A stretch of 64,000 nt of DNA from an uncultured Eubacterium sp. (GTDB taxonomy: Bacteria; Bacillota; Clostridia; Peptostreptococcales; Anaerovoracaceae). The position numbers and the translations under genes are program-made. The DNA lies in assembly GCA_946555345.1 (NCBI GenBank), contig CAMNSS010000003.1, positions 8,080 through 72,079 of the forward strand, in the 5' to 3' direction. The notes beneath the pieces were generated by a model. That model had not been told where the DNA came from, did not search any database, and worked only from the letters and a program-made list of their open reading frames with translations. This document shows positions 1-64,000 of the stretch, piece after piece. How positions within the stretch are numbered: position 1 is the stretch's first letter; every line of letters starts with the position of its first letter.

Positions 1-350
1 AAGGACACCCGTCTTTCGATCGATTCCGGCGCAAGCACATCGTCGCCGTCCGGCCAGATGAGAAACTCCCCCCGCACATATGGAAAGCCGCAGTTGAGGG
101 CTGCGGAAGCATTTTGATGGACTGCCCGCACGATGCGGTAATCATACCCCCTGGCGGCAAATTTACTGCGGTAATGCTCTGCAACCTGCACGGTTTCATC
201 CGTTGAGCCGTCATCGACCAGGATCATTTCAACCTGCCCGTACGTCTGGGAAAGCACGGAATCCAGCATCTGCGGCAGATATGCCGCCCCATTGAATATC
301 GGCGTGACGATGGAAACTTTGCCTTTTTCAAATTTTTCCTGCTCGTTCAT
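1..350 (-). CDS. GT2 glycosyltransferase, 5' part (continues beyond left edge)
   Basis: Manual translation MNEQEKFEKGKVSIVTPIFNGAAYLPQMLDSVLSQTYGQVEMILVDDGSTD...IWPDGDD shows GT2 motifs. Not in the ORF track. An in-frame alternative ATG lies at 419. Confidence 0.85.
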   Translation of the reverse strand, partial: MNEQEKFEKGKVSIVTPIFNGAAYLPQMLDSVLSQTYGQVEMILVDDGSTDETVQVAEHYRSKFAARGYDYRIVRAVHQNASAALNCGFPYVRGEFLIWPDGDDVLAPESIERRVS

Positions 351-483
351 CTCTGCGCCTTCACCTCCTCCGTCTCCTTCATCGTATCCCGTTCGCACCT
401 GCGCCTTGCATTCTTTCATCGTATCCCTTTCACGCCTGCGCCTTCCTCCTCTTCATGCCAACACTTTCCTGCCTGCTCCTCCG

Positions 484-2190
484 TTACCGCTGCCGCACAA
501 GCTTCTGATCCTCTATTTTATAAATAATATCGCATTCATTCGCCAAGCTCATATGGTGCGTTACCATCAGCATCGTTTTATCGCCTTTTACCTGCCTGAT
601 GGCATCGATGACCGCTTTTTCCGTCTCCATATCGAGGGCGGCAGTCGCTTCATCCATGACCAAAAGCGCAAAATCCTTGTAAATGGCTCTCGCCAGAGCG
701 ATTCGCTGTCGCTGCCCGCCTGAAATCGTCGTCCCGTTTTCGCCGATCAGCGTGTATACCCCCTGCGGCATTTTCAGGACATCTTCCTTGACCTGGGCAT
801 AAGCCAGGCATTCCAGGACACGCGCATCATCGATTTCATCATCTTCTTCAAAAAAAGCCACGTTTTTCCGTACCGTTGCGCCATTCAGGTATACGGTTTG
901 CGGAATATAGCTGACCAGATTCCCAATGCTTCCCTTGCACCTTCCTGCCGCATCCGCCTCTGCAACGATATCGTAATCATCATAAAAAATCTCTCCTTCC
1001 TGCGGTTTTAATAGCCCCAGGAGAAGCCCCAGCAAGGTCGTCTTTCCCGCTCCCGACGCTCCGATGACGGCAACGGAACGACCCTTTGGAATTTCAAGGA
1101 AGGCATTGCGCAGCAAAACTTCCCCGCCTTCATAAGCAAATGTGATATGCTTTGCGGAAATTCCCCGTTCAAAGGTAAGCGTTTTCTGCCGCAGCCCGGC
1201 GGCTTTTTTCTCCGCCTCCTTTACCGCATCATGCCTGATAAGCCCGTCCCTCACCATCTCATAGGATTTTTTTGTAAACTCCAGCTCGTTCATATGGTTT
1301 ATGATGCTATATGCCGCCAGCACCACATTCCCCAGAGCCGCCGTATAAGCGACGATCGGCGCAAGAATGGAGAGCAGCCCCCTTCCCGATATGAGCAGGA
1401 TCGCAAATACGAGGAACATCACCGACTGAACCAGCACCTGCATGATGGTTTTAATAAAACTATTTTGATAGGAAAACTCGCTTTGCGCCTGCGCATAACC
1501 TTCGCTCGCTTCCTGGTATCCCCTTGTAATAGAATCCGTCCGGCCGCTCATCTTCAGCTCTTCGAAGATGCCATAGGCGATACTGACCTGCGCATTCGAC
1601 TGAATCTCATACTTCCTGCTTGCTGCTCCGCAGGCGTTCACTTTTCTGCGGGCCAGGAAAAAAAGCCCTGCTGCAAAAGAGAATATCACGATACAGCTCA
1701 CAAGCCCAATCCAGCCGGAAACATAAGCCAGCATAAGAGTATACCCTGCCACGGTAAACACAGCAACCCAAATGCCGATATAATTTGTGACGACCTGGAC
1801 GCAACGGGTCGTATCGCTGCGCACCAGGACAACAGCCTGCATGACGCTCTTCCGGTTATGCTGCGCTAAATCTTCTTTCATCAAAAGCTCATATAGCTTG
1901 AGCGATAATTTCTGTGCGCCCCCATAGATAAAACGGTTGGTAAGCCTGCATTGGTACAGGGAAAAACAGCCGATCAGGACAGAGGCGGCAGCCATAAACA
2001 GCATAAAACCGACGATCACTTTCGGCGGCGCTTTTTGGCTGTGCGCCACGATGTTAATCATGTACACCACTGCGGAAAAGCTGAAAACGCTTAAAAGCGG
2101 ACTGACAAAGCTGGCAAAAGCCAGCCTCTTCCAAGAACTGCCTTCCTCACTTCCCAGTGCATCTACCACGAATTGGAACATTTTCTTCAT
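484..2190 (-). CDS. ABC transporter, fused permease-ATPase (PglK/MsbA-like glycan flippase candidate)
   Basis: N-terminal TM helices; Walker A GASGAGKT, signature ISGGQRQR, Walker B LLVMDE; lies inside the glycosyltransferase cluster. Confidence 0.85.
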   Translation of the reverse strand: MKKMFQFVVDALGSEEGSSWKRLAFASFVSPLLSVFSFSAVVYMINIVAHSQKAPPKVIVGFMLFMAAASVLIGCFSLYQCRLTNRFIYGGAQKLSLKLYELLMKEDLAQHNRKSVMQAVVLVRSDTTRCVQVVTNYIGIWVAVFTVAGYTLMLAYVSGWIGLVSCIVIFSFAAGLFFLARRKVNACGAASRKYEIQSNAQVSIAYGIFEELKMSGRTDSITRGYQEASEGYAQAQSEFSYQNSFIKTIMQVLVQSVMFLVFAILLISGRGLLSILAPIVAYTAALGNVVLAAYSIINHMNELEFTKKSYEMVRDGLIRHDAVKEAEKKAAGLRQKTLTFERGISAKHITFAYEGGEVLLRNAFLEIPKGRSVAVIGASGAGKTTLLGLLLGLLKPQEGEIFYDDYDIVAEADAAGRCKGSIGNLVSYIPQTVYLNGATVRKNVAFFEEDDEIDDARVLECLAYAQVKEDVLKMPQGVYTLIGENGTTISGGQRQRIALARAIYKDFALLVMDEATAALDMETEKAVIDAIRQVKGDKTMLMVTHHMSLANECDIIYKIEDQKLVRQR

Positions 2191-3386
2191 TTCACTTTTC
2201 TCCTCGCCAGAGCCGCCCCAAACTTACATTTACCCGCCCAGATGAACAATTTGAGCAAGAACGCAAACGGCAAAGCCTTGTATGCCGCCATAAACAGCCG
2301 CCGCCCCCTTGCCGCCCCGGCTGGGCTTTGCAAGCGCGGCTGGATGATCTGTTCTTTTTCACAGGCAAACCAGGCGGTATGCGCTTTTATTCCATCCCAG
2401 GTTTGCCTTGCTTTCTCCGTATGGGCAATTACGAGCGAAGTCCCCATGCCGTCATCCATATCCGGGCGGATGCGTTCCATGCCCCAAAAATCCCCGATCG
2501 TAAAATCGCTGTTTCGCACTGTCGTACAAAACGGACAAGCATGGCAGGACGGGCGCAGGATATAATTGCCGAAATACAGCTTGCAATAAAGATCCGAAAA
2601 AAGTGAATCCACATACTCAGCGCTGTCAATAAAAAACGAACGCATATGCCCATTGTCCTTGTTTCTCTTGTCCCGAAAGGAAAAATCCCTCATTGCTCCG
2701 CCGTGCTCATGCTCCAGGTACTGCACGTAATCCCGCCAGATGCCCGGCGAAGGGACGCCGTAGCATACCAGATCCACCAGAAGCAGCGTTTCATAGGGCT
2801 TGTTTAAGAAAAGCCGCAAAGCCTCAGCCTGGCAAGGCGTCCCGCAAAACAGCACCTGCTTACCTTCCTTTAACTGCCGCTCAATCCGTTCGTAAATCCC
2901 TTCCAGGCTGCTCTGGACATACTTTGTGCGTTTGAGTGCTTCCAGTTCCCCCAGGCTATGCGCCTCCTTATGTACCACGCGCATCTGTTCATCGTATCCA
3001 GCGCCATACACAACGCCCTGCCGCTCCAAAACAGATTGCGCCAGCAGGGGGAAAATCCCGCCCGACGAACTGTCATAACGAATTTGCGGATTCTTTGCCT
3101 GCGCGCCGAAATAGCGATTCGGCAATTCTGCTTGTACGCCGAAAGAATGGCCCTGTTCCCGTTTCTGGCCGTCGGAACACCGCCTCCCCCCCTTGCCTGC
3201 CTGGTATTTCTTCATCGGGCAGATCTGCCCGCACCAGCCACAGCCCGTACATTTTGCCCGATCGATTTGCGGATAAAAAAATCCTTCTTCATCCTGCTCC
3301 ATTGAAATTGCGCCCGCATCACAGCGATCGGCGCACGCGCCGCAGCCGCAGCACATCTCTTTTCCATCTGCGCCATGCGTTTTCAT
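2187..3386 (-). CDS. 4Fe-4S ferredoxin domain plus coenzyme F420 hydrogenase/dehydrogenase beta-subunit-like protein
   Basis: CCGCGACADRC and CTGCGWCGQICP; SSSGGIF, KYVQS, FCGTPCQ, CHGVPSPG-like CYGVPSPG, RPSCHAC, DFTIGDFWG. Confidence 0.85.
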   Translation of the reverse strand: MKTHGADGKEMCCGCGACADRCDAGAISMEQDEEGFFYPQIDRAKCTGCGWCGQICPMKKYQAGKGGRRCSDGQKREQGHSFGVQAELPNRYFGAQAKNPQIRYDSSSGGIFPLLAQSVLERQGVVYGAGYDEQMRVVHKEAHSLGELEALKRTKYVQSSLEGIYERIERQLKEGKQVLFCGTPCQAEALRLFLNKPYETLLLVDLVCYGVPSPGIWRDYVQYLEHEHGGAMRDFSFRDKRNKDNGHMRSFFIDSAEYVDSLFSDLYCKLYFGNYILRPSCHACPFCTTVRNSDFTIGDFWGMERIRPDMDDGMGTSLVIAHTEKARQTWDGIKAHTAWFACEKEQIIQPRLQSPAGAARGRRLFMAAYKALPFAFLLKLFIWAGKCKFGAALARRKVK

Positions 3387-3404
3387 CGTGATTCTCCCCG
3401 CTTT

Positions 3405-5567
3405 CTATCTTTCCGCCCCCAGATGTTTCATCAAAAAATCTTTAGAGGCTTTTTTTGCTCCTTCCAGCCTTCGCCCAGCTTCCTCCCAATCGATGGACGC
3501 ATCGATATCGATCGCTTGCCCTTCCTTGCGCAGCCTGTCCGCAAGCCCGCAAACCCGCAGGATATCGCGAAGCCTCGCCCCGCGATTGGTGTGCGGAAAC
3601 ACGATGAACCGTTTTTGGAAAATGATGCTGAACGCCGTCACATGGAAGGAATTGGTTATCACGTAATCGGCTTTATGAATCAGGCCCAAAAACTCTGACG
3701 GCCCGGCCGTATACGCTGTTTCAAAACTTCTGTCTGCAATTCCGATATCGCCTGCCAGTTCCACGACCTGTAGTTCCTTCTCCGCTGATAAACGCTTTAC
3801 ATAAGAAACCAATTCGTCATTTCGTTCTGTAAGATACAATAAAATATACCCGGAACGCCCTGGAAGGGTCTCAATGTGCGCCCAGCTTTCCTGCGCCAGA
3901 AGGAAGACCGGATCAAGAACCGCTTCCACAGGCTTGCCGCAAAGCTTTTTTACATACGGCACAGCTTCCGCTTCCCGAAGGGATACAACATCAACATGGC
4001 GCAGAAGCTTCGCAAATTCCCGGTCATATGCAGGCGAAAGCGCAGCGCCTCCCAAGCTGGCGGCATAAGCGATCACTTTTTCCTTCCGCTTATTCTCGAA
4101 TGCACCGAAGTACGCCCTTCTTAGCCCGATCGTTATGTCCGGGTTCCAAATTTGGTCGCTGCCTGCGATATAACAAGAATAGGGAAGTTGTTTTAGTTTT
4201 TTGGCAAAGAAGATCCTTTTCTGCCCCGCATCCAAGAGATATTGCCTGCGGAAATTCCGCATATTTTCCCGCCTTTGGAAAAAATCCCCTCTCATGGATA
4301 AATTGGATTCCCATCCTTTATACTGGCCGTAGATACGCCATAACCTGCCCTTCCAGCCCCTTTGCGGGATATAAGGAAACCACCAATGCCTTCCCGTCAT
4401 AAACGGCGGTTCATAAGCTACGATTTCGGTGTTGATCCCATTATCACATAAATACCGCTTTAGGCCATATGCCTGTAGCATCGCACCGTAATTATCCGCA
4501 CAGTGAAATGTTAAGATCCCAGCCTTTGCCCTTTCGCCAGCTTCTTTTCCAGCCTCTTTGTGAAAGATCTTTTGCGCCAGAAGATAAGGCCTTCTTAAAA
4601 TCCCGTAGAGGGGACCGCCGAAGATACTGCTTAAAAACCAGGCCTTAAACACCAAATCGAGCTTCCAGAACAAAGGCTGTTTTAATTCGCAAGCGGCCTC
4701 TTTTTTTAAGCGCCTGCCCCCATCACGGTCACCCGCCTCTTTCCTTTCTAAGAAAAGGTTTCCAATCACCGCAGATAATTCCTGCTCCCAGATCATTGCA
4801 AAAGAAGTCCAGCCTTTCGCATACGCAATATCCCTTCTTATCCTGCATATGCCAAAATAGTTGCTGCCTTTCGCCCCTTTTAAGGAGCGTGTAATGCTCG
4901 CATCATGCCGCCTGTAAAGATACCATTTCCCAGGCAGGTGCGCCATGCGGATTCCCTGGCAAAGCAAGCTATATAGAAACAGCGTATCCTCTCCGCTGGG
5001 CAAGCTTTCATCAAACGCCAAAGAGCCGATCACGCTCCTGCGGATCATTTTACCGCCAATCCCTGAAAGGATATACTTAAACTTTACATAGAACCATTCC
5101 CCAACGGCTTCTCCTTCGGCCAGCTCCCATTTGCCTGCCGGCGCCTGCTTCGCCAACTGCTCCCATGCCCTGTTCATTTCAGGAGATTCCAATTCCCGCC
5201 AATCACAAAACGCCAGATCAGCGCCGCATTTTTCCATTTGGCTGGCAAAGGTTTCCGTCAAGCCAGGATGAATCATGTCGTCACTATCGACAAATAACAG
5301 GTACGCACCCGTCGCAGCCGCAAGCCCCCGGTTTCTTGCAGCCGACACGCCCCGATGCGCCTGGCAGATGATGCGGATTCGTTCATCGGCAGCGCTGAAC
5401 TTGCGGCAAATTTCCAGGCTTTTATCTTCCGATCCATCGTCAACAAGAACGATCTCCAGTTCCGGATAGTTCTGGCTGACAAGGGACGTTAAGCACTGCC
5501 CAATAAATAATTCTGCGTTATAGACAGGAACAATCACCGATACTCTTTTCATTTTTTCTCCCGCCAT
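3405..5567 (-). CDS. Fusion of GT2 glycosyltransferase (N-term) and polysaccharide pyruvyl transferase-family domain (C-term)
   Basis: VSVIVPVYN...DDGSED...FVDSDD in the N half; NYGAMLQAY, GSDQIWN, SLRE, DPVFLL, TNSFH in the C half. Confidence 0.85.
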   Translation of the reverse strand: MAGEKMKRVSVIVPVYNAELFIGQCLTSLVSQNYPELEIVLVDDGSEDKSLEICRKFSAADERIRIICQAHRGVSAARNRGLAAATGAYLLFVDSDDMIHPGLTETFASQMEKCGADLAFCDWRELESPEMNRAWEQLAKQAPAGKWELAEGEAVGEWFYVKFKYILSGIGGKMIRRSVIGSLAFDESLPSGEDTLFLYSLLCQGIRMAHLPGKWYLYRRHDASITRSLKGAKGSNYFGICRIRRDIAYAKGWTSFAMIWEQELSAVIGNLFLERKEAGDRDGGRRLKKEAACELKQPLFWKLDLVFKAWFLSSIFGGPLYGILRRPYLLAQKIFHKEAGKEAGERAKAGILTFHCADNYGAMLQAYGLKRYLCDNGINTEIVAYEPPFMTGRHWWFPYIPQRGWKGRLWRIYGQYKGWESNLSMRGDFFQRRENMRNFRRQYLLDAGQKRIFFAKKLKQLPYSCYIAGSDQIWNPDITIGLRRAYFGAFENKRKEKVIAYAASLGGAALSPAYDREFAKLLRHVDVVSLREAEAVPYVKKLCGKPVEAVLDPVFLLAQESWAHIETLPGRSGYILLYLTERNDELVSYVKRLSAEKELQVVELAGDIGIADRSFETAYTAGPSEFLGLIHKADYVITNSFHVTAFSIIFQKRFIVFPHTNRGARLRDILRVCGLADRLRKEGQAIDIDASIDWEEAGRRLEGAKKASKDFLMKHLGAER

Positions 5568-6202
5568 TCTTTATTCAAAAAAGAAACATAATCAAAATCA
5601 TCCAAATACCGCCGCAGCCGGAACTGCTCTTTGTAATTTGTCAAAACCCCAAGCTCTTCTTCCGCCTCAAACCCTTTCATGTAGCAGGCTGATTGAAACT
5701 CCGGGTATTCCGTTTTGGTAAAGACCACTTTGTTTTCATATGGCAACTGGTCAAATTTCTGCAAGGTTTCATAACTGCATCCGTCTTTTTGCGTTCCAAC
5801 AATAAACAGGTTATCCCAGTTGATTCTCTTCTTTCGCTCGTTCCACTGCGCTACGCCTTCCGCAAAATCCGCATAATGCACGAATTGAATCCTGACGTCC
5901 GCCAGCATTCCAACCGGGTACGCTTCCAGCCCGCCGGACAACGTGATTTCCTGCTGCATATACCATTTTAAATTTCCTGCCATCTCCACAAAATCGTCCA
6001 TGCCGATGCTGAGATTGATGGTCGGAGAAAGATAAGGCAGGTCCAGGTCATAATACATAAATGTTCCATTGCAGTTTGAAGCAATGATCGTAAAATCCTC
6101 GTTTTTCAAGTTTTTTCGTTTTCTTTGCTGATAGCGCATTGCTTCCCGCCTTCGGAGTTTTTCATATGCGCCTGGAAAAAACCTAGGTATTATATTTCGC
6201 AT
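5549..6202 (-). CDS. DUF1919-like exopolysaccharide biosynthesis protein
   Basis: FTIIASNCNG...SPTINL...FVHY...WNERKKRINWDNLF pattern; start placed at MRNII (6202). Confidence 0.7.
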   Translation of the reverse strand: MRNIIPRFFPGAYEKLRRREAMRYQQRKRKNLKNEDFTIIASNCNGTFMYYDLDLPYLSPTINLSIGMDDFVEMAGNLKWYMQQEITLSGGLEAYPVGMLADVRIQFVHYADFAEGVAQWNERKKRINWDNLFIVGTQKDGCSYETLQKFDQLPYENKVVFTKTEYPEFQSACYMKGFEAEEELGVLTNYKEQFRLRRYLDDFDYVSFLNKEWREKK

Positions 6203-6380
6203 TTTGCTTTTCCCTGCCTTTTTCATGGATAATTGCATGATTCCGCAATTTTTTCGCTTGTCCCATATTGATTCCAATCTTCCGCTCCATCGTTTAAACT
6301 CCGTTTTATTCTGATGCGCCGCCGCAAAACGCATCGTTATGCATCCGGCCAATTTTCAATGCGCTTTCAGTCTCCCCCTG

Positions 6381-7472
6381 CTATTTTCCTTCAGGCAAAG
6401 TCCCCGCACCGCTTGTTTTTACCGGGATGCCTTTTTTTCCGCACAAAAGCTTTATCATCAACATCGCTGGATATACGATCCGAAAGCTGAATAGCAAGAT
6501 GCAGGCACGCGCTGGAAACGATAACCCTTCCAGGGGACTTACAGGAAATGCCGCCTCCTCCTTTAAAATCGTTTTCCATCTGCGCGCGGCCTGGCGGAGA
6601 GATGAGGCAAACCGGATTTCCTGGCATGCTGCCGTAATCAAGCCGTTAAACGCCAGCTCGTTAACCTGTTTCCTGGCTAGCGCAGCATTCCGCCCATTTT
6701 CACGGCTGCGCAAGTATGCCGCCATCGCAATATTGTTCCGAAACAAACCCGGATGATATCGCCGGTACATGGAACTTTCACTGTACTGGTCATACACATA
6801 ATAGCACGAACCGGAAAAATAGATCTCCTTTGCAAAACGAACGCATTCATAAGCGCAAACGAGATCCTCCCCGTAAAAAAGCGATATGTCCGTGCAATAA
6901 TGTGCCAGGAGCAAATCCCTGGCAATGATCTTATCCCAAAGAACGGGGCAAACCAGGTTTCTTGCCTCCCTCCCCGTCCCAAAAGCCTGAAGCATACGAG
7001 GATACACTGCCGCCTCCAGCCGTTCCCTGCTGTATGAACCCGGTGCAAGCGGCCATGGGCAATGAACCAGTTTTCCGGTCTCCAGGCTCCTCTTATGCCC
7101 GAAAATAAACAGATCCGGCGGCTCCGGCTGTTCCAACACGTGAATTGCCTCCTGCAACAGCCCCTGCTCAATCCAATCATCAGCATCGGCGTAGTACACA
7201 TATTTTCCCGCCGCGCGAAACAGTCCATCGTTTCTCGCCGCCGCCACACCTTGGTTCTCCTTATGGACAACCTGTATTCTGCTATCCTGCAAAGCATACG
7301 CATCACATATATCTGGCGTGGCATCTGTTGACCCGTCATTCACAATAATCAATTCAAAATCCGCAGAATGCTGCGCCAGAATGCTGTCGATGCATCTTTT
7401 CAATTCATGCTCGTTATTATATGCCGGCACAATAATTGAAAAAAAAGGGCTTTCCTGATCCGCGCGCTTCAT
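6381..7472 (-). CDS. GT2 glycosyltransferase
   Basis: FSIIVPAYN, NDGSTD, ARNDGL, YADADD; start overlaps the upstream stop. Confidence 0.85.
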   Translation of the reverse strand: MKRADQESPFFSIIVPAYNNEHELKRCIDSILAQHSADFELIIVNDGSTDATPDICDAYALQDSRIQVVHKENQGVAAARNDGLFRAAGKYVYYADADDWIEQGLLQEAIHVLEQPEPPDLFIFGHKRSLETGKLVHCPWPLAPGSYSRERLEAAVYPRMLQAFGTGREARNLVCPVLWDKIIARDLLLAHYCTDISLFYGEDLVCAYECVRFAKEIYFSGSCYYVYDQYSESSMYRRYHPGLFRNNIAMAAYLRSRENGRNAALARKQVNELAFNGLITAACQEIRFASSLRQAARRWKTILKEEAAFPVSPLEGLSFPARACILLFSFRIVYPAMLMIKLLCGKKGIPVKTSGAGTLPEGK

Positions 7473-8482
7473 AATATCACCCTCCCCGCTGTTTTCGCCA
7501 AGAACCATCCCAGCCTTGGATATTGCCTGGCGATCCGCATAGCCAGTTTCCGGTGCGGCAGTACATTGGGAGCGTTCATATAAATATCCGCATACCGCTC
7601 CAGCTCCCGCATACAGATCTTCCAGCTTTCGCTTTCTGGTGAAAATTCCCGCCTGCTACAGTACCGGGCCTCTTCATACCAAAAAGCCATGAACCGGAAA
7701 GCATACTGAATTTTATGCGCTGTGAAATGACAATCATCGATTGCTTCGCCTGCCCGGAGTATCGGCTGTAAAGCCTGGCAAAGATCCCCGGCTGAATGCC
7801 TTTTCGTCGTAAGGCTTCCCGGGCGCTTACAATAAAAATAGCCATGAAAAGGCAACACCTCCAAAAAACCATTACACCTGTGCAAATATTCACAAACAAA
7901 AGCAAAATCTTCAAAATTAACCACATCTTCTGAAAAAGAGAGCAGAAGCCTGCCAGCTTCATCGAGGATTTTCTCCCGTAAAAACAAAGCAGAATTACAG
8001 CTCATTAAGATCTGCTCCCACATAACCATCCCCAGCGCCTGTTGCGGACATCTTCGGTACTGCTCCCTGAGACGGGATTGCCGCCATGCCCGTTTTCCAT
8101 TTTCCTTGCAGACGAGCTGTCCGCAAACGGCCAAGTCGCTGCCCCGCCGCAGGCTTTCCGCTAGCCTTTCTATCATTTGCGGGTGAATCATGTCATCCGC
8201 ATCCACAAACCCGATAAACTGCCCCCGGGCCTTCTGCAAGCCTGTATTTCTCGCATGGGCAAGCCCTCCATTCGGAATATCGGCCAATTTAATCACAGGC
8301 CCGCTTGCATCGGCTTTTTCTATAAAGGAGCGGACAATCTCGCCCGTCCTATCCGTAGAGCCATCGTTTACTACGATCAGCTCCAGGTTATGGTATGAGG
8401 ATTTCAGGATGCTGTCCAAACACCGCCCAATTCTCTTTTCTTCCTGGTATGCAGGTATAATAACTGAAACTAGCTCTTTCAT
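7469..8482 (-). CDS. GT2 glycosyltransferase
   Basis: VSVIIPAYQ, NDGSTD, ARNTGL, FVDADD. Confidence 0.88.
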   Translation of the reverse strand: MKELVSVIIPAYQEEKRIGRCLDSILKSSYHNLELIVVNDGSTDRTGEIVRSFIEKADASGPVIKLADIPNGGLAHARNTGLQKARGQFIGFVDADDMIHPQMIERLAESLRRGSDLAVCGQLVCKENGKRAWRQSRLREQYRRCPQQALGMVMWEQILMSCNSALFLREKILDEAGRLLLSFSEDVVNFEDFAFVCEYLHRCNGFLEVLPFHGYFYCKRPGSLTTKRHSAGDLCQALQPILRAGEAIDDCHFTAHKIQYAFRFMAFWYEEARYCSRREFSPESESWKICMRELERYADIYMNAPNVLPHRKLAMRIARQYPRLGWFLAKTAGRVIL

Positions 8483-8519
8483 GACCTTTCCTTGCCATTA
8501 AAATTTTATGCCCCAATAT

Positions 8520-9953
8520 TTATTCAACATCGGCTGCGCCAATGCGATAACCATACTTTTCCTTTTTCTGCCCGTTTGCCAGAAAAATATCCTTTCCCGT
8601 CTGGCAATCCGTAATCGATACATATATCTGGTATTTGGTATCCGAAAGCTCTAGTAAAGGGATTTCCCGATGGAGCGTTAATGTCTCGTCCGCCTGCGCC
8701 CCGCCGGAAAGCTTCCGCAAATTCTGCGGCACTTCATAAGACAAAAGCTCATCATCTTCTTCACTGTACAGATGAAGCGCAACTTCAATGTCCCGGTAGA
8801 GCGGCGCAAAGCCCACATTTTGGAAGGTAACGTCCGCTGACAACGCTCCCTTGACAGGCTCATGTTCTAAATGCACATCCGTAATCAGCAGACGGTAGCC
8901 CAAATGCCGCTCGATATAGGAAAGCCCATCCATGCCGAAAAAACAGCCTGGTTCCGAAACCCGCTCTTCCGCCCACTTTTGAAAAACCTCCCTGTCGTAA
9001 TCCCGGTTCAAATACGTGACGTGCATAGCCGACAAATCATCCACGGCCCTTTCAAAATCATTAAAGGCGTTTTCGTGGATCACTTCACCGCCATTGGGAA
9101 CACGGGCGCACAACTCATTCTGAAACGCAAGCTCATCTTCCCTAGACCAACACGAATGCCAACCAGCCGCATCGGCGCTTTCACTGCCATAAGTGCCATA
9201 ATCGCTTTCACTGCCAAGCATCCCATCATTAAACAAGCCTAATCGCATTTTCAGATCCTTTGCAGTCTCCTGATCCGCCGAAAAAAAATTATTCCCCGTA
9301 ATATTCCGCCACTGTGCAGGCATACGAACCGAAAGGTAGGTGGATGCATCCGTCACATCCGCCAGTTTTGAAGCCAGACGGCACAAAGCTTCTGCTTGCA
9401 AAAACTTTGTTCCATTCATTTCGCCCCAGTTTCCGATAAAAAGCCCCTGCATCGTAAAAAGCTGTTGATGGCGCTTGCGCAGAACCGGTCCTAATTGCTC
9501 CATATGCGACAAGATTATCTCCAAATCTTCCGGCTCTGTTTCCTCGTTGTTGCCATCCCAATCGTAGAGAAAACGAAGAATTAACTGCTTATCCGTATCT
9601 TCCAGGGCGTCCAGCAGGGCTTCGATATTGGCAATCCCTGCTTCCGAAATCGCGCTGTCCGTGTAATTTTGAAGGTTGACTTCCACCAAAGAAAGAGCCG
9701 TATCCGTATCATGCGCATAATCATTCGCCACAAGCTGCTGGTAATTTTCTTGCCGATCCGTAATGCGAAACCCATGAATATAGTAAAAGCCCCTGTTTGG
9801 GTTATCCAGCTCCGCAGGCGACTCCGTAAAGGTACAAGTCTCGACATCCACGCTTCGTCCGCAGCCTCCAAACAACAGGCAAACGCCCAATATCATGGCG
9901 ATGGCAGCCCGCCTCCATTTTATCCCGATATACCGTCTGTCCATTCCCATCAC
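8520..9953 (-). CDS. Lipoprotein, DUF4874/DUF4832-like (putative glycoside hydrolase fold)
   Basis: Lipobox-like LLFGGC; NPNRGFY, ILRFLYD, GNWGE, GLFNDG, HLGYR motifs shared with 12251..13558. Confidence 0.7.
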   Translation of the reverse strand: MMGMDRRYIGIKWRRAAIAMILGVCLLFGGCGRSVDVETCTFTESPAELDNPNRGFYYIHGFRITDRQENYQQLVANDYAHDTDTALSLVEVNLQNYTDSAISEAGIANIEALLDALEDTDKQLILRFLYDWDGNNEETEPEDLEIILSHMEQLGPVLRKRHQQLFTMQGLFIGNWGEMNGTKFLQAEALCRLASKLADVTDASTYLSVRMPAQWRNITGNNFFSADQETAKDLKMRLGLFNDGMLGSESDYGTYGSESADAAGWHSCWSREDELAFQNELCARVPNGGEVIHENAFNDFERAVDDLSAMHVTYLNRDYDREVFQKWAEERVSEPGCFFGMDGLSYIERHLGYRLLITDVHLEHEPVKGALSADVTFQNVGFAPLYRDIEVALHLYSEEDDELLSYEVPQNLRKLSGGAQADETLTLHREIPLLELSDTKYQIYVSITDCQTGKDIFLANGQKKEKYGYRIGAADVE

Positions 9954-12223
9954 TTTATCGCCAAATTGTATAATGCATTCGGCTCTTGTTCAAAATAGTA
10001 GCATACAAAATCATCGTCTTCATAATAAGCTTTCAACTCCTGCGGGTATAATGCTGAGAAGGATTCGCACCATTCATATGCCTTTGATTCTAAAATCGTC
10101 CGGTTCTCAAGCTTCGCATAAGCATGCCATGGATTTTCATAATCCAGCCCTGCGGATGCAGCGTCCCCGGAAATCCTTGCAGCACGTATTTCCGGGCATT
10201 GGCTCGTATTATCAGCCGGGAAAAACGCCGGATATTTTTCCGCCGCCAGCCAGCAAGGACCCGCAAAGAAATGGGATTGCGCATAATGAATCGGTCTCTT
10301 TTCAATGTACAGGAATATGTATTTCGTCGGCAGCGTATACTCGATGTCATTGCTGCTCTTCTCAACAAAATCCAGCAGCCCTTCATGTCGCCCATATCCG
10401 AGCACCGCATATAATTGATCCGTTGGCGATACGATGGTATAACTGTCTTTCGGAAGCGTCCGTGTAATCGAATTTGTCACCATCACCGCTGAGTTGTATT
10501 GCGACAGCTCCATATACAGATAACCGTGATATACGCCTAACGCCATTTCCGCAACATAAATTCCCGCTACAGCAATGATTGATGCTGCCTGCAAAATCCG
10601 CTTCCGGCAACACAATGCCAGTGCGGAAAAAACCATGTCAACCGGCATCATGATCACGGCAAGGTTCAGGATCTGCTCCGTGGAACAAAGCCTTGCCCCT
10701 GCGATTAGCTGCGGAAACCCTGCCGGCGCCGCATACGCTGCCATAAAAAGAAATGCAGCTAAGATCATGGGCAGATATGCGTAAAAACAATTTTGTCCCG
10801 CTTTCAGCTTTGAATACCGGCGCAATAAAGCCATGGCAAACCGGACGATAAGCCACAAGAGCAAAGCAAATGCAGTTAATGCGGCGACCCACTTGCCTCT
10901 CTCCACCCCATATACGACCTGGTAATTATCTTCATAAACCTGGCTTAGCCCCTCCATAAACGCACCGGCCATAGATCCATCTTCGTCCTTTGCCGGCGGC
11001 GGTTCGATTTGCGGCGGCGGTTCTGGCGCTTCCGGATCTGCCCCGTTCATGACACCCAGCGCCCAGCCGATGGATTTCTCAAACGGAATGCCGGAAGCAA
11101 AAGCGCCGGCCATCGGGAAAACAGCAACGGCCAAACCGCATAAGACAGCAACGGCAAGCGGCACAAGCCGCTTGTAATAAAATGCCTTGCGGATGAAAAA
11201 TAAGGCAAAACAAATACACAAAAGAAACGCCATAATGGTCGTATAAAAATGCGTTACGACAGATGCAATAAACGCCATGGCAAACAAAAACAAATTTTCA
11301 TCCCAGTAAAGCTTTGATGGTTTTCCCTTATAGACAATATGATTCGCATTTTTCAGGTAGCGGATCAAAAATAATGCGCATAAAAATGGCGTAAATAGCC
11401 CAAACTCCTGCGGCAATGGCCACTGGAGGCGCGACATACTGTATACAGCATCTACACAAAGAGAGTCGATCGTCAAAAATATCACCAATACAAAAAAGGG
11501 AGTATACCGCCAATGGAACACTTCCCGCAGCAAACAGTACACGGAAACCAATAGAATAACAACGTGGATACCGCCAAAAAAGAGCAAGCTGCTATAAACT
11601 TTAATGCCAAAAAGAGCATATAAACAGTAGATGAAGCAATGCATCGCTTCCGGATAAATTCCTCCTGAAAAAATTTTTCCTTCCATTAATCCAGAGATCC
11701 AGCTATGATGGACATATGCATCGCCAAATCCGTAAGAATAGTCCTGAAATGCGCCATATGAAAAATAAATCATGGCAAAAACGACCAGCACAGAGAGAAC
11801 CAAATATTCTCCGAGATGCGGATATACCATGCCCCATATTTTCAAGCGCTGTTTTTTCAGGTGCGTCCGTACAAAAATAACAGCCTGAAACAAAAACCAT
11901 TTCACGCCATAAGCGCCATTTACCAAATGGCGGAGTTTCTCTATTTTTTCTGCATTAAATTCAATTTTGCGCAGGACTGCCGCCAAAAGCGTGCCAAAAA
12001 AGAACGCAAAAATTGTCCACCGATGGAGAATATGGATCAACCCGAACGTCAAAACAACAAGATTTGCCAATACGATCTGCACTGTCACGCAGAAACAAAA
12101 CCAATATGCTTTGCTTTTGCCCGCAAGATGGTTGCGAAAAACGATGGAAGGCCATATGAACAGCAAAAACACATAACCGCAGAGCACGGCGGCATATTCC
12201 AGCATCCAGTGAATCGCAATCAT
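9950..12223 (-). CDS. Large polytopic membrane protein, GT-C-like candidate
   Basis: Many hydrophobic segments; GDAYVH acidic motif in the first loop, YPEAMH, PQEF; soluble C-terminal domain. Confidence 0.55.
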   Translation of the reverse strand: MIAIHWMLEYAAVLCGYVFLLFIWPSIVFRNHLAGKSKAYWFCFCVTVQIVLANLVVLTFGLIHILHRWTIFAFFFGTLLAAVLRKIEFNAEKIEKLRHLVNGAYGVKWFLFQAVIFVRTHLKKQRLKIWGMVYPHLGEYLVLSVLVVFAMIYFSYGAFQDYSYGFGDAYVHHSWISGLMEGKIFSGGIYPEAMHCFIYCLYALFGIKVYSSLLFFGGIHVVILLVSVYCLLREVFHWRYTPFFVLVIFLTIDSLCVDAVYSMSRLQWPLPQEFGLFTPFLCALFLIRYLKNANHIVYKGKPSKLYWDENLFLFAMAFIASVVTHFYTTIMAFLLCICFALFFIRKAFYYKRLVPLAVAVLCGLAVAVFPMAGAFASGIPFEKSIGWALGVMNGADPEAPEPPPQIEPPPAKDEDGSMAGAFMEGLSQVYEDNYQVVYGVERGKWVAALTAFALLLWLIVRFAMALLRRYSKLKAGQNCFYAYLPMILAAFLFMAAYAAPAGFPQLIAGARLCSTEQILNLAVIMMPVDMVFSALALCCRKRILQAASIIAVAGIYVAEMALGVYHGYLYMELSQYNSAVMVTNSITRTLPKDSYTIVSPTDQLYAVLGYGRHEGLLDFVEKSSNDIEYTLPTKYIFLYIEKRPIHYAQSHFFAGPCWLAAEKYPAFFPADNTSQCPEIRAARISGDAASAGLDYENPWHAYAKLENRTILESKAYEWCESFSALYPQELKAYYEDDDFVCYYFEQEPNALYNLAIK

Positions 12224-12250
12224 TTCCCGTTCCTCCTTTCATAAAAATCC

Positions 12251-13558
12251 TCACCTAAGCTCACCCAGCAGGATGCGTTCACATCCTGCCCCGTTCGCAA
12301 AACGAATTATGCGCCCGCTCCGTTTTCCCTTTAATTGCAGAAATAACCTGCATCGCTTTAAATCCTGCGCTTGGGGAAGCCCAGCACGTAAAAGCGCCTG
12401 TTTTCCGCTCTCCCAGTTCCGTGCATCCGTATCGATCAACTGGCGGCGGATCGTTCCATCTCCTTTTTCCAGGAGCAAAACGCATTCCGCTTCCTCGCAC
12501 AGCTCCGCAAACCCACAGTTTTTTACTGTAATCCCCAAAACCGTTTTTTTCACCAGCCGCACGTTGCAGACAACAAACCGGTAACCCAAGTGCCTGCCGA
12601 TATACGCATACCCGCTCAAGCCATTCCAGATCCCCCGCCCTTTCACGATTTCCTCTTTCCAATATCCTAATTGTGCAGGATCGTAAACGCTGTTCAAATA
12701 GCCTGCGTGCATTTTCGCCATCTCTTCCGCTGCCTGTTCATAGCCGGCTGGCGGATTCCCCCGCAGGGCTTCGCCGCCGTTTGGCCGCCGCCGCAGCGTT
12801 TCGTTCTGCCAACAAAGCTCTTCATCCCTGTTCCACGAACCCAATTCGCCGATTTCCTGCCTGCTGCCCGCACCGTACGTCCCCAGGTCTGTGGAAGAGC
12901 CGAACATCCCATCATTAAAAACAGCGAGGATTTTTTCAAGCTCCGGTTCTGCCGCAGGGCTTGCAAGGATGCTTCGCCACTGCGCCGGGGTGCGCACTGC
13001 CAGATAGCAGCTTCCCCCTGTCGATTGATACAGTGCATTTGCCAGTTCAACCATGGCGCTTTGATAAAGAAACCTTGAGCCATGCATCTCCCCCCAGCTT
13101 CCGACAAAGATTCCCTGCATGAGGAGGATATCCGCCGCATGCAGCTTGACGATCCCGCCAAGCTGCTCCATATGCCGTTTCACGAGGGATATGGACTGCG
13201 GTTCGTTCCCTGCGCCTTTTCCCTCCGCATCATAAGCAAAACGCAGGATCATCTGCTTTCCCCTTTCCCGGAAAAAATTCAAGATGCTTTCCACATAAGC
13301 CAGCGCATCCTCCGAAAACTCCTGCTCCCGAAAATCCCCGATATCCATAAAAAGCAGCACGAGCTGTTCGTCCTCGCTGCCCGCATCCAGGTAAAAGCCT
13401 TCCTGCCCGCATGGCTGCCCGACGCAAAAATGATAAATATGATACCAGCCGCAGCCTGGATTGTGCAGCGGCTCGCTGGTTTCCGGAAGATCCGCCTTAT
13501 AAAACCGTACTTTTTTCTTTCCTTCACCCCACACTGTGTTCCCTGCCTTCTGCATCAA
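12251..13558 (-). CDS. DUF4874/DUF4832-like protein (paralog of 8520..9953)
   Basis: NPGCGWY, ILRFAYD, GSWGEMH, VFNDG, RHLGYR. Confidence 0.7.
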   Translation of the reverse strand: MMQKAGNTVWGEGKKKVRFYKADLPETSEPLHNPGCGWYHIYHFCVGQPCGQEGFYLDAGSEDEQLVLLFMDIGDFREQEFSEDALAYVESILNFFRERGKQMILRFAYDAEGKGAGNEPQSISLVKRHMEQLGGIVKLHAADILLMQGIFVGSWGEMHGSRFLYQSAMVELANALYQSTGGSCYLAVRTPAQWRSILASPAAEPELEKILAVFNDGMFGSSTDLGTYGAGSRQEIGELGSWNRDEELCWQNETLRRRPNGGEALRGNPPAGYEQAAEEMAKMHAGYLNSVYDPAQLGYWKEEIVKGRGIWNGLSGYAYIGRHLGYRFVVCNVRLVKKTVLGITVKNCGFAELCEEAECVLLLEKGDGTIRRQLIDTDARNWESGKQALLRAGLPQAQDLKRCRLFLQLKGKRSGRIIRFANGAGCERILLGELR

Positions 13559-14297
13559 TCTTCAAAACCTTAATCCGAAACAAGATCGACGTCATGCTGA
13601 AAAACATCCGAAACATATACCCGATGGGTCTTAACCCGGAATGCATGCTCCGGCCAGCTTCTCTCGTATGCATAACCGCTGGAATCTGCGCCACCCGGAA
13701 TCCCAGGAGAATCATCTGCAAGATCATATTGGCATCCGGATACCTGTCATCAAAGCAATCATATCTTGAATAATAGAAAAAAGCTTTCCGATTGAGTCCT
13801 TGCAACCCGGTTGTCGGATCACAAATCCTTTTTCCCGTCATGATATAAATGAGGCGCCGGAAAAACCGATATGCTATTTTCTTTGAGGCCGAAACCGGAA
13901 AATAAGCGCTTTCTTTCATAAAGCGGGAAGCCAGGACAATATCCGGGGGTTCTGCATATGCTGTTTTTTCCCGCAATGTACGATAAATCACAGGAATATT
14001 GCATACATCATGCTGCCCATCAGCATCCATTTGGATCACATATTGATAATTGTTTCTCACCGCATATTTATATCCTGCCCGCAAAGCGCTCCCATAGCCC
14101 ATATTAAAAATGTGGGTTACCATTTTACGATGCTGTGATTTTACGATCTCCCCCGTAAAATCCACAGACGCATCGTCGATCACAAGGATGTCTGCCATGT
14201 TTGCAATTTCGGGCTGCGCCAACTGGTTCAACACGCTTCGTATGTTTTTTTCTTCATTATATGCTGGTATGATAATCAACAAATCTTTTGCGTCCAT
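13524..14297 (-). CDS. GT2, DPM1/GacI-like polyprenol-phosphate glycosyltransferase
   Basis: IIIPAYNEE, DDAS, GYGSAL, QMDADGQHD, ASRF, DPTTG, GRSMHSG. Confidence 0.8.
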   Translation of the reverse strand: MDAKDLLIIIPAYNEEKNIRSVLNQLAQPEIANMADILVIDDASVDFTGEIVKSQHRKMVTHIFNMGYGSALRAGYKYAVRNNYQYVIQMDADGQHDVCNIPVIYRTLREKTAYAEPPDIVLASRFMKESAYFPVSASKKIAYRFFRRLIYIMTGKRICDPTTGLQGLNRKAFFYYSRYDCFDDRYPDANMILQMILLGFRVAQIPAVMHTREAGRSMHSGLRPIGYMFRMFFSMTSILFRIKVLKIDAEGREHSVG

Positions 14298-14315
14298 ATG
14301 AGTCCTGCCTTCTTT

Positions 14316-15518
14316 TTATGCAAGCAATGCGGCCAGCAAATGCATCTCTGGATTTTCTGATATTGCCTTATCTTTTGCCGCCCTGCCAAGGTTTCTTCTT
14401 TTCTCTTCATCGTTCAGCAATAGCCTGATATTTTCTGCAATGGACTGTGGCGTCAATTCGCAAACAATCCCATCCTCGTGATTAATGATTTGCTCCTTAT
14501 TTCCATTGCATCCAGAGACGATAATCGTGCATCCTAAAGCCTGCGCTTCCTGGACTGCAATGCTTTTTCCTTCAAATCTGGTCGCATGGACGTATAAATC
14601 CGCCTGCCTGTAATAAGGATAAGGATTTTCAACAGCGCCCATGAGAAAAAAGCAGTCTTGCAGCTGCAAGTCCGCAATCTTTTTTTCCAGTTTTTTTCGT
14701 TGCCCTCCCTCTCCCAGCACATACCATCTCGCTTTGCACCCGGAGTTTTGTAAAATCTTCATGGCATCGATTGCAATGTCATACCCTTTCTGATAAACCA
14801 GCCTTCCCACGGTCAGGATGCGCAAGCCCTGATAACCATCATCAAAGCCGCCTTTTTCCATAGCCCTGCTACAGATTGCATCCCTGTCAATGATATTATG
14901 TAACACGTCAACCTTCCCCGCATATTCAGGATAAAATGCTACAAAATGTTCCTTTACTTTGCCAGCAATCGCAAAAATCCGATCGAATTTCTTCCAGCAA
15001 TCCTGATCCATCTCCCTGGTATATCCAGCGTTTTCATAAGGAATATGGATGAAAGCTGCTTTTTTCCTAGCTTTCACATGGTCTGCCACATAGTAAGCAG
15101 AACCGCCTTCTATGTAAGCAATCGCCAAATCAAAAATCTCATCAAAACGCTGCGCCCCATCCGAAAGCATGCGCCAAAGCAATTTGTCAACCTGAAAATT
15201 GCCCGTCCTGAGCATGGCGGCAGAGGTTTTGAGCAGGCAGCCTAACTTTTTAGCGCATGCGCCGTTCCGAAAAAAAGCGGCAATGCTCGTTTTTACCATT
15301 CTCCGCCACCCGCGCTTTGATAACACCGACTGGGGGTAAAATCTTTCATTCAGCACCTTCACATAGCCAGGCAACTGTCCGATCATTTCACCCTGCGCCA
15401 TAACCACATAAAGGAAGATATCGTATTTCGATCTGTCCAGGTTGTTCAAAAGCCCTAAAAGCGCCGTTTCCGCACCGGCGCGCCCCAAGGTATTAATAAC
15501 CAACAGCAGTTTTTTCAT
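14316..15518 (-). CDS. GT4 glycosyltransferase
   Basis: GRAGAE N-terminal motif, VGRLVYQKGYD, FEGKSIAVQEA (EX7E). Confidence 0.88.
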   Translation of the reverse strand: MKKLLLVINTLGRAGAETALLGLLNNLDRSKYDIFLYVVMAQGEMIGQLPGYVKVLNERFYPQSVLSKRGWRRMVKTSIAAFFRNGACAKKLGCLLKTSAAMLRTGNFQVDKLLWRMLSDGAQRFDEIFDLAIAYIEGGSAYYVADHVKARKKAAFIHIPYENAGYTREMDQDCWKKFDRIFAIAGKVKEHFVAFYPEYAGKVDVLHNIIDRDAICSRAMEKGGFDDGYQGLRILTVGRLVYQKGYDIAIDAMKILQNSGCKARWYVLGEGGQRKKLEKKIADLQLQDCFFLMGAVENPYPYYRQADLYVHATRFEGKSIAVQEAQALGCTIIVSGCNGNKEQIINHEDGIVCELTPQSIAENIRLLLNDEEKRRNLGRAAKDKAISENPEMHLLAALLA

Positions 15519-15885
15519 AGTCCTTCGATTCCTCCCCCAGCTTCATCTCCATTTGTTCCCGGTTTTCCATCAGAAGGGCCACCTGCATGGCCAGCTCGCG
15601 ATTTTGGGTAATTAACTGCGAAAGGATCACGCTGACTGCGAATCCTCCAATAAAAAGAATACCGCCCAAGCATAGAAAAAGGATTCCCTGCCATACAGAA
15701 AACAATCTGCTCCAGGCCTGCATCGGCAGGACTGCGCCAGACAAGACAAAAACCGCACCCAGCACAGTCCAGCAGAGCGCAAAATTAACAGTCAGCATCT
15801 TGACCGAATGAAACCAGAATCCGGCTAAAAGCATTATTATTCCAAATATGATAATTCCGATTTTCATGATGGCAGCCATTTCCAT
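15493..15885 (-). CDS. DUF2304-like small membrane protein (GacJ-like)
   Basis: Three TM segments followed by S-x-L-x3-N-RELA-x-QVALL coiled tail. Confidence 0.65.
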   Translation of the reverse strand: MEMAAIMKIGIIIFGIIMLLAGFWFHSVKMLTVNFALCWTVLGAVFVLSGAVLPMQAWSRLFSVWQGILFLCLGGILFIGGFAVSVILSQLITQNRELAMQVALLMENREQMEMKLGEESKDYEKTAVGY

Positions 15886-15932
15886 CCGTCTCCACTTCCT
15901 TTCCTGCCATATCTTTGGCTGATGCGTTCCGC

Positions 15933-17393
15933 CTATTGCTGCTCTTGCGGTAAAGCATATTTATCATACACTTTGCCAGAAGGCTCTGGAACGTTTTCCC
16001 GCTTTAATAAATCCCCCCTGCAAAACACATGGGAAGCCAAATGTCTTTCTACCCAGCGTATCCGCAGATAAGACACGGTCCAGCCTGTAAAAGCGCCTGC
16101 AATCAAGCCAACGCCATACCATATGTCCGGCAGATGCACGGCAATCATGCTTCCTGCAAAAGTCACTGCACAAAAGCTGCAAGCCGTCATCAATGCGCCT
16201 GCCAAGTCGTTGAAGTAATAAAGAAATAAAATCGCCGCATACATGAGAAAGAGGATGAAATACCCGGCGGCAAGCGTTGGATAGATCCGCATGATCAGCC
16301 CTGCAAATCCAAGCTGCGGCAGCATCACCGTGCAGGCCAGGTAGACTACAACGGAAATGATGAACTGAACCCGCGCCAAAGCCATCAATTCGCTGGCCAG
16401 CTGCCGAAACATCCTTCTCTTGGCATTCTCAATATCCACACCCTTTCCTCCGATTACCGCCTCCGAGTAAGCTTTGTATTTCTCATGAAAATGCATTTCT
16501 ACCCGGGCGATAAAAAGGATGGTCGCCGATATATTGGTAAACAAAGCGATGCACGTCGCCATATCATAAGGCTGGTTGCATACAAAACTTTTCACCAGCA
16601 CCATCCGCATATCTGAAGTCCAAAATACGAAATTATGGATGTATAGCCCCAGGATATAGAGAAAATTCGCCGCCACTAGCTGCCACCATTTCGTAAAATA
16701 CTGTAACACTGGTTTGTAGCGGTTGCTGTTTTGCCTGAAATACCGTTTGATCGTGGCAAACTCTAACGCAGCGGTAAGGAAAAACCCAGTCATGAGCGCA
16801 AACAACATACTGAACCCGATGCTCCACTGGCACCAAAACCTCAAGCCTAAGGACATCAAAAATGCCGTTGCCATTCCAAGCAGGAAATAAACGGATATCC
16901 TCTGATAGTCCTTGCAAATGGACAAATAAATCATGGAATAAAGCACCATGACCAGGGAAAGAAAGGTACAAAATCCAGTAAACACATAATGTATTTTTAT
17001 GCCGCCTACAAAGTATTCCCAGATACAAAACGGGACGCTTGCCAGGCAGCCAAGGCCAAGATTCATCGCAAGGCCCAGATAAAAACACGGCAAAATATCC
17101 TGATACCGCTCCTCGTAAATCGCATCCTGCACATATTTTGACAATACTGCACAGAAAGGCGAAACCGCAAGCAGGGAGAAAATGAAGGTGTATAAAACCG
17201 TACACGAAAACAGCTCCCGCTCCATATAGCTTACTTCATCAAAGCCAAGCACGTATCCCATGAACAGAATATCAATGATTACCACAAACATCGGCGCGAC
17301 TGTGATGACCGTGCTGTAGGCAGCTCCAATAAAATTTGCTAAAATGGATTTTTTTTCAAAAATATTGTTCAGCTTAACGCCTATGCCTGCCAC
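15933..17393 (-). CDS. pelG: PelG-like exopolysaccharide transporter
   Basis: Begins MAGIGVKL; about 12 TM segments; directly follows the pelF-like gene. Confidence 0.85.
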   Translation of the reverse strand: MAGIGVKLNNIFEKKSILANFIGAAYSTVITVAPMFVVIIDILFMGYVLGFDEVSYMERELFSCTVLYTFIFSLLAVSPFCAVLSKYVQDAIYEERYQDILPCFYLGLAMNLGLGCLASVPFCIWEYFVGGIKIHYVFTGFCTFLSLVMVLYSMIYLSICKDYQRISVYFLLGMATAFLMSLGLRFWCQWSIGFSMLFALMTGFFLTAALEFATIKRYFRQNSNRYKPVLQYFTKWWQLVAANFLYILGLYIHNFVFWTSDMRMVLVKSFVCNQPYDMATCIALFTNISATILFIARVEMHFHEKYKAYSEAVIGGKGVDIENAKRRMFRQLASELMALARVQFIISVVVYLACTVMLPQLGFAGLIMRIYPTLAAGYFILFLMYAAILFLYYFNDLAGALMTACSFCAVTFAGSMIAVHLPDIWYGVGLIAGAFTGWTVSYLRIRWVERHLASHVFCRGDLLKRENVPEPSGKVYDKYALPQEQQ

Positions 17394-17422
17394 TTTTTCT
17401 TTCCTTTCCGCTTTTATTTGAA

Positions 17423-18862
17423 TTATATTCCCGTCTTGCCTGCCAGGGCCATGCTGGCTGAAAAATCACGATAGATGTTCCGGTAGGTTTCTTCCATCTG
17501 ATGGGCTTGATAGCCTGCCTTCACTCTTTTTCGGCCGATGCCGCCCATCTTGCGGCGCAACGGCTCATCATGCGCCAGCGTTAGAATCGCCTCGGTGATT
17601 TCCTCCACATTCATAATATGGGTGATAATTCCGGCGCTGCCATAATCATCCCGATCTCCGAAAACCAAGCCTTTGCAGTTCCCCACATCCGTTGCAATGA
17701 CTGGAATTCCTGCTGCAAAGCTCTCCAGGATGGATAAAGGCTGTCCCTCGCTGATGCTGGTTAAAAGGGTTATATCCATCCTGCCAAGATAATCCCTCAC
17801 ATCAATCCTCCCAGTAAATACCACATCCTGTAAGTCCATGGCATCTACCAATTCAAAACATTCCTGTGCATACGTTTTGTCTTCTTCCCAAGGACCCATA
17901 ATCCATAGTTTCAACGCTGGCTCCTGTTCTTTCGCAAAGCCAAATGCCTGAATCATCGTTTTGACATCCTTGATCGGCGATATGCGCAGCACTGCGCCTA
18001 CATTGATTTTCCCTGCATCCTCTTCCTGTTTGCCCGCAATGCCCTGAAAATCCTGTACTGAAACGCCATTTGGCGTAACCATCGTCTTTTCTGGCGGGCA
18101 GCCGAGTTCTATCTGCAATTCCCTAGCATGTTCGTACAAGCTGGTAATCAAGCTGCCGCTCGCATAGGCCAGCTTTGACATTTTTCGGAATTGCCCGATC
18201 CAGATGTTCTTATAGATCCCCTGTATCCATTTTGATTTAATCAATTCTTCTTCCCGTTCCCTGGTATAAATCCCGTGTTCCGATACCAAAAGCCGTCCCC
18301 CATGCATATATTTTGCCATGCTCCCCAGCACGCCTGCATAGCCAGTAGACACGCAATGGTACAGATCTGCCTTTGGCGTCTTCATTTTCAGCGTCAAAAA
18401 CAGGGGCAGGTAAATGGAACGCATCGTCCATAAAAAATCAGAAAATACGATCTGGCTGTAATCGAGGTTATAGCATTCCGTAACGGCATTTAAAAAATCT
18501 TCCCCCATGAGCAAGCCGCTGATCGAAAATTCTTTGTTTTGAAATAAGTCAAATAGGTTTTCCCACTCCACCTGCTGATTCAATAGGAGGCTCCGCAACG
18601 CATGGTATTCCTTTTTGTTCATGCGGGTCCTGTGCCATTTTTTCTTTTTTTTCCAGTCGGAATCTTCCAGATAAAGCTCGTGTACCTCCGTAACATTATC
18701 CGGTAAATCGTACACGAATTTCCCGCGCCAGGAACGATCAGCCACGATCGCTAAAATCACAAACTCCTGTCCTGGAAAAGAACGGATCAAATTATGTATC
18801 CAACTTGACACGCCGCCTACCACATAAGGGTAGCAGCCTTCCGCTATCATACAAATTTTCAT
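17423..18862 (-). CDS. pelF: PelF-like GT4 glycosyltransferase (DUF3492 N-terminus)
   Basis: EGCYPYVVGGVSSW, HCVSTGYAG, SEHGIYTRER, RISPIKD, SISEGQPLSILE. Confidence 0.9.
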   Translation of the reverse strand: MKICMIAEGCYPYVVGGVSSWIHNLIRSFPGQEFVILAIVADRSWRGKFVYDLPDNVTEVHELYLEDSDWKKKKKWHRTRMNKKEYHALRSLLLNQQVEWENLFDLFQNKEFSISGLLMGEDFLNAVTECYNLDYSQIVFSDFLWTMRSIYLPLFLTLKMKTPKADLYHCVSTGYAGVLGSMAKYMHGGRLLVSEHGIYTREREEELIKSKWIQGIYKNIWIGQFRKMSKLAYASGSLITSLYEHARELQIELGCPPEKTMVTPNGVSVQDFQGIAGKQEEDAGKINVGAVLRISPIKDVKTMIQAFGFAKEQEPALKLWIMGPWEEDKTYAQECFELVDAMDLQDVVFTGRIDVRDYLGRMDITLLTSISEGQPLSILESFAAGIPVIATDVGNCKGLVFGDRDDYGSAGIITHIMNVEEITEAILTLAHDEPLRRKMGGIGRKRVKAGYQAHQMEETYRNIYRDFSASMALAGKTGI

Positions 18863-18880
18863 TCTGCATTTTCCTCACGA

Positions 18881-20722
18881 TCAATAGATGTAATTCAATC
18901 CTCCCGCCGGTTCTAATGTGATGGCGGCATGATCCTGATCCACCTTGACGAGAAAGACATCATTCTCTATTCTTTCCCACTCCCCGCCTTCGATCGTTCC
19001 AATCGTTTTGTTATTGGTCCTGAGAATAAACCATGCCGTTCCATGACGGCCTGAAATGTCAAGGCAAATCTTTTCTTCTTCCCGCCATTCTTTATAATCC
19101 ACCGCAAGGAAGCTGCGGATTCGCTCATCGCATTCCGACACGGTCGTCCCGGAAAAAGCGGCAAAATTTTTCCAATAATAAGCAAGATCCTGCTCCATAT
19201 CCTCGGCGATATCTTTCCAGGTATCATCGCTTTTGTCCTGCGGGTATGCGGCTCTCATCACATCTACCAGCACGCTGCTGTACCCAAGGGCTGTTTCCAG
19301 GCTCTTCGTGCGGAAATCCTGCCTGTATGTATAGTTCAATCCGTCGGCAACCGTTTTTTGTTTCGTCACGGATTCCGTCGCATAGCCTAAAATTTCACTA
19401 TCCCCATCATAATCGGCAACTACCGTCCTGACGCCCGCTAAGGCTTCCTGCTGCAAAGCCTCCGCTACAGCGTCCCCATCTTCCTTTCCTGCATAAAAAG
19501 AGGTGAATACATACTGCGGAAGCGTTTCCTGGATAAATGCCCGGTCTTGTTCCAGCTTTTGCCCGATCGGTGTATCCGACACATTGCCGGCTGAAATCCC
19601 TGCCTCTGCACCCCGTTCGTTTAAAAGCTTCATATAATATACCAGCAGCTCCCGATCCGGTTCATTGTTGTCAGAGTAGTCAAACTGCGGCGACATCATG
19701 CAGGAAAGCCCCAAAGGATTGCCATACTGTGCTTCGGCAAGCGTTGGCCATATGATGTCCCGCATCACATGATTCATGGATTGGCTGTAGCGCCTCATCA
19801 TTTCATCGTCGTTTTCCGCAGCCATTTCCGGATAATTCGCCACCACCAGGTTCTGTGCGTTTACGACGGGATAAATGGTGTAATCCTTCGTTTTCGCTTC
19901 CATCGCTGACAAAATCCCCAGCCCGGTTACATCCTCCATATAGGTTCCGTTGACGGCAAAGACAGATGCGTTCCCGTAGCGTTTTTCCCAAATTACAGGA
20001 GGAGAATCTTCTGGCTGGATCGACTTGTCTTCCGGCACGCCTTTCATGTAAACCCTGGTTCCTGACGCAAGGCGGTACCAGGGAAAAGTCAGGTCCATAT
20101 CCTGTTTTTTCCGGTTTTCTTTCTTATCTTCCGTCCTGTAGATAAATTCGCCGCCCAAAAGAAAGCCTTCGTACAAATGCGTTCCGGCTACAGTCGTCGT
20201 TTTCGCTGTTATCTCACGAATCCCCAAAAGCTGACGCAAAGACGCATTCTTTTCCAGGACATCGACATCCGGCAATCCGCAGAACACCAGGTTCATGCCG
20301 GATTCCACATATTTTTCCAAGCTTTGCACGGCGGATTGCCCATCCCAATTTACACTGCCGGGATTTATTATTACCATCGGGGAAACGGGCGCATCCCTGA
20401 CTGCCGCATCTTCGCTTTTTTCAAATTCATCGATGGAAGCATATGTTTTCAACATTCGTTTTGCGTATAAAGCCCATGCTCCCGCCATATTTCCAACGCT
20501 GTCTTCCGTGTCTCCGATATATATGGTCATGCGCGTTTCCACATTTTCGCTTTGTACCGCCTGATATGCATCTTCTTTCCCCGGAAGCCCGCGCATATCT
20601 TTCACATACGGATTCTTATCGTAATCATTCCAAAATTCAACCGTAACGACCGAAAACTGGAACAAGAAAAAGGCGGTAAACATGATAGCCACAATTGCAA
20701 AATAAATTCGGCGCGATACCAT
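18881..20722 (-). CDS. pelA: DUF2194 / PelA(DA)-like membrane-anchored protein
   Basis: N-terminal anchor, long extracellular domain, position between pelE and pelF as in Gram-positive pel operons. Confidence 0.65.
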   Translation of the reverse strand: MVSRRIYFAIVAIMFTAFFLFQFSVVTVEFWNDYDKNPYVKDMRGLPGKEDAYQAVQSENVETRMTIYIGDTEDSVGNMAGAWALYAKRMLKTYASIDEFEKSEDAAVRDAPVSPMVIINPGSVNWDGQSAVQSLEKYVESGMNLVFCGLPDVDVLEKNASLRQLLGIREITAKTTTVAGTHLYEGFLLGGEFIYRTEDKKENRKKQDMDLTFPWYRLASGTRVYMKGVPEDKSIQPEDSPPVIWEKRYGNASVFAVNGTYMEDVTGLGILSAMEAKTKDYTIYPVVNAQNLVVANYPEMAAENDDEMMRRYSQSMNHVMRDIIWPTLAEAQYGNPLGLSCMMSPQFDYSDNNEPDRELLVYYMKLLNERGAEAGISAGNVSDTPIGQKLEQDRAFIQETLPQYVFTSFYAGKEDGDAVAEALQQEALAGVRTVVADYDGDSEILGYATESVTKQKTVADGLNYTYRQDFRTKSLETALGYSSVLVDVMRAAYPQDKSDDTWKDIAEDMEQDLAYYWKNFAAFSGTTVSECDERIRSFLAVDYKEWREEEKICLDISGRHGTAWFILRTNNKTIGTIEGGEWERIENDVFLVKVDQDHAAITLEPAGGLNYIY

Positions 20723-20735
20723 TCCACCCTCCTTT

Positions 20736-21695
20736 TCAGCTAAAAAGCCGAATCAGTTCCAGCGTTTCATTATCAATCACGACATTTGATTTCTTTAAAG
20801 CGTTAAAGGTTTCAAAAAAAGCGCTTTTGTTTCTTGTCGCAAAATACAGTTTTAGCTTGCAGGTGTAAGATGGCAATTCGCCAGGATGCTGTTCCGTTAA
20901 TCGCAAGCACCATTTTTCGCATTTTTTATAATCCCTGATTTCCAGCAGCCGCAGGATCACCCCTTCATACCGCCCGGCGGTAAGGCCGGCATCCCCCTTT
21001 TCATAAATCCGCCCAGCGGCTTCTTCCATCATATGCACAAACCGTTTTTGTTCAATCTCAGAAAATACTTTTTGTTTCAAAACCCCGTCCATATAGTCAA
21101 TCATCATTCTTTCGTATTCTGTTCCCTGATCATCTGCCTGTGATTTGTGGTAAAGCTTCTGCACGTTCAGGCGAAAATCATTTAACTGATCGCTCAGCAC
21201 AGATGACGCATAATGCGAAGACTCGGAATCCTCGACATTTAAAGCCATTGCGATGGAAAACAGGGACTCCGTGATGTCGCCTTTCAGCGTATTCAGCATA
21301 GCGATCCGCAAGTTCCTTTTATCGTCGAGGGAAATCGCCTCTTCAATCGGAATCACATTTCGTTCCCGTTCTTCATCTGCTTTTATCTGGATCTTGACAC
21401 GTTCTTTGCTAAAAATAACATCCTCCAGATCCACCTGCGACCAGAAAAACGCCAAACATAACAAGTGTGAAAACAGAAAAAACAAAGGACCAATAACCGG
21501 GCAGATCAGCATAATGATAAACCGAATGAGATAAGTCCTTCTATTCTCATGGAGGCGTTCTGCTGTTTTCCCGCTATTTTTCAACGATCTCACAGAAACA
21601 GCAAATATAGCGTTCCACAGGTAATATGCTAATGCCGCTAGCAGATTAACGATGAGTACAATCAAGAAAATAAATTCCTCTCTTGCCAATATCAT
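20736..21695 (-). CDS. pelE: PelE-like protein
   Basis: Two N-terminal TMs with CPVIGP, then helical region; D-x-ESSHYA motif; operon position. Confidence 0.65.
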   Translation of the reverse strand: MILAREEFIFLIVLIVNLLAALAYYLWNAIFAVSVRSLKNSGKTAERLHENRRTYLIRFIIMLICPVIGPLFFLFSHLLCLAFFWSQVDLEDVIFSKERVKIQIKADEERERNVIPIEEAISLDDKRNLRIAMLNTLKGDITESLFSIAMALNVEDSESSHYASSVLSDQLNDFRLNVQKLYHKSQADDQGTEYERMMIDYMDGVLKQKVFSEIEQKRFVHMMEEAAGRIYEKGDAGLTAGRYEGVILRLLEIRDYKKCEKWCLRLTEQHPGELPSYTCKLKLYFATRNKSAFFETFNALKKSNVVIDNETLELIRLFS

Positions 21696-23902
21696 ACCGC
21701 CAGCTCCTTTCTAGGATGGCTTTCATAACCGGAAATCCGAACGAGGCGGCTTTCATAGCCCAATGCCCGAAAGCGTTCAATGACGACGCCCGCATGCTTG
21801 TCATCCGTATTGGACAACAGCACGTATAGCCCGCCGTCTTTCAGCATTCCCATATAATCGGTCTGCCGCATATTCTGGCTCAGCGCTGCCGCTGCCTGCG
21901 CAGGAGAACCATCTTCTGTCAAGACACGCAAAAGCGTGCATTCCGTCAACCCTTTCGCCCTGGCGTCGAAAAAAGCCCTTACCAAAAGCGTAAATGCATT
22001 TTTGGCCAGCATATTCGTACCTTTCATGTACCGCTGGTCCTTCAAGGTATCCAAATAGCGGTTGGCCCGCAGCACGGCGTTTTGGATTAACCGCCCGATA
22101 ATGGTCAGCTTGTTCGTTTCTGCCAATGTCATGCGCTGCCATGGAAGCCCCCAAACCATCAGAATGAGTTGCATTCGCTCTCCTTCAAAAACAGGGCTTG
22201 CCATCAAAGGCAGCTTATCGTTCATGGTCTTATTGATGAAAACATGATTTGCCTTTAATTCCGCAGACATTTCTTCCATAGCTGTATACGCAATAGAATT
22301 TCCCAGCTTTCTCGCTTCGGGAGACGTTGCGGAAAAAAGCCTTGCATAGTTTTGGTTTGCTACCAGGTAGATTGCGACATCCCTGCTGTCCATCAGCTTT
22401 GCCAATGCCTGCGCAGCATAAAACAGGGTTTCTTCCGGGCTGTACCTGTCCAGGCTGGAGGTGATTTCATAAATCTTTCCCAAACTGTCCTTCTGGTTTA
22501 CGACTTGCCTTTCAAAATTTTGCTTCATCCGTACGTTGCTATCATTAATATTCGAGATATCTTCCAGCTTCCCCCGAAGATAATGCAATTCCTCTTCGTC
22601 GTCTTCCCGAATATGCTGCAGCTGATCCTTCATATAGCCTACGGTCATGCCCAAGATAAAAAGCTGTGCCATCCATACGTATGTATTATGATCCAACAGC
22701 ACATCGAACCCGCTGCGCGTATACATCTGCCGGAAACAATAGCCTGCCACCGACAACAAGCCCGAGAAAATCGCTTGTTGCTGTCCGTGAACGATGGCAA
22801 ACAAAAGCACGTATAACAGATAAAAATCAACTCTGTCAAAAAATTCACTCCCTACAGCCCTGTTATTGAGCATGAAAAAAGGGATGAAACAAACCAAGTT
22901 TTCAATGAAAGGAAGAAGCCTGCCGAAAATGCTCCTCAGATTCTGCTTTAATTTTCCAAACCATCCTGCTCCTGCATCGTCTGCCGTGGAGAAGAAACTG
23001 CTGTAACGTTTTACAAAGTCAGCTACTTTTTTTGCACCTTGCTGGTAATTCGTAAAAATTTTCTGGTCATATTCTTCTTGATAGATTTGCCCGTCCAGCA
23101 CCAGCTTGTAATTTTCACCTATGGAATTGTCGATGATTTCAACGCCTGGTCCCATGCTCTGGCATATCGCTTCCGCAAGCTGCAGTTCCGTAATTTCTTC
23201 CATGGAGGAAATATGGTAAAGAGGCTGTGCCGGCATCTTGTCAACGATCACCTTGTATGCCAATTCCACTGCGTCATTCAAGTACAGCATGGAAAATTTA
23301 TTGCGGCTGCTGGCGGAAATACTGCTGTTTTTAATCGCTTCCATGCACATTTTAAAGCAGGCGTCCTCCTGCTTTTTTCCGCGTTTTGGAATGCCATAGA
23401 CGCCATCAAAGCGCAGAATCAGCGTATCCATACCCTGTGCCTTGCGATAATTTCCACACAAGGACTCCCCCTGCGCTATGGTCAGCGCTTTCAATCCTTT
23501 CGGAGAAATTTCCTCTGTTTCGGGAATATTATTAGCATAAGAATCCCCGTATACTTCCTGGGAAGAAAAATACACAAAACGCCCGCTTCCGCTCAAAGAA
23601 TGAGCGGATAAGAGATTCGTCAGCCCCGCAGTATAACGCATCGATTCCTTCTGCGTCTTACCCCAATCGAAATTGGAATCGTAGCTTCCTAAAAATACTG
23701 TGATTTCCGGCTTTATGCTTTGCAAAATTTCCTGAATGCTGTCATCATCATAAGAAAAATTATATCTTTCATATACATGCCTATAAAACAACTTCTTTTC
23801 CCTGCGCCCCGTGAGCAAAAAAACACGATGACCTGTTTTGTTGAATTTATCGATTAACGCATCCATCATTCTGCTAACGCCGCCAATCAGCAAAACATCC
23901 AT
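21692..23902 (-). CDS. pelD: PelD-like protein: SDR/epimerase-like N-domain, TM region, GAF, degenerate GGDEF with RxxD
   Basis: SDR-like FSSQEVYG and LRFDGVYG; 4 TMs; GAF-like region; C-terminal RQTD I-site without a GGDEF motif. Confidence 0.75.
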   Translation of the reverse strand: MDVLLIGGVSRMMDALIDKFNKTGHRVFLLTGRREKKLFYRHVYERYNFSYDDDSIQEILQSIKPEITVFLGSYDSNFDWGKTQKESMRYTAGLTNLLSAHSLSGSGRFVYFSSQEVYGDSYANNIPETEEISPKGLKALTIAQGESLCGNYRKAQGMDTLILRFDGVYGIPKRGKKQEDACFKMCMEAIKNSSISASSRNKFSMLYLNDAVELAYKVIVDKMPAQPLYHISSMEEITELQLAEAICQSMGPGVEIIDNSIGENYKLVLDGQIYQEEYDQKIFTNYQQGAKKVADFVKRYSSFFSTADDAGAGWFGKLKQNLRSIFGRLLPFIENLVCFIPFFMLNNRAVGSEFFDRVDFYLLYVLLFAIVHGQQQAIFSGLLSVAGYCFRQMYTRSGFDVLLDHNTYVWMAQLFILGMTVGYMKDQLQHIREDDEEELHYLRGKLEDISNINDSNVRMKQNFERQVVNQKDSLGKIYEITSSLDRYSPEETLFYAAQALAKLMDSRDVAIYLVANQNYARLFSATSPEARKLGNSIAYTAMEEMSAELKANHVFINKTMNDKLPLMASPVFEGERMQLILMVWGLPWQRMTLAETNKLTIIGRLIQNAVLRANRYLDTLKDQRYMKGTNMLAKNAFTLLVRAFFDARAKGLTECTLLRVLTEDGSPAQAAAALSQNMRQTDYMGMLKDGGLYVLLSNTDDKHAGVVIERFRALGYESRLVRISGYESHPRKELAV

Positions 23903-23944
23903 TGTTCTATCACCGCCTGCTATACTAATTCACATTCCATTTCA

Positions 23945-24064
23945 TTAACAATTAAACCCGTCCGGATTATTGTTCTGCCAATGCCAGCTATCACGGCACA
24001 TATCCGCTAAGCCATATTCAGCTTTCCAGCCCAAAACCCGCTCCGCTTTTCCCAGGGCTGAAAA
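23945..24064 (-). pseudogene. galE: 3' remnant of UDP-glucose/GlcNAc 4-epimerase
   Basis: Reads FSALGKAERVLGWKAEYGLADMCRDSWHWQNNNPDGFNC*, the typical GalE C-terminus; an in-frame TAA lies immediately upstream and there is no start. Confidence 0.8.
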
Positions 24065-24114
24065 TTAGATTCTTGCTTCCGTTTTTCCCCCGCTTTTTAT
24101 GACATCCTATGACA

Positions 24115-24133
24115 ATTATAATACCCCCCCCCC
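24115..24133 (-). promoter_or_regulatory. Perfect -10 (TATAAT) preceded by a G10 homopolymer, upstream of the pel operon
   Basis: Plus strand ATTATA 24115-20, ATA, C10 24124-33; no clear -35. Confidence 0.4.
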
Positions 24134-24434
24134 AGAAAATGGGGGAGGGGCTGTTTCCCCTCAAAAGCACGGTATCGGTTTCATCCTAACGGAATCTTGC
24201 CATGCGCTCCTTATCCACCTAACCGCCTTCCATGTTTGATCCACAAAATGCTTGTTCACCGAAAAAAACATCGATATGTTCCCAAAACAAACACGGTAAT
24301 TCTTAGCAGTTCTTACGTGTATATTAGCATATGCATTACCGAAAGTAAAGTGCTAATCTGGGATTTTGCACAAAAAAGATGGGGGTTATCGGCCGATAAC
24401 TCCCATCTTAAAACCATGCCTTATTTCCGCCCGC

Positions 24435-25370
24435 TTACAAAACGCCCTTCTCCCGATGGTACGCCTTCGCCATGATGCAGTCGCTCTTGATCTGGCCGCT
24501 CAACTGCTCGACGCTGTCGAACTTCCGCTCTTCCCGCGTGCGTTTTATAAACTCCACTTTAATATGCTTGCCGTACAGCTCCTTGTCGAAGTTAAAAATA
24601 TGCGTTTCCACATTCTTGTTATATGTTCCGATCGTCGGTTTATGCCCCACATTAGTGATGCTCGGGTACTTCACGCCGTTGTAATTGCAATAAGTGATAT
24701 ACACGCCGTTTGGCGGTGCGGCCATCGTTTCATCGAGCACGAGATTAGACGTCGGAAACCCGATGGTCCTGCCCAGCTTGTTCCCTACGACCACTTCGCC
24801 GCCGATCGCGTACATCCTGCCCATAAACCTGGCGCATTCCTCCATGCTTCCTTCTTCGATCAGCTTCCGGATATACGTGCTGCTGACGATGATATCATCG
24901 ATTTTGTAAGGCGCTTGCACATGGATGGCAAACCCTTTTTTCAAGCCCTCCCGCATCAAAAGCTCCGGTGTTCCCGCCGCCTTATGCCCGAAGCTGTAAT
25001 TGAACCCGCAATACGCCTCCCGGATCATGAATGTTTCCACCAAAATCTCGTCAATAAACTGCACCGGCGGCATATGGAGGATTTCCTGCGTGAAGGGAAT
25101 GTTAAACAGGTAATCAATGCCCATTTCTTCCATGATCGCAGCTTTTTCTTCCGCATAGAGAATATTTTTCACCGCTGGCAATTTTTTCAATAAAGTCCTC
25201 GTGTGGTTTGAAAACGTAAAAACGGCGCTTTTCAGGCCTGCCGCCTCTGCGCTCTTCACCGTCCTGTTGATGACCTGCTGGTGGCCCTTATGCACGCCGT
25301 CAAAATTTCCCAGAGCCACCACCGTTGGTTCTATCTCTTTCACTTCTTCCAATGAATTGAAAATTTTCAT
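24435..25370 (-). CDS. ribF: Bifunctional riboflavin kinase/FAD synthetase
   Basis: LGNFDGVHKGHQ, FSFG-like YSFG, ISST-like VSST, GRTIGFPT, VETHIF. Confidence 0.95.
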   Translation of the reverse strand: MKIFNSLEEVKEIEPTVVALGNFDGVHKGHQQVINRTVKSAEAAGLKSAVFTFSNHTRTLLKKLPAVKNILYAEEKAAIMEEMGIDYLFNIPFTQEILHMPPVQFIDEILVETFMIREAYCGFNYSFGHKAAGTPELLMREGLKKGFAIHVQAPYKIDDIIVSSTYIRKLIEEGSMEECARFMGRMYAIGGEVVVGNKLGRTIGFPTSNLVLDETMAAPPNGVYITYCNYNGVKYPSITNVGHKPTIGTYNKNVETHIFNFDKELYGKHIKVEFIKRTREERKFDSVEQLSGQIKSDCIMAKAYHREKGVL

Positions 25371-25502
25371 TTCTAGTCCTCTTTACCATCTGCACAAAGA
25401 TTATCCTGCAAAACCTAACTGCACAAAAAGCTCCGCCCGCAATTCTTTTTATGAAAGGCAGGCCGCTAATAGACTTATGCCCCGCCGCCTGCTGGCCAAG
25501 CT

Positions 25503-26495
25503 CTACTTTACCGCCTGCTGGCCGGCCGTTAAAATCTTATCTGCTTTCAAAAGGTTCTCCTTCTGGTCATAATAGCCGACGCCCAGGAACAGGCTCGTAT
25601 CCGAACAGTACACACGATACAAGCTGCCGTAGCTGCGCCCCCGCTTATTGAGCCGTCCGCTGTCCGTGACCTTTGGCGTTTCCAGCACGGTCACCTGATT
25701 CCAGCGGATACTATTTCCCATAGCAAAATATTTCGCCCTGTCAGAAGGCATACACGCCTTGCCCAAAAAAACAAGCGGCTGGTCGATATCCACCATAAGC
25801 GTTTCGATTTCCCCCGCCTCCATCGTTTTCAACGCTTCCGGGCTTATGCTGTGCGCAAGCCGGAACACCCCGCTGGCCGTCCTGGTAAGCTGCGACATGG
25901 TTGCGCCGCATCCCAGAGCCTGCCCAAAATCGCTGCAGATCGTCCTTATGTATGTGCCTTTGGAACAGGATACTTCAAAGGAAACCTCGCCGTTTTCCAA
26001 ATCGATATCCTCGATCGCCAGGGAATTGATAAAAACCCTGCGCGGCTTCGCCTCCACCTCGATCCCTTTCCTGGCGTATTCATAGAGCCGTTTTCCGTCC
26101 ACCTTGACCGCTGAATAGCGCGGCGGGGTCTGTTCGATCTCCCCATGGAAAGCGCCCAATGCTTTTCGCACCGCATCCTCCGTGATCCCGGAAAAATCTT
26201 TTTCCGCCAAAACCTGTCCCCAGATATCCTGCGTGTCCGTGACAAGCCCTAGCTTGGCCGTGCAGCGATACGTTTTTTCATCCAAGTCGGTATACTCCAT
26301 CAGCCTGGTCGCTTTGCCGATGAAAACCGGCAGAACGCCGCAAGCCATTGGATCGAGCGTACCGCCATGCCCGGCCTTCTTCACGCCAGCTTTCCGCAGT
26401 ACGCTGCGGCAAACCGCCACGCAGTCATGGGACGTCCAGTTCTGCGGTTTATTCAAGACCAATATCCCGTCCTTCATTTTCCTTGATTCTCCCAA
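25503..26495 (-). CDS. truB: tRNA pseudouridine-55 synthase
   Basis: GHGGTLDP, PPRYSAVKVDGKRLYEYAR, CSKGTYIRT. Confidence 0.97.
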   Translation of the reverse strand: MGESRKMKDGILVLNKPQNWTSHDCVAVCRSVLRKAGVKKAGHGGTLDPMACGVLPVFIGKATRLMEYTDLDEKTYRCTAKLGLVTDTQDIWGQVLAEKDFSGITEDAVRKALGAFHGEIEQTPPRYSAVKVDGKRLYEYARKGIEVEAKPRRVFINSLAIEDIDLENGEVSFEVSCSKGTYIRTICSDFGQALGCGATMSQLTRTASGVFRLAHSISPEALKTMEAGEIETLMVDIDQPLVFLGKACMPSDRAKYFAMGNSIRWNQVTVLETPKVTDSGRLNKRGRSYGSLYRVYCSDTSLFLGVGYYDQKENLLKADKILTAGQQAVK

Positions 26496-27451
26496 TAAGC
26501 CGTCATTTCCCGTTTCATTACCTCCACGGCCTCCGCAAGCGGCAGATGAATCGTACAGCCCGCCGCCTTTGCATGGCCGCCGCCGCCGAATTTCGCCGCA
26601 ATCTGATGCACATTAGAGAAAGATTTCGCCCGCATGGAAACCCGCACGCTATCATCTTGTTCTTTTAAGAATGCCGCCATCTCCACGCCTTCTATATTGC
26701 GCAACAAATCGACGCTTCCTTCCGCATCATCCAGGCTCGCTGAAAGCGCTTGCATCATTTCATTTGAAACATAAGAAATTGCCGCCTTCCCATCCGCCAG
26801 CACTTCCATGCGCTCCAGGATTTCCGCCTGGAGCTGTACGGTTTTCAACGGAACGGTCTGGTATAACCGCACCATGATGCCCGTATGGTCAATGCCCTTT
26901 TCAAAGAGCTTCGCCGCAATGGCGTGTGTTTCGGCGGTCGTATTGGAAAACTGGAATCCTCCCGTGTCGGTGCTGATTCCAATGTAAATGGACTCCGCAA
27001 TGACCTGATCGATCTCCGCCTCCATCGCTAAAAGAAGCTTATAGATAATCTGCGCAGTCGCCGCTTCATCGCCATCGATATAATAGTAATCCCCGAATCC
27101 TTCCCCCGTGACATGGTGGTCGATGCAGACCCGCACCTTTCCAGCCTTGTACTTGGCCGCCCGCTTTGGCATCCGACTTTCCTCGCTGCAATCAACGCAA
27201 ATGCAAAGATCCGGCTGCATGATGCAATCCGCATCTTTCGTGCAAAACGCCGTGTCCATGAAGCTGATATACGACGGGATTTCCCCCTCAAGCAAAATCC
27301 AAGCATCCTTTTTCTGGTTGCGTAATGCGCGGCAGAGAGCCGCCGCCGATCCCAGCGCATCCCCGTCTACGTTAATATGCGGAAAAATCAAGATGCTCTG
27401 TGCGGGCTTTAACAGGCCAGCTATTTTTTCCAGCGATGCATTGCTCTTCAT
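26474..27451 (-). CDS. nrnA: DHH/DHHA1 phosphoesterase (NrnA-like nanoRNase/pAp phosphatase)
   Basis: H-x2-DGDALGS, IDHH, TDTG, FGGGGHAKAAG. Confidence 0.88.
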   Translation of the reverse strand: MKSNASLEKIAGLLKPAQSILIFPHINVDGDALGSAAALCRALRNQKKDAWILLEGEIPSYISFMDTAFCTKDADCIMQPDLCICVDCSEESRMPKRAAKYKAGKVRVCIDHHVTGEGFGDYYYIDGDEAATAQIIYKLLLAMEAEIDQVIAESIYIGISTDTGGFQFSNTTAETHAIAAKLFEKGIDHTGIMVRLYQTVPLKTVQLQAEILERMEVLADGKAAISYVSNEMMQALSASLDDAEGSVDLLRNIEGVEMAAFLKEQDDSVRVSMRAKSFSNVHQIAAKFGGGGHAKAAGCTIHLPLAEAVEVMKREMTAYWENQGK

Positions 27452-27855
27452 GATTCTTCCTCGCCATGCAATTCGTCCTCGTCATGCGGAATATCCAGAC
27501 CGTCTATGATTTCAGATATATGCCTGCCGTATTCCATCGATTTATCGATTTTAAAGATCAAGTCCGGCACGTGCCTGAGCTTAACCTGCCTGCCGATTTC
27601 CTTACGGATAAAGCCCTTCGCATTCCGCAAGGCTTCCAGGGTTTCCTGCTGCTGGGATTCCGCTTTTTTTTCCTCTGGATTCAGCCCCAGCACCGAAAGG
27701 TATACCGTCGCATAGCTTCCGTCGCTGGTTACTTCTACTGCCGTTATGCTGATCATGGCAGACAGCCTAGGATCTTTCAGCTCCCGCAAAAGCAACTCAC
27801 TTATGAGCCGCCGAATTTCCTCACCCAGCCTTCCCTGTCTGTGTCCTTTGCCCAT
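27448..27855 (-). CDS. rbfA: Ribosome-binding factor A
   Basis: LKDPRL, LRHVPDLIF, operon position. Confidence 0.96.
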   Translation of the reverse strand: MGKGHRQGRLGEEIRRLISELLLRELKDPRLSAMISITAVEVTSDGSYATVYLSVLGLNPEEKKAESQQQETLEALRNAKGFIRKEIGRQVKLRHVPDLIFKIDKSMEYGRHISEIIDGLDIPHDEDELHGEEES

Positions 27856-27863
27856 ATGGCCTC

Positions 27864-30800
27864 CTAATTTCTCTCAATTTCTTCCATGGTGAAGCATTCG
27901 ATGACATCGCCTTCTTTGATATCGTTGTAATTCTCGATGCCGATCCCGCACTCATAACCCTGTGCGACTTCCCTTGCATCATCCTTGAACCGCTTGAGGG
28001 ATGCGATCTTGCCTTCGTGGATCACGATCCCGTCCCGCACGAGGCGTACCTGCTCGTTTCTGACCACTTTACCGTCCGTCACATAAGCGCCGCCTACGAT
28101 GCCAACACCCGGAACTTTGAACGTATTTCTTATTTCTACTGTTCCCAGAATCACTTCTTTAAATTCAGGATCCAACATACCCTTCATGGCATTTTCTACA
28201 TCGTCGATGATATCGTAAATAACCCTGTAGGACCTGATCTGGATACCTTCCCGCTCCGCAATGGCGGCAACCGCTGCGGAAGGCCTTACATTAAAGCCGA
28301 TGATAATCGAACCTGACGTTCCCGCCAGCATGATATCCGATTCATTGACTGTCCCTACGCCAGTATGGACGATTCTAACCCGTACTTTTTCATTGGACAG
28401 TTTTTCAAGCGATGATACGATCGCACCGACAGAGCCCTGCACGTCGCCTTTTATGATCAAGTTCAGTTCCTTGACCTCGCCTTCCTGGATCTGGCTGAAC
28501 AGTTCTTCCAGCGTCGTGCTCGCATTTCTTGCCAGCACTTCTTCCCGAAGCTTTAACTGTCTCTTTTCTGCGATTTCCCGCGCTGTGCGGTCATCCTTCA
28601 CCGCATTGAACACATCGCCTGCCTGCGGGACTTCCGTCAGTCCCAAAACCTCAACCGCCGTAGCAGGGCCTGCCAAGCGGACCTTTTCGCCCTTGTCGTT
28701 TGTCATCAGCCTGATCTTTCCGGAACAAGTCCCGGCAACAATGCTCTTTCCTGATTTCAGCGTACCGTTGAGTACCAAAAGGCTTGCCACAGGACCCTTC
28801 GCCTTATCCAGCCGGGCTTCCAATACGGTACCCAGCGCCAGCCGGTCAGGGTTTGCCTTTAATTCAAGCACTTCTGCTTGCAGTAATATCATTTCCAGGA
28901 GGTTTACGATGCCTTCGCCCGTCTTCGCCGACACGGGAACGCTGATTACTTCCCCGCCCCAGTCTTCGACCAATATGCCGTTGTTCGCCAAGTCGCTCTT
29001 CACCACATCGGGATTCGCACCCGGTTTATCGATCTTATTGATCGCAACGATGATCGGGACGCCCGCCGCCTTCGCATGGCTGATAGACTCGACCGTCTGC
29101 GGCTTCACGCTGTCATCCGCCGCTACGACCAGCACTGCGATATCGGTCGAATGCGCGCCCCTTGCCCGCATCGCCGTAAATGCTTCGTGTCCCGGCGTAT
29201 CGAGGAATACGATCTTCTGCCCGTTGATTTCAACCTCGGACGCACCGATGTGCTGCGTAATGCCGCCTGATTCCTGCGCCGTAACGTTCGTCTTCCTGAT
29301 CGCGTCAAGCAATGAAGTCTTGCCGTGGTCTACGTGTCCCATAACGGTAATGATCGGCGCTCTCGGTTTCAGATCCGCTTCCTTATCCTCAAAATCTTCG
29401 ATGCCTTCTTCCTTCGTTTCCTCCTTGACCTTGCCGATGGCTACTTGGATGCCCATTTCCTCTGCCAAAAGCACGACGGTATCCTCATCGAGATTCTGGT
29501 TCACATTGGCCATAACGCCCATCTTCATCAGCGTCATGATGATCTGTGAAACAGTGGTCTTCGTCTGCTCCGCAAAACCTGCTACAGTAATCGGCACGTT
29601 GATGAGAACGGTTCCTACCGGCAATACAACTTCTTCCACTTCCGGTTCAGGCGCAGCCTTCGGTTTATTGCTCCTCTTATTGCGCACCTGTTTTTCAAGG
29701 GATTTCGGCTGATGCCTGGATGTTTTCTTGCCGCCTCTTTCTAGCTTGGCGAACTTATCCCGCTCCTTGTCCTTTTCCCTGCTTTTCTTATCGCCTCGTC
29801 CCATGCCCGGCTTGCTGCCCATCATGTCAGACGCTGGCTTATCGTCCCGCCTTGCCGCAGGCCTTGCCGGTCTTTCCGGCCTGCCGCTGCGCTCCGTCTT
29901 ATCCCGTCTCCTGTCAGGGCGTCCATCCGTTCTTCGCTCACCCGGCTTCCTGCCGTCCGCCCTGCGGTCGGAAGGATTTCTGTCCGCACCTGTCCTGCGG
30001 TCGGAAGATTTCCTGTCGGCTCGTTTCTTCAGCCGTTCTTCCTTCCTTTCGGCAGCCCTTTTCTCCGCTTCCCGTTTTTCTGCTGCCCTTCGTTCCGCCG
30101 CCTCGGCATCTTCACGCCTCACATCCTCTGCCCGCTTAACGATTTTAAGCCTGCTGAGCCGCCTAGGCGCTTCCTTGCGTACTGGTTCTGCTTTTTCAGG
30201 CGTTGGCGCGGCGTCTGCTCCTTTTGCTTCTGATTCTTTTGGCGCTGCTGTCTTAGCATCCTTTGCTTCCTTCACGGCCTTCGCATCCCCGGCTTCCCTT
30301 GCCGCTTCTGCCGCCTTGCTTTCCTTTTCTTCTTTCGTTTCTTTGGCGTCCGCAGGCCGTGCCATTTCTTCCTTAGGCTTCCCAGCAGGATCTGACTTCC
30401 CGTCAGGCGTTTTTTCAATTTTTTCCGGTGCGGCTTTCGCTTCTGCCTGTGCGAGTTTTTCTCTCTTTTCTGCTTCTTCCCTGGCTAATCGTTCTTCCAG
30501 CATCGCTTTTGATACAACAGGTTTTCCAACAGGCGGTTTTGGCCTTCCTTCAACCTCCTTGGGAACAATCGGCTTTCCAACAGGTGGTTTCGCTGTCGTC
30601 TGCTTAACGGAGGATTTTGCAGATGCTTTCGCTGTTTTCTTGACTTCTGGAAGCTTGATATTCGCGGCTTTAACCGTTACTTTCGGTTCGTCGCCCTTCT
30701 TTTCTTTTTCTGATTTTTTAGCCTTTGCCCTGACCACTTTCGTCTCGGTATGCGTACCGCTCCTCATAATCGTATTTTTTACCGCAGTCGCATCGATCGC

Positions 30801-30908
30801 TGACAGCTCATCGCTTATCTTTGACACGCTGATATTCATGGATTTCGCTTTTTCAAGCACCTCTTTCCCGGTCAAATTAAGCTCTGCCGCCAGATCCTTT
30901 ATTTTCAT
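27864..30908 (-). CDS. infB: Translation initiation factor IF-2
   Basis: GHVDHGKTSLLD, DTPGHEAF, NKID, GYECG; long charged N-terminus; start after AAGGAGG. Confidence 0.98.
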   Translation of the reverse strand: MKIKDLAAELNLTGKEVLEKAKSMNISVSKISDELSAIDATAVKNTIMRSGTHTETKVVRAKAKKSEKEKKGDEPKVTVKAANIKLPEVKKTAKASAKSSVKQTTAKPPVGKPIVPKEVEGRPKPPVGKPVVSKAMLEERLAREEAEKREKLAQAEAKAAPEKIEKTPDGKSDPAGKPKEEMARPADAKETKEEKESKAAEAAREAGDAKAVKEAKDAKTAAPKESEAKGADAAPTPEKAEPVRKEAPRRLSRLKIVKRAEDVRREDAEAAERRAAEKREAEKRAAERKEERLKKRADRKSSDRRTGADRNPSDRRADGRKPGERRTDGRPDRRRDKTERSGRPERPARPAARRDDKPASDMMGSKPGMGRGDKKSREKDKERDKFAKLERGGKKTSRHQPKSLEKQVRNKRSNKPKAAPEPEVEEVVLPVGTVLINVPITVAGFAEQTKTTVSQIIMTLMKMGVMANVNQNLDEDTVVLLAEEMGIQVAIGKVKEETKEEGIEDFEDKEADLKPRAPIITVMGHVDHGKTSLLDAIRKTNVTAQESGGITQHIGASEVEINGQKIVFLDTPGHEAFTAMRARGAHSTDIAVLVVAADDSVKPQTVESISHAKAAGVPIIVAINKIDKPGANPDVVKSDLANNGILVEDWGGEVISVPVSAKTGEGIVNLLEMILLQAEVLELKANPDRLALGTVLEARLDKAKGPVASLLVLNGTLKSGKSIVAGTCSGKIRLMTNDKGEKVRLAGPATAVEVLGLTEVPQAGDVFNAVKDDRTAREIAEKRQLKLREEVLARNASTTLEELFSQIQEGEVKELNLIIKGDVQGSVGAIVSSLEKLSNEKVRVRIVHTGVGTVNESDIMLAGTSGSIIIGFNVRPSAAVAAIAEREGIQIRSYRVIYDIIDDVENAMKGMLDPEFKEVILGTVEIRNTFKVPGVGIVGGAYVTDGKVVRNEQVRLVRDGIVIHEGKIASLKRFKDDAREVAQGYECGIGIENYNDIKEGDVIECFTMEEIERN

Positions 30909-30922
30909 ATGCACTTCCTCCT

Positions 30923-31234
30923 TCACTGATTTTCCCTGTTTATTTCATTTAATATAGCTTCTGAAAAATTTCTGTCGCACACCGCGAATACGCTCCGCCC
31001 TTGCGAGCCTATCGCATGTGACATTTCTTCGCCGTTTCCGTATTTCACATATCTGGCGCCATGCCGCCTGATTTCCTTCATGATCTTCTTTTCGCTGTTT
31101 TCGGAAATGTCCTCCGCCAATATCACTAAGCGCACCTTTCCTTTCTTCAGTGCAAAGGTGCAGGTATTGACGCCCGCCATAAGGTTTCCTGATTTTTTGG
31201 CAAATCCCAGATAGCTAATCACTTTCTTGTTCAT
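30923..31234 (-). CDS. ylxQ: L7Ae/YlxQ-like RNA-binding protein
   Basis: LGFAKKSG..., LAED-SEN, AIG motif; position before infB. Confidence 0.88.
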   Translation of the reverse strand: MNKKVISYLGFAKKSGNLMAGVNTCTFALKKGKVRLVILAEDISENSEKKIMKEIRRHGARYVKYGNGEEMSHAIGSQGRSVFAVCDRNFSEAILNEINRENQ

Positions 31235-31499
31235 ATTGCTCCAATTCTGCAAATATCTTTTCTATCGTTTCAGCCGGTATTTCCATCTCAAAGTTTCTTT
31301 GCAACGCGCGCTTTTTGCGCGCTTTTTCCATGCACTTCCGATCCGGGCAAAGGTATACGCCCCTTCCCTTCGCCTTTCCGGTAGGGTCAACGCTGATATT
31401 CCCTTCATAGCATGTAATCCGGACCAGGCTGTTCTTCGGTTTTGACTCCATGCATCCCACGCATCTTCTCATCGGCGTTTTTTTATTCTTCAATGCCAT
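31215..31499 (-). CDS. ylxR: YlxR/RnpM family nucleic-acid-binding protein
   Basis: PMRRCVGC...DPTGKAKGRGVYLC. Confidence 0.92.
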   Translation of the reverse strand: MALKNKKTPMRRCVGCMESKPKNSLVRITCYEGNISVDPTGKAKGRGVYLCPDRKCMEKARKKRALQRNFEMEIPAETIEKIFAELEQYEQESD

Positions 31500-32928
31500 C
31501 GCCCCTGTCTTCTGCATCCGGTGCGGAATGTTCTTCTGCGAAAGCCTCGTCTGCAAGGGATGCTTCCGCCGCTTCTTGCACGGGTTCTTCCATCGTCTCT
31601 TCAAGAGTTTCTTCCAATGCGTTTTCTGGTTCTGCCGCTTCCCCTTCCGCCAGGACATCTTCGGAAGTTTCCGCATCCTCAAACGATTCTTCTTCAAAAT
31701 CATCCTCGGAGGAATCCTCTTCCATCATCCCTTCCTGTGCTTCTTCAAAAGGTTCTTCTGCAAAATCGCCCTCTTCCGCAAAATCATCTTCTTCAAATGC
31801 ATCCTCATCAAACGCCTCGCCTGCATATGCGATGCCATCCTCTTCGTACTCGCCAGCTTCATCAAGGCGTTCAATTTCCACCGCATCTTCCTCGTCAAAA
31901 TACTTCGTATGGCTTTTGATATCGATTTTCCAGCCGCAAAGCCTGGCCGCAAGCCTTACGTTCTGCCCTTCCTTGCCGATTGCCAAAGATAGCTGGTAAT
32001 CAGGAACGACAACCGTTGCAGACCTGCTTTCTTCATCGATGATCACTTCCTCAACCTTCGCCGGGCTCAATACGTTCTTAATCAGCACGGCCGGGTCTTC
32101 ATCCCAGGTCGTAATATCTATTTTTTCGCCAAACAATTCATCCACGATGTTCTTGACCCGGGAGCCGCCGGTACCGACGCACGCACCCACGGGATCTACA
32201 TTCTCATCATCGGTATATACCGCAATTTTCGTTCTCGATCCAGCTTCCCTGGCAATGCTCCTGATTTCCACAGTGCCATCCTCGATTTCAGGGACTTCCA
32301 GCTCGAACAACCGCTCCACAAAACCGGGGTGCGTCCTGGAGAGGAATACCTGCGGGCCTTTTGCGCTCTTCCTCACGTCCATAATATAAGCCTTGATCCG
32401 GTCGTTCACCCGATAGCGTTCGCCATACGCCCGCTCGCCCGCTACCAAAATGCCTTCCGTATTTCCCATGTTGACAAAAATCGTTTCGTTGCTGATGCGC
32501 TGCACCACGCCCGTAATGAGATCGCCCTGCCTGTCAATGTAATTATCGAATATCATGCCGCGCTCCGCTTCCCTGATGCGCTGCACCACGACTTGTTTCG
32601 CCGTCTGCGCTGCGATCCGCCCGAAATCCTTCGGCGTCACCTGGTATTCCACCACGTCGCCCACCTGGTATCTCGGATCGATTTCAAGCGCCTCCGCAAG
32701 GGAAATCTCGGTAAACGGATCTTCTGCCTCTTCCACGACATCCCTTCTCATCAGGACATCGACATCCCCCTCCTCCTTGTCAATGCTTACCCTTACATTC
32801 TGGGAGGTTCCGTAATTTTTCTTATAGGCAGAAACCAGCGCCGATTCGATCGCTTCAATCAGGACTTCCTTGGAAATTCCTTTTTCCTTCACTAAATCGT
32901 CAATCGCAGCAATAAACTCTTTATTCAT
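31483..32928 (-). CDS. nusA: Transcription termination factor NusA with long acidic C-terminal tail
   Basis: FGRIAAQTAKQV, AREAGSRTKIAV, LSLAIGKEGQNVRLAA. Confidence 0.97.
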   Translation of the reverse strand: MNKEFIAAIDDLVKEKGISKEVLIEAIESALVSAYKKNYGTSQNVRVSIDKEEGDVDVLMRRDVVEEAEDPFTEISLAEALEIDPRYQVGDVVEYQVTPKDFGRIAAQTAKQVVVQRIREAERGMIFDNYIDRQGDLITGVVQRISNETIFVNMGNTEGILVAGERAYGERYRVNDRIKAYIMDVRKSAKGPQVFLSRTHPGFVERLFELEVPEIEDGTVEIRSIAREAGSRTKIAVYTDDENVDPVGACVGTGGSRVKNIVDELFGEKIDITTWDEDPAVLIKNVLSPAKVEEVIIDEESRSATVVVPDYQLSLAIGKEGQNVRLAARLCGWKIDIKSHTKYFDEEDAVEIERLDEAGEYEEDGIAYAGEAFDEDAFEEDDFAEEGDFAEEPFEEAQEGMMEEDSSEDDFEEESFEDAETSEDVLAEGEAAEPENALEETLEETMEEPVQEAAEASLADEAFAEEHSAPDAEDRGDGIEE

Positions 32929-32949
32929 TTTATTCCATATCCTCCTAAT

Positions 32950-33423
32950 TTAGAAAATAACAGCCAAATTCGCCTTGGCGATTTCTGATAATTGCAGTTC
33001 CCATGTCTTCCCATCGTGATCGGTGACGGTAACCTGTCCGCCTGAAATCCCATCCAGGATTCCATGGATCTCTTTCGTCCCGTCTTTTGCCTGGTAAAGC
33101 CTGATTTCTATTTCACTGCCAGCATACCTTTCATAATGCTCCGTCCGCAGAAGCGGCCGGTCCATTCCCGGAGAGGAAACCTCAAGGTAGTAATTCTGCT
33201 CGATCGGGTCTTTCTCATCGAGCTTCTCACTGAGAAACCGGCTCACCTTCTCGCAATCCTCCGTGCTCATGTAATCATCCCCTGAAACGCGATCCACATA
33301 TACCCTTAAAAACCAGTCCTTGCCTTCCTTGACAAATTCCGTATTATAAAGTGCATAGCCTTCGTCCGTTAAAAAATCGGAAAGCAGTTCCGATACGATT
33401 TGCGTAATCTTTTTCTTCGCCAT
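32950..33423 (-). CDS. rimP: Ribosome maturation factor RimP
   Basis: LRVYVD, DCEKVSR, YYLEVSSPGMDRPL; start MAKKKI. Confidence 0.95.
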   Translation of the reverse strand: MAKKKITQIVSELLSDFLTDEGYALYNTEFVKEGKDWFLRVYVDRVSGDDYMSTEDCEKVSRFLSEKLDEKDPIEQNYYLEVSSPGMDRPLLRTEHYERYAGSEIEIRLYQAKDGTKEIHGILDGISGGQVTVTDHDGKTWELQLSEIAKANLAVIF

Positions 33424-33761
33424 ATATTTCCCCTTCATCGCGCCAGCAACCATATTGCGCCCTGCCTGGGCAGCGGCGGCTCTTTTGCCAGCAGACAATC
33501 CACGGACAATCATTCCGCAAGACCGTTTTGCCAACGGCCGTTTCACAAAGCAGCCATGCGATGAACCGCCTATGCTGCCCCGCTGGCAATCATTTCGCAA
33601 GACCGTTTTGCCAACGATTTAATATGCCGCCTTGCATCGCATTGCCTCTCCTTTTACCGAACCGGCAAAGACCGCCGCAGTGCAAAACATTTATCATTTT
33701 TATCAAAACAGCATACCCGTTTCAAGCGCAAACGCCGCCTGTTAAACTATAGGTAAGCCAT

Positions 33762-33787
33762 AAAAAGAGTGGGCTTTACCCACTCTT
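33762..33787 (-). terminator. Intrinsic terminator/attenuator in the rimP-nusA leader
   Basis: Minus strand AAGAGTGGG-TAAAG-CCCACTCTT followed by a T-run, downstream of a TTGCAA...TATGATAAT promoter-like element. Confidence 0.7.
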
Positions 33788-33959
33788 GCTAAATCACACT
33801 CGTTTTAACATATTTATATTATCATAGTTTGCAGGCTATTGCAAGGGCTAAATTCAGGAAATGCAAAGCCTTCACAGGCAGATAAACCATGCGCACCAGG
33901 GAAATACCCTAAGGCAATCCAAACCGGATTACAAATCGCCAAACAGCCTTTTCGCCCGC

Positions 33960-34256
33960 TTATTTCCCCGGCAGTTCAATCTGTGGATTTTCCTTAGAGC
34001 GGCGGTACAAGATAAAACGCCTGCCGATAGCTTGGACAAATTCCGCACCGAGGATTCCTGCGATTTCATTTGCCGCCTGCTTTGGCTGCATCTGGCTGCC
34101 TTCCTGTATCTTTACTTTGACGAGTTCCCTCGCTTCCAGCAAATTATCGATTTCCTTTATCACGTTATCGGTCAGGTCGTTCTTGCCGATGTACGCCACG
34201 GGATCGAGGTCGTGGCCCAGGCGTTTTAAATAGCTTCTCTGCTTGCTCGTTATCAT
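33960..34256 (-). CDS. yhbY: YhbY/CRM-domain RNA-binding protein
   Basis: KQRSYLK, L-P-x3-IGK, ELVKVKI, VQAIG-x-FILYR. Confidence 0.92.
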   Translation of the reverse strand: MITSKQRSYLKRLGHDLDPVAYIGKNDLTDNVIKEIDNLLEARELVKVKIQEGSQMQPKQAANEIAGILGAEFVQAIGRRFILYRRSKENPQIELPGK

Positions 34257-34286
34257 TTGGCTTTTTGTCTCCTTCCATCACTTCAC

Positions 34287-34445
34287 TTGCAAAGCAAAAC
34301 GGAGATTCCCGTTTTTTCCGTTCCTTTGCAAAACAATGCGGATTCATTTGCTTTTCCGTTCCTTTGCAAAGCAATGCGGACATCCCCGTTTTCCTGCCCT
34401 TTTGCAAAACAACGCAGATGACCCCGCTTTTCCCTGCTCCTTTGA
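34287..34445. repeat. Imperfect ~38-bp tandem repeat, about 4 copies, in the yhbY leader
   Basis: TTGCAAA(A/G)CAA..GC.GA unit starts at 34287, 34326, 34364 and 34402. Confidence 0.85.
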
Positions 34446-34446
34446 G

Positions 34447-34475
34447 ATTATACGCAAAAGAAGCGAAAAAGTAAA
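34447..34475 (-). promoter_or_regulatory. sigmaA-like promoter for yhbY
   Basis: TTTACT-N17-TATAAT. Confidence 0.6.
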
Positions 34476-34911
34476 GCCCTCTGATCTGCGGCTGGCGGCG
34501 CTAGGCAAATTTCGGTTTCGCAGCCGGTTCACACCCCTGGGGTCCAACGGCCCAACAATCCAATTTTGCCGTTCATGCGGTCCTGACCAGCTTATTTCCC
34601 TGCGATACGCCCTCGGCGGCTCCAGCCTTCCTATTGACCGCCCCAACAGCAAGCAAATTCTAATCCGCCCGTCCGGAGGCCTTTCCCCTTTTATGCGCCC
34701 GCCCCAGCTTGCAAACCCGCTGGCACAAACGCCGTCCGCAATGGCTCGGCGAAGGCACGACAGCAAACGCCACTCACATAAGCCCCAGTCATGCTCACTG
34801 CCCATATAAATGCGCCAATACAGCCGCTGTCATTGCGGCGGGGATAATTCATTCCCATCCACCCAAAAGGGGCATACAAATACGCCAACACAGCCACCGT
34901 TGCAGGCGCTA

Positions 34912-36249
34912 TCAATAATGATATTTTTTCCTGTTCGCCACAACGAATACGACGGCCAGGATAAACGCTGCGCACTCTGCGACGATAATCGCGTTCCAAA
35001 TTCCACGGACGCCTAAAAACAGCGGCAACAGCAAAACCGCGCCTGTCTCGAATACCAGCGTGCGCATGAAAGAGACAAACGCCGAGATCAGCCCGTTGTT
35101 CAGCGCAGTGAAAAATGCCGAGCTGAAAATATTGAACCCCACCAGCAAAAATGAAAACGAATAAATGCGGAATGCCGATATGGTAAGAGCCATCAGCTCT
35201 GCATCATAGCCCACGAAGAGCAGGGACATCGGCCTTGCCAAAAGCTCGGCGGCGGCAAACAAAACGACGGACAAAATCCCGATGATTTTCAAGCTTCGCA
35301 CAAAGAGATTATGTAATTCATCATGCGTCTGCGCCCCGTAATGATAGGCAAATAACGGAGCGGTCCCCATGCTGTAGCCAAAGAGCATGGAGTGAAAAAT
35401 AAAATTGACATACATCAATACGCCATACGCCGCCACGCCATTTTCACCCGCATAGCGCAGAAGCTGCATATTATATAAAACACTGACAACGGAGATTGCG
35501 ATGTTTGTCACAAATTCCGAAGAACCGTTCGTCGCCGCTTTCAAAAGCGCGTCAAATTCGATTCGCGCCCTGCCCAGTTTCAGAAGGCTCGCATTCTTCC
35601 TGCCGAAATAAACACACGGCACGATCCCGCCCACAAACTCCGAAGCAGCCGTCGCTGCGGCCGCACCCGCCACACCCCAGTGAAAGCCTGCGATAAACAA
35701 CGCATCCAAGACAATATTCGCCACGCCCGCGCCAACGGTGACGGCGAACCCCAAATGCGGCTTTTCCGCTGTCACGAAAAAGTTCTGAAACGCATACTGC
35801 AACATATAAGCAGGAACGGAAACCATGCTGATGCGGGCATAGAGAATGCAGTTATCCAAAAGCGCCCCTTGCGCGCCTAAAAGCTGCGCAATCTGCGGGA
35901 TAAAAACAAAACCTGCGAGAGCCAGGACGCTTCCGCATACGGCTGGCACATAGACGAACAGCGAAAAAAGCCGGTTCGCCGCCTCACGGTCTCCTTCGCC
36001 GAGCGTCTTTGCTACAAGGGCGCTTCCCCCTGCGCCAAAGATTCCGCCCACAGCGCCGATGATCATAATCACGGGCATGATGAAATTAATCGCCGCAAAC
36101 GCTGTCTTTCCTACGAAATTCGATACAAAAAAGCCATCTACTACGCCGTAGATAGAAGTAAAAATCGTCATGGCGACGGTCGGCAGTGCAAACTGCAGAA
36201 GGCGTTTATAATCGAAGTGATCCGAAAGCTTTATCTGTGCCTTTCCCAT
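34912..36249 (-). CDS. MATE family efflux transporter
   Basis: P-x-MIFTSIYGVVDGFFVSN, NIVLDALFI, two-fold 12-TM repeat. Confidence 0.92.
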   Translation of the reverse strand: MGKAQIKLSDHFDYKRLLQFALPTVAMTIFTSIYGVVDGFFVSNFVGKTAFAAINFIMPVIMIIGAVGGIFGAGGSALVAKTLGEGDREAANRLFSLFVYVPAVCGSVLALAGFVFIPQIAQLLGAQGALLDNCILYARISMVSVPAYMLQYAFQNFFVTAEKPHLGFAVTVGAGVANIVLDALFIAGFHWGVAGAAAATAASEFVGGIVPCVYFGRKNASLLKLGRARIEFDALLKAATNGSSEFVTNIAISVVSVLYNMQLLRYAGENGVAAYGVLMYVNFIFHSMLFGYSMGTAPLFAYHYGAQTHDELHNLFVRSLKIIGILSVVLFAAAELLARPMSLLFVGYDAELMALTISAFRIYSFSFLLVGFNIFSSAFFTALNNGLISAFVSFMRTLVFETGAVLLLPLFLGVRGIWNAIIVAECAAFILAVVFVVANRKKYHY

Positions 36250-36269
36250 AAAATCTCCCTTTTCTTTCT

Positions 36270-36704
36270 TTAAAGCTCGTTTATTTTCTCGTTGAAATCC
36301 CGCAAATACCGTCTTGACAATGCAATGTACTGTTCCAGCTCCGCCGAAGACCACGTTGCTAACGCTTCGTTTTCTATCCCAATCATCTTATCAACGGTAT
36401 CCTTGGCATACTGGACGCCTTGTTCTGTCAGGCAAACTTTCTTTCTGTTTCCGCCGATCGTTTCCAGGTATACGATACCTTCCCGCTCCAGCTTGCGCAA
36501 CGCCGAATTGACCGTCTGCTTGCTGATTCCCAGCGCCGTTATATCGCACAGCGAGCAACTTTCTCCTCGGGAGCGTATGCTGTAAAGGATCATGCATTCG
36601 CTGTCGGAAAGCCCCAGCTTGAGCGATGCTTTATGGTAAGCGGCATCCATCTCCTCGCAGATATAAGTAAAGCGCTTTAATTTTTTTGACACTAAATCCG
36701 GCAT
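36270..36704 (-). CDS. MarR family regulator
   Basis: Winged HTH SKQTVNSALRKLE...KKVCLTEQG. Confidence 0.88.
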   Translation of the reverse strand: MPDLVSKKLKRFTYICEEMDAAYHKASLKLGLSDSECMILYSIRSRGESCSLCDITALGISKQTVNSALRKLEREGIVYLETIGGNRKKVCLTEQGVQYAKDTVDKMIGIENEALATWSSAELEQYIALSRRYLRDFNEKINEL

Positions 36705-36955
36705 TGCCCGACCTCTTTTCTGTGTAGAATTTTAAAAACTGCCAACGTGCTTTTGTGAGCCTTTGCCGCTTTTATGCGCTTTCGTGCATTTTTGTCGCTT
36801 TTGTGTGCCAAAGCGTTCAGAAGCTATACGGCGGATTCGGGCCAAAATTCCAAGCCATGCAAATGCGAGCCGCCAAAACTTCCAAACAACCCGAATGCTG
36901 CCCATGGATGCTTCGTTTCCTGAAAGCGATACGAAGCCGCAACGCACCAAGCAGG

Positions 36956-37005
36956 GTACGAAATCGTACTTCATTTAGCATAGTATGATTTCGTACTTTT
37001 GTCAA
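36956..37005 (-). promoter_or_regulatory. sigmaA promoter with two palindromic operators (probable MarR sites)
   Basis: TTGACA-N17-TATGCT; GTACGAAATCGTAC (36956-69) and GTATGATTTCGTAC (36983-96). Confidence 0.7.
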
Positions 37006-37304
37006 GCCTTTCCATTGAGGAACGGGGTTCTGGCAAACAGATTTTTAACAAATAGCAAAATAAAAAAATGGCATAACCACTAAAAAAGCAGCAAATGCAT
37101 TATTTTAAGCGCTTGCTGCTTTTTTCAACAGTTTGTGCGATTCCATCTATTCCAGCGCAGCTAATCATTTCCCACAGACAGGGGAACGCCCAAAACTAGC
37201 TGCATCCGCCAGTTTCCAAGCCTCCCTCCGCCGCTTTGCATCGCGGCTGCCATCTTTTGCCGCTTTGCATCATGACTATCATGAATCTGTTTACCTGCTT
37301 ATAG

Positions 37305-39635
37305 CTACTGCAAAATGCCGCTCACCTTTTCCATGCCAGCGATTTCCTTTTCCAGCGCCTTTACAAGCTCCGCCTTCACCAGCTCTGCCGACGCTTCATA
37401 GCCTGCGATCGAAGCGCTGTAATCAGCCTCGCCCTCGCCGTAGAGCTGTGCCAATGCGTTCTGCGTCGCATCATACGTATCGTTTAAACGAACTGATTTG
37501 CCAAATCCCCACGTATCTTGCACAACGTCGCAATTTACGGATTCCAGCAGCTTTTCATAGGAATAATGGCTGTATCCGAAAGCGGTGAACTCCGTTCCGC
37601 CGCCAAGCCCTGCCATTGCTGCCAGCGTCGGGTCGTCGCCTTCATCCGTCACTTTGCCCGACTTCATGTCTTCGATTACCCTGCTGTATCCGTCAAGCGT
37701 GCTCTGCGCCGTGATATGCAGCGCCATCGTCGTATCCGAACCGATAATGCCCATCAGCTCATCCTCCATCGCGCGGAAAGCCTGCAATGTCGTTTTATTC
37801 AGCTCTGTGCCTTTTGCGATAATCGCAGACAAGTCTTCTGCGGAAGCCTCACTATGATATGCTTCTTCGTATTCCGCATTGATTTCCTGCGCTTTTTCAA
37901 GCTGTTTTGCGCCAGCCTGTTTCATCGCTTTCAGGTTTTCTTTGTACTGATCGATGAGAAGCTTCTGGTCATCGTTCAGGTACGCTTCCGTCCCTTCAAC
38001 CTGCGCTTCGAGCGTCCCGCATCTGGATGCAAAATCAAGTTCCAGGGCAGGATTCATGTCGAGGTATACCGCAAGACCGCCATAAAGGCCGATATCGTAC
38101 TGCATCAGTTCGGATGAATACGTGCTCATGTCATCGTATACGGTATGGTATCTGTCCATCATCCAATTATCGGTACTGCTCACTTCGCCTTTTTCCGGTT
38201 CTTCAAAGTCAGGACTGTTGATGATAACGGGAACGCCGTTCCTCTGGTATGAAATGCAGTCGCTCATTCCCATGTTATGGTCGTTAGCCGTTTTTACGCC
38301 ATCAGCGTAATATGAGCCGCTGAGAAGATCCTCTTCGAGGTATCCGCCGACTGCCGTATTGAACTCATAGCTTGTTTGGATCGTCCCTTCCGCCTGTCCT
38401 GATTTGATCGCAGGCATCTCGAAATTGATCAACGCCAGCGTCGTACCCTGCCATTCAGGGTGCTTTTCGGTAATCTGCTCCCATGAACCGATCGCCCAGT
38501 CGTCGGCTGCGCCGGAACGTCCCCATTCTTCGGCTGCATGCGCCACGAAATAGATATCGTTTTTCGGCTGGTAACCGGAATTGATCATCGCCTTGGCAAT
38601 GGATGCCGTCAAGGCAACTGCCGTACAGTCGTCGTTTACGCCGCCATGGTATTTGTCATAGTGGCCGCTGATGATGATCTGCTGTCCCGTGTTCTCGCTT
38701 CCTTTGATTTTTCCGACTACGTTGTATGCAGGCGTATCAAGCATGATATCGCAGGTCAGTTTAAAATCAACATCGCCGAGGGTATCCGTCTTCTCCTTTT
38801 TCATCTTGGCGAGGATTTTGCCCGCATCCTTCGGGGAAATACTGCCGCACGGAATCAAGTCTTCACAGCAGATATCCTGCACGTTGATCGTGTCGCAGTT
38901 TTTCTCGTTGTCGATGAGGTCATACATGCCGTAGCCCATCTTATCTTCCTCGTACTGATATGTAACGATTGCCGCAGCGCCATGGTAGAAAGCTTCCGTA
39001 TACGGCTGGTCGATCCAGTTTTCCGTCCACTGGTTCACCGCCGCTAAAACGATCTTTCCCTCAACGTCCACGCCTTCATACTCTTCCTGCGTTCCTGTCC
39101 CGACGTTGACGATTTCCATATTCGACCAGTCCTTGTCAATGGTCTTTTCCCGATCGCCGCTCTCGCCCTGGCTTAGATCCCGGATCGATACAGGATTGAC
39201 CTCGCCATTCGTTTTGTGGGAACCCGTCGCCTGGTAGGAAACCATGTCCTTGACCTTGATGTCCCCTACGTTCATGTAGCTTTCGCCCGTCGCCCAGCCG
39301 TCTACAATGACCTCATCCCGCGTCACATCGCTAAGGCCGATTTTTTCAAATTCCTTAGCCAGATACTCGGATGCCGCAATTTCAGAAGCGCTTCCGCCGC
39401 CCCTGTAAAGCGTGTCAACATCGTTGAGCTTCTCGTCATAAGCGAGCTTTTCCGTCATCTTTTTCGCATATTCTTCGTCTGCGGCCTCTTCGATGGCTGC
39501 GATATCGTCCGCGGCAACGCTCGTAGAGCTTTTGCTTTCGTTTCCGCACCCCGTCGCCATCGTCAGCGTCGCACCGGTCATCATACATACGGCCACACCG
39601 GCTAAAATACGCTTTTTCAAAAGTGATTTTTTCAT
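37305..39635 (-). CDS. M28 family metallopeptidase lipoprotein with PA domain
   Basis: Signal/lipobox MATGC; SGHYD, GVNDD, AAEEWG, SD, YHTVYD zinc-binding motifs. Confidence 0.85.
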   Translation of the reverse strand: MKKSLLKKRILAGVAVCMMTGATLTMATGCGNESKSSTSVAADDIAAIEEAADEEYAKKMTEKLAYDEKLNDVDTLYRGGGSASEIAASEYLAKEFEKIGLSDVTRDEVIVDGWATGESYMNVGDIKVKDMVSYQATGSHKTNGEVNPVSIRDLSQGESGDREKTIDKDWSNMEIVNVGTGTQEEYEGVDVEGKIVLAAVNQWTENWIDQPYTEAFYHGAAAIVTYQYEEDKMGYGMYDLIDNEKNCDTINVQDICCEDLIPCGSISPKDAGKILAKMKKEKTDTLGDVDFKLTCDIMLDTPAYNVVGKIKGSENTGQQIIISGHYDKYHGGVNDDCTAVALTASIAKAMINSGYQPKNDIYFVAHAAEEWGRSGAADDWAIGSWEQITEKHPEWQGTTLALINFEMPAIKSGQAEGTIQTSYEFNTAVGGYLEEDLLSGSYYADGVKTANDHNMGMSDCISYQRNGVPVIINSPDFEEPEKGEVSSTDNWMMDRYHTVYDDMSTYSSELMQYDIGLYGGLAVYLDMNPALELDFASRCGTLEAQVEGTEAYLNDDQKLLIDQYKENLKAMKQAGAKQLEKAQEINAEYEEAYHSEASAEDLSAIIAKGTELNKTTLQAFRAMEDELMGIIGSDTTMALHITAQSTLDGYSRVIEDMKSGKVTDEGDDPTLAAMAGLGGGTEFTAFGYSHYSYEKLLESVNCDVVQDTWGFGKSVRLNDTYDATQNALAQLYGEGEADYSASIAGYEASAELVKAELVKALEKEIAGMEKVSGILQ

Positions 39636-40078
39636 TGCTGGTTTCTCCTCCCTCGCATTTGTAATGGATATAATTACATAATGGTGATTCTATTACAAAT
39701 ACAAGCGATGCGGCAATGGTCCAGGTGGACTATTTATAGCGCTTTTGGGCGGCCGGCGCAAGGAATTGCAAAAAAAGCCTGTAATGCTGGTGCAGGGCAG
39801 CGCAGGGAAATAACCGCAAACTAACGCAAGAATCATCTCCACGGGCGGTCATTGCGTGATACCGCAAAGCGCAGACATCACAATGATGTGAAATGCGGAA
39901 AGCCTTGCAATGCAAAACGCTGGCATCTCCATAATGCGAAACATTGCCAGGCCGGCAGCAATAGGCTATTCATGCAAGATGGCGCAGGAAATTATTCCTG
40001 CGCCATTTTTACACTTCAATTCCTTTTGCCTTTTAAAAAACGGCTTGTCTTCTCATCCCCGTCTGCGCTTTGCATGAA

Positions 40079-41779
40079 TCAAAACGGATTGATAACCCCC
40101 ATGAAGATCAGCGCCAGGGAAGCCACCGCCAGCACCACTAAAAGGATTGCGATATTCCGCTCAAACGGCGCAAACGCCTGAAGGCCTTTTTCCTTCCGCC
40201 CTTTGATATAAACCCAGATTCCCGGCGCATAAAGAATGCTCGTAATCAGGAACTGCACGATCCCGGCAGAAATAATCATCCAAAGGCCGTAAATGCTTCC
40301 CACGATCGCAAACACCCTGCCCTTTCCAATTTCTCCCTGCGGCACGGTCTCAAATCCTTCCCGCTTTCTGGTGATCTTTTCATAATAAAGCGCACTCAGA
40401 AGGTACGGCAGCATAATCATCGACGAGCCAATGGTATAAAATGCCAAATAGGAAGACTCGCTGAACAAAATAATCAGGAGAAAAGCCTGCACCAAAAGGT
40501 TCGTAATCACAAGCGCCACGGATGGAGATCCATTTTTGTTGCTTCTGGCAAACGCCTTCGTAAAGACGCCCTGCCTGGCGGCTTCATAAGGGCATTCGGC
40601 GGCGATGATCGTCCAGCCCAAAAGCGCGCCCAAAATCGAAACGATGACGCCGACATTCACCAGCTTCGCACCCCATGGACCAACTACCGACTCAAGGATC
40701 TGCGCCATTTGCGGATTATCAAGCTGTGCCAGCTCTTCCGCTGTCATGACGCCCATGCTCAATACTGCGACGATAACATAAAGCGCCAAAATCCCTAAAA
40801 ATCCTGTAAGGGACGCTTTGCCGACATCGCTGGAACGCCTCGCCCTCGCCGAAAGCACCACTGCGCCTTCCACGCCGATAAACGCCCAGACCGTCGATGC
40901 GGTCGTCGCCATGACCTGGAGGCTCAGCGGCATCGTCCCATTTCCCCAAAAGTTATGCATAAACGTATCCAAATCGAATGCGCCCAGCAGAAGAACCGCT
41001 ACCATGAACACGAAAATAGGAATCAGCTTGCAGATTGTAACGATGGCGTTAATGATCGTCGCCTGCTGTACGCCCCGAAGCACCAGCCACACCATGAACC
41101 ACACAGCCGCAGAACCGCAGGCTACCGAAGCCAGGTTGTTGCCCGTGCCGAATACCGGGAAAAAATACCCCAGCGCCCCGAACAGAAGCGTAATGTAGGA
41201 TACATTGCAGATCAGGGCGCTCATCCAGTAACCCCACGCCGATGTAAAACCCACAAATTCGCCAAAACCTTCCTTCGCATAGCTATAAACGCCATTAGTT
41301 AGATCCGGCCTGATTTTATTGAGGCCAAAAAAACACATCATCAGCATATACATGCCAATCCCAGCAATGCCCCAGCCGATGAGAACGCTGGCGGTATGCG
41401 CGCCGTTTGAAGCCATGTCACCGGCGGTGGTGAAAATCCCTGCGCCGATGGTAGATCCGATGATCATGGCGGTAAGCCCGCTGAATCCAAGCTGGTTTGT
41501 TTGTTTTGCCGTGTCTGTTGGAGAGACGGCGTTCGCTTGGCTTTCACCGCTCATTTGGTGAATATCATCAGCCTGATTTGAATCGTTTGAACGATGGGCG
41601 CTGCTTGCCTGGCTTGTACTGTTGGACTGGCGGACGCCGCCTGCCTGGTTCGTGCCATTTGCCTGCCCCGCACCGATTGCTTCCCTTTTGCCAGTCTCTT
41701 GCTGGGCATTGTTATTTTGATTGGTGCCGCTTTCTTCACCAGTCTTCCCCCGACGGTTTGTCACTTGATTTTTTCCCAT
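40079..41779 (-). CDS. arcD: Basic amino acid/polyamine antiporter (ArcD-like) with polar N-terminal extension
   Basis: GSTIGAGIF, GWGIAGIG, GYWMSA, WAFIGVEGA, SDVGKA. Confidence 0.82.
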   Translation of the reverse strand: MGKNQVTNRRGKTGEESGTNQNNNAQQETGKREAIGAGQANGTNQAGGVRQSNSTSQASSAHRSNDSNQADDIHQMSGESQANAVSPTDTAKQTNQLGFSGLTAMIIGSTIGAGIFTTAGDMASNGAHTASVLIGWGIAGIGMYMLMMCFFGLNKIRPDLTNGVYSYAKEGFGEFVGFTSAWGYWMSALICNVSYITLLFGALGYFFPVFGTGNNLASVACGSAAVWFMVWLVLRGVQQATIINAIVTICKLIPIFVFMVAVLLLGAFDLDTFMHNFWGNGTMPLSLQVMATTASTVWAFIGVEGAVVLSARARRSSDVGKASLTGFLGILALYVIVAVLSMGVMTAEELAQLDNPQMAQILESVVGPWGAKLVNVGVIVSILGALLGWTIIAAECPYEAARQGVFTKAFARSNKNGSPSVALVITNLLVQAFLLIILFSESSYLAFYTIGSSMIMLPYLLSALYYEKITRKREGFETVPQGEIGKGRVFAIVGSIYGLWMIISAGIVQFLITSILYAPGIWVYIKGRKEKGLQAFAPFERNIAILLVVLAVASLALIFMGVINPF

Positions 41780-42479
41780 AGAATCCCCTTTTCCTTTCGG
41801 CAATACGATCAAATAAGATGGGCAGCCATTGCATAAGCGCAAAGCACGGCCGCTCCACTTCATATCGTAATTGCTGAACGATTTTAAAACCATCCACATC
41901 GTAATCGCCGAACGATTTTGTGACTATTATTTGTAATTGCCGGTAAAATCATGCATATACCACAAAAGTCTTTTCGGTATATAAAATCCACAAAACGCAG
42001 CTGTGCATTTAGGCAAATGGCCAAATTACCAGCAAGAGGCCTAACGGTGAACCTCACATCATGGCAAGCGCAGGATTCATGCCAAATAGCTGCTTCCTGC
42101 GCCAAGCTTCACCGTTTGGGCAATTAACCCAGTTTATAGAGTCCTTGCCTTTGACTGCATCATCAAATAAAATTTCCGCATTCATAACATATTTTCCCAC
42201 ACTTGCACCGCCCATAAACCGATCCCTGCCCCTCTCATCGGACTTCCCATTCTCACATCCAGCTTGATATCCCCTGCTTGCAGAACAAAGCCAGCTTCGC
42301 TAATTCTGTTTCATATGAGCCGCCTCCGTTATGATTCCGGCACAATAGCCAGCTCCGCTTTGATATCCCTATTTCCATGTCTCTTCTTGGTTTCATCAAG
42401 CCGCTCGCTGAAAATATGCCCTGGAATTTCAAATACGATCCACACGTCTTCATCGTGAAAATGGCCTTTGCCGCTTCCC

Positions 42480-42745
42480 CTGGCCTGCACCAATGTCTTT
42501 TTTAGCCTCCCCATGATAGCTTTTCTCCTGAATTTCGGTGCAAAAACGATATGGCATTCGCAAACAGCAGCTTAAATGTGCTGTGTGTTTTATTTCATTT
42601 TTCATTGTCAAAAACCTCCTGTTGCATCTAAGTGATGCGGTCGCCAAACCAGCATCATTGTAACACGGAGGTTTTATTTACGTATACTGAAGTCTTTTAC
42701 CTACCCTTGGTAAAACCAAGGGTTTTATTGCCGCTAAAGCGTCAA
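42480..42745 (-). mobile_element. tnpA: IS200/IS605-family remnant (left end plus frameshifted tnpA 5' part)
   Basis: From ATG 42605: MKNEIKHTAH / CECHIVFAPKFRRKAI-G-LKK / DIGA across two frameshifts; perfect hairpin ACCCTTGGT-AAA-ACCAAGGGT at 42703-23. Confidence 0.8.
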
Positions 42746-42785
42746 AAAAGCGATACGAAATCCAAATCTAGTTTCCGTATCGCTT
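42744..42785 (-). terminator. Intrinsic terminator downstream of the GntR-ABC operon
   Basis: AAGCGATACG(G)AAA...TTTCGTATCGCTT stem followed by T6 on the minus strand. Confidence 0.55.
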
Positions 42786-43029
42786 CATAATCACCGTGGA
42801 TTTGCCGCTTTATGATCGCAGCTGATTCATCGCTTACGCACTGCCAATTCACAGACGGTCCAAGCTTTGCATCTTTTTCGTATTCAACCAGCGGCGGTCT
42901 TCATCCGGCAGCTTTAAGCTGTTAGCTTTGTTTCGGCAGCGATTTCATTTTAGTGAAATGCTGCTTGCGGTTCATTCAACGACCTGAAAGATACCAGCAG
43001 CGGCCGCCTCAGCAAGTCGTTTTGCTTCC

Positions 43030-43863
43030 CTAAAGCAGGTTCAGCTTGAGGGACAAGATCCGCTCCGTAATCACATGGAATGCGGCAAGCTGCACAACCG
43101 TCACAAGGAACATCGCCCCCATCGTCATCTGTATGATGGTAAAGGTCTTTTCCGTAAAGTCAACGCCCATAAGCCATCTTCCAAGTACATAATCCAAGCC
43201 CGTCGCATCCCCGATCAAGATGATCGCTACGAAAAGCACCGTCAATGCGATATTGATCGCAATATAGGCGGCAAGGGAAGCAAGCGCCCTGTATTTATCA
43301 GCAAGCTGCCCGATCGCCATCGCCGCATAAATGCGGTAGACCGACTGCAACGCCGACAGCACCATGAGGATCACGCCCTCGATGACCACCAGGATATATT
43401 TCGGTTCATCGGCAAGACTTTCCAGCATATTGCCAATCCCCCGCATCATGCCGCTGAAATCATCAAAGCCCACCAGTATCATGATAGACAAAACCGCTAC
43501 GATACTGCTGACGATCACAACGCCTGCGGCCACGACCCCTTTGGCAGTAATCAGCTGCCACGGCTTTACGGGAAGCGTATGCATTAAGTAGCCTTCATCC
43601 CCTAAAAGCCCCCTGTAAAACCGCAACAGGACAAGGAGTATCGTGATGACAAACATCGCGATGAATATCCCCGTATAAAGAAGCGGTGGAATAACGCTCA
43701 AAAGTTTTCCCAGCACTGCGATCGCGCCATGCGCCTGCATCAGCCTGTCGAAAATGCCCATGACAATCCCTAATAAAACGGATACCGCCAACAAGGCAAT
43801 CCAAATCAGCCCTATGAGCCTGATGCTCGACCTTATCTCATATTTAATCAATTTACCTGTCAT
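43030..43863 (-). CDS. ABC transporter permease
   Basis: Six TM segments; GDEGYLMHTLPV motif. Confidence 0.85.
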   Translation of the reverse strand: MTGKLIKYEIRSSIRLIGLIWIALLAVSVLLGIVMGIFDRLMQAHGAIAVLGKLLSVIPPLLYTGIFIAMFVITILLVLLRFYRGLLGDEGYLMHTLPVKPWQLITAKGVVAAGVVIVSSIVAVLSIMILVGFDDFSGMMRGIGNMLESLADEPKYILVVIEGVILMVLSALQSVYRIYAAMAIGQLADKYRALASLAAYIAINIALTVLFVAIILIGDATGLDYVLGRWLMGVDFTEKTFTIIQMTMGAMFLVTVVQLAAFHVITERILSLKLNLL

Positions 43864-44590
43864 ATCCGTTCACCCCCATATACGGAATCATTTTAAAAGT
43901 ATCCTTGAATACATCATCGATGGATTTGCCTTCCTTTTCTTTGATCTCATCGACGGACTCATGCCTGACGATCACGCCGTTCCGAATGAAAACCACTTCA
44001 TCGAGAACCCGTTCGATATCGGAGATGAGATGCGTGGATATCACCACCGTGCCTTCATCATTATAGCTGTTGATAATCGTGCTTAAAATATAATCCCTCG
44101 CCGCCGGATCGACGCCCGCAATCGGCTCATCCAGGAGATAAAGCTGCGCTTTCCTGCTCATGACGAGAATCAGCTGCACTTTTTCCTTCGTACCCTTGGA
44201 CATCGTCTTGATCCTGTCCTTTGGCTGGATTCCCATCGAAGCGCACATTTCTTCCGCTTTGCTCCTGTCAAAATCCTGATAAAAATCGCTGAACAGATCC
44301 AGCACATCCTTTACCGTCATCCAGCTGGCAAAATACGTTTTGTCAGGCAGGTAGCTGATCGCCGCCTTCGTATAAGCGCCCGGATGCGCCCCATCTATGA
44401 GCGCCTCCCCAAAGGTTGGCCGCAACAGCCCGCTTAAAAGCTTGATCAATGTCGTTTTGCCGCTTCCATTCGGACCTAAAAGCCCGATGATTTTTCCCCT
44501 GCCGATTTTCAGGTCAACGCAGTCAAGCGCTTTCTTGCCGGAAAAATTCTTGGTAAGCCCCTTACATTCTACCAGTAATTCCGTTCTCAT
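43853..44590 (-). CDS. ABC transporter ATP-binding protein
   Basis: GPNGSGKTT, MSKG, LLDEP. Confidence 0.93.
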   Translation of the reverse strand: MRTELLVECKGLTKNFSGKKALDCVDLKIGRGKIIGLLGPNGSGKTTLIKLLSGLLRPTFGEALIDGAHPGAYTKAAISYLPDKTYFASWMTVKDVLDLFSDFYQDFDRSKAEEMCASMGIQPKDRIKTMSKGTKEKVQLILVMSRKAQLYLLDEPIAGVDPAARDYILSTIINSYNDEGTVVISTHLISDIERVLDEVVFIRNGVIVRHESVDEIKEKEGKSIDDVFKDTFKMIPYMGVNGYDR

Positions 44591-44955
44591 TTATGTTCAA
44601 CCCCTCTCTCTTCAATCATTTTTATGACCTCGTCCGCACGATACCCGATCGCTTCCATTTCTTCCATGAAATTTTCAATTCTGTCCTTTGCTATGTTCTC
44701 TTTCATCTGTGCCACCAAATTTTCATCCGTCGTAACAGTCCTGCCCGAAGTCCGGTTAGTTATGACCAGGCCTTCGCTCTCAAGCTCGCGAAGCGCCCGC
44801 TGCATGGTATTCCGATTGACCCCCGCATCCTCCGCCAGTTCCCGCACCGTTGGAAAAGCGCTGCCCATCGGGTATTGCCCGGCTACGATGCTTCTCATCA
44901 TCTGCTCTTTCAGCTGAGGCCAAATCATCCTGTTATCATCCAAGTTCCAGTCCAT
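44587..44955 (-). CDS. GntR (YtrA subfamily) regulator
   Basis: PTVRELAEDAGVNRNTMQRA, RTSGRTV. Confidence 0.92.
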   Translation of the reverse strand: MDWNLDDNRMIWPQLKEQMMRSIVAGQYPMGSAFPTVRELAEDAGVNRNTMQRALRELESEGLVITNRTSGRTVTTDENLVAQMKENIAKDRIENFMEEMEAIGYRADEVIKMIEERGVEHK

Positions 44956-45607
44956 ATGCCCCTCCTCCCTTCTTTTAAATCCATTCGTTTGCCTTTTTCC
45001 TGCACTTGGCGCATCACCCCTTCACTCAATGTCTCATTGTCTTATTGTGCTACTGTTTTGTTGTCCTATGTCACTATGACAATGATAGAATAACAAAACC
45101 ATCTAAGGATGTCAATAGGTTTTTTCAAAAAATGCAATGCCGCCAGCATTTTTGATGCAAAAGGCAATCCACTGGTTTTGCTGGTTTTTCTCTATCAAGT
45201 CCTCTTTATAAGCTTTTTAGGAAAACCCAACCTGTGGGAATGCGAGTTCTTGCCGTTTTCCCGCCGGAATACTGACTGGATTTTCTCAGGACCACGCAAA
45301 AGACAGTCTTCCGAGGGTTCATGCAAATGGCGGCCTGCCGACGTTTTTCCGCATGATGGCCCGCCGCTGCATTCTGTGACGCTCCACGCATAAACAAAAC
45401 CCGCTTTGCCGGTTCCCTGCCAAAAAAAATCCCGCATCCATCTGCGCCCGATAAATAAAGGCGCACGAAGCGGGAAACCAGAGCATAGCCCTAGTAAATT
45501 TTAAAGACCTTTGATGCTTTTTTGCAGGCCGCAAGCCCTCTTTATAAACTGAAACCTGTAACGATTTGTAACGATTCAATAACACTTCCTATAAACTGGA
45601 ATCTGTA

Positions 45608-46120
45608 CTATTCAATGCCAAACTCTTTCGCATATTTTATAACGCCGCTTAGATTGGCTGCGTCTTCCCTTATCTTGTAAGCCATGAAGTTTTCGCTTGG
45701 CACATCAAAAGGCGGCTTAATCCCAAATTTGCCAGCCGGCACGTATCCTGCTTTTGGATAGTATTTTTCACTGCCCAATACAACCGAATATCCATAACCC
45801 AATTTGCCAGCAGCGCTATGCCCCGCTTTCATTAAAGACAGTCCTATCCCCCGTCTTTGAAACTTTGGCAGGACAGACAGGGGAGCCAATGCTAAAACAG
45901 CATCATCTCCCACCTTTGCTTTTGTAAACATGATATGCCCTACAATCTTGCCGTCCATTTCGGCAACTAAAGACAAGTCAGGAATAAACGCTTCCCCTTT
46001 TCTCAATGCGTTTACTAAATCGTGTTCATTTCCATCAGAGTGTTTGGCGCTGCCAAATGCAGCTTTCACTACAAAATATACGATTTCATATTCCTTCGGT
46101 TTTTCTCTCCTTATGAACAT
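45608..46120 (-). CDS. GNAT N-acetyltransferase (YhbS-like)
   Basis: LAPLSVLPKFQRRGIG, VLGSEKYYPKAGY. Confidence 0.88.
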   Translation of the reverse strand: MFIRREKPKEYEIVYFVVKAAFGSAKHSDGNEHDLVNALRKGEAFIPDLSLVAEMDGKIVGHIMFTKAKVGDDAVLALAPLSVLPKFQRRGIGLSLMKAGHSAAGKLGYGYSVVLGSEKYYPKAGYVPAGKFGIKPPFDVPSENFMAYKIREDAANLSGVIKYAKEFGIE

Positions 46121-46237
46121 AATTCCCCCCCTCGCAATCACCGATTTGCATATTGAAACCCGCAAAAGCGAAACCATGAGTCTCCCAGCAAGGTATCCCG
46201 CTCCAAAAGCGGACCGTCTCCTTGCTGGACCAGCACG

Positions 46238-47044
46238 TTACGCATACCGCTCGATCACGACTGCGAGCCGGTCTTTTCTCGTCCTTTTCCCCACCTCGCG
46301 CAGATACGCCTTGCCCTTTCCGCGAAGAACCAGCTTACAGCCCTCCGCCACCTGCATATCCGGCTTTTCCGCCTCCATGCTGTTGACAAACACGCTTCCG
46401 CTGCGAATCGCCTCAGCCGCCTTGGCGCGGGACAGCGAAAAAGCCGCCGCAATCACATTGTCGAGCCTGAGGGAAGCGACCGTATCCTTCACCAAAACCG
46501 TTTTCTGCTCCGGGATGCAAAGCCCGCCGATCGGCACAGCTTCCAATTTTAGGGCTGTCCGCCCCGCCTTATCGTAATTGAGAAGGAGGAAATCCTTGAT
46601 TTCATCCAAAATGATAAGATCCGCGCCGCCGTCGGTAACCAGAATGTCGCCCGTCATTTCCCGCTTCAGCCCCAATGCGAGCAGTGAGCCGAGATAATCC
46701 CGGTGCGTCAGTATTTTCCCGCCCGCCGCTGTGCTGATGCGAATTACGGAAACCGGGCAATCAGCAAGCGCTGCGTAATCCGGCAAAAATACCGCCAGCG
46801 TACGTTCCGCATCCTCATAGCCGCCATAAAACACACAGCGTACGTCCGCATTTCCACGGCACAGCTTCTGGCAGAGCTTTTCCACCAAAGAACGCTGCCT
46901 TAAATCCAAAAAAGCAGTATGCGTAAGCCGGTACTGCTGGCAGCATTGCTGATATTTATCCTCTGCTCCCGCCAGGAGCATCTTGTCTTCCTTCGTAAGT
47001 TCCATGTTCATACGCTCCATCAGAAAATTAACGCTGACCTGCAA
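46238..47044 (-). CDS. ylmH: YlmH/Sll1252 S4-domain RNA-binding protein
   Basis: FLD, GGYEDAER, HRDYLGSLLALG, ASLRLD, LRGKGK. Confidence 0.88.
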   Translation of the reverse strand: MQVSVNFLMERMNMELTKEDKMLLAGAEDKYQQCCQQYRLTHTAFLDLRQRSLVEKLCQKLCRGNADVRCVFYGGYEDAERTLAVFLPDYAALADCPVSVIRISTAAGGKILTHRDYLGSLLALGLKREMTGDILVTDGGADLIILDEIKDFLLLNYDKAGRTALKLEAVPIGGLCIPEQKTVLVKDTVASLRLDNVIAAAFSLSRAKAAEAIRSGSVFVNSMEAEKPDMQVAEGCKLVLRGKGKAYLREVGKRTRKDRLAVVIERYA

Positions 47045-47317
47045 GTTTTGGCCTGCATGAGCTGCAAGCTTTTGATCGATGCAAATCCGCCACTGTTCGA
47101 TGAACGGCTAGTTACAAGCCTTCGAGCCTGCGCCAGCATTTCGCCTGCCGCAAGCGGCCATGGTTTTGCGGTTATCCCCTGCCGTCCTCGATGCTGCACC
47201 GCTTCCGCCGCATTTACTCCTCCATTGCGGTTGCGCTTTTCCATCCGTTCCTGCCCCTGCTCCGGCCAGCGCCTGCGCATTGCCGCTCCATCCGTTCCTG
47301 CCACGCTTATCATCTTT

Positions 47318-48436
47318 TTATCGCTGCGGCTGCTTTAAGCGCTGTACCAGACCGTTAAAATCCAGCGTCATAAAGCCCTTTGCCTCACTGACGCCCTGCG
47401 GGTTATTGAAATCCTTCAAATCCGAAACACGGCCGACCGCATACCTGCCGCTCAAATAATCGCCGTTCTCAACGCAAGCAAAAATATAATGACTGATATT
47501 CCACCTGATAAAATTAGTGATCCTGGCTTCAATGCCGCCATCGCTCTCCACGAACCAATAATCGCTGACATCCGCATCCGCCTGCTCCATATGCATCACG
47601 AATACCGAGGTTACGGGAGTCAGGCCCATCTCCGCCGCAATCCCTTTCGCCGCCAGCAACGCAATGAACTTCTCCTTCATCGCATTGCCCTGCACCGCTT
47701 GCCCCGCATCACCGGAAAGCGCCAAATTGTAATAATGCATTTCACGGAAAGAGGAAAGAACCGCTTTGACAAGCTCTGCCGTGATCTGGGAAGCCTGGAC
47801 GCAGTTTTCCTCATAATTCTGCACGCCGCTGCACTGCGCCGTATCAGTTATCGTCCTGACTGCAAGAAAGGCAATTCCATTGACATGGCACACATGCGCG
47901 ACAGCGGCGGTTTCCATATCCACGCCCAGCGGCGCGAACGCCTGGTTGATGGCAACCCTTCCAGCCTGTCCCACGAATTGATCCCCCGTCACCATTTTGC
48001 CAAAATACACGCTGTGGTCCGTATCGGCTTGGGCTACGGCTTTTTTCGCCGCCTCTACAAGCCCGGCGTCGGATTGAAAAGAAGCAGACTCCAGCATCGG
48101 GGGATTTTCAGCCAAAATCGCAGGATCGACATCATGGTATGCCGATTCCGTACAGATTATGGTATCAAAAATTGCAAGGGATTCATCCATGCCGCCCGCC
48201 GTCCCGGAATTGATGATCGCATCGCAATCATAAGAATCGATCAGGATCTGCGCTGCCAAGGCAGCATTGGTCTTTCCAACCCCGGCAAAAAGAACCACTG
48301 CTTCCACGTCGGAAATCTTTCCCTGGTGAAATTTCAGCATCGCCTTTTCTGTCGTTTCACAATCCTTTAGCATGGAAATAAAAGGTGCTGCTTCCCTGTC
48401 GTCTGCACATAGAATCCCTATTTTCATTTTAACCAC
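47318..48436 (-). CDS. mtnN: 5'-methylthioadenosine/SAH nucleosidase with ~135-aa C-terminal extension
   Basis: GVGKTNAA, INSGTAGG, VTGDQF, DMETAAVA, RTITD. Confidence 0.82.
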   Translation of the reverse strand: MVKMKIGILCADDREAAPFISMLKDCETTEKAMLKFHQGKISDVEAVVLFAGVGKTNAALAAQILIDSYDCDAIINSGTAGGMDESLAIFDTIICTESAYHDVDPAILAENPPMLESASFQSDAGLVEAAKKAVAQADTDHSVYFGKMVTGDQFVGQAGRVAINQAFAPLGVDMETAAVAHVCHVNGIAFLAVRTITDTAQCSGVQNYEENCVQASQITAELVKAVLSSFREMHYYNLALSGDAGQAVQGNAMKEKFIALLAAKGIAAEMGLTPVTSVFVMHMEQADADVSDYWFVESDGGIEARITNFIRWNISHYIFACVENGDYLSGRYAVGRVSDLKDFNNPQGVSEAKGFMTLDFNGLVQRLKQPQR

Positions 48437-48753
48437 TCATTCCTTTCGCATTGATTCAGCGCAAGCATTTGTTTTTATGCGGCGCAAGCAGGGGAAGCGC
48501 TTATTATTGGTCGGATAGACCCTGTCGAGCGCACTGGAGTTTCTCAACAGGGAAACGGAAATGTACGCAATGTTAAACCACCCGCTATGCGGGCGTGCAG
48601 CAATTTTACGCATGGCATTCCCTCCGCTTTGCCTTGTTTTCTGCCATATGCCGTTATTTTGCCGCTGCGCCTGCTCCTGCAGCCAGTTACCCTGCCAAGC
48701 CGCTTCTGGCGTTCCCATCTTTTGCCTTTGATGTTCTGCCTGCCTTCGCACCC

Positions 48754-49752
48754 CTATCGCCTGCCCTGCAAATCTTCCGGGTTCATGCGGTGCAAAATAA
48801 TGCTGTCCATCGTTTTCGCCCCCAGTTTTCGATAGAAATCCATCGCCGGTCCGTTCCAGTCAAGGCATGCCCATTCCAATCGTTTGCAGCCTTTTTGCAC
48901 GGCAAGGCGGGCGATATAGTCCATCATCTGCCTGCCGATCCCACATTTTCTGTATTTTTCTTCTACATACAGGACATCGATATAAATGCCACGCTCCCCC
49001 AGCAATGCCGGTGCAGTCTCATAATAATACAGAAAGGCCGCCACCTCGTCTCCCGCCATCCCGAAAACCGCCTTGCCTGCACCGGATTCCAAAAACGCTT
49101 TCATCTTTTCGGCAGTGACCGCTGCAGTACCGGATACGTTCATATAATCAGCCAGCTTCTTCACATATGCGGCAGCCCGCTCTCCATCATCTGCCGCAGC
49201 GCAAACAATCGAAAAGGCATACAACGGTTTTTCCAAATAAACCGAAGTCTCCATAGGGCTATCATTATAGCGCGGAATCTCATAAAAACCAAATTGCTGG
49301 TACAAGCGGAGCGCGCTTTTCAAAAACGGCAAGGTATCAAGCCTTATGTACGAATAGCCCATTTCTTTTGCATCATCTATGATCTGCTGGATTAAACAGC
49401 TTCCGATCTGCCTGCCGCGAAACCGGGGCTTGACATAAAGGCGCTTCAATTCTCCAATTTGCGCATCAATTTTTATCAGGCCGATACAGCCTGCCAAGTC
49501 TCCATGATCGTAAGCCAGGTACAATCTGCCGCCTGCCCCTCCGTATTTTTCTTGCAAATGCTGCAATTCTTCATCATAATCCTGTATGTCCAGATATTTT
49601 TTGAAAGCAGGGTCGCCTGCGATCAGCATATCCGTATATTCTGAGAATAACATACGGATTTCCTCCGGGTGATCATAAGCTGGGATGATTTCCAAATCCC
49701 GGAAAGTGTTTTTGGGCAAAGTTGGCATAATCTTGTTTTGGCTTCCTTTCAT
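48754..49752 (-). CDS. Tandem GNAT acetyltransferase; second domain resembles spermidine/spermine N1-acetyltransferase
   Basis: ELKRLYVKPRFRGRQIG and YIDVLYVEEKYRKCGIG...LEWACLDWN...FYRKLGA. Confidence 0.85.
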   Translation of the reverse strand: MKGSQNKIMPTLPKNTFRDLEIIPAYDHPEEIRMLFSEYTDMLIAGDPAFKKYLDIQDYDEELQHLQEKYGGAGGRLYLAYDHGDLAGCIGLIKIDAQIGELKRLYVKPRFRGRQIGSCLIQQIIDDAKEMGYSYIRLDTLPFLKSALRLYQQFGFYEIPRYNDSPMETSVYLEKPLYAFSIVCAAADDGERAAAYVKKLADYMNVSGTAAVTAEKMKAFLESGAGKAVFGMAGDEVAAFLYYYETAPALLGERGIYIDVLYVEEKYRKCGIGRQMMDYIARLAVQKGCKRLEWACLDWNGPAMDFYRKLGAKTMDSIILHRMNPEDLQGRR

Positions 49753-49796
49753 AATTTTTCACGAGCATTTGTTTATGGTATGTATATAACATACGC

Positions 49797-50015
49797 GCCT
49801 GGCGGCGAGTTTCAGTGAACGCTTCCGCCCGGCAGCGCCGCATCAATCAGTGCGTTCATTATAACGAGCAGGCCCGGCGCCGAGTTTCAGTGAACGCTTC
49901 CGCCTGGCAACGCCGCATCAATCAGTGCGTTCATTATAACGAGCAGGCCTGGCGGCGAGTTTCAGTGAACGCTCCCGCCCGGCAACGCCGTACCAATCAG
50001 TGCGTTCATTATAAC
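49797..50015. repeat. 75-bp tandem repeat, about 3 copies
   Basis: GAGTTTCAGTGAACGC recurs at 49807, 49882 and 49957; each unit contains the inverted repeat TGAACGC...GCGTTCA. Confidence 0.9.
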
Positions 50016-50354
50016 ATACAAATTTTGCTTTTTCCATCATCTTGAACCTTTTCAATTCCAGCACCATGAGCAAAACTTCCAGCCAAATTGAAAAAGAGAT
50101 ATTTACTTTTGCAAATAAATATCTCCCTTTTCAATTAGTTTAGCATTTCATAAATCTCTTATTTGCCAGCCAGCTGCTGCTCAGCCATTTCGACTAACTT
50201 CTTAGTCATATAACCGCCAACGTAACCGTTCTGTCTAGCAGGTTAGAGAGTATCCCGTCCCTGTGGACAGCAAGCTGTAAATACTTGCGGTCAAATGATA
50301 CATATCCTTATAGCCAAACAGCATCATCAGCGCCTTTTCAAAAGCATATGGCAT

Positions 50355-50690
50355 TCACCGGCTTATTTCCAGCCAGATTTCCGCAAGCAATGCGGCGATC
50401 GCCTCTTTCTTTTCCCCAGGAAATTCTGCGATCCATTTGCCTGACTGGTCTATATGTTTGATGATAAACTGCTTATCCGAAAAGTGAGTGTCATATACCA
50501 AAGCATCCAGCCCCACGCCCATATGTTCTGAAATATGAATCGCTGTTTCAAGGGTCGTGTTCCCGTCCCGCAAAATGGCTCTCAATGTCGATTTCGGTAT
50601 ATCAAGCTCTTCTGAAAATTCCATTAGGGAAAGTTGCTGCGACTTTTGGTATGCTTTCAGGTTTTCTGACAACAAATTTCTTTTCTTCAT
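50355..50690 (-). CDS. Xre-family HTH protein
   Basis: LSENLKAY...FSEELDIPKSTL...NTTLETAIHIS...LDALV. Confidence 0.75.
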   Translation of the reverse strand: MKKRNLLSENLKAYQKSQQLSLMEFSEELDIPKSTLRAILRDGNTTLETAIHISEHMGVGLDALVYDTHFSDKQFIIKHIDQSGKWIAEFPGEKKEAIAALLAEIWLEISR

Positions 50691-50916
50691 CTTTTCCCTC
50701 CTTCTTGATCCGAGAAGGAGGAAGGATTATCTGTTTCCTTCTATATTTATTATATCACATTGCTTTTCATAAATCTACTATTTTCGACAAATTTAGACAA
50801 AAAATAAATTTCATGGAAGAGCAATTCCCTGCCAAAAAGGATGTTCGGATAAAACCCGCCCCTGCGCCAAGCACAAGGTTTTCTTTGCACAGAAAAGGCG
50901 GCAATGCGCCGCCCTC

Positions 50917-51108
50917 TCATTCGATATCATCGTACAGTTCATATGGATCAAGGCCCAGCGCCTTAGCGATGATGAGGCCGTTTTTTAAGTTCGGCTCCCT
51001 GCGCCCGCTCCGATATCCCTCTATCGTCCTGACGCTGATCCCCGTCATCTCTTCCAACTGCTTTGACGAAACCTTCTTTTCCTTCATAATTTCCGACAAC
51101 TTCATCAT
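50917..51108 (-). CDS. Xre HTH protein, cassette 1
   Basis: LEEMTGISVRTIEGYRSGRREP; ATG overlaps the upstream peptide stop (ATGA). Confidence 0.85.
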   Translation of the reverse strand: MMKLSEIMKEKKVSSKQLEEMTGISVRTIEGYRSGRREPNLKNGLIIAKALGLDPYELYDDIE

Positions 51109-51200
51109 TTCTTGCTCCTTTTCAATGCCGTAACCGCAACAGCTAAAGCCGCAATGCTGATGCACAGGCTCACGATTCGCATGATCATATCTATTTGCAT
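51105..51200 (-). CDS. 31-aa hydrophobic peptide B, cassette 1
   Basis: MQIDMIMRIVSLCISIAALAVAVTALKRSKK*; TM plus basic tail; no clear RBS. Confidence 0.55.
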   Translation of the reverse strand: MQIDMIMRIVSLCISIAALAVAVTALKRSKK

Positions 51201-51223
51201 ATTATAAAGATGGATGATATAAT
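51195..51223 (+). promoter_or_regulatory. Antisense promoter, cassette 1
   Basis: TTGCAT-N17-TATAAT with extended TG. Confidence 0.6.
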
Positions 51224-51254
51224 AAACATATGCCCCATAAGGGGCGGGGAAGTT

Positions 51255-51362
51255 TTATTTCTTCCCCTTCTTATCTCTGGTAACTATGGTTAATGTTATA
51301 ATCGAAGCGGTCAAACTAACGATTGATGTAACCATGTCTATCAGAGATTTTATTATATCCAT
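51255..51362 (-). CDS. 35-aa hydrophobic peptide A, cassette 1 (type I toxin-like)
   Basis: MDIIKSLIDMVTSIVSLTASIITLTIVTRDKKGKK*; RBS AAAGGAGGTG; TTGACA-N17-TATAAT at 51418-51390. Confidence 0.7.
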   Translation of the reverse strand: MDIIKSLIDMVTSIVSLTASIITLTIVTRDKKGKK

Positions 51363-51675
51363 CTTTCCCCACCTCCTTTCTATATTTCTATTATACGTCG
51401 TTCGGCGTGATTTGTCAAGTGCAAAATTGCTTTTTTTATCATTTTTTCCATTATTTTATATATGGAGAAACGCCCCATGCGCCAGCACAATCATGAAGGA
51501 AAACACAAATGCCATTTTAAACAACACCCTCAATGAAAGGGAATGCAATCGGAGGCGTGCGGCATTGCCATAAACGGACGGCTTTCACAAATCTGCACCC
51601 CAAACAAAACAACGGCGGAACACAAACCGAAATGAACCGCCCCTTTGCTTACAAGTTTACCGCATACCGCATCAC

Positions 51676-52131
51676 TTAGCCTTCACCCAAGCCAGCATCA
51701 AATGAAAGGTACGTTGTCAAAATTGCGATCATCTCCGTATTGGATGGCCTTTCAGCCAACGAACGCTTTGCCATCTCGCAAAGAAAACCGGGATTTCGTT
51801 CCCAGGAAATCCTGCAAATCGTACGGATGTTCCGCTCCACGCATTCAGGGCTTGTGTGATACCTTCTGGCTATGTCAGGGTAAAGCCATTTGGTTACAAG
51901 GAGCAATCGGTCAGGCTCTTGGATGCAAAGCGAAACAGCACAAGCCATATAATTAAACCCTGCATAATTAATCGTAATCCCCAGCCTGAATAAGATGAGC
52001 GACATTCTTTGAAAGGCTTCATGATCCACCTGTCCGCCATCGCCTCCATTTTCACAACCCCCAGAAAGGGCAGCGCCCGCAATTTCTTGCACATTTTCCA
52101 TTTCTTTCGACAATAAATTACTTTTTTCCAT
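51676..52131 (-). CDS. Stand-alone Spo0A C-terminal (DNA-binding) domain protein
   Basis: GFNYM, LLLVTKWLYPDIARRYHTSPECVERNIRT, PSNTEMIAIL; no receiver domain. Confidence 0.8.
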   Translation of the reverse strand: MEKSNLLSKEMENVQEIAGAALSGGCENGGDGGQVDHEAFQRMSLILFRLGITINYAGFNYMACAVSLCIQEPDRLLLVTKWLYPDIARRYHTSPECVERNIRTICRISWERNPGFLCEMAKRSLAERPSNTEMIAILTTYLSFDAGLGEG

Positions 52132-52221
52132 GTTTTTCGCCTCCTCTTTCTTTAAGCATAAAAGAAAAAGACGGAAAATAGGACGCAGGATTTTAGCAGG
52201 CCTGGGCGAAATTACGCCCGT

Positions 52222-52533
52222 TCATAACATTTCCTTGTTTTTCATAAAAAAATCCTGCCGATGATTATCAAAGAAACACCCGACGCTCCCCGCCCGGCGC
52301 TTTCCACGCATAAAAAACATTGCCCCGTCCTCCAACGGGCTTGCTGCGGGCGCAGGCTTTCCATCCTCCAGTTCATCGAGAACCCAGCCAGACGCGGCAT
52401 CCATGCCCATGAGGATAGCTTCTGCCAGCGTGCCGCCTCCACTGACACAACCGGGAAGGTCCGGAACCTCAACAGCATAAGCTCCCTGCTTTTCTTCATC
52501 AGGGTAAAAACAAGCGGGATACGTTAATTTCAT
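52222..52533 (-). pseudogene. hicB: HicB antitoxin, C-terminally truncated
   Basis: MKLTYPACFYP...VPDLPGCVSGG-TLAEA...LEDGKPAPAASPLE, then unrelated sequence in place of the RHH domain. Confidence 0.75.
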
Positions 52534-52570
52534 AGACGAAACTTCCTTTATGATATTGCAGCGCCGGGTT

Positions 52571-52748
52571 TTACAGCCCGGCCTGCTTGAAAATTTGTTT
52601 GACGATTTGCAGGGCAATGTCTCCGGGATGCTTAGGAATTGTGGCCTTGCCCGCCTTTGATGGGTGTGTGTACTGACAATGCGAACCCTTTGCTTTCTTG
52701 TACCGCCATCCATCCGCTAAAATATTTTTTTATTTCCCAAAATCCCAT
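52571..52748 (-). pseudogene. hicA: HicA toxin, frameshifted in an A-run near the 5' end
   Basis: MGFWEIKK / ILADGWRYKKAKGSHCQYTHPSKAGKATIPKHPGDIALQIVKQIFKQAGL*; RBS AAGGAGG. Confidence 0.8.
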
Positions 52749-52977
52749 GCTGCGACCTCCTTGCAAATCACATTATGCGCATAATACGCATAATCATCAA
52801 GCAATTTTTTGCATTTTATTAAAGAATTATAAAATAAAATGCTTCCCCGTTGTTGCTTGGCGAGGCGCTTCCCTTGCCCAAAATCCAGCCTGTTTATCAC
52901 GCCCCAAAAGAGGTCATTATTAACCTTTGCATCCCTTTCAATATCCATATAAGCAACGCATTGCATGAAAGATATCA

Positions 52978-53006
52978 TTGCCTCCGGCATCATTTTTTTG
53001 TATAAT
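52978..53006 (+). promoter_or_regulatory. Antisense promoter, cassette 2
   Basis: TTGCCT-N17-TATAAT pointing into the hairpin at 53014-53034. Confidence 0.6.
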
Positions 53007-53056
53007 AACAAAAAGGCGGTGACAAGCCCGCCCCAAACATTTTCTTAGCCTGCTGC

Positions 53057-53191
53057 CTATTCAGCAGGCTTTTCTTTTTCGAGAAGTTCTGCTACTTTCG
53101 CTTTTGCTTCCGCTAAATCTTCACACCCATCCAGGATCATAGCTACCATTTTCAGTATTTTGCCAAGCTGCTTGTCCGTCATGTTTTCCAT
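53057..53191 (-). CDS. 44-aa helical small protein, cassette 2
   Basis: MENMTDKQLGKILKMVAMILDGCEDLAEAKAKVAELLEKEKPAE*; RBS AAAGGAG. Confidence 0.7.
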   Translation of the reverse strand: MENMTDKQLGKILKMVAMILDGCEDLAEAKAKVAELLEKEKPAE

Positions 53192-53281
53192 TGTTTTCTC
53201 CTTTCTCTGCTTGCCCAGCAATTAAGTTAATGCCTTAACTTAATTGTATTATACTAATATTGGTATAACTTCAAATATTTT

Positions 53282-53509
53282 TTAAAAATATTTCAATTTT
53301 TCTTCATCCGTTATGACCATCTCTATAATGTCCCCCGGCTGCTTTCTGCACATGATGCAAATTTTATTAAGCGTATCCAACGTTATGCTTTTCCCGGCCT
53401 TTATATTTGTCATTGTCTGGCGCGGCAATAAATTCTCCTTTTGTATCCGCGTCTGGTTAAACCCGTGCTTTTTCATCTCTTCAAAAACATCTATTTTGTA
53501 CCGTATCAC
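53282..53509 (-). CDS. Cro/C1-type HTH protein
   Basis: GTG start after GGAGGG; TMTNIKAGKSITLDTLNKICIMCRKQPGDIIE. Confidence 0.82.
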   Translation of the reverse strand: MIRYKIDVFEEMKKHGFNQTRIQKENLLPRQTMTNIKAGKSITLDTLNKICIMCRKQPGDIIEMVITDEEKLKYF

Positions 53510-53905
53510 TGCCTTTCCCTCCTTACTTTGCAATCGTAACATTCCGGCATACAAACGCCAATGGGTTTTATCCTAAAATTAGTATGATTCTATCAAAACC
53601 GCATTATCTTGGCACATAAGGAGAAATCGTTATTCCCCGTCGCGCCGCAACAGCAATTAGGGGGATGCCGCCTACGATCAGAAGCCAGCCTGCCCGCCAT
53701 CTCCCCAATGGCGATTCCGTGCCAGTTGCAAACCAATCCGGAATTATATTCTTATTGGAAGCCCTGCATCCAGATGTCGACAGGCCTTATGCTGCAGCCA
53801 GCAAACATCGATTGAAACCATTCGCCATAAACGAAAAACACATCAAAAAATAAATTGCGTTTTTATCTTTTCGCCAAACTTTTTTAAAATACGCTGCAAT
53901 ACGCA

Positions 53906-53934
53906 TTGACATATTGTGCAATATGTAGTATAAT
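53906..53934 (+). promoter_or_regulatory. Consensus sigmaA promoter with palindromic operator, cassette 3
   Basis: TTGACA-N17-TATAAT; CATATTG-TG-CAATATG overlaps the spacer. Confidence 0.8.
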
Positions 53935-53997
53935 AAAGATAGTTAAGCGAGATCCATAAGCTTAATGAATACCGGGCAAGCGAGAAAGAAGAACAGC

Positions 53998-54138
53998 ATG
54001 GAAGACATGGACAAAAAGGAAATAAAAGAAGTCATTGAATGGTGTGATGAAAAAGGGCATAGCGAACATGAAATTTTGGATTTAATCAGAAGAATCGTGG
54101 ATGCAAAGCCTAGAAAAGAAGAAAAGCCTAACGAATAG
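53998..54138 (+). CDS. 46-aa small protein, cassette 3
   Basis: MEDMDKKEIKEVIEWCDEKGHSEHEILDLIRRIVDAKPRKEEKPNE*. Confidence 0.68.
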   Translation: MEDMDKKEIKEVIEWCDEKGHSEHEILDLIRRIVDAKPRKEEKPNE

Positions 54139-54216
54139 GCTTCCGGAAAACAGAAAGGGCGGCGGACTTGCCAAAGCCGCCCAGACTGTAAAATATATTG
54201 TATATCATTTGGCAAG
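54124..54216 (+). ncRNA. Candidate structured RNA element (two hairpins plus possible pseudoknot)
   Basis: AAGCCTA/TAGGCTT stem over the stop; GGGCGGC/GCCGCCC stem 54157-82; loop CTTGCCAAA complementary to TTTGGCAAG 54208-16. Confidence 0.5.
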
Positions 54217-54236
54217 AAAAAGGAAGAGGGAAACGG

Positions 54237-54437
54237 ATGCAAAAAGAAAAAAAAGAATTTGACCAGATCAAATACCAAAACAAATTCATCAAAGAAAAGT
54301 ACGACCGCATCAATTTAACCGTACCCAAAGGCGAAAAAGCGGCGATCAAAGAGAAAGCGGAAGCAGCCGGGGAAAGCGTAAACGAATATATAAACCAGGC
54401 CATAAAGAAAAGAATGGAAAGCGGGGAAAATGCTTGA
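54237..54437 (+). CDS. Ribbon-helix-helix (Arc/CopG-like) protein, cassette 3
   Basis: YDRINLTVPKGEKAAIKEKAEAAGESVNEYINQAI. Confidence 0.82.
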   Translation: MQKEKKEFDQIKYQNKFIKEKYDRINLTVPKGEKAAIKEKAEAAGESVNEYINQAIKKRMESGENA

Positions 54438-54845
54438 AAAATGCATTGTTGAAATCCGTTTTATGAAAGCCATGCCGTTTTGCCGCATAAAAAACCGCCG
54501 CCCCTCGATGCCCATCGCATGAGGGGCGGCATTTCACTGCGAGCATCTGTTGCTCCATGCACCCCAGCCTGCAAGAACGGGGCTTTCGCCCGTTTCCAAA
54601 CCATCAAAGCGGGCCTTGCCCGATTTCAGAATTTTCTCTCGTCTGCCAAATAAGCTTGCGTAATTTCCTTTTTTCATGCAGCAAAAGCTTCCCCGGCGTC
54701 TTCTATTTCTTCCACCTCCTGACGATTACTGCGATCAACACGATATCTGCAATAATAATGCCAATGTCCGCTACCATTCCTATGACCTTCATTTTCTTCT
54801 TTCTCTCCTTGTGACGGTCCATGTTGGCAACGAGCCGTGAAAAAG
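54334..54845. repeat. ~0.5-kb direct repeat, copy 1 (copy 2 at 56166-56650)
   Basis: Shared RHH 3' end, GC-rich terminator hairpin, peptide B gene and GAGCCGTGAAAAAG end. Confidence 0.85.
54703..54792 (-). CDS. 29-aa hydrophobic peptide B
   Basis: MKVIGMVADIGIIIADIVLIAVIVRRWKK*. Confidence 0.68.
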   Translation of the reverse strand: MKVIGMVADIGIIIADIVLIAVIVRRWKK

Positions 54846-54853
54846 CGATCTTT

Positions 54854-55057
54854 TTATTCTTCTTGTTCTGCTGCTTCCATTTTATCTTTTACCGCCGAAT
54901 ATACAAACTCATTCACGCTTTGCCCTGCCGCCGCTGCCCTTTCTTTTATAATTGCCTTTTCCCCCTTTGGCACAAGCAATTCCATGCGGTCATAAGTTCT
55001 TTTCTTGTATTCGTTCTGATACTTCACTTGGTCGAACTCTTTTTTTATTTTTGGCAT
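54854..55057 (-). CDS. Ribbon-helix-helix protein, cassette 4
   Basis: YDRMELLVPKGEKAIIKERAAAAGQSVNEFVYSAV; paralog of 54237..54437. Confidence 0.82.
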   Translation of the reverse strand: MPKIKKEFDQVKYQNEYKKRTYDRMELLVPKGEKAIIKERAAAAGQSVNEFVYSAVKDKMEAAEQEE

Positions 55058-55076
55058 TTATGCCCTCTTCCTTTCC

Positions 55077-55179
55077 CTTGCCAAATCGTGTATAATCTAT
55101 TTTACAGATATGGGCGGCTTTGGCAAGTCCGCCGCCCTTTCTGTTTCTTGGAAGCCTTACTATTTATTGAGTAAGGCTT
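55077..55179 (-). ncRNA. Candidate structured RNA element, second copy
   Basis: 10-bp stem over the stop (55152-79), GGGCGGC stem 55112-37 with identical loop, complement at 55077-85. Confidence 0.5.
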
Positions 55180-55300
55180 TTACTTTTTCCTTTGCTTCTG
55201 CAAGGTCTTTACTCTCATTTAAGATTTCAAGAATTTTTCTCGTCTGATTTTCCTCTGCCGTTTCTTTAAGGATTTCACCTACATTCATTTCTTCGTCCAT
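55160..55300 (-). CDS. 46-aa helical small protein, cassette 4
   Basis: MDEEMNVGEILKETAEENQTRKILEILNESKDLAEAKEKVKALLNK*; shares DLAEAK-KV--LL with 53057..53191. Confidence 0.72.
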   Translation of the reverse strand: MDEEMNVGEILKETAEENQTRKILEILNESKDLAEAKEKVKALLNK

Positions 55301-55364
55301 GTTTTTTTCCTTTCCCTGCCGCCCAGTTATTTGTTAAGTTTATGTATCTCCCTTAACTGTCTTT

Positions 55365-55393
55365 ATTATACAACATATTTCGTACTATGTCAA
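55365..55393 (-). promoter_or_regulatory. Consensus sigmaA promoter with direct-repeat operator, cassette 4
   Basis: TTGACA-N17-TATAAT; CATATTTCGTACTA occurs twice. Confidence 0.8.
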
Positions 55394-55539
55394 TACATAT
55401 TTCGTACTAATTAAAAAAGCATAATTTTTTTATGAGGAGAGGAAGGTATGAATATGCAATATATATTACGTAAATTAGATAATACATATTAGCAATACGT
55501 AATTTATGTAATATAATATGCATTGTAAGGCGGTTGGTT

Positions 55540-55716
55540 ATGAAAGGCAAAGAGCTTGTAAAGCTGTTCAAAAAAGATGGCTGGGAAGCGACCAGAGTAA
55601 GAGGAAGCCATCATGTGATGAAAAAAGGCAATTAGGTTGAAGTAATCCCAGTACATAGCACCGGCATACCAATCGGCCTGGCAAATAAAATACGAAAGCG
55701 GGCAGAGCTTAAATAA
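55540..55716 (+). pseudogene. hicA: HicA toxin with internal amber stop
   Basis: MKGKELVKLFKKDGWEATRVRGSHHVMKKGN*VEVIPVHSTGIPIGLANKIRKRAELK*; TAG at 55633-35. Confidence 0.82.
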
Positions 55717-55751
55717 ACCTAGCATCGCTTTGATTGAAGGGAACGCATATT

Positions 55752-56126
55752 ATGTTAAAAGTATATCCTGCCATATTTCATGAAGAAGACGGTTTCCGGG
55801 TCGAGTTCCCGGACCTTGATGGCTGCAATGCCTGTGGAAACACCCTTGAGGAAACTATGGAGCTTGCGCAAGAGGCGCTTTGCCTTTATCTTGCTACGCT
55901 TGCAGAAGAAGACCTTGAAATTCCTTTCCCATCACCCATAAAAGACATAAAAACCGACGGCTTTGTATCATATGTTTCCACAAACATGGATAAGTACCGC
56001 AGAAATAACAAGGCGGTTAAAAAAACGTTATCCATACCGCAATGGCTCGCCGATGAAGCAGAAAAAAATAATCTTAGCCTGTCCAAGGTTTTACAAGAAG
56101 GATTAAAAACCCGTCTTGGATTATAA
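55752..56126 (+). CDS. hicB: HicB antitoxin, intact
   Basis: YPAIFHEE, VEFPDLDGC, AQEAL, C-terminal KAVKKTLSIPQWL...SLSKVLQEGL. Confidence 0.9.
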   Translation: MLKVYPAIFHEEDGFRVEFPDLDGCNACGNTLEETMELAQEALCLYLATLAEEDLEIPFPSPIKDIKTDGFVSYVSTNMDKYRRNNKAVKKTLSIPQWLADEAEKNNLSLSKVLQEGLKTRLGL

Positions 56127-56165
56127 CGACAAAAGCCCCCATCGCCAGGGCTGGCCGCAAAATAA

Positions 56166-56650
56166 AAAAAGCGGCGGCCAAAGAGAAAGCGGAAGCAGCT
56201 GGGGAAAGCGCAAACGAATATAGAAACCAAGCCATAAAGAGAAAAATGGAGAGCGGGGAAAATGCTTGAAAACCGCACTGACAATCTCCTTTTTGTTGAA
56301 GCCATGCCGTTTTGCCGCATAAAAGAAACCGCCGCCCCTCGATGCCCATCGCATGAGGGGCGGCGGCATTTCACTGCAAGCATCTGTTGCTCCATGCACC
56401 CCAGCCTGCAAGAACAGGGCTTTGCTGATTCCAGGATTTCCGCTCGTCCGCCAAATGAGCTTGCGCGACTTCCTTTTTTCATGAATCAAATGCTTTCCCA
56501 GCGCCTTCTAGTTCTTCCACCTCCTGACGATTACTGCGATCAGCACGATATCTGCGATAATAATGCCAATGTCCGCTACAATTCCTATGATCTCCATTTC
56601 CTTCCTCCTCTCCCTGTGACGATTTATATTGACAACGAGCCGTGAAAAAG
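56166..56650. repeat. ~0.5-kb direct repeat, copy 2 (begins with an RHH 3' fragment)
   Basis: Aligns with 54334-54845. Confidence 0.85.
56508..56597 (-). CDS. 29-aa hydrophobic peptide B, cassette 5
   Basis: MEIIGIVADIGIIIADIVLIAVIVRRWKN*; RBS GAGGAGG. Confidence 0.72.
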   Translation of the reverse strand: MEIIGIVADIGIIIADIVLIAVIVRRWKN

Positions 56651-56657
56651 TTATCAT
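56629..56657 (+). promoter_or_regulatory. Antisense promoter, cassette 5
   Basis: TTGACA-N17-TATCAT directly before hairpin 56665-87. Confidence 0.7.
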
Positions 56658-56690
56658 TCTCTTAGGGCGGGGCTTTCGCCCCTGCCCTCC

Positions 56691-56810
56691 TTACTCAATC
56701 AGCTTATCAATCAGTGTTATGATTGCGCTGATGAGCTGAATTAAAACCGTGACGAGGATGATTTTTTCAACGTTGGTATCCTCTTTGCGGTTTTTCTTTT
56801 TCCTGCCCAT
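56691..56810 (-). CDS. 39-aa peptide A, cassette 5
   Basis: MGRKKKNRKEDTNVEKIILVTVLIQLISAIITLIDKLIE*; RBS AAGGAGG; TTGACA-N17-TATAAT at 56892-56864. Confidence 0.75.
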   Translation of the reverse strand: MGRKKKNRKEDTNVEKIILVTVLIQLISAIITLIDKLIE

Positions 56811-56938
56811 TGTTCCTGCCTCCTTTTTGTGATATATTTAAGTTAATTTCTTAACTTGGTTATATTATATCTTATTTTTATGAGATTGTCAATGTATTTT
56901 TCTTATTTTTATGAGATTTTGAATGGAGGGCAAAACCT

Positions 56939-57154
56939 GTGTTTTGGGAACGTTTTTACAGTATGTGCGTTGCAAAAGGCACAAAGCCAAACCCTGTTGC
57001 CAAAGAAATCGGCATTTCTTCTGGAATTGTAACTAAATGGAAAAATGTTGGGACACTCCCTAATGGTGAAACCTTAATTAAAATCGCCGACTACCTCGGC
57101 TGCTCCGTTGACTACCTCCTCGGCAGGACGGACAAACCAGAAGTAAACCGTTAG
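56939..57154 (+). CDS. Xre HTH repressor, divergent, cassette 5
   Basis: VAKEIGISSGIVTKWK...LIKIADYLGCSVDYLLGRTD; RBS GGAGG. Confidence 0.88.
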   Translation: MFWERFYSMCVAKGTKPNPVAKEIGISSGIVTKWKNVGTLPNGETLIKIADYLGCSVDYLLGRTDKPEVNR

Positions 57155-57230
57155 GTTTCTTTTTGTTTCCTTTCCCTGCCATCAGGATTGCAGGCAATGC
57201 GCCGTTCATTTCCTGCCCCCTTCTTTATAT

Positions 57231-57471
57231 TATACAGTTTCGTCAGTTTTCCCGTTCCGTTTTGGCGGGCTGGTTTCCCTTTGCAAGCAGGCATTCAAGC
57301 CCGCATCCCAGGACGTCCGCTATTTCCTTCCCGGCCTGCAGTGACGGGTTTTTCGTCCCCCCTTTCAACCTGGCAGAGCATCGCCTGGAAGATGCCCGCC
57401 CGTTCAGCAAGGCGCGCCTGCGTCAGCCCCTTTTCTTCCCTGATGCGGCGGATGTTGTCCCCTGCGCCCAT
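57231..57471 (-). pseudogene. Xre HTH gene with +1 frameshift in a G6 tract, cassette 6
   Basis: MGAGDNIRRIREEKGLTQARLAERAGIFQAMLCQVERG / TKNPSLQAGKEIADVLGCGLECLL; tract at 57357-62. Confidence 0.75.
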
Positions 57472-57560
57472 TATCCATTCCACCTTCTTGCGATATAGAC
57501 AATTACTGACAGATAAAAAACCACTTCAATTCCTTTAAAAACCCAATACAAAATATTCAT
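57471..57560 (-). CDS. 29-aa hydrophobic peptide B, cassette 6
   Basis: MNILYWVFKGIEVVFYLSVIVYIARRWNG*; stop overlaps the Xre ATG (TAATG). Confidence 0.68.
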   Translation of the reverse strand: MNILYWVFKGIEVVFYLSVIVYIARRWNG

Positions 57561-57593
57561 GTCCGCCATCCTTCCTTCATTAAAATATTTATA

Positions 57594-57622
57594 TTGACAA
57601 TGCGCCTCGAAAAAGTTATCAT
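57594..57622 (+). promoter_or_regulatory. Antisense promoter, cassette 6
   Basis: TTGACA-N17-TATCAT before hairpin 57630-52. Confidence 0.7.
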
Positions 57623-57652
57623 TTCCGTAGGGAGGGGCTTTCGCCCCATCCC

Positions 57653-57784
57653 TTACTCAATGAGTTCTTTGATGATTTCCATCAGTATCTCAATGAGCTC
57701 AAGTATTGCGATTGCAAGAAGTATGTGTTCTCTGTGTGAACTCTTCTTGCTTTCGCTTTTTTTGCGCTTCTTTTTCCTGCCCAT
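57653..57784 (-). CDS. 43-aa peptide A, cassette 6
   Basis: MGRKKKRKKSESKKSSHREHILLAIAILELIEILMEIIKELIE*; RBS AGGAGG; TTTACA-N17-TATAAT at 57866-57838. Confidence 0.72.
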   Translation of the reverse strand: MGRKKKRKKSESKKSSHREHILLAIAILELIEILMEIIKELIE

Positions 57785-57910
57785 TGCTTTTTGCCTCCTG
57801 TTCTGGTATATTTTAGTTAATTTCTTAACTTGGTTATATTATATCATGCTATTACGTGATTGTAAATACTTTTTTCATGTTTTAGCGTGATTTTTTAGGA
57901 GGGGTGTGTC

Positions 57911-58138
57911 ATGTATGATTTAGAACTAATTGCTTTTCGCATAAAACAAACTTCAAAAGCCAAGAAAATTCCCATGAAAACCCTTCTTTCAGAATGCCAT
58001 CTCGGCATTAACGCCGTATCTGAAATGGCAAAAGGAAAGACCATGTCTTCTATAAATCTCGCCAAAATCGCCGACTACCTCGGCTGCTCCGTTGACTACC
58101 TCCTCGGCAGGACGGACAAACCAGAAATTAATAAATAA
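57911..58138 (+). CDS. Xre HTH repressor, divergent, cassette 6
   Basis: C-terminal KIADYLGCSVDYLLGRTDKPE; RBS AGGAGG. Confidence 0.85.
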   Translation: MYDLELIAFRIKQTSKAKKIPMKTLLSECHLGINAVSEMAKGKTMSSINLAKIADYLGCSVDYLLGRTDKPEINK

Positions 58139-58182
58139 AAAACAAGCCCGCTTTTTCTTTGCCGCCTATCCGTCTCCCCAGC

Positions 58183-58335
58183 CTACCGCCTAACCAAATC
58201 CCTGACGATGCACCCCAGCAACGCCAACGCATTCAACGAAACAGCCACTTTACAAAACACCGTCCATTCAAGCGTTATTGCTATTACCAGATTTACGCCT
58301 AATGCCCCTGCCAGCCAGTTTCTTGCCTTGTTCAT
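58183..58335 (-). CDS. 50-aa two-TM peptide B, cassette 7
   Basis: MNKARNWLAGALGVNLVIAITLEWTVFCKVAVSLNALALLGCIVRDLVRR*; RBS GGGAGGG. Confidence 0.65.
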   Translation of the reverse strand: MNKARNWLAGALGVNLVIAITLEWTVFCKVAVSLNALALLGCIVRDLVRR

Positions 58336-58353
58336 GATAACCCTCCCTATCTA

Positions 58354-58382
58354 TTGACTTATCTATTACGATATGATAGACT
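58354..58382 (+). promoter_or_regulatory. Antisense promoter, cassette 7
   Basis: TTGACT-N17-TAGACT before the GC hairpin near 58389-58415. Confidence 0.5.
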
Positions 58383-58425
58383 TTTTACAAGGACGGGGGC
58401 TTCCGCCCCTGCCCTTGGCTATCCT

Positions 58426-58527
58426 TTAGGACTTAATAGCTGTTATCAAAGCGGCAATGGTGGCAACACTTTGGATAACGATATTTGCTATTTCCTTTTT
58501 GGATAGCTTTTCTTTTTCATCTTTCAT
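58426..58527 (-). CDS. 33-aa peptide A, cassette 7
   Basis: MKDEKEKLSKKEIANIVIQSVATIAALITAIKS*; RBS AAAGGAG; TTGACA-N17-TATAAT at 58589-58561. Confidence 0.7.
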   Translation of the reverse strand: MKDEKEKLSKKEIANIVIQSVATIAALITAIKS

Positions 58528-58677
58528 ATCGTTTTCTCCTTTCCTCTTGTCTGTAATTTTATTATAACTCTACTTTATGTAGATGTCAATACTTTTTGTA
58601 AACTTTTTTTAATTTTTGTATTGATTTTTTCTACTTTATGTAATATACTTTTCTATACAGGGAGGATTTTTCTAATT

Positions 58678-59340
58678 ATGAATGATGATCAATATAAAAG
58701 AATTTTTTCCGAAAACCTAAAGAGATACATGGCGTTAAATAACAAAAACCAAATAGATTTGATTAATGATTTAAAACTCAATAAATCCGCTGTTTCTACA
58801 TGGTGTAATGGAACAAGGCTTCCAAGAATGGATAAGATTGAAATTTTAGCAAAATACTTTAATGTCAATCGCTCTGACCTGATAGAAGAACATGATTTCA
58901 CTAATAATGCCACCGGCGGCCTCAATCCCTGCGGCAATACAGCCCCCCTCCCAGCGGAGAAAATCCCCCTGCTGGCCGGATTAGCCAATGGAGAACTTTT
59001 GTTCTACGGCGAGGACAGGGAAAGCTATGTCCTCGCAGGCACGGGCATTGACGCTGATTTCTGCCTCAAAGCCAGGGGGGACAGCATGATTGGCGCCAGG
59101 ATACTCGACGGGGACATCGTATTTATCAGAAAGACCAGCACGGTGGACAACGGGGAAGTTGCCGCCGTTGCAATGGACGATGAAGTGTCATTAAAACGGG
59201 TTTATTATTTCAAAGACGAAAGCCTGCTGATGCTCCTGTCCGAAAATCCGCAATACCCGCCGGAGTGCTATAAGGGCGGGCAACTGGATCACATACGGAT
59301 TCTCGGCAAGGCCGTTGCCTTCCAGGGCAGTATCATATAA
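58678..59340 (+). CDS. CI/LexA-like repressor (Xre HTH plus S24 peptidase), divergent, cassette 7
   Basis: VSTWCNGTRLPRMDKIE HTH; GDSM (catalytic Ser), DGDIVFI, SLKRV (catalytic Lys), SENP; cleavage-site-like LAG. Confidence 0.92.
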   Translation: MNDDQYKRIFSENLKRYMALNNKNQIDLINDLKLNKSAVSTWCNGTRLPRMDKIEILAKYFNVNRSDLIEEHDFTNNATGGLNPCGNTAPLPAEKIPLLAGLANGELLFYGEDRESYVLAGTGIDADFCLKARGDSMIGARILDGDIVFIRKTSTVDNGEVAAVAMDDEVSLKRVYYFKDESLLMLLSENPQYPPECYKGGQLDHIRILGKAVAFQGSII

Positions 59341-59610
59341 GCGATGCCAGAGAAATTTGCCTTTCAGCCAAATGTTTCACCGCCTTCGTAAAATCATTGC
59401 TGCCTTTTATTTGTAATCACGTTAGGATGTTGTCTCACAGTGAGGATTTCAGCCTCCCTGTGAAGGCTTTGCGGCTAGCTCGTCCAAAATCTCAATTAAC
59501 ATTTTTAAATGTTCGTTGGGATTTTTTATTATTTTACAATATGATAATTTACAAAAGGCGCTTTGCAAAGAAATAAACGGGCTGCACAACAGTTTCAGCC
59601 CGTTTGTTTC

Positions 59611-59796
59611 TTATTTCTGTAATTCCTGGCAGACACAATCGATTCCTTTCCTGATGATATCGGTTTTTGTCATCCCGGTTTTTTCCATGCAAAATCTTAT
59701 CTTTTGCATATCTTCTTCGGAAAGCCTGAAACTTTCCCGGTAGCTTTTAGGATTGTCAGTAGGCCTGCCCATCCGTTTCTTTTCTATTTTCATCAC
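59611..59796 (-). CDS. RHH/CopG-like small DNA-binding protein, cassette 8
   Basis: MGRPTDNPK..ESFRLSEED...TGMTKTDIIRKGI. Confidence 0.78.
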   Translation of the reverse strand: MMKIEKKRMGRPTDNPKSYRESFRLSEEDMQKIRFCMEKTGMTKTDIIRKGIDCVCQELQK

Positions 59797-59805
59797 CTCT
59801 TGACC

Positions 59806-59869
59806 CTTGCCATGATAAACATATATATGATAATATATATTTAGTAATTGGGCGGTGGCAAGCCCGCCC
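59806..59869 (-). ncRNA. Candidate structured RNA element, third copy
   Basis: GGGCGG/CCGCCC stem with loop GCTTGCCA; complement TGGCAAG at 59812-06 just before the RBS. Confidence 0.45.
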
Positions 59870-59898
59870 TTTACTGTTTTGCTGGGTTATGCCCCTTT

Positions 59899-60054
59899 TT
59901 AGTCTTCCAAAGTGCTTTGAAGGTTGTCCAAAATCTTTTCAAGCCTTTGGTTTTTCTTTTTTTCATCCGTTTCTTCCTTTGCCTCTTTCAGGTCGTCTAT
60001 CAGAAATCGGATGAACCCGTTGAACTGCTTGTCTGTCATTCCCATGCCCTGCAT
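59899..60054 (-). CDS. 51-aa helical small protein, cassette 8
   Basis: MQGMGMTDKQFNGFIRFLIDDLKEAKEETDEKKKNQRLEKILDNLQSTLED*; MTDKQ shared with 53057..53191; TTGACT-N17-TATAAT at 60145-60117. Confidence 0.72.
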   Translation of the reverse strand: MQGMGMTDKQFNGFIRFLIDDLKEAKEETDEKKKNQRLEKILDNLQSTLED

Positions 60055-60158
60055 ATTGTCTCCTTTCCGGCTTCTTGCCTGCCTTACTTGTTAAGTTTTC
60101 CCTTAACTGTAATTATATTATACATTATGTTATGACAAAAGTCAAGAGGTTTTGAAAA

Positions 60159-60401
60159 TTATTTATGAAATTCTTCAAGGTCGCTGACCCTATGGTTTAC
60201 GACTTTTATCTTTTCTTTATTAATGCCCACCGCCTGTTCAAGCAGATAAGTGCGCTCCACGAGGTTGTTGTGCTTGTCCACTTTCTTTTCAAGTTGCCCG
60301 ATCCTGTAGCCTGTCAGCCTGCTCGACGCAATCACGCCGAACAGGGAGCCTAAAAGACCCCCCGCCGCCGCAATGGCGGCAACGATGATTTCCGTGTCCA
60401 T
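60159..60401 (-). CDS. Phage lysis-module membrane protein (TM plus coiled coil, XhlA-like)
   Basis: N-terminal TM, LEKKVDKHNNLVERTY coiled region; follows the endolysin. Confidence 0.6.
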   Translation of the reverse strand: MDTEIIVAAIAAAGGLLGSLFGVIASSRLTGYRIGQLEKKVDKHNNLVERTYLLEQAVGINKEKIKVVNHRVSDLEEFHK

Positions 60402-60412
60402 AGCTCCCCCTC

Positions 60413-61291
60413 CTACAGCCTGCTGTTGATGTAGCGCTGCCATGCCCTGACGGTTTTTGCTCCCATGTATCCGTCAATCTGCCCGCACGGGAAGCCTTTG
60501 CCCTGCAAAAGCCCCTGCATGGCCGTGACAGTCTGCTTTCCTGCCTTGCCGTCCGGCGCTGCCCCTGCCAGCCCCTGGATTGCCCGCACCATTGGCGAAC
60601 CGTTACCTGTTTTCCCGAAAGACCACGAAGACACAAGGCAGTTTGGCAAATACTGCTTACAGCTTATGAGCTGCCCTGACACGATGCCGTCAGCAGGCGT
60701 CCCCATCACCGCCTGGGTCTTCCTTGTGGTGTCCTTCCCCCACTTGCCATCCTCATCCAGCTTCCCCGGCAGCCTGCCTGATGGGGCTTCGCCTGTGTCT
60801 GCCGCGCCGCCCATCGCAGCGGTCACCATATTTAAAAACCTCTGCCATCCGTAAGCCATCGTCCTGTGCGGGCAGTCCTTGCCGCTCCAGTCCTTGTGCC
60901 GCCTTACCCGGTCAATGCCCCAGCCGTAAGATTTTAGCAATGAGGCGATGTACGCCGCCGCATTCTGCTCTGCCGCATCAAACCTTGCGCCCCCGGACCT
61001 CGAGTAGCAGATTTCTATCCCAATCGACTTGCGGTTTCCCGTGCCGTTCCCGCCGTCCCCGGCATGGAACGCATTTCGGTCAAACGGGAGGCAACGCACG
61101 ACTTCCTTGTCATCCACTGCCACGTGGTAAGATGTCGAAGAACTGTTGTTCCTCATGTAATTCGCCTCGTTCCTTGCGCTTGCGTCGTTTGCCGTGTTAT
61201 GCACCGTGACGTACTGCGGCGTCATTTTGTACGGGCTTTTCTTCCCGTACTTGCCGGACGGTACCGGCAGGTCAATTATCGTGTATGGCAT
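60413..61291 (-). CDS. Endolysin, N-acetylmuramoyl-L-alanine amidase (Amidase_2, XlyA-like) with PG-binding repeats
   Basis: TVHNTANDASARNE, HAGDG, SIGIEICYS, HKDWSGKDCPH; DG-x2-G-x2-T repeats. Confidence 0.92.
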   Translation of the reverse strand: MPYTIIDLPVPSGKYGKKSPYKMTPQYVTVHNTANDASARNEANYMRNNSSSTSYHVAVDDKEVVRCLPFDRNAFHAGDGGNGTGNRKSIGIEICYSRSGGARFDAAEQNAAAYIASLLKSYGWGIDRVRRHKDWSGKDCPHRTMAYGWQRFLNMVTAAMGGAADTGEAPSGRLPGKLDEDGKWGKDTTRKTQAVMGTPADGIVSGQLISCKQYLPNCLVSSWSFGKTGNGSPMVRAIQGLAGAAPDGKAGKQTVTAMQGLLQGKGFPCGQIDGYMGAKTVRAWQRYINSRL

Positions 61292-61313
61292 TTATTTTCC
61301 CTCCATCAAATTT

Positions 61314-61574
61314 TCAACAACCTTTTTTACTTTTGCCCCTGGCGTCCCCATCATCAACGGCTCCACCGTCCGTTTCCCTGCACTCCGGCAGCCCCGCCAC
61401 CGACGTCAGCAGGGACAAAGCCCCAGCCATGAGCGCTGCGGATGCCACAGCGAGCCAATTCACGTCCGTGACCAGCGTAGATGCGCCGATCGTTGCCACG
61501 GCCGCCTGGGCAACCGTCCTGATTGCCCTCGTTGCCGCAGCCTTCCACCATTTTTTGTTTATTGTTTTTGACAT
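61314..61574 (-). CDS. Phage holin (r1t-like)
   Basis: WWKAAATRAIRTVAQAAVA...VNW...LSLLTSVAGLPE. Confidence 0.85.
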   Translation of the reverse strand: MSKTINKKWWKAAATRAIRTVAQAAVATIGASTLVTDVNWLAVASAALMAGALSLLTSVAGLPECRETDGGAVDDGDARGKSKKGC

Positions 61575-61611
61575 TTTCTAAGACCTCCCTTTCATTTCTC
61601 ACCTTTTAGCG

Positions 61612-62784
61612 TTATTCAAAATAAGCGATGTTGCCGCCAAATTGTGCCACGGGTAGCTTGTACATGGGCGTATATCCAAGACCGGTTTTGTAAAATAAAT
61701 ATCTAACGTCCAGTGTTCTGCCTGTGCGAAAATAATCCACAAAAAATCCATTGCAGACGTTATGCCCGCCAGAAAAAGACCAAACCACTTTGCCGGCAGG
61801 AGATACCTTTCTTAGCGTAAATTCACCGTCCGACTGGTATATATATCCATCCTCATCCACTGTAAAAGTATGTACATCATAATTAGTCGTGCTGCCTTGC
61901 AGTTCTATCCGGAACACCTTGTTCAGATCCGCATCAAATTTTTCTATGAACCTCTTTGATGCCACGCCTGACTTGCCCATGCTAACGCCTGACACATATA
62001 TATATGCATTATCAGTACATGCTGCCATGATTTTACTGCCTGAAAATGTGTCCGTGTCCGTATTAAGGTTAACATCGTAGCTGGACATCAAAGTGCCTGA
62101 CTCCGAAAACTTTTTCACGCTCTGCAAATCCACAACATAGCATTCTGATCTCTGGGCTAGTCCGCCCACAAACTTGCATTGGTCCGCATTGGTGCTGAAG
62201 CCTCCTAAAAACGCCCCATTAATGTCAAATATCTCAAGGTATTTCCCTGTATTAACGATCAGTATCCTGCCCAACAAATCCATGTTTACCACTAAAGCAT
62301 TAGGGTAGCTTGTATTATTGAAGATCACTTCAACTGCGCTGCTCGAATTAAAAAAATATTTGCTGGGGTTAATTTTATATATGCTTCCATTCTGGTTTAC
62401 CGCATATATGTATCCGCCTAACATTTGCATATGCATAATAAAGTGTGCTGAATTGTTTACTACCGCAAGAGGAGAACCATCGCTTACCTTTTGACCGCTG
62501 TTTGCATTATACCTGGACAAACTGAGCTGGTAGGTAGAGCCATTTTGTACCTGCCTGGCAACATATATGTAGTCATATTGGTCATCATAGCAAACAAATC
62601 GGGGTATATTATCAGCAATCACCAACTCTTGTGCATCAGGCGCAGTCACATGATCCATCACCGATTCAATCTTGGTCACCTTCCTCGGCACATCGGTGTC
62701 CTGGTAATACAAAACGCCCTTTCCACCATCAAAAAATTCAATGCCTTTCTTACCCCCGCCCAGCAAATTCTTTACCTCAAGCAT
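61612..62784 (-). CDS. Putative phage receptor-binding/tail tip protein with beta-propeller-like repeats
   Basis: Repeated D-x2-G-(Y/N)-IY blades; position between tail genes and holin. Confidence 0.55.
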   Translation of the reverse strand: MLEVKNLLGGGKKGIEFFDGGKGVLYYQDTDVPRKVTKIESVMDHVTAPDAQELVIADNIPRFVCYDDQYDYIYVARQVQNGSTYQLSLSRYNANSGQKVSDGSPLAVVNNSAHFIMHMQMLGGYIYAVNQNGSIYKINPSKYFFNSSSAVEVIFNNTSYPNALVVNMDLLGRILIVNTGKYLEIFDINGAFLGGFSTNADQCKFVGGLAQRSECYVVDLQSVKKFSESGTLMSSYDVNLNTDTDTFSGSKIMAACTDNAYIYVSGVSMGKSGVASKRFIEKFDADLNKVFRIELQGSTTNYDVHTFTVDEDGYIYQSDGEFTLRKVSPAGKVVWSFSGGHNVCNGFFVDYFRTGRTLDVRYLFYKTGLGYTPMYKLPVAQFGGNIAYFE

Positions 62785-63610
62785 TTGAAACCTCCTGTTT
62801 CCTTCTCACGCTTAACAATACCGGGATGTCAACCAAAGGGACTTCCCCCAAGGCAGTCAGGACATTTTCCGCAGAAGACCCCATCGGCACCATTGCGCCC
62901 CATGCCTCCGCCTGCTCCGCCGTGCAGTCCACCGGCTCAATTCCCACATCGTAGGCGCTTTGCGGGTATGCTTCCTCGAAGCTGTATGTCTTTGATTCCG
63001 CATCCCAGTTTCCTGCCGCAAGCGTCATGGCCGTTTTAACTGCCGCTTTTTCAAAGCCCTCGCTTTCCAGCTCTTCCACCATGCCGGAAACCACGGCTTT
63101 CTTCCCGTCAAACCACTGCATGAACTGCTGGTTCACGGCTTCAAAATTTGCCGACACGTCAGCAAAAATATTGTCCAGCACCAGCGTCGGCGCATCAATG
63201 GCAAACCCGGAAACCGCCGCCCCGTCCCACTGGAAATGGCAGAACGGCATCTGGTATACATGCCCGCCTGCATCCAAGTCTTCCTGTACCAGGCCAGCAT
63301 CATCCAGAACTTTTATCTTTCCCTGCCTGAACTCCTCAATAGTGTTTTCCTTCGACAAATCAATTTCATACACAATGCGGTTATATCCCTCGGCAAAGCC
63401 CTGGGCAGCTTCAACCGTTTCCGCTTCTTCCACGCACAGCATGCGCCCGCAGGCAATGAAGAAGCCCGTGCCGATCGTGACCGTTCCCCCGCTATGCGTG
63501 ACCTGGCATCCCTTGGTAATGCCGCTCCGGCCATTCAGGAAAAAATTCTGGTAATGGGCAAAATCGGCTGAATAAAACGCCTGTTCCGAAAATGTAATCC
63601 CCCTGATCAC
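62777..63610 (-). CDS. Phage distal tail/baseplate protein
   Basis: MIRGITFSEQ...GCQVT...IGTGFFIACGR pattern of Firmicute siphovirus tail proteins. Confidence 0.6.
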   Translation of the reverse strand: MIRGITFSEQAFYSADFAHYQNFFLNGRSGITKGCQVTHSGGTVTIGTGFFIACGRMLCVEEAETVEAAQGFAEGYNRIVYEIDLSKENTIEEFRQGKIKVLDDAGLVQEDLDAGGHVYQMPFCHFQWDGAAVSGFAIDAPTLVLDNIFADVSANFEAVNQQFMQWFDGKKAVVSGMVEELESEGFEKAAVKTAMTLAAGNWDAESKTYSFEEAYPQSAYDVGIEPVDCTAEQAEAWGAMVPMGSSAENVLTALGEVPLVDIPVLLSVRRKQEVSNA

Positions 63611-64000
63611 TGTCTTCCAACCCCTTTCAGTTTTTCTATAAGCCCAACCTTTAACTTTCCAAGCGTTATGTCAATGGCATGGCTTCTGCTGCTGTATGCC
63701 AGCCCCGATATGATGGAATCCTTGATCCCATTTTTTGTTTTCACGCGGCAGGCACGCCCTATGCACAGGTCTTCTGCCCTCACCAGTTTTGATGATGCAG
63801 ACAGCCGGAAACTAATTTTATGCTGGTACGCATTGCTCGCAAACTGGTTTCTCGCTTCCTGCACCATTGCTGCTTCTGTCTCCGCCTGCACCATTATTAT
63901 ATCCGCCGTTCCTTTCGCCCTGTCAGGATCATCCACGTCCTCCGTGATCGTCCTGTCCGTCCGCAGGAAAAACTGCCTGGTGCTTTCATCTGCCCCGGAT
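63607..64000 (-). CDS. Siphovirus Gp37-like minor tail protein, 3' part
   Basis: Frame is open to the right edge; ends ITLGKLKVGLIEKLK. Confidence 0.55.
   Translation of the reverse strand, partial: SGADESTRQFFLRTDRTITEDVDDPDRAKGTADIIMVQAETEAAMVQEARNQFASNAYQHKISFRLSASSKLVRAEDLCIGRACRVKTKNGIKDSIISGLAYSSRSHAIDITLGKLKVGLIEKLKGVGRQ

Follow-up and report, generated by a model that had tools for sequence, protein, structure and literature searches.

We propose, with a probability of about 0.6 for the explanation as a whole, that the array described here is the accessory ('moron') arm of a temperate phage of ~45 kb from a gut Clostridia species, and that recombination assembled it from small expression units that regulate themselves. 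Its eight cassettes fall into class I (B, C, D and H, with an orphan peptide in E) and class II (A, E, F and G), and units of both classes are found in other genomes.

Prophage setting and the shared cassette chassis

Within the window, the whole 64,000-nucleotide stretch of DNA that was analysed, positions 50241-60145 form the accessory part of a serine-integrase prophage of ~45 kb, with lysis genes on one side and the putative attL on the other, and the cassettes lie inside this prophage directly after the holin and endolysin genes (Table 1). A second copy of the 21-bp repeat lies 45.1 kb away, outside the window and 19 bp past the stop of a 442-aa serine recombinase gene, and this one repeat is the sole basis of the att assignment. 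No host CRISPR spacer matched the prophage as a target.

The features listed in the original prediction, an array of self-contained small cassettes, are all present in the sequence where it had placed them. Its seven strong promoters with a 17-bp spacer comprise five perfect matches and two that match at 11 of 12 positions, and the unit near 53250 (cassette G), described as weaker, has a good -10 and a poor -35. This 10 kb holds 5 of the 20 perfect promoters of the whole 2.85-Mb genome (Poisson P~1e-8) and 9 of the 111 genome-wide sites with at most one mismatch (P~4e-10), and the genome-wide count found no such sites elsewhere in the prophage.

The chassis runs from a consensus sigma-A promoter through a common AT-rich discriminator, a leader hairpin starting at about +1 (in A, C, D, E, F and G, six of the eight) and an unpaired ribosome site to one small cargo gene and a GC-rich hairpin. 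A strong Shine-Dalgarno (SD) sequence, a 33-51-aa ORF and a GC-rich hairpin had been claimed for every cassette, which holds generally, the exception being the weak SD of F (GAAAGAAG). Promoter and leader form a portable module, which species genomes contain in at least 119 stretches; of 126 leader matches, 73 have a -35 at a distance of 17 bp, and 43 of these 73 have the 5'-terminal hairpin, versus 6% in shuffles. The cargo behind this leader is diverse, and the hairpin may protect the mRNA 5' end.

Operator-like repeats are specific to each locus. One copy lies inside the 17-bp spacer in C, D, E, F and G, and most of these carry a second copy upstream of the -35, as with the 17-bp repeat CTTATTTTTATGAGATT at D; the motif ACATAAAGTAG stands beside the start of the CI/LexA-like repressor gene and again in the spacer of promoter B, and class II palindromes overlap the -10. 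Because every promoter has its own operator-like repeats and its own adjoining regulator, the orthogonal regulation that had been proposed is a fair reading of the sequence.

The idea of a modular, shuffled array was likewise borne out, as units recur as units elsewhere, near-identical arrays differ in whether they contain cassette C, and L016 has this array connected to another lysis module. The array is nearly intact in at least eight independent metagenomic contigs, with two different lysis modules. The place of class II units in other prophages varies: they follow the lysis genes, separate these from the tail-fibre genes or stand next to the integrase, and the lysis modules beside them vary too. 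Recombination has also left a ~500-bp duplicated block and the inverted duplicates E and F.

Table 1. Features of the array and its surroundings, from the lysis module to the putative attL (window positions)
Feature	Position	Strand	Basis or remark
Prophage lysis module (context)	60159-61574	-	Pfam
r1t-type holin	61314-61574	-	Pfam Phage_r1t_holin 1.5e-15
Amidase_2 endolysin	60413-61291	-	Pfam Amidase_2 3e-23
XhlA-like	60159-60443	-	Pfam XhlA weak, 0.009
Perfect TTGACA-17-TATAAT promoters (B, D, E, H)	58589-58561, 56892-56864, 55393-55365, 51418-51390	-	Sequence
Perfect TTGACA-17-TATAAT promoter (F)	53906-53934	+	Sequence
11/12-match promoters (A, C)	60145-60117, 57866-57838	-	Sequence
Cassette A, class II	59565-60145	-	Leader hairpin 60107-60090
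A1, 51-aa acidic ORF	60054-59899	-	Member of 1337-strong family
A, GC hairpin	59869-59850		
A, RHH gene	59793-59611	-	
A, terminator	about 59603-59565		
CI/LexA-like repressor (HTH + Peptidase_S24)	58621-59340	+	Divergent from promoter B; Pfam S24 3.4e-20
Cassette B, class I	58183-58589	-	Sequence, hydropathy
B1, 33 aa	58527-58426	-	
B, GC hairpin	about 58416-58389		
B, weak antisense promoter	58354-58382	+	
B2, 50 aa	58335-58183	-	
Xre-type HTH gene, 75 aa	57911-58138	+	Divergent from promoter C; Pfam HTH_26
Cassette C, class I	57295-57866	-	Leader hairpin
C1, 43-aa polybasic membrane peptide	57784-57653	-	
C, GC hairpin	57653-57629		
C, antisense promoter TTGACA-17-TATCAT	57594-57622	+	Just below hairpin
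C2, 32 aa	57569-57471	-	
C, Xre gene	57483-57295	-	Overlaps C2; frameshifted here
Xre-type HTH gene, 71 aa	56939-57154	+	Divergent from promoter D; Pfam HTH_3 2.2e-8
Cassette D, class I, without third gene	56320-56892	-	Leader hairpin; CTTATTTTTATGAGATT in spacer and upstream of -35
D1, 39 aa	56810-56691	-	
D, GC hairpin	56688-56664		
D, antisense promoter TTGACA-17-TATCAT	56629-56657	+	Just below hairpin
D2, 29 aa	56597-56508	-	
D, terminator	56365-56320	-	Preceded by duplicated non-coding block
hicA with in-frame TAG; intact hicB	55534-55700; 55734-56126	+	Pair 55534-56126; Pfam HicB_lk_antitox 3e-13
Cassette E, class II chimera	54490-55393	-	AGTACGAAATATGT twice; leader hairpin
E1, 46 aa, acidic	55300-55160	-	
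E, GC hairpin	about 55140-55111		
E, RHH gene	55057-54854	-	
E3, orphan class-I-type peptide, 29 aa	54792-54703	-	Decayed antisense promoter before E3
E, terminator	54530-54490		
Cassette F, class II	53906-54437	+	Leader hairpin; inverted duplicate of E
F1, 46 aa, acidic	53998-54138	+	
F, GC hairpin	about 54157-54183		
F, RHH gene	54237-54437	+	
HTH_26 gene and cassette G	53013-53554	-	
HTH_26 gene upstream of G	53554-53282	-	
Cassette G, class II, TATAAT -10	53255-53250	-	Weak -35; -10 within 18-bp near-palindrome
G, 12-bp leader hairpin	53247-53222		
G1, 44 aa, acidic	53191-53057	-	
G, two terminator hairpins	53070-53047, 53034-53013		
Second decayed hicAB pair	52222-52766	-	
Frameshifted hicA	about 52766-52570	-	
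Truncated hicB-like gene	52533-52222	-	Pfam HicB_lk_antitox 2.4e-12, profile positions 1-63 of 123
Spo0A C-terminal DNA-binding domain without receiver domain, 151 aa	51676-52131	-	Pfam Spo0A_C 8e-28
Cassette H, class I	50917-51418	-	
H1, 35 aa	51362-51255	-	
H, bidirectional hairpins	51267-51232		
H, antisense promoter, TG-extended	51194-51223	+	
H2, 31 aa	51200-51105	-	
H, Xre gene, translationally coupled	51108-50917	-	
Xre-type HTH gene, 111 aa	50355-50690	-	Final gene before attL; Pfam HTH_3
Putative attL core CGTAACCGTTCTGTCTAGCAG	50221-50241		21-bp direct repeat

Anatomy and predicted workings of the two classes

The division into two classes made in the original prediction agrees with our results, with a second hydrophobic peptide in B, C, D and H, an RHH gene downstream in A, E and F, and none downstream in G. 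Family searches of the small peptides (PADLOC, Pfam, NCBIfam and PHROGs) matched no characterised family, whether of toxins, holins, Acr or defence proteins, in either class.

Class I cassettes consist of an operator-bearing consensus promoter, a small membrane peptide, a GC hairpin, a convergent antisense promoter, a second membrane peptide and a coupled repressor, and all eight peptides exceed 1.8 in a 19-residue hydropathy window. The antisense -35 and -10 are kept in C, D and the divergent L024, with a variable spacer centre; this promoter is decayed in E, where target ORF and hairpin are absent, and weak or doubtful in B, H, L046, L056 and L149. No clean terminator was found in the sequence for the predicted antisense RNAs of C and D. 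The hairpins of D and C differ by one compensatory C-G to A-U change. The complete three-gene unit also occurs in L024 and, with unrelated peptides and an RHH third gene, in L046, L056 and L085 (Lachnospiraceae, Erysipelotrichaceae), and the Xre gene of cassette C is intact (75 aa) in L018, L019 and L023. Differences between near-identical arrays, including the small-ORF variants, are mostly synonymous. Against the proposed reading, the polybasic end of C1 has five non-synonymous changes versus one synonymous.

These observations lead us to suggest that the promoter just past the hairpin fires back to give a cis-antisense RNA against the peptide mRNA, and that the operon runs on into the second small membrane peptide and then, in its complete form, into a repressor gene coupled to it in translation (Xre in this array, RHH in other genomes). 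In classical type I systems the toxin mRNA is translationally silent. The SD of the class I mRNAs, in contrast, is unpaired, which would leave control to the repressor and the antisense RNA. Class I cassettes would then be modules resembling type I toxin-antitoxin systems, built like yonT-yoyJ/SR6 but with a transcriptional lock added, and their likely role would be prophage stabilisation, or the killing or arrest of the cell once control is lost. That the first peptide is toxic and that the antisense RNA exists, taken as a joint claim, seems reasonably probable.

In class II, the same type of promoter and leader drives a 44-51-aa acidic protein, and a regulator gene lies close by, of the RHH type except in G, which has an HTH_26 gene immediately upstream. 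On sequence evidence, this protein family is real: it has 1337 homologues among database clusters (E<=0.01), all annotated as hypothetical, it comprises 352 clusters at 50% identity, and its sequence is strongly conserved. The AF2 model is a helical hairpin (pLDDT about 78), for which Foldseek returned no match. Class II units occur at prophage ends in many gut Clostridia and also in the isolated phage Saumur. The regulator beside the cargo is an RHH protein in all sampled contexts but one, L009, where the neighbour is AbrB-like, and it lies either downstream or, as a separate transcription unit, upstream. Class II has weak antisense promoters or none. We propose that the class II promoter is shut by the neighbouring repressor (RHH in A, E and F, and probably the upstream HTH_26 protein in G) and that these are 'repressor plus cargo' units of the acr-aca type, whose cargo would act on a host or rival-phage protein. 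An anti-defence function is possible, and equally so a function as antirepressor or other regulator, some other role taking the rest of the odds.

Alternative readings of the array

Rather than addiction toxins, the class I peptides might be membrane effectors that the phage regulates in the course of its life cycle, that is, holin/antiholin-like lysis timers or superinfection-exclusion proteins, with antisense RNA and repressor setting the timing. Their location directly after the holin and endolysin genes would suit such effectors, as would an SD free for translation, two different small membrane peptides per unit, reminiscent of holin-antiholin pairs, and the control of cassette B by a divergent CI/LexA-like S24 repressor, under which it should switch on at SOS induction. 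We nevertheless find this doubtful, since units are also found away from lysis genes, the convergent-antisense layout is typical of type I toxin-antitoxin systems, one phage would seem to have little need of four lysis timers in parallel and the peptides have no holin-family similarity. It is very unlikely that the array is mostly a graveyard of earlier phages' immunity regions and cargo that have lost their function. Parts of it have indeed decayed, with two broken hicA genes (for the one at 55534-55700, the 31-aa fragment in L017-L019 matches HicA_toxin), a truncated hicB, a frameshifted Xre gene, a 3' remnant of an RHH gene and the orphan peptide with its decayed antisense promoter, and some units may therefore be dead. 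However, drift would not have spared five perfect and four near-perfect promoters, and the mainly synonymous character of the small-ORF variants, the near-intact arrays in independent contigs with two lysis modules and the conservation of the class II family all argue against a general loss of function.

For class II, it is conceivable but unlikely that the cargo consists specifically of antirepressors or SinI-like antagonists whose helical hairpin binds the DNA-binding repressor of the same or a rival prophage, the RHH-cargo unit being a small switch like P22 immI. The modelled acidic two-helix fold resembles small protein antagonists, 11 DNA-binding regulator genes crowd the array, and P0227 is a fusion of an Xre HTH domain with a G-type hairpin; but this fusion is a single 2.2-kb metagenomic contig among 352 clusters, the hairpin family has no homology to the C terminus of the array's 111-aa Xre protein and there is no Pfam SinI match. 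Moreover, identical cargo (P0093) is found with three different regulators and operators, so the partner of the cargo would not be the neighbouring regulator. The same exchange of regulators makes it very unlikely that class II cassettes are type II toxin-antitoxin pairs, with the RHH protein as antitoxin and the small acidic protein as toxin. The two genes are tightly linked, and the RHH proteins weakly match the antitoxin families TacA1, DUF6290 and the HicB C terminus. Toxin and antitoxin are expected to co-evolve, yet the same cargo sequence pairs with RHH proteins of only 41% identity and with the AbrB-like protein. The variable placement of the regulator and the absence of an RHH gene in G also speak against such pairs, and we know of no type II toxin that resembles a 45-aa acidic soluble hairpin. 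Constant cargo with an exchangeable regulator thus favours the 'repressor plus cargo' logic over a toxin-antitoxin pair.

Comparison with known systems

The published system most like class I is the type I toxin-antitoxin system yonT-yoyJ/SR6 of the Bacillus subtilis prophage SPbeta (Reif et al. 2018, PMC5848175). Both are prophage-borne, possibly with several modules per prophage, and both have a polycistronic mRNA with a small toxin-type ORF first and a second small ORF after it (a weaker toxin in SPbeta), as well as a convergent antisense RNA, predicted in class I, whose start lies between the two ORFs and which overlaps the first ORF in its 3' part. They share no sequence similarity, and YonT has 58 aa and a basic C terminus (PMC5848175), whereas C1 and D1 have 39-43 aa and a basic N terminus. 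Class I, as read from the sequence, further differs in its operator-bearing promoter, its 5'-terminal mRNA hairpin and free SD, the translationally coupled Xre or RHH repressor that ends the operon, and a predicted antisense start beyond the ribosome site of the second ORF, so that the antisense RNA would not cover that site. The type I modules of the Clostridioides difficile prophages phiCD630-1 and phiCD630-2 (reviewed in PMC6563280) are likewise found several to a prophage in Clostridia, with 34-53-aa membrane toxins, convergent antisense RNAs (predicted in class I) and a proposed role in prophage stabilisation. As described there, they lack the repressor gene of class I, and their toxins have a hydrophobic N terminus and a Lys-rich C terminus, as here only H1 and H2 do; no homology between these toxins and the class I peptides was detected.

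Class II is laid out like acr-aca anti-defence operons, including those of the RHH regulator Aca14 (NAR 2026, PMC13551039), with a strong promoter whose -10 is overlapped by a repeat or palindrome, small cargo genes adjoining a small RHH repressor, a regulator family swapped from locus to locus and a location in the accessory parts of mobile elements; structured 5' UTRs, comparable to the class II leader hairpin, are reported for some Aca operons. The likeness of the RHH proteins to Aca14 is one of layout, and the cargo family matches no known Acr. Acr proteins are generally larger than this cargo. The immI region of P22 (mnt, arc, sar antisense RNA and ant) similarly recalls the array as a secondary RHH-controlled unit in a temperate-phage late region, with an antisense RNA and a repressor-acting cargo, but Ant has about 300 aa versus the 44-51 aa of the cargo, there is no homology and the class II antisense promoters are weak or absent.

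The original prediction did not recognise the architecture as a described system. With the class I layout being that of yonT-yoyJ/SR6 and the class II layout that of repressor-controlled anti-defence operons, the kind of system is already known; the gene families and the shared promoter-leader are new.

An array of small cassettes at the prophage end

The eight small cassettes at 50917-60145 (A to H, numbered from the lysis end, with ORFs A1, B2 and so on) had been predicted to form an array of units with near-consensus promoters, and the promoter scan confirmed this. As many as 5 of the 20 perfect TTGACA-17-TATAAT sites of the whole 2.85-Mb genome fall in these 10 kb (P~1e-8), with none in the remainder of the prophage, and the array holds 9 of the genome's 111 sites that depart from the consensus by one mismatch or none. 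The ribosome site (SD), the 33- to 51-aa ORF and the GC-rich hairpin claimed for each unit are present 3' of the promoter in all eight cassettes, and the SD is strong in every one except F, where it is weak. Four cassettes (class I: B, C, D, and H) encode a membrane peptide, a GC hairpin, a second membrane peptide and, in C and H, a putative repressor, and the other four (class II: A, E, F, and G) encode a 44- to 51-aa acidic cargo protein near a DNA-binding regulator (RHH; HTH_26 in G).

Coordinates and sizes of features of the array and its borders
Feature	Window position	Strand	Basis or remark
Perfect TTGACA-17-TATAAT	58589, 56892, 55393, 51418	-	promoter scan
Perfect TTGACA-17-TATAAT	53906	+	promoter scan
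11/12-match promoters	60145, 57866		promoter scan
Class I first ORFs			B1 33 aa, C1 43 aa, D1 39 aa, H1 35 aa
Class I second peptides			past hairpin; B2 50 aa, C2 32 aa, D2 29 aa, H2 31 aa
Antisense promoters of C and D	57594-57622 and 56629-56657	opposite	TTGACA-17-TATCAT; 11/12 positions match
hicA, in-frame TAG	55534-55700	+	neighbouring hicB intact
hicA, frameshifted	52570-52766	-	its hicB truncated
Spo0A_C-only protein	51676-52131	-	151 aa; Pfam 8e-28
Duplicated block, ~500 bp	54334-54858 and 56166-56663		includes RHH gene 3' remnant
GC-rich non-coding block, ~350 bp	54334-54700 and 56166-56500		84-98% identity
r1t-type holin	61314-61574	-	Pfam
Amidase_2 endolysin	60413-61291	-	Pfam
XhlA-like gene		-	Pfam; part of lysis module
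First copy of 21-bp CGTAACCGTTCTGTCTAGCAG	50221		putative attL
75- to 77-bp tandem repeats	49785-50015		just outside putative attL
Weak AaHKsRNA41 match	59483-59608	+	26.7 bits; gathering score 97

Lysis and tail genes identified by Pfam lie beside the array at the window end, on the minus strand. The second copy of CGTAACCGTTCTGTCTAGCAG is 45.1 kb from the first on the same contig, 19 bp past the stop of a gene for a 442-aa large serine recombinase, and the two copies are taken as putative attL and attR; so read, they would place 50241-60145, about 22% of the prophage, inside it, between the lysis genes and attL. Host genes (GNAT, nucleosidase) start below 49752. An empty att site was sought in same-genus genomes, which are too divergent, and in same-species contigs, which all end at a 75-bp tandem repeat. 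The tandem repeats just outside attL share the motif TATAATGAACGCACTGATTG with repeats at the ends of two other host contigs (C26, 34579-34881; C29, 16850-17034). Megablast with the array as query found no match among isolated phages, and Rfam gave nothing above threshold over 48000-62000; the weak AaHKsRNA41 match, in the gap between the cassette A RHH terminator and the end of a CI-like gene, is most likely due to chance.

The array had also been described as modular and shuffled, and comparison loci from other genomes and metagenomic contigs (L numbers) bear this out. Cassette C is present or absent among near-identical metagenomic arrays, the array of L016 (also an IMG/VR viral contig) is joined to another lysis module (Holin_SPP1 and Peptidase_M15_3), and E and F are inverted duplicates converging on a common terminator. 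C and D form a diverged tandem repeat with a ~970-bp period, and a block of ~500 bp is duplicated. Small-ORF changes among near-identical arrays are mostly synonymous, the exception being the polybasic end of C1. Neither hicAB copy of the array has an intact HicA beside HicB.

Several other features were seen in the same region. The GC-rich non-coding block, downstream of E3 and D2, comprises a strong bidirectional terminator and the RHH 3' remnant, and in sister contigs L017-L019 the TAG-interrupted hicA likewise appears, as a fragment of 31 aa. A protein consisting of the Spo0A C-terminal DNA-binding domain alone, lacking the receiver domain, is conserved in sister arrays L016-L018 and may interfere with host sporulation control.

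Class I units and their predicted antisense RNAs

All eight class I peptides (29-50 aa) contain a hydrophobic 19-residue Kyte-Doolittle window of 1.87-2.87, and B1, B2, C1, C2, D1, D2, H1, and H2 are each small (<60 aa) hydrophobic peptides of the kind expected of toxin-antitoxin (TA) systems of type I. C1 and D1 begin with a polybasic stretch (MGRKKK...). The ends of C2 and H2 overlap the starts of Xre genes (TAATG and ATGA), suggesting that each pair is translationally coupled; the Xre gene of cassette C is frameshifted in the source genome and intact (75 aa) in L018, L019, and L023. Between D and C, a double change in the GC hairpin (C-G to A-U) preserves the pairing.

Directly past the hairpins of C and D stands an opposite-strand promoter whose predicted antisense transcript would have its start at the hairpin and traverse the first ORF in the reverse direction. 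In H, behind an opposite-strand TTTGCA-18-TATAAT with a TG extension, come a pair of short hairpins and a T-run, and the predicted antisense RNA of ~50 nt would cover the end of H1. The corresponding site of B is weaker, and both B and H are weaker than C and D. When C, D and their divergent homologue L024 are aligned, the antisense -35 and -10 are kept and the spacer centre varies. Cassette E carries an orphan second peptide behind its RHH gene, without first ORF or hairpin, and at this site decay has left the antisense promoter as TTGGCA and GCGATC.

Whole class I units recur as units elsewhere. L024 holds a D1 homologue of 40 aa that differs by conservative substitutions, together with a hairpin, TTGACA-17-TATCCT, a second peptide of 29 aa and a coupled Xre gene (67 aa), and in L046 (Lachnospiraceae MAG), L056 (Firmicutes bacterium M10-2), and L085 (Erysipelotrichaceae MAG) the first slot is taken by unrelated polybasic peptides and the third gene encodes an RHH protein. 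That these properties are kept without sequence conservation argues that the small ORFs are translated. Searches by sequence returned little: Pfam, NCBIfam, and PHROGs at E<0.1 gave no family for any small peptide, the toxin families Fst/Ldr, TxpA/BsrG, YonT, and Hol-Tox being unmatched, and PADLOC assigned none in the array. A protein database search for D1 found D1 itself and one relative only, the C1/D1 alignment gave only pattern matches among viral contigs, none confirmed by tblastn, the C/D antisense-promoter pattern matched a sister contig alone among viral contigs, and a DNA search with cassette D in 60 relatives gave only AT-rich promoter look-alikes.

Class II cargo, regulators, and the shared promoter-leader

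The class II first ORFs are acidic (pI 4.7-5.0), with no membrane segment. A profile of the four cargo proteins found 1337 proteins at E<=0.01 in a 5.8-billion-protein collection, in sharply conserved subtypes and none with a name or Pfam domain, and scanning the 50% representatives in full with HMMER yielded 352 clusters, every one of them small; longer proteins in the representative search, considered as fusion partners, were nearly all artefacts of read-through or start calling. Two subtypes were modelled with AlphaFold2, and both models are helical hairpins (pLDDT 78). Foldseek of both against the PDB found no relative, and Pfam, NCBIfam, and PHROGs likewise gave these candidate anti-defence proteins no family. 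A SinR/SinI-like pairing through the C-terminal domain of a 111-aa Xre protein was rejected, as hhalign found no relation of that domain to the hairpin family. In one metagenomic ORF (P0227, L170:1449-1844), an Xre HTH is fused to a G-type hairpin, with a possible internal SD and start ahead of the hairpin part; the fusion hints that joint action of the hairpin with a DNA-binding domain is possible.

The family lies at prophage ends, beside lysis modules (Amidase_2, Amidase_3, or LysM/CHAP, with holins r1t, 1, 5, or 6), in the interval between tail fibre and lysis genes, or beside a serine integrase, and a member occurs in 8 of 399 evenly sampled species genomes of the class (~2%). In the isolated Clostridium phage Saumur, a member directly follows an annotated "Arc-like repressor." In the Anaerostipes-like contigs L006-L008 and L010, the prophage end with an A-type unit is 1-5 kb from host cas genes (cas1/2/4/3 or cas6/cas7). 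The source host itself has an intact type I-C CRISPR-Cas system with 36 spacers (C8:7779-10268), in which self-targeting was sought as a sign of anti-CRISPR activity. None of the 36 spacers matches the prophage, and the sole host-gene match, spacer 11 to a spoIIIAG-like gene (34/34; C16:67449-67482), lies beside a non-canonical PAM (ATC versus TTC).

An RHH gene adjoins the cargo, upstream or downstream, in all sampled contexts but one, L009, where the neighbour is AbrB-like; RHH matches were obtained in the window, L007, L011, L026, L031, and phage Saumur, most of them below the Pfam cut-off. The promoters of E and F hold operator-like, locus-specific repeats (AGTACGAAATATGT twice in E and a TGCAATAYG-type motif twice in F), with copies in the promoter spacer and upstream of the -35. 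G and its relatives have a TATAC-N8/9-GTATA palindrome over the -10, an 18-bp near-palindrome in G, and palindromes also cover the -10 in L007, L011, L031, and L033.

The predicted transcripts of A, C, D, E, F, and G begin with (A)AGTTAAG...CTTAAC-type hairpins 6-8 nt past the -10, at about +1, with loops of 4 to 13 nt and the SD unpaired in the folds. The arms covary between loci (GTTAAG/CTTAAC, TTAAGC/GCTTAA, and GTTAAAG/CTTTAAC, with some G-U pairs). The 20-mer TATAATAAAGAYAGTTAARG occurs in at least 119 stretches of one-genome-per-species contigs, where chance would give an estimated ~4 if base composition were uniform and a larger number if genomes are AT-rich, and its matches are mostly in Lachnospiraceae, Oscillospiraceae, and other gut Firmicutes. 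In 73 of the 126 matches listed, a -35 with no more than one mismatch stands at 17 bp; a 5'-terminal hairpin is found in 43 of these 73, versus 6% of shuffled controls and 3 of 35 matches without a -35. Behind the leader are all class II subtypes, polybasic membrane peptides, a 92-aa family, HicA, and an AbrB-type protein. Individual loci have the leader driving an intact HicA (L146), an AbrB/MazE-type protein (L098), a DUF4160-like protein (L135), and the recurrent 92-aa protein (MSKNELVAKIEAL...; L042, L105, L116-L118, and L122). We infer from these sequences that the promoter-leader is a portable expression module whose hairpin would guard the mRNA 5' end; alternatively, the hairpin may bind protein or RNA.

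Possible roles and relation to known systems

The boldest reading, with a probability of only about 0.3, is that gut Clostridia phages share a standard chassis (consensus promoter with an operator slot, 5' hairpin, and strong SD) into which recombination swaps small cargo and cognate repressors, that the commonest cargo, the acidic two-helix proteins (more than 1300 unannotated database clusters), is a new class of tiny anti-defence or anti-repressor effectors, and that the arsenal of this prophage consists of four of these and four RNA-guarded membrane toxins, independently keyed. The class I units are probably membrane toxins guarded by both RNA and repressor, and a divergent S24 repressor probably links cassette B to the SOS response. 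The main rival takes the same peptides, encoded next to a lysis module, as lysis-timing or exclusion peptides; the toxin reading draws on their size and hydrophobicity and on the predicted antisense RNAs.

The class II units, in turn, are probably units in which a repressor gates the delivery of a small soluble effector, and here the main rivals are that they are antirepressors or TA pairs. A type II TA system would be a cognate, co-evolving pair, whereas one and the same 51-aa cargo protein, P0093, is combined with three distinct spacer operators and as many distinct regulators, namely, two RHH proteins of 41% mutual identity and an AbrB-like protein. Cargo and regulator are thus independent modules, a finding that weighs against a TA pair and in favour of the scheme of acr-aca operons, "repressor plus cargo."

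Small ORFs at the prophage ends of gut Firmicutes are mostly unannotated and form an invisible cargo layer, and this locus indicates that such units can make up a fifth of one prophage, with the strongest predicted promoters of the genome. Inhibition of host immunity or of rival prophages is a possible role of the acidic hairpin proteins with their putative RHH control. The promoter-leader sequence alone offers a search handle for diverse unannotated cargo genes in more than 100 species genomes and could be used in Clostridia as an expression part that is both strong and repressible. A tractable model is phage Saumur, which has a class II unit and whose host, Enterocloster clostridioformis, belongs to the OMM12 mouse consortium.

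The original prediction did not recognize the architecture as a described system, and this holds in part. In the literature consulted, we found no description of these gene families, of control in three layers as in class I, of the promoter-leader that the units share, or of eight units packed into 10 kb; the novelty stands for the gene families and the promoter-leader and falls for the kinds of system, as phage morons, type I TA, and regulated cargo of the acr-aca-like sort are already known. The class II units resemble acr-aca operons in the strong promoter with a repeat or palindrome over its core (E, F, G, and relatives) and in the small adjoining DNA-binding regulator (HTH or RHH), a putative repressor; Aca14, an RHH regulator with an inverted repeat over the -10, represses its own and the neighbouring operon (PMC13551039). 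Prophages of C. difficile and B. subtilis are known to carry several type I TA modules each (PMC6563280). The class I layout is likened to yonT-yoyJ/SR6, the type I TA system of phage SPbeta (PMC5848175), and its three-gene module would add a transcriptional lock to the type I design.

Follow-up and report, generated by a model that had tools for sequence, protein, structure and literature searches.

A candidate antisense RNA module between small-protein and RHH genes in prophage cassettes of gut Clostridia

The window, a stretch of 64,000 nucleotides from an uncultured Eubacterium sp. (contig CAMNSS010000003.1), contains the Class II cassettes A to D, in which a gene for a small protein is followed in A, B and C by a gene for an RHH protein. 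Cassette A is on the plus strand and begins with a main promoter, TTGACA-17-TATAAT (53906-53934), that matches the consensus at 12 of 12 positions and has two ATAT-N7-ATAT repeats on its flanks (about 53889-53928). A leader stem-loop, GTTAAGC...GCTTAAT (family D4; 53942-53966), is located at the expected mRNA start and has been kept in at least 40 leaders. The P5 box GGCAAG (53975-53980) lies 3-5 nt 5' of the Shine-Dalgarno sequence of small ORF A (53998-54138), which encodes an acidic, helical protein of 46 aa. The stop codon of this ORF is part of the stem H1, AAGCCTA/TAGGCTT (54122-54144), which on the minus strand is followed by TTTTCTTCTTTTCT and there has the form of an intrinsic terminator. 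The second element, H2 (54150-54189), consists of a lower stem ACAG/CTGT, a 3x3 internal loop and an upper stem GGGCGGC/GCCGCCC (GC core at 54157-54182), and its terminal loop (54167-54175) contains CTTGCCAAA. The P3 box TTTGGCAAG (54208-54216) is found directly 5' of the Shine-Dalgarno sequence (54222-54230) of the gene for RHH A (54238-54437), an Arc-like protein of 66 aa with the beta-strand RINLTV.

Cassette B is encoded on the minus strand and is, in this region, a near-identical paralogue of A (94% and 84%). Its main promoter, TTGACA-17-TATAAT with AGTACGAAATATG repeats (55365-55393), precedes a variant P5 box, GGCAGG (55315-55320), which would pair with the loop through one G-U, and the 46-aa small ORF B (55160-55300). 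H1 of B, AAGCCTTACT/AGTAAGGCTT (55149-55182), is followed by TTTTACTTTTTCC on the plus strand; H2 (55104-55144, GC core 55112-55137) again has the loop CTTGCCAAA (55127-55119, minus strand), and P3, TTTGGCAAG (55077-55085), is upstream of the Shine-Dalgarno sequence of RHH B (54854-55057; 67 aa, beta-strand RMELLV). Cassette C, likewise on the minus strand, has a promoter at 60145-60117, a P5 box GGCAAG at 60074-60079, a small ORF of 51 aa (59899-60054), and an H2 with GGGCGG GCTTGCCA CCGCCC and a lower stem AGTAA/TTACT (59827-59880, GC core 59850-59869, loop 59862-59856), followed on the plus strand by TTTACTGTTTT. The P3 complement of this loop is at 59812-06, and RHH C (59611-59796; 61 aa) belongs to a different RHH family (phrog_876). 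In D, also on the minus strand, a P5 box GGCAAG (53210-53215), a small ORF of 44 aa (53057-53191), an H1 (53047-53070) and an H2 with the loop GCTTGTCA (53013-53034) are present, and no RHH gene follows downstream. Class I cassettes of the same array, which encode hydrophobic peptides, share the layout, with a GC hairpin and then an antisense TTGACA-17-TATCAT.

Judged by its sequence, small ORF A is a real gene; comparisons with relatives gave 12-13 synonymous and 0-3 non-synonymous codon changes, and 15-23 and 3-10, respectively, for small ORF B. The small ORFs encode acidic, hydrophilic proteins in which no hydrophobic segment was found, and searches of PADLOC, Pfam and NCBIfam gave no match. 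The second gene carries the signature of the RHH domain (Arc/MetJ/CopG): RHH A matched phrog_13890 with an E-value of 8e-23 as well as Arc-like phrogs, a profile of 40 homologues matched pArc (2e-4), Arc (1.1e-3) and also TacA/KacA in the PDB, and Pfam RHH_1 (19.8 bits) and NikA-like (25.8 bits) scored slightly below their cut-offs. As the repeats at the main promoter co-vary with the type of the RHH beta-strand, with one chimera (L139), and thus track the reading strand of the protein, the comparison identifies RHH as the autorepressor at the main promoter. The loop and the box, by contrast with these repeats, are constant across at least eight RHH beta-strand types.

All three features pointed out in the first-pass annotation, a stem at the stop codon, a GC hairpin and a downstream complement of its loop, were found. 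The claim that the stop-codon stem differs in sequence and retains its pairing holds for A, B and D, whereas C has only a weak stem of 3-4 bp; in homologues, pairing is again kept despite sequence change (e.g. GCCTTAC/GTAAGGC, GCCCTAC/GTAGGGC and GCTTTAC/GTAAAG). The GC hairpin is present in all four cassettes, with a lower stem across the internal loop that the first-pass annotation does not mention, and compensatory changes support both H1 and H2. Among 41 distinct sequences, eight of the 11 H2 pairs are altered on both sides, none of 500 shuffles attained the observed covariation, and H2 scored 45.9 bits in C and 32.2 bits in D. The nucleotide constraint on the module exceeds that at synonymous sites. 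A cmscan of positions 50000-61000 on both strands against Rfam 15 (E <= 1) yielded no covariance-model match in the cassettes.

With regard to the strand on which these structures act, a U-tract accompanies H1 on the antisense strand alone, and the corresponding A-tract is retained even where it is non-coding (L081 and the phage Montmirail). Of 40 unique sequences, 26 give the more stable H1 as antisense RNA and nine as sense RNA, the antisense and sense values being -10.5 and -7.9 kcal/mol for A and -16.3 and -13.0 for B, and in at least four lineages sense C-A mismatches correspond to antisense G-U pairs. Over the whole region, the antisense RNA is the more stable form in 32 of 43 sequences. 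The asymmetry of G-U versus A-C in H2 favours neither strand (382 sense versus 370 antisense paired cells). In L087, L112 and L172 the H1 terminator is absent or weak, and only H2 with UUUCUGUUU is available there.

The AT-rich spacer downstream of H2 contains a single conserved hexamer, ATTATA, or TATAAT when the opposite strand is read, and the limits of conservation coincide with this antisense hexamer, as its final A is invariant and the preceding base is variable. The hexamer is TACAAT in A (54197-54202, minus strand; TATAAT in most relatives) and TATAAT in B (55091-55096, plus strand, with the base of H2 beginning 7 nt downstream). In at least six unrelated contexts, a -35 box with five of six matches is located 16-18 nt from the antisense TATAAT (TTGCCA-17 in type 2 relatives, TTGCCA-16 in C, TTGTCA-17 in L012, TTGTCA-16 in L081, TTGACT-18 in L186 and TTGAAA-17 in L014), and the chance expectation is about 0.2 such cases in about 13 contexts; D, L172, L237, L240 and the phage Montmirail have four of six matches. 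The resulting promoters match the consensus at ten of 12 positions in C (TTGCCA-16-GATAAT, 59807-59834, plus strand, the -35 being the complement of P3 at 59806-59812) and in D (TTGCCT-17-TATAAT, 52978-53006, plus strand). A and B, which we call type 1, have a good antisense -10 and no recognisable -35, because the complement of the Shine-Dalgarno sequence fills that position. In at least 40 unique elements, the base of H2 lies 5-9 nt (median 7) past the antisense -10, at the expected transcription start, and a stem-loop is likewise located at +1 of the consensus main promoters in these cassettes.

The antisense promoter, the hairpin base at its start and the U-tract of H1 together predict a cis-antisense RNA of 60-90 nt, and neither this promoter and its terminator nor the P5 box had been recognised in the first-pass annotation. 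We infer from the comparative sequence analysis that this RNA is produced: as is characteristic of cis-encoded antisense RNAs, a candidate promoter lies on the opposite strand within the operon, with a -35 that is weak in A and B, and an apparent intrinsic terminator on the antisense strand gives the RNA a defined 3' end. An antisense transcription unit thus probably exists, and the hairpins most likely belong to its short RNA gene, which is encoded opposite to the cassette genes. In A, the predicted RNA has about 79 nt (54112-54190, minus strand) and comprises the 5' stem-loop H2, a linker and the terminator H1 with its U-tail; in B it has about 87 nt (55104-55190, plus strand), and in D it extends from about 53013 to 53082 (plus strand), the ends in A and B being predicted ones. 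The calculated folding energies are -30.1 kcal/mol (z -3.97) for A and -36.0 kcal/mol (z -6.1) for B.

The complementarity between the loop, CTTGCCA(AA), and (TT)TGGCAAG at the RHH gene was confirmed for A, B and C. As each of the three pairs of the AAA/TTT extension is unpaired in five to eight of 20 sequences and the 6-bp core is constant, only CUUGCC/GGCAAG is conserved; this core is invariant among the 20 alignable close homologues, in which there is consequently no classical loop-box covariation. TGGCAAG is not enriched over the whole window (17 found versus 13 expected). The positional complementarity reached p = 0.001, 0.03, 0.011, 0.008 and 0.04 against dinucleotide shuffles in five non-homologous contexts, and the p-value combined by Fisher's method for ten sequence contexts, three negative ones among them, is about 2e-5. 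A box complementary to the loop is found in the translation-initiation region of the RHH gene in about eight unrelated contexts, at distances that vary from 30 to 62 nt, a variation more easily reconciled with RNA pairing than with a fixed operator. The predicted duplexes with P3 have -13.0 kcal/mol in A and -13.5 kcal/mol in B, those with P5 -10.3 and, with GGCAGG in B, -10.5 kcal/mol. P5 was found in 20 of 23 representative cassettes; this and the other frequencies are biased, as the loci were gathered via the RHH protein or the hairpin itself.

Matching changes of loop and box rest on two to three lineages from metagenome-assembled genomes: L014 clearly matches, with the loop TTCCTGC and GCAGGAA at both boxes, and L054 has the loop CTTACC with a matching P5, GGTAAG, and a weakly matching P3. 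In L046 the loop is mutated and the boxes are not, and L239 has neither the loop motif nor a box. G-U pairs that are workable only in the sense RNA occur in D, in leaders with GGCAGG and in L045. L110, L059, L237 and L236 have kept the loop motif and have no P3 box, and the loop therefore has a role independent of P3. We consider it an even call whether the loop-box pairing is functional at the RNA level.

In our preferred reading, the block is a conserved, exchangeable module between the gene of a small acidic helical protein and the gene of an Arc-like RHH autorepressor, with a short cis-antisense RNA gene on the opposite strand as its core. A sigma-A-type promoter with an invariant TATAAT would initiate transcription about 7 nt ahead of the GC hairpin, which would become the 5'-terminal stem-loop of the antisense RNA, and transcription would then pass the stop codon of the small ORF and end at the hairpin and U-tract of H1 after about 60-90 nt. 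In the sense mRNA, the same GC hairpin would expose the loop CUUGCC(AAA), which could pair with P3, GGCAAG, just 5' of the RHH Shine-Dalgarno sequence or on the RHH start codon, and also with P5 before the small ORF. As the loop of the antisense RNA would have the same sequence as the boxes, this RNA may vie with the boxes for pairing to the sense loop, perhaps also triggering duplex cleavage, and the competition would set the amount of RHH repressor relative to the small protein. The comparison of sequences shows the stems, the signals for the promoter and the terminator, and the complementarity, which does not depend on the RHH type. That the pairings form, and in which direction they act, we infer; the partner covers the start codon in some relatives, which suggests repression rather than activation. 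An intercistronic module whose antisense RNA competes for the loop-box pairing is the best overall reading, to which we give about equal chances of being right or wrong. A further-reaching version, in which loop, boxes at both cistrons and box-mimicking antisense RNA form a three-way switch that sets the ratio of effector to autorepressor and is swapped on a mobile module among unrelated phage cassettes of gut Clostridia, is tentative.

A different explanation would place everything at the DNA level, with two overlapping, opposed promoters, hairpins that act as terminators or insulators, and complementarity as a by-product, since the loop TTGCCA itself resembles a -35 and may serve as an internal sense -35 for the RHH gene, with the box as antisense -35. 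The sense strand has indeed AT-rich, -10-like hexamers 16-18 nt from the loop in B (TTGCCA-16-TAAAAT) and C (TTGCCA-18-TATATT), and internal promoters for repressor genes are common, as in the sinI-sinR layout. The earlier suggestion that the complement of the box is an antisense -35 applies to C and the type 2 relatives (TTGCCA-16/17-TATAAT), where the box is exactly at this position, whereas in type 1 elements, A and B included, it is only 5-7 nt from the antisense -10 and so is not a -35. It is also off the -35 position in L012, L054, L186 and L240, the real -35 boxes vary (TTGTCA, TTGACT, TTGTAA), and the sense -10 is poorly kept (TAAAAC, TTAGAT, TAAGTG, AAAAAC). Furthermore, 9-10 nt of the loop are conserved, which is beyond the needs of a -35, P5 has no promoter role, and loop and boxes change jointly in L014 and L054. 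We therefore regard this explanation as unlikely.

Similarly improbable, in our view, is a purely cis-acting H-type pseudoknot, in which the loop would pair with the box at the RHH ribosome site of the bicistronic mRNA to tune or couple translation, with no antisense RNA. The first-pass annotation had favoured such a cis-regulatory RNA, and its conserved non-coding module, its stems and its loop-box complementarity all stand; the complementarity in about eight contexts with variable spacing, the matching changes in L014 and L054, the sense-only G-U pairs and duplex energies of -10 to -15 kcal/mol agree with it, and a second stem of 6-7 bp would probably be sterically feasible with a loop of 12-14 nt. 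Nothing indicates the postulated coupling between the upstream ORF and RHH translation: H1 acts like a terminator of the opposite strand, and some 100 nt separate the stop codon from the start of the RHH gene, which makes termination-reinitiation unlikely. A pseudoknot alone also leaves the antisense TATAAT, the -35 boxes at 16-18 nt, the hairpin base at +1, and the opposite-strand U-tract and G-U asymmetry of H1 unaccounted for. Against it are also the retention of the loop in cassettes without RHH and without P3 (D, L172, L237) and the lack of covariation within alignable homologues.

It is very unlikely that the block is a conserved linker, or boundary sequence, that aids the exchange of cassette halves by homologous recombination and whose motifs have no regulatory role: it does join five unrelated small-ORF families and at least eight RHH types, and chimeras such as L139 and L036 are found, but recombination needs no compensatory stem changes, exact promoter geometry or U-tracts, and a mobile regulatory module would be equally mosaic. 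Finally, that the CTTGCCA halves are an inverted-repeat operator for the cassette RHH or another DNA-binding protein, as had also been considered and as might be suggested by an inverted repeat close to where a regulator gene begins, repeats being what RHH proteins bind, is hardly credible, since the same loop and box accompany RINLTV, RMELLV, RIEIKV, RVGIVM and the unrelated RHH C, the RHH type is tracked by the main-promoter repeats instead, the arms are spaced by 30, 35-37, 43, 46-47, 52 or 62 nt, and G-U-type variants (GGCAGG, CTTGTC) would make different DNA sites.

If the antisense RNA reading is true, a portable RNA control block of about 120 nt is at work in temperate phages of abundant gut Firmicutes (Lachnospiraceae, Blautia, Acetatifactor and relatives) and unites an antisense RNA with a loop-to-ribosome-site pairing, two classic mechanisms seen so far mainly in enterobacterial plasmids and P22. 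The block marks many uncharacterised cassettes of small-protein and RHH genes that are arranged like anti-defence operons, and would serve as a handle to search for them. The module predicts one small RNA with defined ends, and also that translation should respond to mutation and compensation of the two boxes, and as it is also present in Montmirail, a cultured phage of Blautia coccoides, direct testing is possible.

Parts of this arrangement resemble known systems. Firmicute type I toxin-antitoxin loci such as bsrG/SR4 and txpA/RatA are prophage small ORFs with a convergent small RNA that has a promoter and a terminator of its own and overlaps their 3' ends, and a convergent RNA overlapping the 3' end of the small ORF is also predicted here; the hydrophobic peptides of the neighbouring Class I cassettes are a further likeness. 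However, the type I systems encode membrane peptides, unlike the hydrophilic, acidic Class II small proteins, and in the phage module the antisense RNA is predicted to overlap only about 30-40 nt of the coding sequence and a second protein gene follows in the operon. The PeSL (promoter-early stem-loop) elements of T4-type phages are mobile blocks of stem-loop and promoter between variable small ORFs, and the phage module is likewise a short conserved block of this composition that moves by modular shuffling; PeSL promoters are co-directional with the genes, whereas the promoter considered here is antisense, and we know of no description of loop-box complementarity for PeSL.

The self-repressed acr-aca anti-defence operons include an RHH regulator, Aca14, and RNA motifs that are bound by Aca1/Aca2 (PMC13551039). 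The near-consensus promoter with repeats, the small, acidic, fast-evolving ORF and the following small repressor gene are shared with them, and the promoter repeats are matched to the reading residues of the own repressor, with L139 as the one chimera. Yet the RNA element of acr-aca is a mimic of the operator in the 5'-UTR, whereas that of the phage module is intercistronic and independent of the repressor type, and the small ORFs have no known Acr or anti-defence function. A looser likeness exists to the immI region of P22 (Pant-arc-[sar]-ant, mnt; the 'ant moron' of the late region), in which an Arc-type autorepressor is combined with the short antisense RNA sar, transcribed from a promoter within the intercistronic region (PMC2629481; PMC5415839). 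Both are accessory blocks by late or lysis genes with an Arc-type RHH autorepressor, whose profile here matches Arc structures, and with a short intercistronic antisense RNA, predicted in our case. There is no sequence similarity between the two, and the order of genes differs. The RHH gene of P22 precedes ant, whose ribosome site is covered by sar; that of the phage module is the second gene, and its ribosome site lies outside the predicted RNA, which spans the hairpins and the 3' end of the gene upstream.

A further parallel is provided by the IncI-alpha/IncB plasmids (ColIb-P9 repY-repZ with Inc RNA; pMU720 repBA with RNAI), in which an mRNA loop complements a Shine-Dalgarno-adjacent sequence of the downstream cistron, and the antisense RNA of IncI1/IncB blocks this pseudoknot between loop and SD-proximal sequence (PMC8053102, citing Asano & Mizobuchi 1998; Praszkier & Pittard 2002). 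The plasmid hairpin is upstream of the leader ORF, and as the stop codon of the leader overlaps the start of rep, translating the leader unmasks the partner, whereas the hairpin of the phage module follows the small ORF and stop and start do not overlap, being separated by 100 nt in A (54136-54138 and 54238) and similarly in B and C. Moreover, the phage module belongs to Firmicutes phages instead of enterobacterial plasmids, and it has a second box before the first cistron that the plasmids lack. Common to both are a hairpin loop complementary to the sequence beside the downstream Shine-Dalgarno and a small cis-antisense RNA over the hairpin, predicted in the phage module, that shares its sequence with the distal partner and could compete with pseudoknot formation.

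At the right end of the window, the minus strand carries the late genes of a prophage, namely tail genes, an amidase endolysin gene (60413-61291) and a small ORF resembling a holin gene, and an array of small self-contained cassettes extends from ~50900 to 60150. The Class II cassettes A (53906-54437, plus strand), B (55393-54854, minus), C (60145-59611, minus) and D (~53260-53013, minus; without a ribbon-helix-helix (RHH) gene) follow one order, in which a consensus or near-consensus main promoter (12/12 consensus matches in A and B, 11/12 in C) precedes a leader stem-loop at the expected transcript start, a long Shine-Dalgarno sequence and an ORF of 44-51 codons. These small ORFs differ from their relatives by 12-23 synonymous and 0-10 non-synonymous codons, and this excess of synonymous changes marks them as real genes, for which no usable family match was found in Pfam, PHROG, NCBIfam or PADLOC. 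The RHH proteins of A and B are Arc-like (phrog_13890, E 8e-23); a profile from 40 homologues matches the pArc, Arc and TacA/KacA structures, and their scores for Pfam RHH_1 and the NikA-like family are slightly below the cut-offs. The RHH protein of C belongs to a different family (phrog_876).

A 75-bp tandem repeat (49797-50015, 2.9 copies, 93% matches) marks the left edge of the array, and a hicA-like ORF (55534-55725), broken by an in-frame TAG at ~55636, precedes an intact hicB-like gene (55734-56126) whose product has a C-terminal RHH-like tail. A 0.5-kb block comprising the 3' half of the RHH gene of A, a GC-rich hairpin region and a hydrophobic peptide gene is duplicated with 84-98% identity (54334-54858 and 56166-56663), and its second copy left an RHH gene fragment downstream of hicB. 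The hydrophobic small peptides encoded at 54703-54822, directly after and on the same strand as the RHH gene of B, and at 56508-56657 (minus) end in RRWKK/RRWKN (MKVIGMVADIGIIIADIVLIAVIVRRWKK) and resemble type I toxin peptides.

The first-pass annotation had described a stem over the stop codon of the small ORF (H1), a GC hairpin after it (H2) and a complement of the H2 loop upstream of the RHH gene, and all three were found where it had placed them. H2 had been drawn too short, as below the upper stem GGGCGG(C)/(G)CCGCCC a 3x3 internal loop and a lower stem ACAG/CTGT had gone unnoted. Since A and B are near paralogues over this block (94% and 84% identity), the window by itself gives little independent evidence, and we therefore collected relatives by the RHH protein (8 viral and 80 genome loci), by a loop-free hairpin pattern (94 viral loci, about half of them true elements) and by a covariance model (R1). 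Among them, both sides have changed in 8 of 11 H2 pairs, and none of 500 shuffles reached the covariation observed in 41 distinct sequences. Pairing is kept in the lower-stem variants CAG/CTG, TAG/CTA, AAG/CTT, AAAAG/CTTTT and CAC/GTG, the upper stem occurs as GGGCGG/CCGCCC, GGGGTGG/CCCCACC, GGGGGCAG/CTGCCCCC and GGTGTCAG/CTGGCACC, and H1 likewise has compensated variants. Comparison of the region with Rfam gave no relevant family match.

What the first-pass annotation missed, while recognizing stems, loop and box, is a putative transcription unit on the opposite strand. A terminator scan detects the stop-codon stems not on the gene strand but on the other one; a U-tract follows H1 on this antisense strand only, and the matching A-tract is retained even where it is non-coding, past the stop codon (L081, Blautia phage Montmirail). 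Of 40 unique H1 sequences, 26 fold more stably as antisense RNA and 9 as sense RNA; the cause is that, in at least four lineages, C-A mismatches of the sense RNA become G-U pairs in the antisense RNA. The lower stem AACAG/CCGTT of type 2 relatives (those with antisense TTGCCA-16/17-TATAAT) has the same asymmetry, which we claim for these two stems only, as counting G-U against A-C in H2 gave no net bias to either strand. At the other end of the unit, the sole conserved hexamer of the 28-nt AT-rich spacer between hairpin and RHH ribosome site is ATTATA, or TATAAT on the other strand; its final A never varies and the base ahead of it is unconstrained, as would suit an antisense hexamer rather than a sense -10. 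In every context outside the type 1 downstream block (that of A, B and similar loci), the hexamer is preceded at 16-18 nt by a -35 box: TTGCCA-17 in type 2, overlapping the RHH start ATGGCAAG; TTGCCA-16-GATAAT in C and TTGCCT-17 in D, both also detected by the promoter scan of the window; TTGTCA-17 in L012; TTGTCA-16 in L081; TTGCAA-18 in L172; TTGACT-18-TATACT in L186; TTGAAA-17-TATGAT in L014; and TTGTAA-17 in L237, L240 and Montmirail. Six contexts match the -35 in five of six positions, and we estimate that ~0.2 would be expected by chance among ~13. This position is taken in A and B by the RHH Shine-Dalgarno complement, a poor -35. The type 1 box was also tried as the -35 of another antisense -10 (TACAGT, 18-19 nt) and rejected because of its poor hexamer and spacing, and because transcription would then begin within the stem.

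The hairpin base lies 5-9 nt (median 7) past the antisense -10, at the expected start, and as the main promoters of the cassettes too have a stem-loop at +1, we read this as the local design for a stabilised 5' end. The predicted antisense RNAs of A (54190-54112, minus, ~79 nt), B (55104-55190, plus, ~87 nt) and D (53013-53082, plus, ~70 nt) fold far better than shuffles, and that of C (59841-59900, plus, ~60 nt) does not (z -1.45). The stems, the promoter and terminator signals and the complementarity are established by sequence comparison, and we infer that antisense RNA is made and acts on the cassette. The Class I cassettes (56508-56892 and 57471-57866), whose products are two small membrane peptides, are organised alike: gene 1 is directly followed by a GC hairpin with a GAAA loop and then by antisense TTGACA-17-TATCAT with its start at the hairpin base, and, as no U-tract follows this hairpin, the RNA would run antisense into gene 1.

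The loop of H2 is near-invariant (CTTGCCAAAG/A), and its complement of 6-9 nt recurs downstream at 30 to 62 nt from the loop, directly 5' of the Shine-Dalgarno in type 1, before it in C and L186, and over the start codon in type 2, L012 and L240 (box P3). Shuffle tests of this complementarity gave p = 0.001 to 0.04 in five contexts, and combining ten contexts by Fisher's method, including three negative ones, gave ~2e-5. A second box, P5 (GGCAAG or GGCAGG), precedes the Shine-Dalgarno of the small ORF by 3-5 nt. In this biased sample, it occurs in 20 of 23 representative cassettes, and 38 of 42 unique leader modules have it. Among the variants, L054 combines the loop CTTACC with P5 GGTAAG, the sole leader with that change, and has at its RHH start UGGUAG, just a 5-nt exact match that alone is not above chance (p 0.69); L014 has the loop TTCCTGC and AGCAGGAAG before both cistrons; L239 has neither loop motif nor box; and in L046 the loop CTTACC faces boxes that are still GGCAAG and is uncompensated. 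Duplex energies are -10 to -15 kcal/mol in standard cassettes, -8.2 and -6.2 in L054, and -3.7 and -6.3 in L046. The 20 alignable type 1 homologues show zero loop-box covariation, with an invariant 6-bp core and a 3-bp extension unpaired in 5 to 8 of the 20 at each pair; support for the pairing comes from distant, non-alignable contexts and not from close homologues. A search for further loop variants with the pattern GGNGGACTTHCCNAANCCGCCC gave 0 matches in viral contigs and, in metagenome contigs, 36 chance matches in high-GC coding DNA with no new variant. A pairing between the box and the region of the RHH start codon (UUUGGCA and AUGCCAAA) was set aside, as it occurs only with RHH proteins starting MPK and is absent in A.

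Two further leader features were seen. In many relatives (L013, L022, L044, L054, L061, L087 and L102), P5 forms part of an in-frame upstream ATG (ATGGGCAAGCATAGAAAGGAG...) that would add MGKHRKE(N), making alternative starts of the small protein possible. A second leader type (CTGGGCGGCAGGGAAAGG; 55315-55324; L002, L015, L029) has GGGCGGC, identical to the 5' arm of H2 and hence complementary to its 3' arm, a possible alternative long-range pairing.

Among the rival explanations, we considered a purely cis pseudoknot, the coupling of RHH translation to the upstream ORF that the first-pass annotation had favored; G-U pairs possible in sense RNA only recur (GGCAGG leaders, L045, and D, where the loop CTTGTC pairs with GGCAAG) and fit such pairing, and the antisense promoter and terminator signals lie outside it. 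Overlapping promoters only would make the box an antisense -35, as had also been suggested, and this holds in some contexts but is not its general role, because its position relative to the antisense -10 varies (0-3, 7, 13, 16-17, 23 or >30 nt). The reading of loop and box as a DNA operator of the RHH protein fails on the proteins themselves: the same loop and boxes accompany the beta-strands RINLTV, RMELLV, RIEIKV, RFELVM, RVGIVM, RVEILV and RITLLL and the unrelated RHH protein of C, and boxes are altered without an altered strand in L014 (RINLTV) and L054 (RMELLV). Strand type is instead closely tracked by two ATAT-N6/7-ATAT repeats that flank the main-promoter -35 (53889-53928 and 55365-55410 in the window; compared over loci L002-L181), namely ATATT(G/A)CG(T/C)AATAT for RINLTV, ATAGTACG(A/G)AATAT for RMELLV, ATATGYCGnnATAT for RIEIKV, ATATTACAGAATAT for RFELVM and ATATTCCGGAATAT for RVEILV/RVEVNM; in L139, a chimera, repeat and RHH do not match. 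As promoter repeats and beta-strand type co-vary, the RHH protein is probably the autorepressor of the cassette promoter. A recombination linker was considered as well, and each of these four explanations leaves several observations unexplained.

The ~50 unique elements come from Lachnospiraceae, Acetatifactor, Roseburia, Oscillospiraceae and other gut Clostridia, and link five unrelated small-ORF families with at least eight RHH subtypes. Covariance model searches found the element in 4 of 401 genomes of the window's family and in 14 of 401 of the family of the genome carrying L029; such a rare, patchy occurrence would be expected of phage cargo, and the element is present in IMG/VR contigs. 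In L036, L044, L061, L070 and L119, the block of type 1 box and Shine-Dalgarno persists, the old RHH start has decayed to TTG CCG AAA TAG, and another RHH gene begins ~30 nt on with its own Shine-Dalgarno, which points to recombination inside the module. We found no publication describing the module, and in the cultured Blautia phage Montmirail (ON453898.1), which carries it whole on the minus strand (L243 1100-1400, ~44430-44730 of the accession), its genes are annotated merely as hypothetical. There, a promoter with the palindrome CATTCGTACGAATG, a leader stem-loop, GGGCAAGC before the Shine-Dalgarno and a 45-aa ORF are followed by the A-tract, GAGCC-GAAA-GGCTC, a GC hairpin with the loop GCTTGCCA and the antisense promoter. 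The annotated start of the next gene, a TTG within the hairpin, looks wrong, and a GTG near position 1060 of the locus is the better fit.

In the model that we propose, the loop of the sense hairpin would pair with P3, and perhaps also with P5. A box over the start codon should make this pairing repressive, and with a box 5' of the Shine-Dalgarno the effect could go either way. In its loop, the predicted antisense RNA has the same sequence as the boxes, and it is complementary to the entire hairpin region; it should thus out-compete the boxes or trigger cleavage. The layout of promoter repeats and autorepressor is shared with acr-aca operons, including the RHH regulator Aca14 (PMC13551039). 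The closest phage analogue is immI of P22, whose Arc-type repressor and sar RNA lie in a moron next to late genes (PMC2629481); relative to our module, its gene order is reversed. In IncI-alpha/IncB plasmids, as outlined in PMC8053102, an antisense RNA binds a hairpin loop that otherwise pairs near the rep Shine-Dalgarno. Their defining leader stop abutting the downstream start is absent from the module, which would therefore work like IncI-alpha without being a member, and by this analogy it looks like a Firmicute-phage counterpart of IncI-alpha/IncB control.

Follow-up and report, generated by a model that had tools for sequence, protein, structure and literature searches.

Small-peptide cassettes with convergent antisense promoters beside clostridial prophage lysis genes: a candidate repressor- and RNA-controlled switch

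Layout of the cassettes

The window analysed here is a stretch of 64,000 nucleotides from an uncultured Eubacterium sp. It carries an array, situated between phage lysis genes and chromosomal genes and among HicAB pairs, in which the initial annotation had placed four cassettes (51105-51418, 56508-56892, 57471-57866 and 58183-58589). All four are real and are present in the sequence as described; they are called here the 51-kb cassette and cassettes 5, 6 and 7. The first peptide of each has a GGAGG-type ribosome-binding site, and the repressor genes divergent from the cassettes are of the HTH or S24 type. The region contains 37 promoter-like sites, compared with 19.6 ± 3.9 in shuffles. Cassette 5 consists of the following parts:

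56331..56365, minus strand: intrinsic terminator of the A5-B5 transcript, a hairpin followed by a minus-strand T-run, as read from the sequence
56508..56597, minus strand: peptide B5, 29 aa, MEIIGIVADIGIIIADIVLIAVIVRRWKN, with a strong ribosome-binding site GGAGAGGAGG
56629..56657, plus strand: antisense promoter TTGACA-17-TATCAT (11/12)
56664..56803, plus strand: predicted antisense RNA of about 135-140 nt (5′ hairpin, A-ORF complement, terminator stem, T-run)
56665..56687: GC hairpin GGGCGGGGC-TTTC-GCCCCTGCCC, loop GAAA on the A-sense strand
56691..56810, minus strand: peptide A5, 39 aa, MGRKKKNRKEDTNVEKIILVTVLIQLISAIITLIDKLIE, GGAGG ribosome-binding site, member of the A family
56838..56857, minus strand: 5′ leader hairpin TTAAGTTAA-TTTC-TTAACTT at the predicted 5′ end of the A mRNA (repeat family D8)
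56864..56892, minus strand: sense promoter P(A5), TTGACA-17-TATAAT (12/12 match)
56871..56918: two CTTATTTTTATGAGATT copies read from the sequence as a putative Xre operator, one inside the P(A5) promoter spacer (56871-56887), the other upstream of the P(A5) -35 (56902-56918)
56939..57154, plus strand: divergent Xre repressor, 71 aa, GTG start (Pfam HTH_3 2.2e-8, HTH_26, Phage_CI_repr)

The GC hairpin of cassette 5 is common to the 3′ region of the A mRNA and the 5′ end of the antisense RNA. The antisense terminator stem (about 56741-56795; dG -18.5, z = -2.26) ends at +132 of the predicted RNA, 15 nt before the AUG of A. Related loci also have a 10-12/12 promoter at the position of P(A5). The stem of the leader hairpin recurs in cassettes with other repressors (L039, L059, L061), and because it is paired with differing repressors it is likelier to be an RNA 5′ stabiliser than a specific operator. 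The A5-B5 terminator region is a repeat (D14) shared with a copy at 54.5 kb. The parts of cassette 6 are:

57243..57471, minus strand: Cro-like HTH gene relic, co-directional, with a frameshift at a six-G run (plus-strand C run 57357-57362)
57471..57569, minus strand: peptide B6, 32 aa (29 aa from the second ATG), ending RRWNG
57594..57622, plus strand: antisense promoter TTGACA-17-TATCAT (11/12)
57629..57766, plus strand: predicted antisense RNA (terminator dG -20.4, stem end +129, z = -4.64)
57630..57652: GC hairpin, GAAA loop on the sense strand
57653..57784, minus strand: peptide A6, 43 aa, MGRKKKRKKSESKKSSHREHILLAIAILELIEILMEIIKELIE, matched by the A profile (E = 1.7e-9 in its own genome)
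57838..57866, minus strand: sense promoter TTTACA-17-TATAAT (11/12, extended TG)
57911..58138, plus strand: divergent Xre repressor, 75 aa (HTH_26 8.6e-5)

The Cro-like relic, which matches HTH_3/HTH_31 on 57295-57483, continues in another frame (ORF 57243-57410); L039 and L059 have an intact homologue after B. Between cassettes 5 and 6 the promoter-hairpin block (D6) is 85% identical, the A peptides just 38%. The remaining cassettes and a fifth copy of B are composed as follows:

50917..51418, minus strand: 51-kb cassette, whole, including the Cro-like gene
50917-51108, minus strand: Cro-like HTH gene, overlapping the 31-aa ORF
51105-51200, minus strand: second ORF, 31 aa, without a Shine-Dalgarno sequence
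51194-51223, plus strand: internal promoter TTTGCA-18-TATAAT (10/12)
51232-51267: hairpins, with the GC hairpin at 51232-51245
51255-51362, minus strand: first peptide, 35 aa
51390-51418, minus strand: sense promoter TTGACA-17-TATAAT (12/12)
54703..54792, minus strand: B-only relic MKVIGMVADIGIIIADIVLIAVIVRRWKK, the fifth copy, behind an RHH gene and with a decayed antisense promoter
58183..58589, minus strand: cassette 7, whole
58183-58335, minus strand: second ORF, a 50-aa protein
58354-58382, plus strand: antisense promoter TTGACT-17-TAGACT (9/12 only)
58389-58417: hairpin, sense-strand loop GGAA
58426-58527, minus strand: first peptide, 33 aa
58561-58589, minus strand: sense promoter TTGACA-17-TATAAT (12/12)
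58678..59340, plus strand: divergent CI/LexA-type repressor, HTH plus Peptidase_S24 (Pfam Peptidase_S24 3.6e-20, HTH_26)

The initial annotation had treated the four as one class. The layout is indeed common, but only cassettes 5 and 6 are homologues, of one another as well as of a wider family; the 51-kb cassette and cassette 7 resemble them in layout alone and are analogues. The hairpins described as GGGC-GAAA-GCCC type in cassettes 5-7 have the GAAA loop in 5 and 6 but GGAA in 7. The 51194-51223 site, here scored with an 18-nt spacer, was earlier given in another register as TTGCAT-17-TATAAT. In the 51-kb cassette a plus-strand terminator at 51246-51267 would limit the predicted antisense RNA to merely about 45 nt; the predicted antisense terminator of cassette 7 is not significant (z = -0.20). 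Searches for relatives of the 33-aa peptide of cassette 7 and of the 35-aa peptide of the 51-kb cassette found none, and the absence of comparative support for these two cassettes is counted against the switch proposed below. The 50-aa protein of cassette 7 has homologues, e.g. L012 3704-3886.

Peptide A and the convergent antisense unit

Cassettes 5 and 6 are members of a widespread, unnamed family of prophage modules of gut Clostridia. The peptide A profile matched 335 clusters (50% identity), nearly all of 37-42 aa, and was matched in 13 of 399 sampled Clostridia genomes. The module order (promoter with operators, 5′ leader hairpin, peptide A, GC hairpin and, at the end, an antisense TTGACA-17-TATnnT promoter) is kept in 20 of 21 related loci; since these lie in other genomes, the layout is beyond chance.

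Comparison of the homologues indicates that peptide A is translated and conserved under purifying selection: the median dN/dS is 0.35 (0.14-0.36 for the closest pairs), and the variability of codon positions 1, 2 and 3 is 0.32, 0.20 and 0.48, respectively. The last 23 residues have a mean hydrophobicity of 0.52, a hydrophobic moment of 0.43 and about 3.4 charges. Of the basic stretch plus one transmembrane helix proposed initially, the Lys-rich N-terminal part stands, but the remainder is an amphipathic rather than a plain transmembrane helix; the first peptide of the 51-kb cassette has the opposite polarity, with a hydrophobic N-terminus and a KKGKK tail.

Of 21 family loci, which come from unrelated genomes, 20 keep the antisense promoter, its -10 hexamer ending 24-38 nt after the stop codon of A. 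In 17 aligned promoters TTGACA is invariant and the spacer always measures 17 nt but varies in sequence; the hexamers are invariant across loci whose synonymous sites are saturated. The same pattern precedes ordinary genes in other Clostridia, which identifies it as a working promoter type. Wherever a related locus has the antisense promoter, a hairpin occupies the GC-hairpin position.

The predicted antisense RNA ends at a strong hairpin and T-run, 11-27 nt short of the AUG of A. In 13 members of the main subfamily this terminator hairpin (dG -18 to -33) has its end between +119 and +141, ahead of the T-run; z-scores are -2.3 to -5.6 in 10 of the 11 members folded. The stem covaries: 78.6% of cells are paired compared with 68.3% in shuffles (39-59% in slid controls), and 35 cells are compensatory, a number reached in 0 of 500 shuffles, for which the value is 14.9. 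Positions paired by G·U only number 32 on the antisense strand and 5 on the sense strand. A5 in the window differs from A5 of the related viral contig L011 by one synonymous change (GAT to GAC), which leaves this position paired, as U·G, in the antisense RNA alone. The inverted repeat within the A ORF also folds significantly on the sense strand, so part of the conservation could serve the mRNA, a point against the switch proposed below. The antisense transcript is expected to be a discrete RNA about 125-145 nt long, and the convergent unit aimed at A is, on this comparative evidence, a conserved and selected part of the module.

Promoter conservation, terminator covariation and antisense-specific wobble pairs support the convergent antisense unit against A that had been suggested at the outset. 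Beyond the hairpin and the 3′ part of A, over which the initial proposal had it run, the RNA would cover nearly the whole ORF. The suggestion that it might extend further into the divergent Xre gene, as in an excludon, was not supported: with a strong terminator before the AUG of A, routine read-through is unlikely.

Peptide B, the Cro-like gene and the repressors

B-type ORFs are found in 17 of the 21 loci examined (15/19 counting family loci alone) and are missing in four that keep A, the hairpin and the antisense promoter; B is an optional part. The B peptides are 26-32 aa long and hydrophobic with basic tails, and their sequences are far more variable than those of A. The A-B gap is 54-100 nt and most B ORFs carry a ribosome-binding site of their own, so that no coupling of their translation to A is evident; as no canonical terminator was found between A and B, co-transcription is probable. 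In 10 of the 17 B-bearing loci the stop of B and the start of the next ORF, mostly an HTH gene, overlap or are directly adjacent (offsets -1 to -11).

The RRW-x-x endings of B, noted earlier for three B peptides, are the codon image of AGGAGGTGG, which in relatives reads as the ribosome-binding site of a co-directional Cro-like HTH gene overlapping the stop of B. RRW-x-x was rejected as a toxin motif on this ground. In B6 the AGAAGGTGG codons likewise double as ribosome-binding site for the next ORF. The B-only relic (repeat D1) is 84% identical to 56417-56663.

Relatives adjoin Abi genes or occupy int/repressor/cro/xis regions; their gene order runs from a repressor (S24, ImmR plus ImmA, or Xre) through A, B and a Cro-like HTH gene to an excisionase-like gene. 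Each related cassette has its own repeat or palindrome pair at the two corresponding sites, inside the promoter spacer and next to it, which fits the dedicated repressor of the initial proposal, the repeats being its putative binding sites. L011 is a natural recombinant lacking Xre5 and the A6/B6 unit; its A5/B5 peptides stand behind the leader, operator region and repressor gene of cassette 6, so that the remaining peptide unit still faces a repressor gene.

A candidate two-level switch and its alternatives

No homology of any cassette part to a known type I toxin, antitoxin RNA or defence protein was found, and no cassette peptide matched any known toxin family; the lack of homology counts against the switch set out here. 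By their organization, cassettes 5 and 6 resemble a toxin-antitoxin-type switch of an undescribed kind, a 39-residue membrane-active peptide being jointly restrained by a repressor and a conserved antisense small RNA. As AGGAGGTGG serves a Cro-like gene in relatives, each cassette is best explained as a cut-down CI/Cro-type immunity switch and not as a free-standing TA locus. The type I TA analogy itself remains reasonable, given the conserved antisense unit and the fit of the repressor to cassette-specific repeats, and a type I TA-like function is likely.

With moderate confidence, the cassettes are read as prophage switches of this cut-down type with peptide A restrained at two levels. The divergent repressor, a small Xre protein or, in cassette 7, a self-cleaving CI/LexA-type protein, would bind the cassette-specific operators; as these lie in and beside the spacer of a near-consensus promoter, binding would block transcription. 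The promoter just past the stop of A would fire the opposite way, giving an RNA with the GC hairpin first, then the complement of nearly the whole A ORF, and its own terminator. Pairing with leaky A mRNA would block initiation, create an RNase III substrate, or both, which would also eliminate peptide B, made from the same transcript, and the Cro-like gene of those cassettes that have one. Peptide A, with its Lys-rich head and amphipathic helix, is most likely membrane-active and growth-arresting, of the TisB kind. Its release would follow loss or cleavage of the repressor, once transcription exceeds what the antisense RNA can restrain. In this role the cassette would be an addiction or abortive-infection module, which would account for the accumulation of such units next to HicAB pairs at the end of the prophage.

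Among the closest known systems is tisB/istR-1 of Escherichia coli, an SOS-controlled type I TA pair. IstR-1 pairs with the 5′ UTR of tisB and is not known to be a full-length cis-antisense RNA. In the cassettes, by contrast, the RNA would span the ORF, the repressor is encoded by the cassette itself and A has a Lys-rich N-terminal extension; family libraries detected no sequence similarity. Common to both are a small amphipathic membrane peptide whose charged residues line one face and double control by repressor and small RNA, cassette 7 having an S24 self-cleaving repressor. The tisB gene is repressed by LexA and blocked by IstR-1 (PMC13159721): a LexA-type repressor acts on transcription, and a constitutive small RNA additionally blocks translation (PMC13159721, PMC11449926).

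It is possible, though rather unlikely, that A is a harmless early-operon peptide biasing the lysis-lysogeny decision. Lambda CIII biases the phage decision with its amphipathic helix, and lambda OOP is antisense to the 3′ end of cII. The antisense RNA would then be an OOP-like brake on leaky early transcription, and the array cassettes orphan or decoy immunity regions kept for their repressors, as immunity against heteroimmune phages. The gene order of the relatives and the overlap of B with the following HTH gene agree with this. A divergent repressor, operators in a strong early promoter and a small downstream Cro-like gene are shared with the CI/Cro immunity regions of temperate phages; OOP, a short RNA directed against an early gene, suppresses CII activities (PMC5869508). 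The cassettes differ in placing a 39-aa amphipathic peptide and a tiny hydrophobic ORF between early promoter and cro, and those of the window are orphans stacked behind lysis genes without early genes to control: cassettes 5 and 7 have A, B, both promoters and the terminator intact with no Cro-like or early genes after them, and the Cro-like gene of cassette 6 is frameshifted. A consensus promoter, repressor, full-length antisense RNA and structured mRNA would also be heavy control for a mild regulator. In relatives A is often the first gene of an apparently true early operon, and counted against the two-level switch is that a lysis-lysogeny regulator is there equally possible.

Less probable is a reciprocal switch, in line with the initial excludon suggestion, as on pCF10 of Enterococcus faecalis, in which a convergent promoter within the prgQ operon produces the roughly 100-nt Anti-Q RNA and RNase III acts on the duplex (PMC3181467). 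The antisense promoter would be the main Xre promoter and the terminator a partial stop yielding an Anti-Q-like RNA, read-through transcripts would run past the sense promoter and encode Xre, and convergence would produce bistability. The topology is that of prgX / PQ - prgQ - PX, with an upstream divergent repressor gene and a small peptide encoded first in the operon (PMC3181467). In each of cassettes 5-7 the repressor gene shares its strand with the antisense RNA and is 275-290 nt downstream of the RNA start, and the repressor genes' own promoters are weak or sub-threshold. On the other side, strong terminators with long T-runs precede the sense promoter, giving the antisense RNA its own end, and no attenuator downstream of the antisense overlap was found in the cassettes. 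The 51-kb cassette and L012 keep the antisense promoter although their HTH gene follows B on the sense strand and no antisense-strand repressor gene follows beyond the sense promoter. PrgX is large and peptide-sensing and prgQ encodes a secreted signal, whereas the cassette repressors are 71-75-aa HTH or CI-type proteins without a ligand domain; lacking a peptide-binding domain, the Xre proteins cannot have A as an iCF10-like ligand.

That B is the toxin and A a mok-like upstream ORF, with the antisense RNA controlling B indirectly through a bicistronic mRNA, is improbable. B has a hydrophobic N-terminal helix and basic tail, and is probably co-transcribed with A. [quoted passage not shown] These clostridial prophage systems have neither an Xre/operator layer nor a second peptide or Cro-like gene, and no homology to the cassettes. 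It is B, not A, that has the C. difficile toxin shape, yet the antisense RNA does not overlap B; this too is counted against the two-level switch. Against a toxic B stand its absence from A-bearing loci, its variability, the lack of evident coupling, and the next gene's overlapping ribosome-binding site, which explains part of its conservation. In yonT-yoyJ/SR6 of the Bacillus subtilis prophage SPbeta, likewise prophage-borne, two small toxin ORFs share one transcript with a 100-nt convergent antisense RNA between them, and SR6 promotes yonT mRNA degradation by RNase III (PMC5848175). [quoted passage not shown]

Decaying remnants, with chance ORFs, promoter-like AT-rich motifs and no present function, are very improbable: the array does contain broken genes (a HicA with an in-frame stop, the frameshifted Cro-like gene, the B-only relic), but this reading fits the data for cassettes 5 and 6 poorly in view of the selection on A, the invariant promoter hexamers across loci with saturated synonymous sites, the covarying terminator stem and the 335 protein clusters.

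Cassette array and family of peptide A

The cassette array extends from 50.3 to 60.1 kb and contains densely spaced small cassettes, HicAB pairs and HTH genes. It has chromosomal genes on one side and phage lysis genes on the other:

GNAT, purine-nucleoside phosphorylase and YlmH genes, chromosomal side
60159-60443, XhlA-like ORF, lysis side
60413-61291, Amidase_2 endolysin, lysis side

Inspection of ORFs and hairpins and a promoter scan of the window revealed all four cassettes of the initial annotation: the 51-kb cassette (51105-51418) and cassettes 5 (56508-56892), 6 (57471-57866) and 7 (58183-58589). The plus-strand promoter proposed between the first (A) and the second small peptide (B) was also found in each of them, with scores of 9/12 to 11/12.

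Promoters of the four cassettes (promoter scan)
58589, 56892 and 51418, minus strand, sense promoters TTGACA-17-TATAAT, 12/12
57866, minus strand, sense promoter of cassette 6, 11/12
56629 and 57594, plus strand, internal promoters TTGACA-17-TATCAT, 11/12
51194, plus strand, internal promoter of the 51-kb cassette, 10/12
58354, plus strand, internal promoter of cassette 7, 9/12

Downstream of each sense promoter the first ORF, which encodes a peptide and is preceded by a good ribosome-binding site, is followed by a GC hairpin, whose loop on the peptide strand is GAAA or GGAA in cassettes 5-7, and by another small ORF with a hydrophobic product. Cassettes 5 and 6 are 85% identical over the block that comprises internal promoter and hairpin; the alignment identity of the A5 and A6 peptides is just 38%. 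Relatives were detected neither for the first peptide of cassette 7 nor for that of the 51-kb cassette. Folding of the predicted antisense terminator was not significant in cassette 7, and the predicted antisense RNA of the 51-kb cassette is only about 45 nt long. These two cassettes have the same layout but do not belong to the same family.

DNA similarity searches yielded zero matches in the INPHARED phage collection and only chance-level matches in 200 genomes of the same family; a word-indexed protein search with A6 returned nothing. Because DNA similarity gave little, relatives were sought by other routes, using the promoter-hairpin pattern, the CI-like repressor and a profile of peptide A. 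The promoter-hairpin pattern led to L011, a near-identical viral contig in IMG/VR, and a looser promoter pattern led to three further loci (L030, L034 and L036). The repressor search led to L012, a locus of the same layout in an unrelated Clostridia MAG. The profile, built from six A peptides and run against 1.84 billion cluster representatives, matched 335 proteins at E<=0.001, nearly all of 37-42 aa, with a consensus resembling MSRKKKNGKQD..KTIILITAILNLIKALIELINKLIE. None of the sources holding these 335 proteins gives a name for them. In a sample of 399 Clostridia genomes 13 matched the profile, all from different genera and representing about ten families. Such sporadic spread is the pattern of mobile-element cargo.

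None of the peptides of the window had a meaningful match in Pfam, NCBIfam, PHROGs or PADLOC, and Rfam gave no match either at the gathering threshold or at E<=1. Comparison with known type I toxin and antitoxin families (Fst/Ldr, TxpA/BsrG, Hok, TisB, Rfam antitoxin RNAs) produced no sequence or covariance-model match, and literature searches found no description of the peptide A family. According to a 2019 review, C. difficile is almost the only known source of type I-like modules in Clostridia, and homology searches gave few type I toxins in Clostridia outside this species (PMC6563280). Phages of gut Clostridia carry hundreds of members of the peptide A family, nameless in Pfam, NCBIfam and PHROGs, and the predicted antisense RNA of the family is without an Rfam match.

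Peptide A and its predicted antisense RNA

To define the anatomy of the unit 21 distinct family loci were examined, and 20 of them had one common order of elements. This order begins with the sense promoter (10-12/12), 48-103 nt ahead of A, and continues with a 5′ leader hairpin, the A ORF and a GC hairpin immediately 3′ of the A stop codon. The opposite strand carries a TTGACA-17-TATnnT promoter, whose -10 hexamer ends 24-38 nt from the A stop; the predicted antisense transcript therefore begins at the base of the hairpin. The stability of the post-stop hairpin favours the sense strand only slightly (13 vs 6 loci), too little to assign it to one strand, and in about half of the loci its loop is of the GNRA or UNCG type. 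A role of this hairpin as terminator of the A mRNA was ruled out, as the sense strand has no T-run behind it.

When 17 antisense promoters were aligned on the -35 hexamer, TTGACA, TAT..T and the 17-nt spacing were found to be kept, whereas the spacer sequence was variable, which is the signature expected of a promoter under selection. The same pattern directly precedes a dnaX-like gene in L029, a locus from another genome, and other ordinary Clostridia genes, and thus represents a working promoter type in these bacteria. A version with a conserved spacer, TTGACA-NN-GNGCC-N4-AAAAG-N-TATNAT, occurs upstream of ordinary genes of unrelated Clostridia (L029, L031, L032, L035 and L037). It had nine matches in the genome collection, where about one would be expected by chance as estimated from the collection size; this suggests a common strong-promoter design.

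Pairwise dN/dS values for peptide A had a median of 0.35 (0.14-0.36 for the closest pairs), and variability at codon positions 1, 2 and 3 was 0.32, 0.20 and 0.48. By these measures A is very probably translated, a real and conserved protein. It is 37-43 aa long and has a Lys-rich head, with a mean of 5.9 K/R within the first 15 residues. The C-terminal 23 residues have a mean hydrophobicity of 0.52, a hydrophobic moment of 0.43 and about 3.4 charged residues on one face. Because of this moment and the one-sided charges A is better described as an amphipathic, lytic-peptide-like helix than as a plain transmembrane segment. From their sequences both A and B are predicted to be small (<60 aa) hydrophobic or amphipathic proteins of membrane type, as the type I toxin-antitoxin (TA) assignment of the initial annotation presupposed. 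[quoted passage not shown]

In 13 members of the main subfamily the antisense strand has a hairpin of -18 to -33 kcal/mol, with its end at +119 to +141 and a T-run behind it. Between the end of the stem and the position of the A AUG 11-27 nt remain, thus the predicted antisense RNA is about 125-145 nt long and covers almost the entire A ORF. Of 11 members tested, 10 had a significant folding energy (z = -2.3 to -5.6). The T-run is complementary to the Lys codons at the N-terminus of A, one stem arm consists of the codons for the polar residues 7-11 (e.g. N-Q-D), and the other of the codons for the start of the helix (I-L-I-T). In the stem Gln CAG, Lys AAG or Glu GAG pairs with the synonymous Leu codons CTG, CTT or CTC. 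The N-terminal codons of A thus appear to serve also as terminator of the RNA antisense to A itself, a clear overlap of protein and RNA constraints in which the terminator is written in the codons of the controlled peptide; this cautions against a purely protein reading of the conserved N-terminal motif.

RNAalifold on MAFFT alignments gave no usable consensus for either hairpin, and a first automatic mapping of the stem to the codon alignment yielded zero consensus pairs. Because RNAalifold failed to provide a consensus, a 14-bp terminator stem was specified by hand and counted in an alignment of 16 sequences, with 500 shuffles and slid registers as controls. Paired cells amounted to 78.6% in the stem, compared with 68.3% in the shuffles (0/500 as high) and 39-59% in the slid registers. 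Cells with compensatory change on both sides numbered 35, against 14.9 in the shuffles (0/500 as high) and 4-20 in the slid registers, and the covariation score was 0.43 (shuffles 0.26, slid registers 0.12-0.23).

Folding of this inverted repeat is significant on the sense strand too. With the stem register anchored on the 3′ arm, however, positions that pair through G·U alone were found 32 times on the antisense strand and 5 times on the sense strand. Base composition was ruled out as the cause of this asymmetry: the 5′ arm is purine-rich and the 3′ arm pyrimidine-rich, so both A·C and G·T mismatches were available, yet the split was 32:5, which points to selection on the antisense transcript. 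In line with this, the single difference between the window and L011 inside A5 is a synonymous GAT to GAC change, which would leave a U·G pair in the antisense RNA and a C·A in the mRNA. To judge from these patterns the family loci contain a selected transcription unit antisense to the peptide mRNA, a predicted antisense RNA gene of the kind found in type I TA systems.

Repressors, peptide B and possible function

Divergent genes of the HTH_3/HTH_26/Phage_CI_repr or Peptidase_S24 type lie beside the strong promoter and its repeats, consistent with the dedicated repressor claimed earlier. This arrangement, a divergent HTH repressor and a strong promoter with repeated putative operator sites, is that of a CI/Cro switch. 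Five extra loci were fetched via members of the A family. The repressor just across from A is of the Peptidase_S24 type in L061, an ImmR with ImmA adjoining an integrase in L063, and of the Xre type in L057, L059 and L062. A is followed by B and a Cro-like HTH gene, and in L057 also by an excisionase-like gene. In L039, another fetched locus, two cassettes are located between holin/amidase genes and a tRNA-fragment att site. With a repressor across from A and B and a Cro-like gene after it, the unit is therefore a CI/Cro-type switch, in which peptide A and the antisense RNA are inserted between the early promoter and cro.

Every cassette has its own repeat or palindrome pair, of which one copy lies within the promoter spacer and the other precedes the -35 hexamer. 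For cassette 5 these are:

56871-56887 and 56902-56918, repeat pair of cassette 5

L039, L057, L059 and L062 have other sequences at the same two places. The cassette-specific repeats are natural operator candidates. The TTAAG...CTTAA palindrome of the leader was ruled out as a specific operator: its stem is common to cassettes with different repressors, and for this reason it is better read as a 5′ mRNA stabiliser.

Comparison of L011 (6200-8200) with the window (55400-58140) revealed a natural recombinant, which lacks Xre5, the small HTH repressor gene divergent from cassette 5, together with the A6/B6 unit. A5/B5 is placed behind the leader and operator region of cassette 6 and its divergent repressor gene Xre6. 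HicB is missing too. The loss is consistent with recombination between the repeated leader regions (56794-56920 and 57768-57894 in the window). In L011 every remaining peptide unit faces a repressor gene, as addiction logic would require.

In L039 a 38-aa hydrophobic ORF (2694-2810) overlaps the stop of a divergent 82-aa gene (2807-3055), which is Xre-like by its C-terminal ...IADYLDCSVDYLLGRTD motif and has no Pfam match. Here, too, a small membrane peptide is linked with a gene that resembles a repressor.

A B-type ORF (26-32 aa, hydrophobic, with a basic tail) was present in 17 of 21 cassettes, a list that included cassette 7 and the 51-kb cassette and omitted L052 and L063; counting family loci alone, in 15 of 19. 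In ten of the 17 B-bearing cassettes the start of the following ORF, most often a 60-70-aa HTH gene, adjoins or overlaps the B stop (offsets -1 to -11). A reading of the RRW ending of B as a toxin motif was rejected: in L059, L061 and L039 its codons, AGG AGG TGG, are a perfect Shine-Dalgarno sequence of the following HTH gene. Relatives and the 51-kb cassette have a small HTH gene of the Cro-like type after the regulated promoter; B5 and a B-only copy (54703-54792) have lost the gene behind them, and cassette 7 lacks it. No early genes follow the four cassettes of the window. The remaining copies are:

57243-57471, Cro-like gene behind B6, frameshifted relic
50917-51108, Cro-like gene behind the second ORF of the 51-kb cassette, intact

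The frameshift behind B6 is due to a run of six C at 57357-57362 (six G on the coding strand), and the gene is intact in relatives. The site could be a true pseudogene mutation or a homopolymer sequencing error.

The comparison supports, at the level of sequence, a selected antisense unit (promoter, 5′ hairpin and terminator), a translated amphipathic peptide and a divergent HTH repressor gene with specific promoter repeats. In the mechanism that we propose the repressor would turn off the consensus promoter. The antisense RNA would pair with leaky mRNA, reaching the ribosome footprint just 3′ of the AUG, and the duplex would be a substrate of RNase III. Pairing would silence A and, via mRNA decay, B and the Cro-like gene. 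Upon loss or cleavage of the repressor A would accumulate and harm the membrane; the repressor of cassette 7 is of the self-cleaving S24 type. In tisB/istR-1 LexA is combined with a small RNA (PMC13159721), and the cassettes would join that logic with a phage immunity region.

As a tentative and in its complete form rather unlikely reading, the cassettes would be undescribed, widespread three-layer modules of gut Clostridia prophages, in which a CI/Cro-like repressor pair, a full-length cis-antisense RNA and a TisB-like amphipathic peptide form a self-contained addiction or abortive-infection trap. Repressors stacked in arrays behind the lysis genes, each with a different operator specificity, would provide immunity to heteroimmune phages, and any invader able to displace a repressor or cleave it would set off the peptide that this repressor controls.

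Alternatively, peptide A might be a harmless modulator of the lysis-lysogeny decision, with an OOP-like RNA. A second rival reading regards B rather than A as the toxin: the polarity of B matches that of the C. difficile toxins, but the antisense RNA leaves B unoverlapped. The excludon idea of the initial annotation is equivalent to a reciprocal switch of the pCF10 type, with an antisense promoter that drives the repressor gene as well (PMC3181467). Its likelihood is reduced by the strong antisense terminator, by the 51-kb cassette and L012, where no repressor gene lies on the antisense-RNA strand beyond the sense promoter, and by the repressors, which are HTH-only proteins of 71-75 aa or combine HTH with an S24 peptidase, unlike the peptide-binding RRNPP-type regulator of prgQ/prgX.

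The module links antisense-RNA control with CI/Cro-type immunity switches. If the type I-like reading is right, RNA-antitoxin control reaches many prophages of gut commensals. The module also indicates what many of the 'orphan' Xre genes at prophage ends may guard.

Other elements of the array

Two HicA/HicB pairs were found in the array, at 55534-56126 and 52222-52750. In the HicA at 55534 an in-frame TAG follows codon 33, and an intact HicB_lk_antitox gene comes next; the HicA of the other pair looks frameshifted. Among the prophage cassettes a 151-aa ORF on the minus strand (51676-52131) matches the DNA-binding Pfam domain Spo0A_C (8e-28) and has no receiver domain. A tandem repeat (49815-50045) lies exactly where the chromosomal genes meet the array; in translation it contains the motif NASA.QRRINQCVHYNEQA..RVSV three times, and it may be linked to an attachment site. 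No tRNA genes were found in the window and no tyrosine integrase on its contig.

Neighbouring 'class II' cassettes (53057-55393 and 59611-60054) consist of a small helical ORF and an RHH/NikA-like gene, and have the same consensus promoter and TTAAG...CTTAA leader stem. The B-only relic at 54703-54792 is joined to the 3′ end of one of them. The second protein of cassette 7 (58183-58335; 50 aa, MNKARNWL...RDLVRR) is conserved and homologues were found. A 60-aa relative in L012 (3704-3886) lies on the opposite strand, directly upstream of a CI-like repressor gene, which indicates that the cassette-7 protein is not bound to the A-hairpin-B layout.
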